Positions 1 through 36,923 of a stretch of DNA of 36,923 nucleotides are shown here, in pieces. Under the pieces are notes generated by a model. It saw only the letters and a list, made by a program, of their open reading frames with translations. It was not told where the DNA came from and ran no database searches. The stretch spans positions 1-36,923 of the forward strand of contig NIVC01004728.1 of assembly GCA_002269645.1 (NCBI GenBank). Reading direction: 5' to 3'. Both the position numbers and the translations under genes were made by a program. The stretch is from Macrostomum lignano (taxonomy: Eukaryota). The stretch's first letter is position 1. Each line of letters begins with the position of its first letter.

Positions 1-58
1 AATGCTAAAAATCATCTTTTGGTTTAGTCTGAAGCTTTGATGTGTGTCTCAATAGCAA

Positions 59-344
59 GGGGATTGTAGCCCAGTGGTCAGAGCGTCGGTCTCGCCACTT
101 TAAGGTGGGGCTCTATTCCCGATCTAACTGAAACAGTTTGTGTCCTTAAGCAAGACACTTAACTCTGCATTGCTTCAGTTCACCCAGCTGTAAAATGGGT
201 GCTAGCATTAGCTGGGGTAATTGAGGGTGTGTGTGGCGGCCCCCCAGTCCTTGGACTGAACAGCCGAACGCAGCCTTGAGATGCGCCGCGCAATAGCTGC
301 GGTTGAGCTGTCGGTTGCACATCTGGCCCGAATGGGGCAGATGC
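59..344 (+). mobile_element. tRNA-derived CORE-type SINE
   Basis: tRNA-like head with A-box TAGCCCAGTGG (67-77) and degenerate B-box GGCTCTATTCCC (109-120). 137-200 (tgtgtccttaagcaagacacttaac...cttcagtt...ctgtaaaatggg) resembles the MIR/CORE-SINE core. 3' tail has a catctg/cagatg stem. Confidence 0.75.
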
Positions 345-347
345 AAA

Positions 348-960
348 TCTCTACATATAAAAATCAAAACTCTGTCTGTCTGTGTGTGGACAATTTTGTT
401 CGCTATGGACTCACAAACCGCTCAACCAAATTACACCAAACTTTACACCCACCCTAAACTTACTACGGAGAATGTCTTAGGCTACCTTTTAATTTCCTAA
501 ATTTGAGTCTTCCTACCTAAAAGTGCAAAAAACTGCTCAAAATGCGCAATTTTTTCACTAAATCCTCCATAGCGCCGCTCCACTTCTACCGATTCTCTTC
601 AAATTTGACACAGATAATCTTAAACTATTTTGGCACAATCATGTAAAATTTCGAGTCTGAAAGTTAATCCTGAACGGCGCTGTGCACTTTTAAAGTTTGG
701 CTGTTTTTTTCAGCGAGGCAGCCACCCCAACCTCCGCCCGCCTGCCTCTCTTTCCCGATCTGGGCAAAGGGTGTGAGTAGGTTTTAAAATGCCTAACTTT
801 CGGCTGCCATAGTTTTGCTCCACGTAAAGCGATTGACTTCAAATTTGACACAATTCTTTATTGACTCATTCTCTGCCTACATGTAAAGTCTCAACTCTGT
901 ATCTCAATCAGGACAGAAACTGTAAGCATGTGAATTTTGTCTGCTTTTTCTGTTGTTTGT
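348..960 (+). mobile_element. Non-autonomous Helitron-like repeat, copy 1 (further homologous block at ~2795-2935)
   Basis: Starts A|TCTCTACATATAAAA followed by a ctgt microsatellite, typical of Helitron-like short elements. Several blocks align with the diverged second copy at 13759-13790 + 28048-28620. No clear hairpin-CTRR 3' end was found, so the class is inferred. Confidence 0.5.
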
Positions 961-1539
961 GCCTCTCACTCGCTCATTCCCCCAGCCCAGACGAAGGGTC
1001 AGGCGATAGGACTGAATGTACATAGCAAATGTACAGTGTTTTGGAATAACTTTTTAATAGCCTTCTCTGCACCCCGAGAATGGAGAGGCTACGTTTAGCC
1101 ATGACAGTTTAGTGAGAAATTCTAACCACTGCCTCCCTCTGTATTGGCAAACTCTGCAGCAGTTTAACAGAGGATGGCAATTGGCAAATCGAGGGAATCC
1201 AGCATAGTTTGTAAAAGCGAAAGATTTATGAAAAGGCGATGCGATGCAATGCAATACAACCCTACTAAATTAGGCACACCATGGAAATTTTAGGTTTCTT
1301 TTAAAGGTACTGTGTAAATATTAAATGGCCTTCTAAGAAATGCGTATTTCCTTGGTTGTTAGACTGATGCAGACTGCAGTGGAGCTGAAGATACACAAAT
1401 TCCTTTCAGGGCTGCAAATTGGCAAGAAAGATGACGTGATCAAAGCATGAGAACAACCATGAGAGTACTACGTCCCACAAACTGGCTTTCCAAGCAGGGA
1501 TGGACAGACTTTTACCTCAAAGGCCAGATAAAGAATCCA

Positions 1540-2630
<1,091 letters not shown>

Positions 2631-3359
2631 GAAATTTTAAAGGATCCAAGGGACGTAGGGAGAGTCAGTGAGAGACCAGAGTTTAGCAATATGTTTTAGA
2701 GTCAGACAGACATTGCCTGACATTCTGCGCAGTACCCCAGCCAACAATGTCTCAAACCCTAATTTTACACGAATGTGCTCCATTTTATGTCTACCTCTAT
2801 CCTACTAACTATTAACAAGTTTTTGTTTATATATGGCCTTACATTTCAGAATACATGCAAAAGTAGTTCCAGGTATTGGAATTCCCCGGGTTCAAAATCC
2901 GCGGTTTCAACAGCTTGTATCATATATACGCAAGATGGGCCACTCATTATTGTGGCCATAGAAGTCTATTTAAAAAATTTTGCAACTCGCGACAGCGAGA
3001 AAATCGACTACTGTACTCAATTTCGTCAGTAGTCTCTGTAGTGCATGCACCATTCTTACTTTGATTGAGTAGCTTTTTATTGAATTCATGAGAGGTTTTA
3101 TTCAATTCTCAAAAATAGCGTCTATGTCTTTAAGCTACTGAACTCAAACTTATAAGCAACCAATGTCGGCTTTTTCGCAAAACAGCGATCACTGCACTTC
3201 CCTATTGCCGCAATGCAAAGTGGCCTATCCAGGGAATATAAGATCTATGGGCAGATGTATTATTATTGTTACTATATTACTTAATAGCAAGTAAATAATT
3301 AGCAAATAGAGACAGCAGTGCGGTTAATAGGGCCGTCTTGGGGACCTCCTTTGACTCTT

Positions 3360-5460
3360 AAAACGGCGCGTACTGTTGGCAGAACAGGTTGCAGCCTTCT
3401 CTGGGATGGCTACTGTCCTGCGTTCCGGTCTTCAGTCTCTGGTGGGCATTTAGCGCAGCGTGCGGAAAAGATCGTTGTTGATGGTGAGCGAGCTCGACTG
3501 CCTCCTTTGCCAGGTTTTCCTCGTTCGACTTGAGCTCTGGGGATCCTGTGTTGGCGGCAGTCAGAATGCCACTGCAGATAGTGTCGTGAAGGTGGGCGAG
3601 CTGGACTCCGTTAGTTGGGTAGCTAGCTCGGCGGCTCTCTTTCTCGGTAGGCTCTTCATTCAAACCGCCCCAGTCGGCTTTCCGGAAGCACATCCTGGGT
3701 TGTCCAGCCTCCGACGATGCCTTGTAGCAGGTTGCTGCTGGTCCAGGTTTGGTCAGGTTTTGATTTGCCTCCTGTCGCTGGGTTCGTCCGCGTGTGGCTG
3801 TTGCCGTTGACAAGTCTCAGGTTGCGGGTGGCGGCCCATGCCTCCACCATTCTGCCGCGCTCTTCTTCGTCTTGGTGCCGGTCCCAGCTTCTGTGGGTGT
3901 TGAGTCGCCAGCGACGATGATGGGGCCTGCGGCGCTCAGGACCAAGTGGAGCGAGGGTTGCCAGATTTCACCGCGTTGGCTGCTAATCGGTGGTGCGTGA
4001 GAGACCAGGGTGACCGGTGCCTGTCCGTTGAGGTGGATAGTGACGGTGGCGCAGTCTAGGAGTTGGCGTTCGTCGTCCAGCTACGTCGTGTCAAACGCAA
4101 TGTCAGAGCGCACCAGGGTCAAGGCATTTCCTCTGGCGTGGGCTGCTTTTTGTTGGTCTTGGGTTTTCGGTGTTGGCGGTTTGGTGGTTGTTCCGGGTCA
4201 AATGGCAATTCCGGGTCTGCGGTCAGCCTCAGTTCCTGTTCCGGGAGGACTTGTTCCGGCGGGTGTGTGTCGCTGGCTATCCTCTGGCGTTGGGATGCGT
4301 GACGCGCTCCAATCTGGTGGGTCTGTGTCAACGGCTGCGCTAACTGCGGCCACGGCTCGTCTCTGCGGGCGCAGGCGGTCCTACCTGAGCGGCAGCCGCG
4401 GCACCACTCTAATTTTTCGGTTTTGTCCGCCGGCCAGCGAAGGCGACAGCGGGGATGCTTGATCTTGCGGCCGCAATTGGACCACATGCGGCGGGACCAG
4501 CAGCGGGGCCAGCAAATTGATTGGCAGAGCCCCCCGGCGTTCTCGGTGTCAAGCCCGGGTGCTGGCGGTCTCTTTTGATAGGCCATTGTCACGGAGTTTT
4601 GTCGTGGTGAAGAAATACTAGTTGAGACAACACGGCGGTTTGTAGCGGTAGCACTGGCAATATAGCAGCAACAAGTTGGCCGGAGGCTTGTTTATTTGAG
4701 TAGTAGTCAGATTGACACAAAGGTTAACAGTTTCAATATAGTGGACTACTGTACTGGGCACTGGCGGCAGCGCAACAATAAGTTGAGATAAGTTGAAGGC
4801 GGTTGAGCACGTTGAAGGTGATCCCAAGTGGCGAATGATGGCAGTGAGCAAACAGTGCGGTGGCACTAGGAGAATAGACAGGCAATGGAAAGGCGTAAAC
4901 AGGTCTGGCTGGCGAGTCGGGCCCAGACAGGGTGGGCCGTGGCGAGCGATAAGGAGAGAGAAGGAAAACGAGAGTCCACGAGAGAGAGGAGAGGCCACAA
5001 GGGGGAGGAGCAGGAGGAACGCAAAAGTGAAGTCCCCCCAGCCCGCCGCCAGGCGGGGGTTAATAAAGAGCGCAGAAGGGTTAGCATAATACACGCGGAG
5101 AGTTTTCATTGGCTGGCGGGGAAAAAAACAAGAACTTGAAATTATCGATCGTGCTAGATTTTACAGGCGAACGCAAGGTCTATCAAATACACAGTGAATT
5201 AGCGATTGATACATATTAGTTGCACGCTACTACAAGTAAACGTGAGAATAAACTATTGGATAATTTTAACCGAGAAATTGTAGTGAAATTGCAGTCCAAC
5301 GGCCCTTTTGCGGGACCACTTTAAACCAGCAACGTCACAGCCATCGCACCGCGCGGCGAAACAGTAGCAGCACGGCAGCCGGGCGACTGGCATGGAGCCA
5401 TTTGGTCAGCTCAGTACGACGGGCCCGAAAGCCGGTACAGTTGAGCTGTAGGATGAGCTC
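3360..5460 (-). mobile_element. Degenerate non-LTR retrotransposon (LINE) fragment: APE endonuclease plus linker, no RT
   Basis: Minus-strand frameshifted translation gives APE motifs: LILQLNCTG...ELTKWL...PAAVLL (5460-5365), GPIIVAGD-x-N (~3900), NGNSHTR, SKPDQT, and post-endonuclease RKADW (3684-3670). Interrupted by the solo LTR. Confidence 0.8.
4587..5339. mobile_element. Solo LTR (753 bp)
   Basis: TGTCACG...CGTCACA termini; 5-bp target-site duplication GCCAT at 4582-4586 and 5340-5344. Confidence 0.85.
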
Positions 5461-5767
5461 TGGGCCTGGCTCCGCGACGGTTTTTAGGCGGCCGGGGAAG
5501 CCGCAACCGCTCCGCACGCGAAGGACTTGGTTGGTGGGCAAGAGCTCAGCATCTAGTTGGTCGGTTGAGAATAGATGCAGTTGCTGAGGCTCGGTCTCTT
5601 TTACGTGTCCACACAGTTTTGGCTCTCTCGCTCCAGTCGGAGCATCGCTGGGTGGGAAAGCCACAGCTGGCTAATTGTAGCTCATTACGGCTTAGAAAAT
5701 AAAGCATTGACAGAGAGCTAGCTTGGAACGGAAGTTCACTCATTTAAAGATGGGTCGACTTTTTTAG

Positions 5768-6066
5768 ACGCTCTCTTGACCAATCGGAGTGGAGCAACCA
5801 CCTGTACTCTATACTCTCTTAATTTTTGGATTTTAATGCAACATGACCTTGAAATATTCAGTTGCTGATGACCTACAAGATTTTCTTCAAAAAAAGATGG
5901 CTCCCAGACAAATGCTTTGTTATTTGGTAGCTTCTCCGAGGGCCGGGGCACAGCCGATTACACCGGATGAACGAACAGACATTGATTCTGATGTTGATGT
6001 TCGAACCAATCAAACACGCTGCACGAGTGCTGCAACGGACGCATTTCAGAAGCATGTCGTGGTTTG
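5768..6066 (+). pseudogene. cGLR/Mab-21 pseudogene, copy of the catalytic exon
   Basis: Acceptor ttttag and donor gtaaa at positions matching exon 2 of the downstream gene. Translated remnants DQSEWSNHLYSILS*, ADDLQDFLQKK, GSFSEGRG, DERTDIDSDVDV and HECCNG align with DDTELSRQLYLALSQ, ADVLQEILRKR, GSFSEGWG, DGRTDIASDIDV and HEYSNG. Contains stops and indels. Confidence 0.85.
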
Positions 6067-6257
6067 GTAAAAAAGTTTTTTTTCAAAGAACCGCTGAAAG
6101 TATAGAAGGCAATTGCTGCGCAATAGCATTTTTTATTGCAATGCAACTGATATTCTGAAGAATAGATTTTTTATATTGTACATTGTATACTTAATACTTA
6201 CGAGTAATATGAAATCAAGCAGCTTGAGTATATCTTCAAACATTTTCATATTTGCCA

Positions 6258-6364
6258 CGCATTCATCACACAGTTACTTTGAATCGCATTCTTCACACAG
6301 TTACTTTGCAATTTGCATCGCATTCATCACACAGTTACTTTGCAATTTGCATCGCATTCATCAC
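6258..6364 (+). repeat. Short tandem repeat, ~34-bp unit, about 3.4 copies
   Basis: cgcattcatcacacagttactttgcaatttgcat repeated in the pseudo-intron just before the acceptor. Confidence 0.9.
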
Positions 6365-6371
6365 ATTCCAG

Positions 6372-7075
6372 AGTTGAATCCAGCCGGCTCATTTCCGCGG
6401 CTAGGCCATCAGACCAAACTTTGGACGAAGTTTCGGCGCACGGCCTCTGTTGCTACTCTCAGATCGCGCCACTGATACCTATAGCCGAGTCTCCAACTCC
6501 CCCAGCCTGCCGCAGCCGCATGCCCACTGCTCACGATGAAAGCCTGTTTGAAGCAAGTCATAAATCCGGGTGTCTTTCCGGTTGCTTCTACTGCCCATGC
6601 TGCCCGGTCTCTACAGCCCAACTGTTTCGAAAGCGATTTATGGCATAATTTTAGCATCGATCGTTTGTCTGTCCGCTAGCGGCTCTGGTCCAATGTGCCG
6701 GGATTCTCTTGGGGAGATGATTGAAAAATTTCCAGACTGTCCCTCAGAGCTCTGGCTTGTCTTAAGTTTGGTGACAATGTAGCTGATAAGACAGTTTTGA
6801 GCAAACTTGAGGGTCTCAAAGCAACTGCAGAGGCATCCAATGGCCTGCCCGAGAGGTCAGGGAGGGAGGCGATCGTGGAGGTTGTGCGGCAGCACATGAG
6901 GAAGAAAGACTGGCTGATTGTAGACGGATTTCCTCTTCAAGCCAAGTAGCCACTCTGCTGAATTCTAGAATGCGTACTTTGCTTTTCAAGTACTTTAGCG
7001 ACTGCGAGCGACCAACCCCAACCAAGTACGATATTTACCGCGTACATTTCTGAACCGCTTTTATTTGAAGTACAA
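6372..7075 (+). pseudogene. cGLR/Mab-21 pseudogene, copy of the last exon with a large internal deletion
   Basis: Same attccag acceptor as 10693. DEVSAHGLCCYSQIAPL matches DDVTAGRVCRYPPIAPI; IYGIILASIVCLS...SLGEMIEKFPDC matches IYDVVRECVAKLS...SLIKLIARLPDC without gaps; ALACLKFGD matches TLACLKFGD; RQHMRKKD matches WRHLRSRD. The Mab-21 core in between is missing. 3' limit approximate. Confidence 0.8.
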
Positions 7076-7659
7076 GGACCGACCGTTTGGCTATGGGGAA
7101 GCAAAACAGTCGCATAATCACATGATATCGTACTTATTGAAATGTTTTGTCAGATCAGAGCAAAGATTTCCTCCTGTGCACAGCTAAACACCGAGTGCAG
7201 CCAACAGTCTTAGCGAACCGGACGGCTTCATAACAAAACAAGTCTACACGCAGTTCAGTTTTTGTTCCTGTCTTTTGGGTAGTTGAAGCATGCTTTAACT
7301 GCCTTTAATGACAGCGTGCCGCCTCCTGCAGCCCCTCTTTTATTTTTGTAAATTGTGTATTTTACCCTTGTGCGTTCCACTCTTGAATGTACAGTGCGCT
7401 CCCTATTTTGTGCAATTTCATACAAAGCCTTGTCTCGCCTCTCAGTGCAACTAGTTTTTTTCGCAGCCTTACCATTTTTGTTCAAGCTGCTTTGCCAACA
7501 GTTTTTATCGCTTTTAATCGCCTAAACGCCCGGTATCGAGTTAAATGCGTGGACTGCTTCATTATGGCTACTTTTCGCATTAGCGCCACCCTTTCCTGTC
7601 TTCGCCTTCCTGCTTAGGACATTAATAGAGCAGAAACCTGCTTTTTTGTCCTGGTCAGC

Positions 7660-10600
7660 ATGAGCTCTGTTTGGAGAATTTTGCAAACTATTGCAACTTT
7701 TCTGATGCAGGCCTTTGAACTATCTGATAAGGAAGGCTTAGACTCCGAGGTGAGTGATCAAGCTGTCATTGAGGCGGTGACGGCGGACGACGCAGATCTT
7801 ACCTACAGGTACCTACAGCGCAGGCCAGCATTGGTGGGTATATTAGTTCCGATGGACGACAAATTGTTATCCCCACCTCACCTGGCCTGCAGACTGGGCA
7901 GGCGAAATGTGCTAGAGATATTCTTGGCAGCCAAAATTGACATCAACCTGGAAACAAAAACCGGCGAGTCGCTTCTTTACATCGCGTCGCAAAACGGGCA
8001 CCAACATGTTGTTGATCTACTTATTAAGGCTCAAGCCGATGTCAACCTTCAAGAGTTCGAAGGATGCACTCCAATCTACATTGCATCACAGAATGGTCAC
8101 AGTAAAGTTGTTGACCTACTCATCAAAGCTCATGCCGATGTCGATCTTCAAGAGACTGTTCATTTCACCTCACCTCTCTACATTGCATCACAGAATGGTC
8201 ATCTTAAAGTTGTGAACTCACTTATTAAAGCTCAAGCCGATGTGGATATTCAAGACACTGAAGACTGCTCACCGCTCTATATCGCAGCGCACAACGATCA
8301 CCCCGAAGTCGTGCACGCACTAGTTGAAGCGCAAGCCAACGTTGACATTCAGGAAATGGACAAAATGACTCCACTTTACATTGCATCTGAGAATGGTCAT
8401 CGGAAAGTCGTGGAGTTGCTCATCAACGCAAAAGCCAACGTCAATCTCCAAGAGATTGAAGGATGCTCACCCCTGTATATCGCGTCACAAAATGGTCATT
8501 TTCGAATTGTAGACTGGCTTATTCAAGCGAATGCCAATGTCGATGTTTCAAAAGCGGATGGGATGTCACCTATCTTTATTTCATCGCAAAACTGTCATTA
8601 TAGAATAGTCGAATTGCTCATTAAATCCCAAGCTGATGTTAATCTTCAAGAGGTTGATGGATGCTCACCTCTCTACATTGCATCGCAGAATGGTCATCGT
8701 CAAATTGTTGACCTGCTTATCAAAGCTCAAGCCGACGTCAATCTTCAAAGGAACACTGGATCTTCGCCTCTCTACATTGCATCGCAAAACAACCATCTCC
8801 AAGTTGTTGCCCTGCTTATCAAAGCACAAGCGAGAGTCAATCTCCAAAGAAGCACGGGCGAGTCACCTCTTTACATTGCATCTCAGAATGGACACATTCA
8901 AGTGGTTGATGCCCTTATAAAAGCGCAGGCTGATGTCAATCTACAAACAAGAAATGGCTCCACATCTCTTCACATATCGTCTCAAGAAGGTCACTTGACG
9001 GTAGTGAAGGCGCTCATTAGAGCACAGGCTGACGTAAATCGTTCAAAAACCTCGGAGAGACACCCATCAAAATCGCCTCGGAGGCTGGGCACCTCAATGT
9101 GGTAAACATGCTCATAAAAGCGCATGCAGACGTCAATGCTTCAGGATATGCTGGCTCTACGCCTCTCGACATTGCCTCTCAGAATGGCCATCAAGAAGTG
9201 GTGGCCTCACTGATTAAAGCGCAGGCCAATGTAGATCTCCAAAGACACACAGGAGTCACACCACTCTACACAGCCTCACAGAGAGGTCACCCGCAAATAG
9301 TGGACATGCTCATTAAAGCAGGAGCTGACGTTAATCTCCAAGAAAAAGTACAAGGCCCATCACCTCTCTATATTGCGTCACAAAACGGTTGCCAGACGAT
9401 CGTTGACTCGCTCATCAAAGCACAAGCGGACGTGAACCTTCGCGAATTCGATGGGTGCTCCCCTCTCTACATTGCATCACAGAACGGTCATCTGCCTATC
9501 GTAGACTCACTCATCAAAGCCCAAGCCGATGTCAATCTTCAAAGAAGCGATGGAATGTCGCCTCTCGACATTGCATTCCACACCGGGCGCATTCAAGTCG
9601 CGAATTTGCTAGTCAGCGCGTTAGCCGACGTCCATCTGCGACAATCAATGGAAAGTGGCAAATAGAAACTGCAACCAACGCGCCAAAGGCTTCAGATTCC
9701 ATAGACATGCTATTCGACTTAAGCTTGAGCGAAGAAGAGGACGAAACTGTTCCCAGCCTAGAGACGGATTCTGAGTCTGATTGCTCGTGAGATATTGCAA
9801 TATTTTCTTTAATAAAAGCTTTTCAACTCAATTCCTGAAACTTTTGAAACTGTTACGTTTTACTGGGACTTGATAGAATAAAACAGTTTCAAAAATACTT
9901 TAGTAGAAATTTTGAATTTTAGGCCCCTAAATAAAATGAATATGAACACTGATTTACATATTTTAGAACACCTCCAGACGACACAGAGCTAAGCCGGCAA
10001 CTGTACCTGGCACTCTCTCAGGCAGGATTCGTAAACTCGAGAGCTGCGCTGCAGAGTGCAGCAGCCGATGTTTTGCAAGAAATCTTAAGAAAGAGGCTTG
10101 AGAATGAAGACCAGTTTGTAGTCGGCAGCTTCTCCGAAGGCTGGGGCAACAGTCTGAAGACACTCGACGGTCGAACTGACATCGCGTCCGATATTGACGT
10201 GCTAAGTTTGACTCAGGGCCGCATGTACCACCTGAAAGGCATCTGTGAGTGCGCGGAAGAAGAAACATTGCTTCATGAGTACAGTAACGGCCACATTGTG
10301 TGTTCCGGCTTCGGTAAGAGTTTCTCTGAGATTGGTATTTGTTGTGTCTTCTGTTTTTTGTGACAAATCAAAGGAACGAGTCTGGAACTTAAAATGTTAA
10401 ATTAACCAGCCGATCCTCGGCTTTTGTTTTTTTTTTATTTCTGCAAGCCTAGCTTGCTCTCGTTACGCGTAGATTGCTAAGGCGTACGGTGCGCTTGGAA
10501 GCAAATCATTTTGTTTATGGTTCGGCTTGGCTTATACCTTATAGCCACAGCAGTATTGTAATACGAGCGTATTATGCCTGTAGTTCCGGTAATCAACTTT

Positions 10601-12147
10601 TTCGGTATACCTCTTGAATCTAGATAATATTATTGCTAATACAGATTCCATGTAATAATTGACTCACAATTGTTTTTCGCAAATCCATTCCAGCTTCCAA
10701 CCCAGCTCATGCGTATTCCGGAGCCACTCTGAGACCAGCAATTGACGATGTGACGGCTGGCCGGGTCTGCCGGTACCCGCCCATTGCGCCAATCCAGACG
10801 GACAGAGTCTCCAATTCCAACATTCCCTTGTCAATACTACAGGCGCTTCAAAATGACATCAACTCTGCCTCATCTCCCTGCCATGCTGTGCATGCAGCAT
10901 CTCCAGGTCGAGGAGGTCAAGAACTCCGTGTTAGCACTAACTTTCTGGAGAAGAGAATGCAGCGATGTCTCACCACCCTGCAAGGACAGCTGTTTGTCAC
11001 GCTGAAGTATCTAGTGAAAAAGGTTATATGTCACAGTGATGCATTTAACATACAAGGTTTGAAGCCGTACCACGTAAAGACCATCACTTTCCGAATGCTG
11101 GAGGAGACGCCGGTCGACCAGTGGAAGCCAGAGAATCTTGTGCATCTGACGAGGAGATCACTGCAGATGCTGCTTGACAGCGTCCAGAACAGTCGAGCTC
11201 CAGAAAATATTCATGGCCGGATCATGGAGCATTTCTTCCTGAAGGATGCCGCCCTGTACCTCAAAGGCGCAGTTCAGAGAGACGGCAGTATGTACCAGAC
11301 TCTAGGCGACATCGCAAACACACTGGAAACGGTGATTCATCAGCTGCCTCAGCTGTTGCAGCAGTTCAGCCGTGCTCTGAGGCCCGTGAGTGACTCGGGA
11401 ATTTTCTTCTTTCACCCGTTCCAAATCCTACCGGATATGAGAGAGGCTGCCTTGCCGAATTCAGACGTCATCGAGTATTATGAGATCTACGATGTGGTGA
11501 GGGAATGTGTGGCAAAACTCTCCTTCACCAGCTACAGCATTCAATCTCAATATTCTTTAATAAAACTGATTGCCCGGCTGCCAGACTGCGCCTGCTCAGC
11601 ACGGGATGCCTTGAGAACTTTAGCCTGCTTAAAGTTCGGTGACCGAGAAGCTGCTGAGACAACTGTGCTTCGCAGTAGTGGCCACCAGGTGTGCAGGGGC
11701 ATTTCATGGCCAGCTGAAAAGTCGTCTACCGAGGCCTCTGAAGAGTTCGTCTGGCGGCATCTGCGAAGCCGGGACTCCGCGTGGAAGTTCTGCTTTTACT
11801 ATGAAAAGCAACCGGAATTTCGGTTTCTGAAAGGAGATCTGACCGACATCTTTCCGGTTCGCCTGGACAATTACGCTGTGTACTATTACATTAACTTTGA
11901 CGCCCTGCTTTGGGCTCTGCGGTTTGAGCTACTGGCAGACAGGGACTCCAGCGGCCAGGACTGGATTCGAGACGTGGCCGACCGCGAAGACGCAGACGAG
12001 CAGGAGCTTCGAGTGGCCGCCACCTACTCTGCCTGTCGCTGGCGGAGAAATCTTCTGCTGAAGAGACTGGCAGGCTCTGTATCCCCTAGCCAGCAGAATG
12101 TGCTCAAGAAGCAGCAGGTTGAGCGGAAGAGCAGGAAAGGGAAGTAG
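7660..12147 (+). CDS. Ankyrin-repeat (about 18) + Mab-21/cGAS-like receptor (cGLR) fusion, ~1309 aa; exons 7660-9786, 9967-10313, 10694-12147
   Basis: Repeated GxSPLYIASQNGH ankyrin motifs. Phase-compatible GT-AG introns at 9787-9966 and 10314-10693. NTase motif VGSFSEG...SDID in exon 2; Mab-21 motifs CHAV, ELRVSTNFLEK, LKYLVK, YHVKT, HFF in exon 3. AATAAA at 12405-12410. Needs two 1-bp insertions (A-runs at ~9045-9049 and ~9660-9662) to be contiguous. Start codon uncertain because a possible acceptor lies at 7710. Confidence 0.85.
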
Positions 12148-13583
12148 TTTTGGAATTACTCTACTAATGAAAAAGATTTCAAAGCTATTGCCCGTTATTG
12201 TCTTCATGCGCTATTTTGGCTGTGCAATAAGTACGAGTACTCAAATTATTGCTACAGACTCAAATCCATTTCTTGTCTCTCCGCTCTGCCACTCCGCGCC
12301 CTTTACATCAGAGCCACTATAGCTATGCCTAGCGTCTGTCTGTCTGACTGCTGTCTTCAAAAACAACATTTCGTATACCAAAGTACGTGTTAGCCATCAT
12401 TTTTAATAAACCACCGAGCTACTTATTAATTATACATGCCAAAAGCATTGGAAACGGAACTGGAATGTCATATATGCGTGAAGCAGCAAATAATTAACAA
12501 CAGATAGCACGGCTGGCACGTCTCATATGGTAAAAAACACAATACATTAACATAACATTCCAATATCAATGAAGTTATTGTCTAGCACTGTTTTTAACAA
12601 TGTTTCTACGAAATCTGTTCCGTGATAATACACCTTTTGCAAGCTTTGTTACCTGGACTCTCATGTTGAATTACAATTTTAAAATTACTAGCTTGTATTA
12701 TTGTTATTGAAATTATTACATTGCATTCGACTGCAGTTGGGCAAGACTCAAGAGTTCCATTGTTATATTTTCAATGTATTTGTGTCTACATGTAGCTATA
12801 ATACAGACATTGCTTTAAAGACGCTACTTTTTGCTGTAAGTAAGTGAATTCTATGAAGAATTCTAGAATGCTAGAATTTACTAGTTGTATGATTTTTAGC
12901 AAGTCTGCAACATTCTCCCAATTAATACCTCGTATATTGTGGTCTTTAAGACACCGTGCGCACTCTTCATCAACGCACTTGCTGTTCTTCGCTGGCATTT
13001 AACTCTAATAAACCAATAATTAATTAAGGCTTGCAATGCTGACAGAATTCCTCCCGCAGAAATGATTTGGACATGTCTGGGACGCTTTTTACTGCACTGC
13101 TGTGTGCAATCATAAATTTATTATTAAATATCAAAGTTAAATATTTGGATACCACAGTAGTCCTTGAAATATCGAACGAGCATAAAAAGATGCTTGGAAA
13201 AGACGGAATAAATAACAAGCCGAATTGGCCAAAAAAAAAGATTGAGTTTCTTTTACTGTACTTACTGTTACGAGTACTGTAAGAAAGCTTTACAAAAATC
13301 CATAGAGCCATTGGCTTCCAGAAAATACCAATTTTTAAATGGGAAAGATGCCAAGCTCAGTCTCTATCTGCGTAGTGTCTTGCATGAAGCTCTAATTTTC
13401 TAAAAAAAGCATGTGGCCTCACGTCTTTACTGGAAGCCACCTGAGTCGTACTTGTTCTCGGATGGCTTTCAATGGAATCTCGAGATTAAATGACTGAAGC
13501 TGTATATAAATGGTATTTTTTAAGTGAATTTCGTCTAAAGTTGCATTATTTACTGAAGAGCTTCAGTCATCGCCTTCGTTGAA

Positions 13584-13716
13584 TTACGGCGGCACTTGAG
13601 AGGCCAAGTCGTCTGCAGGCCCGTCGTCGTTGTTCACCGTGCTGCGCGTGTCGTTGACAGTCGCATCCTTGGCTGACTTGGCCTTGCTGCACCGAAATAG
13701 GCCCATGTAGCTCGAC
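13584..13716 (-). CDS. Probable terminal exon of the minus-strand ankyrin gene
   Basis: GC-rich block after ctaattgccaag. Phase matches the donor at 28954 and gives R-SSYMGLFRCSKAK...SQVPP-stop. The linkage is inferred. Confidence 0.45.
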
Positions 13717-13758
13717 CTTGGCAATTAGAAAGTGGGCAAAATCAATCAACCAATGGCA

Positions 13759-13790
13759 TGTCTACATATAAAAACGAAAACTCTGTCTCG
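13759..13790 (+). mobile_element. Helitron-like repeat copy 2, 5' end
   Basis: tctacatataaaaacgaaaactctgtct is nearly identical to 350-378; it continues at 28048 after the inserted element. Confidence 0.6.
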
Positions 13791-14458
13791 CCCAGGTCGG
13801 CACCATATAGTAATCTTACTAATTTTCATAATAATAGTAGCGTTAAAGTGGGTAATCTTACTAAGATTCTTACTAAGATTCGTAGTAGGATAAGGCGAAA
13901 TTAGTACTTCTTACTACGACTTTGTTAGCTAATCTTGGTAATCTTATCAGGTGATCTTGGTAATCTTATTAGGTGCACAGTAGCAGAATTAGGGGGGGGG
14001 GCGTCCCTAGGCGCCAAAAACATCGCCACAATGTTGATGCAATGTTGTCTGTAAATGTCATAATGTTGCTTTTGTCGTGGCAAATGAAGCACTGTTGACA
14101 TGTCAACTTTCGCACGGAATGCTACTAATAGTAGTGTGAGAAGGATGGTTAAGTATAGCTCGTAGCAATTTTGGTAGTTTTCTTTTTAACTCTAGAAAAG
14201 AAATACAAACGTAAAAAGCAACACAGAGCAATTTATTGTACCTCCTATAAATTCAAAGATCACACAATCCGATGTGACAGTCAGAAATTTCATTCCAGTA
14301 TACTTATGGATATATTAGTATATATTAGTATACTTATACTTATTGTATAACAATTCAACCTCTAGCTTATTTTTATTTCTTCAAGCAACATCTAAATCTT
14401 CTACTAAATTAGTAGAATAAAAAGAAAAGTAACACTAAAACTATTATGTTGTCATTGC

Positions 14459-14644
14459 CAGTTGCGGATCCAGAAATTTTTGAACGGGGGCGCAGACTAA
14501 AAAAGTGCATGTTTATGCATATCATGTACACGTATATATACCTGAAAATGTGTATTTTCCATATAAAAAAAGAAAAAATCAAACTCGACGGGGGGCGCGC
14601 GCCCTGTGCGCCCCCCCCCCTCTAAGGCTCTAAATCCGCTACTG
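14459..14644. mobile_element. hAT-type MITE (186 bp)
   Basis: TIRs CAGTTGCGGATCCAG / CAGTAGCGGATTTAG (12 of 15); perfect 8-bp TSD GTCATTGC at 14451-14458 and 14645-14652. Confidence 0.9.
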
Positions 14645-14861
14645 GTCATTGCAACAAGTGTGAAACCATAATAATCTTTAGTGTTTTCTTGAATACTAGC
14701 TTACTAAGAAGATGACAAAACTTCTTTGTAAAAGTAGTAAGTACTTATTAATATTCTACTAATAATACCAAGAAGATGATCTTAGTAATCATAATATGAA
14801 TCTTAGCAAGAAACTACAAAGATAACTACGAATTGTGTAATCTTAGTAAGATTAAACAACC

Positions 14862-17074
14862 TGATGTAACCGCCCTTGTCGCCTGTCCGCTCCGTAGAGA
14901 GACGAACGCATGACTAGAGGGGGCAATGACCGTAGGCTGCCTATGACCGGGCAATGACCTGACGGACCTCCAGCACCAGACTGTCCCGCCCACATGATTA
15001 GTAGCTTTGGTAGCGCTTCGTGACCAGAGGGCCAAGGACCCACATGGACCCCACCTGTAGCCAAGGTGCAATAGTTGGTCACTCGGTCATAGTATGACCG
15101 AGTGGCTGCCACCACTCTATGTGACCTGGCGCACCTGGATCTTTCTACCAGACCTCTCGAGGCTAGAGCCCCGCCTGGATTGGTTACCAGGGGATTTAGG
15201 CTAACAGGGGAGACGCATGCAGCCGAGTACAGGGACTCTGCTTGGGGCATGATCGGGAACTCTGGGCTCAATCCTGGAGGATTTCTCAGCAGGGGATCCT
15301 TTGTGGCTGTGAGCGAGGCTGACTTGCGACTTTGATTACTAAGAGTAGTATGAGGCGAACATGTACTGTCTACAGTTTAGATTGCTCAGGGCGAAGGGAC
15401 GCGTTAGCATGGGGTTGCAACCTTCCTACTGCCATTCTGTGCCAAGACTCGCTAATCCCTCTACTGCACGCACACGCGGCCCCGCAGCACGCACTCACAG
15501 GCGGGCTGTGCACGGGGAGAGGCCATTAGCTTACCCAAACTTCCTTATGCTTTGCCACCCCGGGAGAAAGGCTTAGCAAGCCATGAGTGAAATGATGGTG
15601 AAAGATTGAATAATGATGAAGTTAGTTAATAGTTAATAATTAGGCCCTTAGGCAAATAAGCAGGCAATTAGGCGCTTCACTATTGAGTAAAATACAGCAA
15701 AAGATACGGTATCACAATTGGCTCAGCTCTCTAATCAGACAATGGAAAATAGGCAAACCCCGGATAAGCAAAGGCAATTAGAGCACAAATTAGTAGCAGG
15801 AACTTACCGGCAGCTGCACAGAGAGAGAGAGAGACGGAGTGACCGAGGGCGGCTGTAGGCTGCAGTCAGGCAGACGGTGAAGCGGCGATGCGCTGGAGCG
15901 ACGAGGCGCTGATGTAGATCAGGCGATGCTGATGATGCTGGGCGGTATCAGACCGCTGGCCGATAGGCGAGCTCACTTGGGGAGCTAAGGATAACTTGGC
16001 GGTAACAGACCGCGGACCGGCAGGGATTCGTCTTATAGACGAATGGGTCAGAACTCAATCTGACAGCAAGTCCAAAGAAGGACGAGGAGAGGAACAGAGA
16101 TAAACTCAGTTGAGTATTCTCATGCCGAAATCGCTTCCTTTTATAGACCTCACAGCCGCCTCCTCAAGGTCGTTACCATGGCTCCCTCTCTCTGATTGGC
16201 TGCCGGCAGAATGACGTCAGAATGAGTCATGATGAGAAGCATGAGACCGGCATAGCAACATGAGAAATCGGGAAATTGCGCAATCCGGAGGTGGGGTGGG
16301 GGATAATTGGCGCAGCGGGTGGTCGCGAAAGTGTTGCGCAAGCAAACATTGAGAACAATAGGGCTGGGGTCGAGAACAAAGGAATTGGAAATCGGGGATA
16401 ATTGGGGAAAACTGAGAACAATGGAAAAGTAAACATTGGAGAAAAGGTGATAATTAGGTGCGAAAACGAGAACAAAAGAAAGAGAAAATCGGAGAAAATG
16501 TGATAATTGGTGGGGGTCGAGAGAACAAAAGAAGCAAAAACGAGAACAATAGAAGCGGAGGTGGGGTGGGTGTCACATGAGAAATTTGGGAAGGAGAACA
16601 ATAGCGTGAGAAAAGGTTGCGCAAGAGAGGGGGATGAGTCATCGATGAGTCACCGAGGGGGAGAAGGGGTCACACGACTTGCGTCACCGTTTGGGAGTTT
16701 GAGAGGGGATGGGGAGACGGTGAGCACACAAAGTACTGTAAGTAGACACAGGGAAAGAGGGGACAGCGCAGGAAAAGAGTGCAGAGGGAGACAAAAAAAG
16801 GAGGAGGTAGAGAAAGTACAGGAAGAATAGGGCGGGAACAGAAGAGATAGGGTAGAGGGGGAGGTACAGAAAGGGGTAGGGGCTCCGGAAAGGCAGGTGT
16901 GGCGGCAGGAGAGACGGGACCAAGGCAGCAGGAGGTGCAGCAGAGCGGGAGTCTCCAGGCCCGGTCGGAGACCTGGCCGAGTCTCGACAGCTCTGTGCAG
17001 AGGGTGCACGGGATAGGAGGCACTTTCGAAAAAGTTCCCATGCCCTATCCCGCGACCAGAGCGTGGTTACATCA
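14862..17074 (-). repeat. 3' LTR (2213 bp)
   Basis: Direct repeat of 25780-27999; by eye about 3 substitutions and 2-3 small indels. Confidence 0.97.
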
Positions 17075-17090
17075 CACCCCCACTGCCTTT
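17075..17090 (-). other. Polypurine tract
   Basis: AAAGGCAGTGGGGGTG on minus, immediately 5' of the 3' LTR. Confidence 0.75.
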
Positions 17091-17127
17091 TGTGACGGAA
17101 CTGGTTCCGTCATCATCACTGCCCAAC

Positions 17128-20100
17128 ATGGAACCACACAGACGGGAGCGGGATCTCAACCGAACGTGAAATCACAGAATTAACAAACCGCGAGCGGGAA
17201 TGGAAAAAGGCGATAAAATAGAGGGGATAGCAATAAATTCACAAAACGAGATACATAGGTTGGAGTGCAATACAGAATTTCAAAAATTTCAACTGTTGCT
17301 GTGGCTAAAGTGGGAGGGGGGAAACACAGACAGCGCAATAGTAGGGAGAAAAATAGCGAATTGTCAACAATAAATTATCATAATTGGATAGAAGCGCAGC
17401 TGGGAGAGAGGAAACGGGGAAGGGTGAGGGAAGTGGGGAAAAAGAAGGGGGGAAGGGTTGCTAGCACACAGCCAAGGGCAGAGCCTCGGGAGAATGACGA
17501 TTACACAGGGGAAAAATACTAATGCAGCGCAGTAAATTAATAAGCTAATTTCGCCGGGAGTTCAACCGCACGGAGGCCTAGCGTCCTTGAAGGCTCGGAC
17601 CCCGCTTCAGCCAGTCAGAGGGCTTCGGGGCGATCGGTTGTAGGCTGGGAGGCGCCGCGCCGTGCGCTGGCCACTGTATAAAAGGCGCCACTGATAACGG
17701 GAGCCGGCTGCCTGCAACCTACACGGAGTCGCAGTTTCCAACCAAGGCACTCAGCGCGATTTTCCAAACTATACAACTACTCGGTAAGTCCCATCACCAA
17801 CCTGATTTCCTTTCGCCTATACGTTAAACGAAATCTACCCACTCGCCATGCCTTTCGTTTTAAACTGAGCCAATTGCAGTAATAATATATGGCCTTTCTT
17901 ACGGTAAAAGTAGTGAGCAGCCAACACAGAGCCATTTTTAGGAATTTTAGATAATGACACAACAATGACTCGTATATTGGTTATTAAAGTTTAAAAATGA
18001 ATATTATGGAAGAACCGAATATTAATAGGATAATTTCACACACACACACACGACAAACACACAACGCAAGGGGCGGAAAGGCGGGTCGGACCGGCCGGCG
18101 GACGTCGCTCAGCAGGCAGTCGGCATCCTTACTCGAAATGGGCCTCTTGATTTAGCTGGTACGGGCCATATGCCGCCACCTGAGCCATGGCACTTGCCCA
18201 TGCTTCCACATAACGTTGGGCTGCCGCGGCCGTGAGCACCACTCGGTGCCATCGGCTAGGCAAGATGTCGTTGCGCAGCACGCCCCTCAACTGCGGCAGA
18301 GTCGGGATGCCCAGGGCTTGGCATTGGACGACGAAGGCCGCATTCCGTACTTGTTGCAGCCGTGTCAGAGTTGGTGCAGACAGGGGCGGCTGCGCGATTG
18401 CAAAATGCTGCAAAGTGCCACGGGGCACCTCGGCCAGGCCCGCGTAGCCGGGCTCAACGTCGCCCAGGGCCGCCAACACCCACCCACAGCGGCGATTGAA
18501 CCGTTGCGAGAGAGTGGCGCCCAGGCCACTGTGGCAAACGGCGCATAGAGGAGGGGCGCAGAGGCCGGCGCGGAGGCCGCAAGAATGCCGTCGTGGATGA
18601 CGAGAGCCTCTTCCCATTCGGCGCCCTCGCTCAGGAAGCCCCAGAGCAGCCCTGGCAGGTCCGCAGGAAGCATGCCCCAGCGGCTGGCCAAGCTGGCCAG
18701 GCCAATCAATAGCCGGGCTCTCTGGGTTGGCGTCAGTTGTCTAGTCATCTGAGAGGAGGCTGCGCAGCTGATGATCACCTTCTTGTAGACCGGCCGATCG
18801 CAGGTGCTGAAGATTGCTGTGATGGGGGCACAGGACGGCGGCCGGGCTGTCAGGTGTGATGGTTCCTCATCCACAACCTTGCGGAGGAACTTGGCGGCCT
18901 GCCGGACTAGGTCGCTGAGGGCGTATTTGTAGGCGCTCTGGGCCGCTGCCTCGATGTACATTAACAGCGTATTGTCAACCAATCCCAGCAGGGCCGCTTT
19001 TGACAGGATGAGCAGACAGGGCCGGTCCAGGTTGTCGCGAAGTTGGCGCTCTAGAGTCGCATGCCTGTCCTCGGCCTGGAGTGGGCCATGATAGGACTCA
19101 GGCCCGACCCAGTGCACCAGATCCATAGCTGTCGCCGAAGGTTCGCCAGCCACCTGACCCCAATCGACTTCTTCTCTTTGCAGGGCGATGTCCACACTTC
19201 GGCGGCTGTTGGGCAGAACATCACGCAGGCGGCGGGCCGCCTCGCCGAATTCGGCCGCCAGGTCCGAAATGTCCGCGGTGTCGCCCCCAGCATTGGCCGG
19301 GTCGATTGTCTCGTCACCTTCTTCGACCCTGGCGGAGGCCGCCGCTGGCGGCTCGGGGCCGTCCTCCGCCTCTTGGATGGCGTCACGGGGCCGCTTTCGG
19401 CTAACTGGGCTGGCAGGACGCTCAGACGGTAAGCTGGAGCATAGCTGAATTCGATTGATGGTAGGCTTCGTGTCCATGTCAAGCTGGATAGTTCATAGAA
19501 TGCTTCAGCGATTGAAGGACAGAATGATTTCTCTGATTGATGATTTCCAGCTCTGGCAGGCGTGGGTCTTCTTATAGTGCCGGGGCTGGCTTCCCATTGG
19601 TTGAGCACATTGGGAGGCACACCTGCTGCGGCCGGGGTCGCCGTTGGCTTGGGACCGCTCGCTCTAGTCTCCGTGCGCTCTGATTGGCTGGTTCCGCCGC
19701 TTCCTGTTTCCTCACCTGTGAGCAGGGGGCAGACCCGAGACCACCTCCGGTCGCGCCCGCGGCAGATCCGTACTCCAGCCGACAGAGATCGCACTCCCAC
19801 CTCACATGCACACATTCAGATCAGGCACACAAATTAATTTGGTTAATATGAATAGAAGAGGGATTTGGGAGATTAGACTCCGGAGGATAAATGATGATGC
19901 GGCCCAACTCCCTTCGATTTCTTCCTTCAACGCCACGCGCACGCAGTTCTCATCCATGCCTCCGAGACCCTCATAAACTTAACAGCCGAAAGAATTCGAA
20001 AGAGGAATTAATCATTAATTTGACTGCCACCAGTTTGATGTACTATTATAAAAGAGAAAGGGGAACCTACCACCATCTTGGCGCATTACCAAAGAAAAGA

Positions 20101-20888
20101 AAAGGAGGATCAGCCACCATTTTGAGAGAGGTTGCTAGGGAAAACTGCCACCAATTGTACATTAACAGGGAAGAGAAAGAGGGAACCCGTCACCAATTAG
20201 AGTGGATTGCCCGGGGAAACTGCCACTATTTGCCCTTCTACCAGAGGAGAGGAAGACGAAAAACTGCCATCCTTAGAGGTGTATCATTAAAAGAAGGCGG
20301 GGAAGAAGGCTACCACTACTTGATCACCTAGAGCTCAAGGGAAGGAGAGGGAATGAAGAAAGGAAGAAACCCCCAGGAAGGCCACTACCACACGCCATAA
20401 AGTTAAAATCCCCATCTATCTACATCCTAATACCCGGCTAGTTCCCTACTTCTATTTCATCCCTTAAATTCTCATTTTCAGGATTCCGGCCGCTAGTAGC
20501 CGAGCCCATCCTTGAAGAGGAGTCCGACTACGAAGCGCCCGAAGACAGCCATTCAGAGCCGGACGCCCCCTCTGATTCTGGGCCGGCTGCGCCATCTGGT
20601 GACATAGGCGCCGCGGCTCCCGGGCCATGCGACCGCCGGGCCGCCAGCGAACCAGCGTCCGGGGCCGGTTGGCATCCGGTACCACCGCCGTTGTCAGCCC
20701 GAGCGCACGCTCCGCCGCCGGTCGCCGCGGTGACGCCCGTGGCTGCCGCTCCACAGCCCTTGCCAACCCCTGTGGTGGAGACCGACGGCTCCTGGCATTT
20801 GGTCGTGCTGTCGACGGCCCTAATAGCCGGTCTCACAATGCACTGGCTACTGCTCTTGGAGCTATTTCTGCGGCTTCCCAACTGCTGA
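17128..20888 (+). CDS. Candidate spliced antisense gene of the LTR element (exons 17128-17165, 17611-17783, 20482-20888; 205 aa, acidic/Pro-rich with C-terminal hydrophobic segment)
   Basis: ATG in caacATGg context, donors GTGAAA (17166) and GTAAGT (17784), acceptors cttcag (17610) and ttttcag (20481). Phases 2/2 and 1/1 agree and the frame has no stops. The last exon is best supported; the first two are tentative. Confidence 0.4.
18129..19477 (-). CDS. Accessory ORF of unknown function, ~449 aa if one -1 frameshift near 18530 is corrected
   Basis: Overlapping ORFs 19477-18365 and 18617-18129. Acidic disordered N-terminus with RKRPR, then a helical-looking body; no signal peptide or TM helix evident. 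Confidence 0.65.
19571..19690 (-). promoter_or_regulatory. Putative internal promoter for the accessory ORF
   Basis: Minus-strand TATAAG (19576-19571) about 95 nt upstream of the ATG; three CCAAT boxes (19596-19600, 19609-19613, 19683-19687). The 13-mer ctctgattggctg is shared with the LTR promoter (27108-27120). Confidence 0.5.
20024..20323 (-). repeat. Degenerate array of about 8 PBS-like (TGGTGGCAG-type) motifs
   Basis: Variants of ctgccacca(a/t)tt(t)g at ~20024, 20067, 20113, 20145, 20189, 20220, 20264, 20310, spaced 31-46 bp apart. Confidence 0.65.
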
Positions 20889-21473
20889 TGCTGGTGGTTC
20901 TTAATGCTTACTTACTAATTCTGAACTATCTGTCCCCATAACTTGACTTTAATTACTTACCTGACTTTACATTGACTAAACCACTGGCCTACTCTAAACT
21001 AATTGCTGCCCCATTTGCCTGATAAACTTAATTACATTGAATGCCCCCCCTATTGCCTCATCGAAACCAATTAAAAGTTTCCCAAAATCGGACTTTCACA
21101 AAGTGTGAACAAACACACGAAATCAGACCTAAAGGTGCTAATTTCCTACGGTCCCAGACTTCCATTGTTCCCAGAAAATCTTAAACAGCGGGGCAGGACC
21201 TCCTGTGGAGCAGACCCATAGAAATTTTACTAGTTTCCAAGTTAATATTTACTGATAGGGAATTAACGCATACTGTACGGGCCTAATTTTCGAGCTAAAA
21301 TCTTAGATATTTAAACAACACCAACGAGCACGAGGTCACAACATAAATTCGAGTAATAGAGGGCATACGTAAATACGCGAAAAGCGGTCTCCAACGGGGC
21401 AACACGAGCAAAATTTCGACACGCGAATCGGGGGGGGGATTAAGCAATCACTGGCTAGCTACCGATCTGTTAC

Positions 21474-21998
21474 TCAGCGGGGGTCGAATGGGAGACTCAC
21501 ACCTAGCAAGTAAACCTTTTCTGTTCGATAGTCTATGATAGCATGCGTACTGGCTAGAAAAGCACTACCCAGGAGGGAAACTGCTGCTGAATTGCCAACG
21601 ACCAGAAAGAGGATTCTCACCTCTTCTAGCCCAATAACTGCTGTGAGGGTGGCCTGGCCTAGCATCTCTAATTCATTGCCCGTGTAGGACACGGCCTTCA
21701 CACATGGGGGCTCCAGGGCCTCCACACTCTGTCCGGTAATTTTAGTAAAGTCTTTGACTGTTAGCAAAGACAGCGCACTGCCCCCATCTACCAGGAGGCG
21801 GGTGGGAACATTCTCAATTGGCAACTCTACAACAATATCTCTCCCGCGTTGTCCTCTAGCTGGTCTTGGCTGATAGAAATCGGGTACCTTCTCAAATCTA
21901 AACTTCTTGCTGGGCGGACGTGGCAGGTTAAGCTGGGCCCTAGAGAGGGAACGGGGCTGAGTTCGGGCCGGGCCATTCAGCCCTCCCACGGGTTTCCC
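21474..21998 (-). CDS. pro: Retropepsin-like aspartic protease, -1 frame relative to gag
   Basis: LLVDGGSALSLL active-site motif and LLGSAFL C-terminal motif; stop at 21476-21474 directly after the domain. Confidence 0.9.
   Translation of the reverse strand, partial: GKPVGGLNGPARTQPRSLSRAQLNLPRPPSKKFRFEKVPDFYQPRPARGQRGRDIVVELPIENVPTRLLVDGGSALSLLTVKDFTKITGQSVEALEPPCVKAVSYTGNELEMLGQATLTAVIGLEEVRILFLVVGNSAAVSLLGSAFLASTHAIIDYRTEKVYLLGVSLPFDPR
21935..21998 (-). promoter_or_regulatory. -1 programmed ribosomal frameshift signal
   Basis: In-frame heptamer G GGA AAC (21998-21992), 8-nt spacer, stem GGGCTGA/TCAGCCC (21983-21977 with 21960-21954), and loop GGCCC able to pair with downstream GGGCC (possible pseudoknot). 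Confidence 0.8.
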
Positions 21999-23422
21999 GA
22001 ACCCGGGGGCTCTTCAGGCGTGGAAGGAGGAGGCATCAGAGCTTGCGCGCGCAGCTGGGCGAGCCTCTCCTGCCTCTCCCTGGTAGCCTCGTCTAACATA
22101 TCTCTGCCCCACTCCTCTAAATCTTGCCTATGGCGATCAGGTGGCGCACGAAGCTGCAATTGCTGCTGCTGCACACCCGGCGCCGGCGGCGTGGGCGCCT
22201 CCTGAATTGCAAGCGGCGGGGGCTGGGGTTGGCGCCAGTTCCTACTGCTATTAGAGCCGCCCTGCCCCTGCCTCCAGTTCCTGTTGGGAGTGGCGGGGCG
22301 AGGGGGCCTCATCTGCTGGGGCAGCTGGGCAACAGACTCTGCTGTCGCCTTCATAGTTTCATTGAGCTGCACCAGCTGGTTGCGCAGATCCTTTTGCGTT
22401 TGCTCTAGCGCGCCCAACCTCTCTTGCATCTCTGATAGGCCGTCACCGTCCTCCTCCGTCTCGTCAGCTTCCTGGTTCACCATCCTGACCCACTTGCGAG
22501 GGGGCCTGGGTGGCTGCTGAGGTTGCAGACGGACTTCGGTGCGGGACTCAGACCTGGGCGGGCCACTACTGTCCCATTTCCCGGCTAAGTCTGCGGCTTC
22601 TAACAGGGCTTGCTGCTGTTCTAACACCTGCTCAATTGTCTGCCAGCGACGGCTCAACAGATCTTGTCTGACCTGGCGGGGGAGCTTAGCGTGTTCCAAG
22701 TAGGTGTACACGATTTCTTGTTCTCTCTGCTCACCCTGAATCTGAGGAAACATGGCCGTTATCTGAGATCTTATCATAGCAGCAAAAGCACTATGTGATT
22801 GGCCGGGTTTCTGGCTCAGATTCTTCAGCTTATTTCTCTTAGCCAGATCAGTGTTGGCCTCGCCCAACTGCTCTCCTAATCTAGATACGAACTGCTCAAA
22901 GGGCAATTGCCCGTCCAATCCTAAGGCTAAGTTCTGAAATTCACCTGGGAGGTGCGAGATGAGCACCTGCTTCCTAGCCTGATCTCCTACAGTTCTCTCC
23001 GCGTCCAGCTTGTAGATCATTCTCTCTACCCATTGCACAAAACAGTGTTCGCCGGGAGAGAACTTTTCTACGTAGATTTTCGGCCTCTGGGCGTCTTGGC
23101 CCATGTTTAGCTGGTTAAACGCATTGGCTATAGCGGCAACTAAGTCTCCTAGCTGCGGGACTGCCTGAGGAGGATTCTGGGCTGCGTCCGGGGGAGCAGC
23201 GGCGGCTGCTGCGCCACCCTGATTGGGAGCGGGAGCTGCTACTCCTTCATCTGGTTCCTCAACTACTACTGCTTCTGGAGGCTGAGGGACCTGGTTACCA
23301 GCGGCTGCGGCCATTGCGGCTGCGGGGGCGGCAACTGCTGGGGTGTCAGCGGCCGAGGGTGGTTGACCAGGGGCGTCTGCGCACACAGCTTCTACGACCC
23401 TATCTCCACGCGCCCGTGACAT
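21977..23422 (-). CDS. gag: Gag-like protein, 481 aa
   Basis: Intact ORF from ATG 23422; capsid-like region (KFSPGEHCFVQWVERM...LKNLSQKPGQSHSAFAAMIR), coiled-coil and Q/P-rich C-terminus; no CCHC knuckle. Confidence 0.85.
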   Translation of the reverse strand: MSRARGDRVVEAVCADAPGQPPSAADTPAVAAPAAAMAAAAGNQVPQPPEAVVVEEPDEGVAAPAPNQGGAAAAAAPPDAAQNPPQAVPQLGDLVAAIANAFNQLNMGQDAQRPKIYVEKFSPGEHCFVQWVERMIYKLDAERTVGDQARKQVLISHLPGEFQNLALGLDGQLPFEQFVSRLGEQLGEANTDLAKRNKLKNLSQKPGQSHSAFAAMIRSQITAMFPQIQGEQREQEIVYTYLEHAKLPRQVRQDLLSRRWQTIEQVLEQQQALLEAADLAGKWDSSGPPRSESRTEVRLQPQQPPRPPRKWVRMVNQEADETEEDGDGLSEMQERLGALEQTQKDLRNQLVQLNETMKATAESVAQLPQQMRPPRPATPNRNWRQGQGGSNSSRNWRQPQPPPLAIQEAPTPPAPGVQQQQLQLRAPPDRHRQDLEEWGRDMLDEATRERQERLAQLRAQALMPPPSTPEEPPGSGNPWEG

Positions 23423-25758
23423 GTGAATGCCGGATAGCTGGGGGAGTACCCACCACCGGGAAGGAAAAGAAAAGAAAACCGGGGCAACTACAGGTAAAGA
23501 CCGAAAAGTTGATCCGAAACACACACAAACACACAGACACAAAACTCACACACTTGCGGCGTCGAAGAAAACAAATTGAAAAACGGGTGGCTCCACATAA
23601 TTCCATTTAGGCAGTCCTAACGGCTTCACTCGGCAAAGCACACTGACTCAAACTGCGGCTACCACTACCAGTTGTCTATGGCACATCCTGACAGGGAAAA
23701 ATTGGCTATTCAGAGAGACTTGACCTTCATTTTGCGGCCATGCTAGGGAACCCAAATGCCGACCGTAAACGGACTTACGGCACCTGTACAAATTCTCCCT
23801 AGGGTTGCGCGCCGGACCCCATTTCCTTAAGAAAGCTACTACGAAGAAGCGTTGGCGCCTGGACCCAAAAACCCAAGTGGCGGGAGCAATCCCCATGGAG
23901 GTCCTCCCACTTTACTGCCCTTGCACAGCCGGAAAACCGTCGGAGTCCAGTGGGGCTTCCACCTCAGGACTACCAATCTTGTACACGCAGCTTCACAAAA
24001 GGCGGGAATCCAGCTCCCCTACGTCTAGCAGAATCCACAAAAACCAAGACCTCCCCCTTCTGTTCAGAGCGAAGGCGCGCAGCGGGAGTCCAGACTAAAC
24101 TGTCCCCGAAGTTTTCAGGTTAGGCGGATTACAAGCCTGAAACTCTCGCCCGCTTTCCTAGGATAAACAGACCTAAGTGAGTATCTTCCTGAAATGCTTG
24201 CCCCTCCGATACTCCACCTTTGCTGCAGCTCGAAATAGCATACTTGGGACCTTTATCTGATGGCGGAGAAAGTCCTACAGTTGTCAGCCTCTCCACTTTA
24301 CTGTACTTGAACGCCCGGTTCTACCAGGAGACAGCGGTACCTCCATCTAGGTTATTCCAAGTTGCCAGAGACGTCAACCCGTCTTATTGACCTTGCGGGG
24401 CACTGGGGTGGCACTCTATGTACCGGGGCTTTACATTAGGGGACTGCATGCAACCCTGCGTCTAAGCGCTTAGTGGGCTGCAGTGGCCAGAGGGGAAAAG
24501 AGTTGCGCAATAGCGCCTTCCTGGGCCAGGCTGACAAGTCGGGCAGGAGCGCCGTTCTACCGGGTCGGGCTGATTGGCACACCCACCTCCCCTATCAGAC
24601 TGACAGCAGGGGGGAGGAATTACTAAAGGAGGAGAATGCAGCAGGAAACATTACGAGATCACTGGGGCCACCAGACTTCCAGTACACCATTCCAATACTC
24701 ACTGAACTCCACTATCAATAGGATACTATGGGATCTACTATTTCCAGCCACTGCACCAGCCCAAATGCAACCAAAGCAGTTACTACCGGGTCTGCAATAC
24801 AGTGGGGAGAGTCAGCAGACACGTTGGGATCGAATCCCAGCCATGAAGGCACCAGGGGTTACCGCAGAATTCAGGTCCGGGCTGATCGCAGGTATTCCAT
24901 AGGAGGTGACACTTTTTTTAGCCCGAGATTTTTGAGTCACACTGATACCCTACAGAGATACAATCACACCGCTATTCCCATTCCTGCGAGACTTTGGTAT
25001 CCCCCAATGTTTCCAAGGCCATGACTACTGCTTCCCTTACTATGCATATATAGCGAGTTCCCCATAGCCCTTGATAGCTGTTCATTCTAATGGACAAACA
25101 AAACACGCTCCGGTCTCTACGCATTTCTAGGATTAACTGAGCGATCAGGGAGAGCGACTGTTACACTCCCCCGAGTAAAAGAAAGAGGTAGGACAAAGGA
25201 AAGAAATGCTTCGCTTCCAGCTTCCCTGTGCTTGCGTGATGAGGCTTCCGTACCTGGCTGGCTGTCCACCTCAACACTCACACAGTTCTGCTGTAGGCTA
25301 GGCGAGAGAAAGAAAGGGAGGGGAAATAAAGCATATTACCATGAAATAGAAAGTGAGTCCGGAAAATTCACTTTCGCAGTTCTTCACACACTCCGTTACC
25401 AGGTAGCTATTCTGATTGTAATCAAATCCGCTCGTCTACCACTTCACACTTTCTAGCGCTGAAACTGATCGGCTAAATTAATTTTAAATTGAATCAGGGG
25501 CTTTTGGCGAATGAATGAATTTGGAAATTTCGAATGAATTGAACGAATTCGCAGCCCGAAAAATTTGAAAAGTTACATTAATATTTTTGGATTTTGTTGC
25601 CTCACGCCATGGGAGAAGAGAATGACGATTGGCGATTTTTACGATTGGTAGATTTAGACATGGCACTCTTTGCGCTTCGGCCACCATTCTGAGGGATGCC
25701 ACAGGTGCGCTTGTCACATCTAAACCACCAGTCCGAAACTCAGCGCTGTTTGCACCAG

Positions 25759-25776
25759 ATCCCACCGCTGCCACCA
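25759..25776 (-). other. Primer binding site, tRNA-Leu (AAG/TAG type)
   Basis: TGGTGGCAGCGGTGGGAT, 3 nt from the 5' LTR, is the 18-nt complement of the known metazoan tRNA-Leu 3' end ATCCCACCGCTGCCA-CCA. Confidence 0.9.
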
Positions 25777-25779
25777 TTT

Positions 25780-27999
25780 TGATGTAACCGCCCTTGTCGC
25801 CTGTCCGCTCCGTAGAGAGACGAACGCATGGCTAGAGGGGGCAATGACCGTAGGCTGCCTATGACCGGGCAATGACCTGACGGACCTCCAGCACCAGACT
25901 GTCCCGCCCACATGATTAGTAGCTTTGGTAGCGCTTCGTGACCAGAGGGCCAAGGACCCACATGGACCCCACCTGTAGCCAAGGTGCAATAGTTGGTCAC
26001 TCGGTCATAGTATGACCGAGTGGCTGCCACCACTCTATGTGACCTGGCGCACCTGGATCTTTCTACCAGACCTCTCGAGGCTAGAGCCCCGCCTGGATTG
26101 GTTACCAGGGGATTTAGGCTAACAGGGGAGACGCATGCAGCCGAGTACAGGGACTCTGCTTGGGGCATGATCGGGAACTCTGGGCTCAATCCTGGAGGAT
26201 TTCTCAGCAGGGGATCCTTTGTGGCTGTGAGCGAGGCTGACTTGCGACTTTGATTACTAAGAGTAGTATGAGGCGAACATGTACTGTCTACAGTTTAGAT
26301 TGCTCAGGGCGAAGGGACGCGTTAGCATGGGGTTGCAACCTTCCTACTGCCATTCTGTGCCAAGACTCGCTAATCCCTCTACTGCACGCACACGCGGCCC
26401 CGCAGCACGCACTCACAGGCGGGCTTTGCACGGGGAGAGGCCATTAGCTTACCCAAACTTCCTTATGCTTTGCCACCCCGGGAGAAAGGCTTAGCAAGCC
26501 ATGAGTGAAATGATGGTGAAAGATTGAATAATGATGAAGTTAGTTAATAGTTAATAATTAGGCCCTTAGGCAAATAAGCAGGCAATTAGGCGCTTCACTA
26601 TTGAGTAAAATACAGCAAAAGATACGGTATCACAATTGGCTCAGCTCTCTAATCAGACAATGGAAAATAGGCAAACCCCGGATAAGCAAAGGCAATTAGA
26701 GCACAAATTAGTAGCAGGAACTTACCGGCAGCTGCACAGAGAGAGAGAGAGGCGGAGTGACCGAGGGCGGCTGTAGGCTGCAGTCAGGCAGACGGTGAAG
26801 CGGCGATGCGCTGGAGCGACGAGGCGCTGATGTAGATCAGGCGATGCTGATGATGCTGGGCGGTATCAGACCGCTGGCCGATAGGCGAGCTCACTTGGGG
26901 AGCTAAGGATAACTTGGCGGTAACAGACCGCGGACCGGCAGGGATTCGTCTTATAGACGAATGGGTCAGAACTCAATCTGACAGCAAGTCCAAAGAAGGA
27001 CGAGGAGAGGAACAGAGATAAACTCAGTTGAGTATTCTCATGCCGAAATCGCTTCCTTTTATAGACCTCACAGCCGCCTCCTCAAGGTCGTTACCATGGC
27101 TCCCTCTCTCTGATTGGCTGCCGGCAGAATGACGTCAGAATGAGTCATGATGAGAAGCATGAGACCGGCATAGCAACATGAGAAATCGGGAAATTGCGCA
27201 ATCCGGAGGTGGGGTGGGGGATAATTGGCGCAGCGGGTGGTCGCGAAAGTGTTGCGCAAGCAAACATTGAGAACAATAGGGCTGGGGTCGAGAACAAAGG
27301 AATTGGAAATCGGGGATAATTGGGGAAAACTGAGAACAATGGAAAAGTAAACATTGGAGAAAAGGTGATAATTAGGTGCGAAAACGAGAACAAAAGAAAG
27401 AGAAAATCGGAGAAAATGTGATAATTGGTGGGGGTCGAGAGAACAAAAGAAGCAAAAACGAAGAAAGAACAATAGAAGCGGAGGTGGGGTGGGTGTCACA
27501 TGAGAAATTTGGGAAGGAGAACAATAGCGTGAGAAAAGGTTGCGCAAGAGAGGGGGATGAGTCATCGATGAGTCACCGAGGGGGAGAAGGGGTCACACGA
27601 CTTGCGTCACCGTTTGGGAGTTTGAGAGGGGATGGGGAGACGGTGAGCACACAAAGTACTGTAAGTAGACACAGGGAAAGAGGGGACAGCGCAGGAAAAG
27701 AGTGCAGAGGGAGACAAAAAAAGGAGGAGGTAGAGAAAGTACAGGAAGAATAGGGCGGGAACAGAAGAGATAGGGTAGAGGGGGAGGTACAGAAAGGGGT
27801 AGGGGCTCCGGAAAGGCAGGTGTGGCGGCAGGAGAGACGGGACCAAGGCAGCAAGAGAGGTGCAGCAGAGCGGGAGTCTCCAGGCCCGGTCGGAGACCTG
27901 GCCGAGTCTCGACAGCTCTGTGCAGAGGGTGCACGGGATAGGAGGCACTTTCGAAAAAGTTCCCATGCCCTATCCCGCGACCAGAGCGTGGTTACATCA
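25780..27999 (-). repeat. 5' LTR (2220 bp)
   Basis: Adjacent to the PBS; direct repeat of 14862-17074. Confidence 0.97.
27056..27147 (-). promoter_or_regulatory. LTR U3 core promoter (duplicated at 16138-16229)
   Basis: TATAAAAG (27063-27056), CCAAT (27113-27117), CRE TGACGTCA (27130-27137), AP-1 TGAGTCA (27141-27147); two more TGAGTCA at 27558-27564 and 27569-27575. Confidence 0.65.
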
Positions 28000-28047
28000 A
28001 ACCTAAGACTTATCTTGCTAAGATAACTATATGGTGCCCGACCTGGG

Positions 28048-28620
28048 TGCGAACAAATTTGTTCGCTATGGATTCCCAAACCACTCAGTCAAATAAATAC
28101 AAAGTATCAAATGAGATGAATTTGCACCTTCAACTCTTCTATAACTAATTTTACGACGTATAACTAAAACTAAACTTCATTCGAAGTCCTAATCCTACTT
28201 CAATTTGACACAATCTGCAACTTTTTGACACAATTCTGTAAATTTTCTAGTCTCAATATTGGTCTTGTCTGAACGGTGCTATTCACTTTTAAATTTACTC
28301 TGTTTTCTTCTGCGAGACAACCACTTAACCTCCAGCTGTCTTCCTCGGTCTTGACTCTTAACAAAATGTCTCAACTCTGTAACTCAATAGGACGGAAACT
28401 GGAAGCATGTGAAGTTCATCTGCTTTTGCTTTAATTTTCGATTTGCTTCAAAATACTTCAATTTTTTACCTCCTATCTCTATCTTGAATGTTATTAGGCT
28501 TTTGTTTGAGTATGACTTTCAATTTCAGAATGCAGAATGCAAAAATAGTTCCGGGGATTGGGATTCAGCAGGTTTCAAGAGCTTGTATCTGCATATATGT
28601 ATAGTTCGGAGAAGCATTTA
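28048..28620 (+). mobile_element. Helitron-like repeat copy 2, remainder
   Basis: Blocks ttgttcgctatgga, caatttgacaca, ctgaacgg..ct.t.cacttttaaa, gtctcaactctgta and atttcagaat..caaaa.tagttcc align with 396-950 and 2795-2935. Confidence 0.6.
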
Positions 28621-28639
28621 AATCGTTTTGCCTCAGTGT

Positions 28640-28812
28640 AGCAATGTATGTACGAGCTATGTATGTATGCATTTGTGTGTAGGTATGTATGATTGTATAC
28701 GTGTGTGCCTGTGAGTACGAGCTTATTTAGGAATTTGTGTGCATGTATTGCATGTACATGTATGTACGAGCTATATATGTAGTACGGATGTGTGTGCATG
28801 AATTTATGCATG
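28640..28812 (+). repeat. Degenerate (TATG/TGTG) low-complexity tract with recurring tacgagct
   Basis: Visible alternating purine-pyrimidine repeats. Confidence 0.7.
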
Positions 28813-28954
28813 TCTTAATTTGCCTACTTTTGTCTATAGGCTGCGGCTGCATGCAGCAGATGGCAGATTTTCATATTGGATGCCTAGTCATTCAGGGACT
28901 CAGTTCGGTGCCATGAAATCTTTCTTAAGGACTCCGCTCACTAATAAATCTTAC

Positions 28955-29110
28955 CTGTCGTCGCCAATCTCTGCACCGGCGCCCGCTGCGTCGCTCCCTT
29001 CCCCGTTTGGCGAGTCGGGGACCGATGGCTGTGACGGCAAGCTCTGCTCCGCAGTGCTCAACGTCATTTCGATGTCCTGTAGGATTAACTCGGTCTCAAT
29101 GGCCGGTTCG
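28955..29110 (-). CDS. Internal exon of the minus-strand ankyrin gene (EPAIETELILQDIEM...GAEIGDD)
   Basis: Acceptor aatttcag (29111) and donor gtaaga (28954); phase agrees with donor gtgagt at 29361; open frame of 156 nt. Confidence 0.75.
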
Positions 29111-29361
29111 CTGAAATTGGCACAGGCTTAGTGTAGAAACCTAACCGCAACGCGTTACAATGTTCCAATGAACCCTATATTTCAACTTTGTGCATCTGTT
29201 CGAACCCTGATTTTTAAGTAACAGCTAGTGAAATTCACAGGCCATGGAACTCAGGGTTCCTGTTATGATGACGTTTTATAGCAGCCTTGCTCTGGCGCTT
29301 CAGTAGCTTATATGTACATATCTGCATCTGCTACGACTGCTCGCTGTTTCTCATTACTCAC

Positions 29362-32300
29362 CCGCCGCTGTCCTCGGGCAACTGGAGGCCTCTTCTCTGC
29401 ATCTCCAGTCTCACATCGGAACTGGCCCGGGATGACAGCTGTGCCAGCAGCCTCCTGCTGCTGTCGTCCCCCAGTCCCGCGCTCTCAGCGATCAGAGTCA
29501 CGCAGACCAGGCAGTCGCGGCAGACCGCCACCATCAGCGGAGTGACACCGTTGGAGTCCGTCACATCGAGACTGGCCCCGTGCTGCTGGAGAAGCTGGAG
29601 GATGTCGGACCTGCCTGCCAAAACCGCGAGATGCGCCGGCGTCCGGCCCTGTCTGTTGGCTTGTTTAGGATCGGCTCGTCCGTCGCTTAGCAGGAACTCG
29701 ACAACGTCTTTGAAGCCGCGGCGGCAGGCGTACATGAGCGCCGTGTTGCCCTGCTGATCCGCTTGGTCGAGCGGCAAGCCCTGTTCGCATGCAAACTTCA
29801 CAATGTTCAGCTGACCTTTCTTGTCAGCGCTAATACTGGCCAAGTGCACAATGTCTCTACCCTTCTCGCTCATGTGGCCAATGTTGCAGTCGTAGCCCTG
29901 GAGCAGCTTCAAGGACTCCAGATGGCCCCTGCTGGCGCTCTCGAGAACCGGCGTGTTCCCGTCACGATCCGCCAAGTCCAAGGGAGCATTATTCTCTCTG
30001 AGAAATCTGAGCACATGGGCATGATTAAAAGTGGCGGCAATTTGAGCCAAACTCCTCTGATGACCATCGCAATGCTCTTTCCAGTCGGTCATTTCAGAGG
30101 TCACTTTTTGGATCAAATGAAAGTTGCCGGATTCCACAGCCCAGCTAATGGTGCCCTTGGCAGTCGGCTCGTCATCAGCTATTAGCTGTGCACCTCGCTT
30201 GACCAGCCAGTCCGCGATGTGCTGGTGACCGCGCTGCACAGCCAGGTGAATGATGCAGTCGGGCAGCGCGGGATCTTCGGCGTTCTGGTGCAGAAAATTG
30301 GCGACCTCCTCGTGCCCGTTAAGCACTGCGAGCTGAAATGGCGTCAGTCCTTGGGCATTCCGCTTCCCAAAACAGTCGGGACAGGTCTCAAGAATGCGCT
30401 TGAGAATGTTTAAGTTTCCATGCATTGCGGCATAGTGAGCGCTGTTGCATTTATTGCTGCAGGTCGCAGCTTCTTTGAAGCCTTTTAGTAGCAGAAGTTT
30501 TAAACACTGAGAGGTTGCCAATGGCTGCGGCAAGTTGCAGGGCGACAGTGTGCCAGAAGGCTCAGCGGCATCTGTTGAGCAGCTATCTGGCAGTGATCGA
30601 ACAGCCACTGAACCAAGCTCAACTTGCTTTTCATCACTGCCACGTGCAGTGGTGTGCGGCCTTCAGAGTTTCTGATGTCCGTGCGGCAGTTCATGGCGAA
30701 CAGCTCGGCGGCCATGTCCAGTCTTCCTGTCATGAGTGCACAGTGGAACGCCGTGTTCCCCTGAGCATCCTGTTTGTCTACAATGTCAGCGAGGAAGGCG
30801 CATCTCGAGTTCTTTCTTAGAGACCGCAACAGTCGAATGTCCCAGGTTCGAACTGCGCAGTGGAGAATGGTTGCTCCCTCGTTGTCAATTTTTTCATCTA
30901 CATGTAAGTCTTTATCCAAAAGAAAGTCCAGATGCTTGATGTCCATGTGCTCAAAAATTTGCTCCATCTTGAGCACACTGGCTACGTGCCCCATGCTCAA
31001 TTGAGCTTCCTTTGCAGCCAGAATATCCATGATCTTCACTGAGTTCAGTGCCGCCGCCAATGAGTAAACTGACAGCCCGTGCTTGTTCTCGACGAGTGCG
31101 TCCGCCCCTCGATCAAGCAGAAGCGCGGCCGCCTTCTCGTTTCCGAATCGAATCGCGCTGAAAAGTGGCGTTTCACCTTCATTGTCTTTTAGGTCAATCA
31201 TTTCTGACAGACCCTTAGAAAGCAGAAATCGAATGATCTCCTTGCTTCCACCGGCAGCCGCAAAGTGAAGCGCGCTTTTGCCATCTTTATTGGTTGCTTT
31301 TATGTCCAGTCCGGGTGCTTTGATCAACTCATCCAGGGCTTTGATTGCGGCGTCTCTTGAAACGAATCCCGGTGGCAGAGCGGGTTTCGCGCTGGAATCC
31401 GGGACGTCATTCCCGTACATTTCGAGTGGGGGCATCAGTTTTTGCTGGTTATTTGATTGCTCCCTGGACTCAGGGTTTTGCAGCTTTGATGTGCATTTCT
31501 TGCCGCAAAGTATAACAAGGGCATTGTTGCCCTCCAGATTGACTTCCGATGCCCTGGCTCCAGCCTTAAGTAGCAGGGGAATCAGTCTTACGTGGCCATT
31601 TTTCACAGCAACAATCAGGGCGTTGTCGCCCAGCGAATTCTTGTAGTTCAGGTGCACTTCACGCTCAATCAGAAACTTCACTATGCCTTCGTTCCCATTG
31701 GCGCACGCGATAGTGAGGCAGTTTTCACGTGATTTTGTTCGACTTCTTAGGGAAACTCGGACATTAGCACTTTGCGTTTTCTTGAGAATTTCCAGACTTC
31801 CGGATTGACACGCCAGGTGAGCAACGGTGCGATCTTCGTGGTCCACTGTTTCATCGATTCTGCCATGGTTGCTCTGAAGGACATTCAGGATGGATTCGCA
31901 GCCAAGCCCAACGCTTAGCATGACAGGCGAAGTTCCAGAGTCATCCAGTGCATTTGGATCGCCAACCCCCTGATCGAAAATAAAGCGAATGGCCGCCCTC
32001 GTTCTTGCCCTGGACGGCATAGTGAGAACAGTTTTCAGTGCACAGTCGGGTAACAGAAAATGAGCACTTAATATTGTGCAGAAGCATCAGGAAACTCGCG
32101 GTCTTGCTTTTTCAGCCGCCAACATAACTGGAACAACGCCGTTCAAATCCGGCTGATTAAGTTTGGCGGCATTGTCGTGAAGAAGCTTTATCAGGCTCAA
32201 AGATCCTGACTGACAGGCGAAGTGAGCCGGCGTCTTGCCATCGTGATCAACTGCATTCACGTCGGCACCTTTCTTAATCAGGAACCTGGCCATGTCAAAC

Positions 32301-34397
32301 TTGTTGCTCGAGCAGGCCAGCATAAGTGGCGTGACGCCAGCGCTGTCCTCCTGGTCCATGACGCAGTCGAACAGGGACAGACACTGGACGATTTTCAGGT
32401 TGCCGCTCTTCACCGCCAAATGAACCGCGTTTTCGCCTCTGAAGTTTCGCTTATTGACGTCTGCACCAACTGACTTCAGGACAGTGACCAGCGATTCGCT
32501 GCCCTGAGCGGCGCTGATCAAAAATGGTGTCATGCCGTTCTGATCTTGAACATCAATTGCTGGCCTCATTTCCAGCAGATGCATGAGAGCATCGTTCTCC
32601 TTCTCCATTGACGCCAGGTGCACAGCAGTTTCCAGTGCATCGTTTGCCGCATGAATGTCGCATTGAGGCTGTCCGGTCAGAAACTCCAAAATAGCCAATG
32701 AATTTTTCGTGGCCTTCAGCGCCTCTAGAAGAAGAGAATTTCCGTCGTGGTCCACCGTCTGCAGATCGGCTCCTTTTTCATGCAAGTACTTGACGATGTC
32801 AAGCTCCCCTTTGGAAACAGCGTAATTCATAGCAGTTTTCCCGACTCTGTCCTTGTGGTCAATCGTACACATTTTCGACGGGCCTGTCAGGAGTTTTATA
32901 GCATCGAACGCACCATTCTGAACAGCGATGATCAGTGGCGTCATGCCGTTAATATCCGGCTCGTCGAGGCAAACTTTTCGTTGTAGGAGAAACTGCAGCA
33001 GCGCCACGTTGTTTTCTCTGACAGCGTAGAAGGCCACAGTGTGCCCGTGGTTGTCTTTTCTGTCAAGTCGGCATTTTTTGTCTGCTAAATAGCGAACCAT
33101 CGACAGCGATTTGTTCCGCGCGGCGCAAAGGATGGCCGTCTCTCCCAGCCGATCCGGGGTGTCCAGATTGGCGCCCCGCTCTCCGAGCAGCATCAGTATT
33201 TCTTCCTGCTTGCTGGCAGCCGCTCTCAGCGCCGGCGTTACGCCGCGAATATTTTGGACATTAATATTGCATTTCTGGTCAATTAGAAACTCCAGGGCTT
33301 GAATTGGACCTTTCTGGCTGACTGCCAATACAGGCGTCTCCTCGGTCCTAAGACCTGGCGTGTCAAGTTCAACGGCCTTGTCCGCGAGAAACTTCAGAAA
33401 CTCGAGCACATCGCTTTGCCTGAATGATGCCGCCATCAAGCTGAGCTCTCCCATCTTTCCATGCCCTTCCAGTGAACATTTTTGCTCGACTAGATACTTC
33501 AGCATCTCAATTGGGCCATGAGCAACTGCCAGCTGAGCAGGGGTGAAATTTTGCTCCGCTCGGTCGAAAATCGGAGCCTCCTTCTCTCGGAGAGCTCTAA
33601 GATTTCGAAATTCCCGGCTTGAATGGCCACCTTGATGCACTCTGTGTTTTGCTTCACATCGCATCCGTTGTCAAGCATGTACTTCACGGCATCGTAAAAA
33701 CCGCTCCGGATTGCGCAGCAAAGTGGGCTGTCTTCATCAGACGGAACTTTGCCATTGAAATTCACGTTAAAGTACTGCAGCATCTGCGTGTGGCCGCAGC
33801 GGGCCGCTTTGGATGCCAAGCTCAGTTTGGTAGCGTAGGATCCGTCACAACTTCTCTCTATCATAAAGCAGACCACATGGATCCAGTTTTTCTTCACAGC
33901 TTTTTCAAGAATGCCGGCTATGGGCTGTTCATCAAGCTGGTGGATGCACGATTGCTTGTCTTCTAACTTTTTAGCAATTTCAGTGTGGCCAAAGTACAGC
34001 GCGTAATACACAGCCGTCAGACCCTCGCTAGTCTTCTTTTTCACGTCAATTTCTTTGCCGAGAAGCTGGTCCACGATGATTTCACTGCCTACTTGAGCGG
34101 CACACATCAGGGAGTCAGACCCGCCTTGTCGCATTTGTCCAGATCTGCGCCCTTGTTGATCAGAGTGCCGACCAAGTCGTTGTGGCCGGCCAGGGCTGCC
34201 AGGTGCACTCCAGACTGGCCATCGTCATCTGTGCAGTTGACATCGATGCCTTTCTGCAGAGCTTTGTTCACTGAGTGCCAGTCTCCTGATAGGATTGCTG
34301 CAAAGAAGCTGCTCTTCTCCGCCTCTGCTTTCCGCTCAGCTTCCCGGCCGGTACTTGGCAGACACTGCTTGGCCGGCAGCAGAAACTTCTCTAGCAT
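29362..34397 (-). CDS. Large ankyrin-repeat protein (about 45 repeats, ~1680 aa in this exon), with several apparent single-base frameshifts
   Basis: Consecutive ORFs 34397-34107, 34134-33499, 33664-32087, 32020-30500 and 30608-29358 join into one ankyrin array after 1-bp corrections near 34110, 33592, 32105, 32003, 30590, 30540 and 30515. True start may lie upstream. Confidence 0.85.
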
Positions 34398-34485
34398 TTG
34401 GCGGCAATTTTTTTCTTATTGTCTTATTGACCTGTCGTTGTAACCAGAGTTGGGAGCTTTTAATAAATGTACCGATTTTTCAGTG

Positions 34486-35186
34486 TTCTCTCATGACCGC
34501 TTTAATTTCTCTCATGACCGCTTTAATTTCTCTCATGACCGCTTTAATTTCTCTCATGACCGTTTGATTTCTCTCATGACCGCATCAATCTATTTCATAA
34601 CCGCATCAATCTCTCTCATGACAGCATCAATCTCTCTCAGAACCGCATCAATCTATTTCATAACCGCATCAATCTCTCTAATGACAGCATCAATCTCTCT
34701 CAGAACCGCATCAATCTCTCTAATGGCTGCTGCATCAATCTCTCTCATGACAGCATCAATCTCTCTCATGACAGCATCAATCTCTCTCATGACAGCATCA
34801 ATCTCTCTCATGACAGCATCAATCTCTCTCAGAACCGCATCAATCTCTCTCATGACAGCATCAATCTCTCTCATGACAGCATCAATCTCTCTCAGAACCG
34901 CATCAATCTCTCTCATGACAGCATCAATCTCTCTCAGAACCGCATCAATCTCTCTCATGACAGCATCAATCTCTCTCATGACAGCATCAATCTCTTTCAT
35001 GACAGCATCAATCTCTCTCATGACAGCATCAATCTCTCTCAGAACCGCATCAATCTCTCTCATGACAGCATCAATCTCTCTCAGAACCGCATCAATCTCT
35101 CTCATGACAGCATCAATCTCTCTCATGACAGCATCAATCTCTCTCATAGACGCATCAGTCTCTCTCAGCACCACATCAAGCTCTCG
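34486..35186. repeat. 21-bp minisatellite, about 33 units (gacagcatcaatctctctcat)
   Basis: Tandem 21-mers with M/L-type variants and one 24-bp unit. Confidence 0.97.
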
Positions 35187-35245
35187 ATTTTGTAGCTCAT
35201 TCAAACTCTCATCACAAGCATTTCCCTTTCTATATACCTTACAGG
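34653..35245 (-). CDS. Putative exon encoding a heptad (REIDAVM)n coiled coil
   Basis: Acceptor-like ctctatctag at 35246, unique in-frame lead-in (CKVYRKGNACDESLNELQNRELDVVLRETD) grading into about 24 heptads; ends at TAG 34655-34653. Confidence 0.45.
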
Positions 35246-36129
35246 CTAGATAGAGTACAGTAAATCTTATCTACTTAAAAATGAATAACTGTACTAATAG
35301 GCAAAATGAACTGTAGTTCTTACCAAGCTTGATGAATAGAATTAGCCACTAGCAACTCATTGTACAGCCTTTATACCCTCACTAGAGTCTCGCAAAATTG
35401 ATAGTCAAATCAGATAACCGGCTTAAAACTTTCTAAATAGATTAAAAAGGCGTTGTCAAAAACACCAGGGTTTTATCCGCTGTGGAAAAAAGAGTTACGA
35501 AGTTCCACTTTGTAGGCAGTTGGCAATGTACGCAGCAATGTACGGCCGCGGGTGTAAATGTTCATAAGGGACAAGGGACAAACTGGAGCTGTAAATGCTT
35601 CTATTTATAGCTCCGCACGTTCTGCTTTTTGAGGCGCTCATTTAGCGAATAAAAAGTTGCAGTTGAAATTACGATAGTAAAATGTATAGCTCTGCTTGTG
35701 TACGTTCAGCTTGCAATGTGCATTCCAATGTTTACACTTAACTTACTAGTTCATCTTTCTGTACTTGCCAGTTCATCATTATAATTTGCGTTTAACCCAT
35801 TTCCTGAAAATCTAACACTTTAACAGGAATCACTACAACTACTCGCACTTCGGTAATCAGTCGAATCTTAGCTTATGACTCTGAATCAGCCGCGGAAGAA
35901 AATAAAATGACAAGTAGGACAGGACCGAAAACTAGAACGCGACACCTTGCAGGCGTGATTTATTAAGTGTTATTAGTATTGTTTGTGCAATAATAAATTG
36001 CATGAAAAGTACATCTCAGCACTGCTTGCGTGTCAACACTAACCCATTTCGAACGACAGCAACGAATGAAATTCTGTACGTTTTATACCCATCAAAGAAA
36101 ACTAGCTGGTTTTCTTCAGTTCTCACCGT

Positions 36130-36923
36130 TATGCTCGCGGTTCAGGGCTTCCGACAGGCCTGGATTTTGGCGATCGCCCTGCCAATGCCAGGCGAGAGCC
36201 ACACGTTGAGCAGCCTCTGACGGAACTCGCGCTCCGGCATGCCGGTCCTGATTCGCCTTCGCCGTAATAAAACGTTTCGACGCCCCACGTAGTCAGGGCC
36301 ACAATCCCGAAAACGATGAGAAAAATGAGGGTCACTGTGGCCCCGACCAGCGCTGCGTTATTCAATGTTCGCAGCACCTTTACCACAATTTCCCCGATTC
36401 CGTTAGGCAGCATGACGAGCTGCGATCCTCGCGTCATCAGCTGAAGTGAGGCTCGTCTGCCATAAATCAGGAAGTTTACAAAGTGCTCAGTTGTTGTTGA
36501 ACAGATCGTAGCTCTCAAAACCTTGGAACTCTCTGAATCTTGAATCGATCTTCTCCCAGTCCGGCTCACAGTTGTGCACAACCTTCTCAATGCTGTTGGC
36601 TGTTGCAATTCTAAGAAATCCGCGGAACTCCTTGAACCCTTTGTCCTCGCGCCTCAGCTCCGAACTCGTACGTCACGCCTTGTCTGCTACACTGAGCTGA
36701 ATCCCAGTCGGTGATCACAAAGTGGACATCTTTCTCAACTCCATGCACTCGGCGCTTCAGCCGATGTGATCCCACCGTCTCAGGTCCGACTTCGTCACTC
36801 CGTCTTCGAACTGCAGACTCTCGCAGCTATCTTTGATTTTTGTTAATTCGGTCCGAACAGACTCTGCACGCCACGTAGTCCTTCGCAAGACCAGACCATC
36901 TTCAGCCCGAAGCAGAAGTCCTT
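36130..36923 (-). other. Coding-like, frameshifted region of unknown identity with one hydrophobic stretch; runs off the window
   Basis: GC-balanced protein-like segments in alternating frames, a 159-aa ORF with ALVGATVTLIFLIVFGIVALTTWGV, and a possible donor gtgaga near 36127. Confidence 0.3.

Follow-up and report, generated by a model that had tools for sequence, protein, structure and literature searches.

The retrotransposon described here is a Ty3/gypsy element that encodes only gag and protease, together with a conserved accessory gene. It lies in a window of 36,923 nucleotides (the whole stretch of DNA that was analysed) from the genome of Macrostomum lignano. Elements sharing its LTRs carry the polymerase functions that it lacks, and no protease was detected in them; judged from these sequences, the pair is likely an old two-segment retrotransposon. 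The accessory protein is, on a structural model, likely a catalytically dead SGNH pseudo-esterase.

The element is young, occupies the minus strand of the window and is bounded by two LTRs that are 99.5% identical. The hallmarks of Ty3/gypsy LTR retrotransposons are present, namely TG...CA LTRs, a target site duplication, a primer binding site and a purine tract (Table 1). We take the primer binding site to be of the tRNA-Leu type. Both gag and protease are intact, as in semi-autonomous Gag-Pro elements; the protease matched Pfam PF13975 with an E value of 0.011, too weak to pass the cut-off. Neither ORF inspection nor Pfam detected reverse transcriptase (RT), RNase H or integrase downstream of the protease or elsewhere in the window. 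The RT-RNaseH-integrase order of an autonomous element is thus absent in cis and was found in the partner instead. About 2 kb without a long sense ORF separate the protease from the accessory ORF. The leader (window 23420-25760) comprises 2.3 kb without long ORFs, is common to the partner and is a candidate packaging region. A scan of the window returned no tRNA genes. The LTR contains no canonical heat-shock element, so the element probably does not belong to the HSE families covered in the available part of PMC12801592.

Table 1 Features of the gag-protease element and of the overlapping antisense gene, in window positions.
Feature	Position	Strand	Remarks
5' LTR	25780..27999	-	TGATG...CATCA termini; CCAAT 27117, TATA 27063
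3' LTR	14862..17074	-	99.5% identity to 5' LTR
Target site duplication, 4 bp	5' copy 28000..28003; 3' copy 14858-14861		
Primer binding site	25759..25776	-	same sequence in partner B1 and family 2
gag	21977..23422	-	481 codons counted from first ATG; without CCHC zinc knuckle
Aspartic protease	21474..22013	-	-1 frame behind GGGAAAC slippery-like site; closes with stop
Accessory ORF	18129..19477	-	ATG 19477, stop 18129; 449 codons in unbroken copies
Putative internal promoter	19571..19690	-	CCAAT 19687 (within the 13-mer common to the LTR), CCAAC 19647, CCAAT 19613 and 19600, TATAAG 19576
Purine-rich tract adjoining 3' LTR	17075..17091	-	
Antisense exon 1 (non-coding) and putative promoter	17608..17783	+	CAGCCAGTCAGAG (CCAAT-like) at 17608 and TATAAAAG (TATA) at 17677, both upstream of exon 1; donor 17783
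Antisense exon 2	19184..19428	+	ATG 19188; covers codons about 17-98 of accessory ORF
Antisense exon 3	20482..20888	+	coding; C-terminal hydrophobic segment

With gag as the query, some 55 places proved almost identical, and one distant gag turned up that is fused to pol. The element with this fusion is the partner, B1, which shares its LTR, leader and 3' UTR with the gag-protease element at 97-99% (the LTRs at 99%) and differs in its interior, where a diverged gag is in frame with RT, RNase H and integrase. The partner pol begins where the protease of the gag-protease element stops. A protease profile matched none of 15 partner stretches from 12 copies, one of which (C1114) is cut by the contig end before the junction, and it matched all five controls, although two of these resemble sequences on which the profile was trained. 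A fully autonomous helper was thus not found: all 12 scanned copies of LTR-sharing partners, the one cut short included, lack a protease. Among the next-best matches, a protease motif was present in each of the four relatives inspected. The partner clade accounts for 12 places among the best 104 scored of 4361 candidates, and no protease-bearing member of this clade occurs among those 104 scored matches.

The same division recurs in a second family, to which we were led by P0004, a distant homologue of the accessory protein, and which encodes a 388-residue homologue at the same position (E = 1e-11). Here too, a gag-protease element is accompanied by a pol partner without protease; the two are 96-98% identical across 4.5 kb of LTR plus leader and across 3.7-4 kb at the 3' end. 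Families 1 and 2 show no DNA similarity, LTRs included, and their gags and pols are 42% and 54% identical, respectively. Termini, target site duplication length (4 bp) and primer binding site agree in all four elements of both pairs. A zinc knuckle is absent from all four Gags of the pairs, whereas five of six relatives have one. The simplest reading of these comparisons is that one old pol was likely split where the protease ends and that its two halves have co-evolved from then on.

The gag-protease element could instead be an ordinary semi-autonomous parasite, its partner being self-sufficient or served by unrelated families and the shared LTRs reflecting recent swapping. There are known cases of Gag-Pro-only elements served by a fully autonomous helper, as the cited part of PMC9744471 describes for wheat Sabrina_SA, and many protease-bearing gypsy families in this genome could serve either element. 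However, a parasite would hardly account for a complementary split in two families as diverged as these, nor does it sit well with a scored set in which the partner clade has no protease-bearing member; we consider it unlikely. A mutualistic segmented element, whose two members complement each other's missing functions and which exists in two deeply diverged families, is the reading that we regard as probable.

Additional features were recorded around these elements and their relatives. In L108, L121 and L123, the primer binding site lies directly behind the 3' LTR, giving tandem elements that share an LTR. Many contigs of the genome (G000) contain short matches, about 80% identical, to protease residues 2-72 only, which suggests an older deleted derivative family. 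Some protease-bearing gypsy relatives carry J-domain-like extra ORFs (L062:5896-7458, L063:2219-3931, L103:6594-7559 and L105:6460-7416; labels by eye), some with a TatD-like part. An unrelated family of extra ORFs behind pol has a low-complexity N-terminus and a helical-looking C-terminus (L068:6785-7654, L104:6552-7475 and L071:3102-4229). In the window, the element is flanked by intronless ankyrin-repeat genes and a Mab-21-like ORF (7618-9790, 10663-12147 and 29358-34415; Pfam Mab-21_C, E = 9e-4), several of which are frameshifted. A 21-bp tandem array upstream of an ankyrin ORF (window 34498-35290) encodes a heptad coiled-coil-like repeat.

The accessory ORF is a real, conserved gene of the element. 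The original prediction of a protein of about 449 residues agrees with the unbroken frame of 449-450 codons in 16 of 30 fetched loci; the window copy is itself frameshifted and exits the shared frame near residue 321 (about 18,517). Searching its own genome with the ORF gave 97 matches on 37 contigs, numbers that are not copy numbers because the assembly is redundant. Conservation among copies, on which the prediction had been made to depend, was evident and was accompanied by purifying selection: dN/dS was 0.107 over 449 codons against the diverged copy C100, 0.07 for residues 100-449, and 0.10-0.14 for the family-2 ORF. Distant homologues outside the M. lignano genome were P0004 (30% identical over the full length), P0001 and P0003; P0002 was discarded as a repeat-driven match.

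All own-genome homologues whose flanks were examined lie in element sequence, a point that the original prediction had proposed to check. Own-genome searches, in which the best candidates were scored and introns ignored, revealed no similar host paralogue outside elements, and hhalign could not align a host GDSL gene, which shows no sequence likeness to the accessory protein. The suggestion of a captured host gene accordingly fits best as an ancient capture. Sequence-profile searches (Pfam, PDB sequences, hhalign) gave no match for the accessory protein, and a word-indexed protein search with three queries, the ESM Atlas, and metagenome and viral contigs were likewise empty. The protein was correctly described as lacking signal or transmembrane features: its best 19-residue hydropathy is 1.7, within the predicted soluble helical domain, and neither hydropathy nor the model indicates the signal peptide and transmembrane anchor of an env protein. 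No known pol or env domain was matched in these searches. Its 'env position' is accurate in that the ORF lies directly before the 3' LTR, and means just 'last ORF' because the element has no pol.

Twenty gag-protease places have no match to the accessory ORF. Sixteen of these have lost the ORF together with its promoter by internal deletion, 13 of them with a shared breakpoint near 17,985 (some being duplicate insertions); of the other four, three run into a contig end and the fourth is interrupted. Since deletion copies have spread without it, the accessory ORF is dispensable in cis.

The accessory ORF is far more diverged than its flanks, which makes counter-defence the main rival explanation. 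On this view, the protein would act in trans to block small-RNA silencing by the host or some other restriction factor, either as a pseudo-enzyme decoy or by binding RNA. The C100 copy is a mosaic whose dS is 1.33 in the accessory ORF versus 0.15 in gag and 0.02 in the protease, and family 2 shows a like mosaic (dS 0.7-1.8), as if old alleles had been swapped and kept, as in arms-race genes. Dispensability in cis would suit such a role, as would the unrelated extra ORFs that other families of the genome carry at the same position. Yet dN/dS is low throughout (0.03-0.3), pairwise windows show no positive selection, and the analyses point to no host target. We judge counter-defence to be rather unlikely.

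The core of the accessory protein was modelled with AlphaFold2 from a 12-row alignment of related sequences (pLDDT 73, pTM 0.74). In the model, a low-confidence, acidic and proline-rich N-terminus is followed by a helical domain (about residues 144-284) and an SGNH-like domain (about 286-439). In a structural search, residues 286-439 matched SGNH/GDSL hydrolases, with OatA at a Z score of 9.4 (rmsd 4.0, 150 aligned residues), a value that modestly exceeds the typical chance best of 7-8. Z scores of at least 8 were reached by 12 of 48,161 chains, and a second search agrees. Apart from three entries with uninformative titles, ranks 1-31 are filled by esterases, lipases, acetyltransferases or OSK; the first unrelated fold appears at Z 6.9, next to the OSK domain of Oskar at 7.0. 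Foldseek gave no hit with E ≤ 0.001 and assigned TesA a probability of 0.90, and its viral structure library yielded nothing significant for the model. The C-terminal half of the protein is predicted to adopt the SGNH/GDSL alpha/beta hydrolase fold, with a moderate Z, from one model built on 12 related rows, and no sequence method backs the assignment. An earlier model (5 rows, pLDDT 46), which gave helical matches only (best Z 7.8), was superseded by the 12-row model, and motif-based readings as a 2H-phosphoesterase or a methyltransferase were set aside after the fold search.

The catalytic residues of the SGNH class appear to be lost. The Block I serine (GDS) appears to be missing, with HDG in its place, Ser10 of TesA corresponding to Gly297, which is invariant in all 12 rows. 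The Block III asparagine (GxND) appears to be missing as well: Asn73 corresponds to Val341 in a register set by motif only, and ALGDVE or AVGEAP occupies the matching strand end. In Block V, the Asp-x-x-His motif is missing, with Asp154 and His157 corresponding to His411 and Val414 in a range-end register, and DxxH was found in none of the alignment rows that reach this block. The catalytic register was derived from aligned range ends and the TesA numbering given in the cited part of PMC10792757, and is not a residue-level superposition. As Ser, Asn, Asp and His all appear replaced, a pseudo-esterase is the reading of the accessory protein that we prefer. Copies of its SGNH domain in the M. 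lignano genome have a pI of 5.6-7.1 and lack a basic character, in contrast to the ZfL2-1 surface with its positive charge; this disfavours a simple charge-based mechanism.

The original prediction had placed a TATA box and three CCAAT boxes before the ORF, one of them sharing a 13-mer with the LTR promoter, and all of these were located. The 13-mer, CAGCCAATCAGAG, occurs in both LTR promoters and is the sole 13-mer of 19480-19850 found elsewhere in the window; a comparable match to the LTR arose in 34 of 2000 dinucleotide shuffles. In the diverged copies C100 and C201, identity of the 5' UTR drops to about 55%, and the TATA box, CCAAT-19687, CCAAT-19600 and CCAAC 19647 are unchanged, whereas CCAAT-19613 is changed. 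Because 49 of 218 five-mers are conserved in C201, this motif conservation lends only modest support to selection on the promoter-like set. Judged from these motifs, the accessory ORF would be transcribed from a putative internal promoter. Three copies (C616, at L045:4455-6578, C3922 and C3989) bear a 2.1-kb integrase-only insertion in the promoter, presumably Ginger/GIN-like, with H2C2 and rve, no RT, and a 4-bp duplication; its insertion point corresponds to window 19580-19583, between the CCAAT boxes and TATA.

The promoter had also prompted the idea of a nuclear transactivator that is made early and activates both the LTR and itself, like foamy-virus Tas. The conserved promoter motifs, the CCAAT 13-mer common to the LTR and the acidic, low-confidence N-terminus of the model are compatible with this. 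The NLS-like RKRPR is indeed present at residues 27-31, and its RKR is retained in C100 and C201; however, that conservation is ambiguous because the stretch overlaps an antisense exon, and the basic cluster, found in two of four proteins tested, has no counterpart in P0004 or the family-2 homologue. The protein is likely not Tas-like, because the basic motif is not family-conserved, and its predicted fold, SGNH hydrolase-like with an N-terminal helical domain, likewise argues against a Tas/Bet-like factor. The shared 13-mer is incompletely kept in diverged copies, and we take it to be an ordinary NF-Y-type site and count it against a transactivator, which seems highly unlikely overall.

A spliced three-exon antisense gene overlaps the accessory ORF. 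The joint 19428->20482 occurred in four of seven RNA-like runs (three studies) and 17783->19184 in two of the seven (two studies), and one run used a minor donor near 20130. The RNA-like status of the runs is the program's guess, and the contigs are unstranded; five of the seven leave the leader at 23,300-25,500 uncovered. All spliced joints seen are antisense, on the plus strand with canonical GT..AG; their short sides are just 26-28 letters, and their sites match no genomic deletion seen. No joints occurred in the single run with even coverage of the entire element, which probably represents DNA. The exon-1 stretch also occurs in partner B1, and the exon 2 donor and ATG context are retained in C100 and C201. 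The joined frame encodes 215 residues and stays open in the window copy as well as in 7 of 14 close copies, with dN/dS of 0.20 and 0.33 in exon 3. In family 2, a non-homologous antisense ORF lies in the same place (dN 0.33 versus dS 1.75). Intron 2 contains degenerate repeats of about 78 bp (window 20020-20380), and one such unit is absent in some copies (intron of 978 versus 1053 nt).

In both families, purifying selection acts on each of the two overlapping genes, and in family 1 each has its own CCAAT/TATA-like promoter. The sense ORF and the antisense membrane-anchored protein might form a toxin-antidote or regulator pair that guards the element from loss. Such a pair is hard to reconcile with deletion copies that spread despite losing the sense ORF and the antisense start exon; moreover, the antisense proteins of the two families are not recognisably homologous and no toxic fold was found. 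We give this explanation very little chance.

We lean, if only slightly, towards a dead SGNH esterase that acts in trans as an RNA or membrane adaptor in assembly, in an element that replicates with its protease-less partner. The shared LTR would express the RNAs of both partners. The gag-protease element would supply Gag and, via the frameshift, protease, and the partner would contribute a Gag-like anchor bearing RT and integrase; in particles of mixed composition, the protease may then mature the partner Gag-Pol polyprotein by trans-cleavage. The accessory protein would be expressed from a promoter of its own and serve in trans as an adaptor that binds RNA or membrane, a role for which Oskar, with its dead SGNH domain, and the ZfL2-1 esterase are the analogues. 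Because none of the four Gags has a zinc knuckle, there would be room for a binding helper. A bolder version, which we think unlikely, is a true two-segment genome, coupled through the common LTRs, in which an Oskar-like dead esterase that binds RNA replaces the lost zinc-knuckle nucleocapsid and gathers both RNAs in one particle, controlled by the overlapping spliced antisense membrane-protein gene. One degraded copy counts against the adaptor explanation because a homologue there sits behind a complete-type pol: in L082:5485-8000 and L071:1-8100 (C100), the decayed remains of a gypsy from a different family, comprising gag, pol and a Gln-rich ORF, directly precede a family-2-like accessory ORF (58-66%) and 3' region, either as a chimera or as nested remains.

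If the segmented reading is true, a mutualistic retroelement of this kind would be a tractable model for the origin of multipartite viral genomes, as known helper-parasite retrotransposon pairs include one fully autonomous member. The pol-less half is invisible to RT-anchored annotation, by which the pair would be missed. If the structural model is right, the accessory protein would add a case of non-catalytic reuse of the SGNH fold, parallel to Oskar, and it suggests RNA, lipid and particle-association roles to probe for the ORF3 class.

We found no literature report of a protease-less pol partner or a bipartite pair; a 2020 classification may name these families. Bipartite tyrosine-recombinase elements and LTR-swapping partners in soybean exist, and a precedent for the bipartite pair elsewhere in the literature is possible. 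The available portions of PMC12801592, PMC8775202 and PMC13524379 contain no protease-less pol partner. The closest comparison in the cited parts of PMC9744471 and PMC11302176 is with wheat, where RLG_Sabrina_SA (Gag-Pro only) goes with RLG_Wilma and RLG_Quinta with RLG_Cereba. These pairs likewise consist of a Gag or Gag-Pro element co-evolving with a pol-encoding partner, but the wheat partners are fully autonomous, whereas the M. lignano partner has no protease and dependence would be mutual; unlike in wheat, LTR and leader are common to both partners at 97-99%.

For the 3' gene, the Penv promoter of Oikopleura Tor and the foamy-virus internal promoter drive expression independently of the LTR, as far as the cited part of PMC4402516 describes. 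The accessory ORF resembles these cases, although its promoter is putative and the Tor gene is a true env. Conserved antisense aORFs lie between pol and the 3' LTR in the plant elements Grande, RIRE2 and Retand; in the cited part of PMC7264820 they are not described as spliced across a sense accessory gene, as the antisense gene is here.

SGNH domains also have counterparts in the parts of the literature cited here. Vesta LTR retrotransposons of bdelloid rotifers carry a GDSL/SGNH ORF3, and the GDSL derivatives of Athena-L are catalytically dead (PMC5408684). Vesta thus resembles the present element in that a gypsy-type element carries, ahead of its 3' LTR, an extra ORF with the SGNH fold; its ORF3 keeps the catalytic residues and lies behind a full pol, whereas here the residues appear lost and there is no pol. 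Vesta also differs in lacking the 140-residue helical domain before the fold, the promoter-like motif set and the overlapping antisense gene, as far as that source describes it. The ORF1p esterase of ZfL2-1/CR1/RTEX, likewise an SGNH domain borne by a retrotransposon, binds liposomes independently of its active site (PMC3905857). It belongs to a non-LTR ORF1, is catalytically active with a positively charged surface, and is not among the structural matches listed for our model. The OSK domain of Drosophila Oskar is an SGNH fold without the serine nucleophile that binds RNA (PMC10792757, PMC7250577). OSK (5a4a) aligned with our model over 143 residues (Z 7.0, rmsd 3.9), no closer than active esterases. 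The likeness is of an SGNH fold minus its nucleophile reused for binding, where binding by the accessory protein is by analogy, and the difference is that Oskar is a host germ-plasm gene with a LOTUS domain and no sequence likeness to the accessory protein. Within the sources as cited, there is a precedent for each single trait: Gag-Pro-only coding, an internal promoter, an antisense ORF and an SGNH ORF3.
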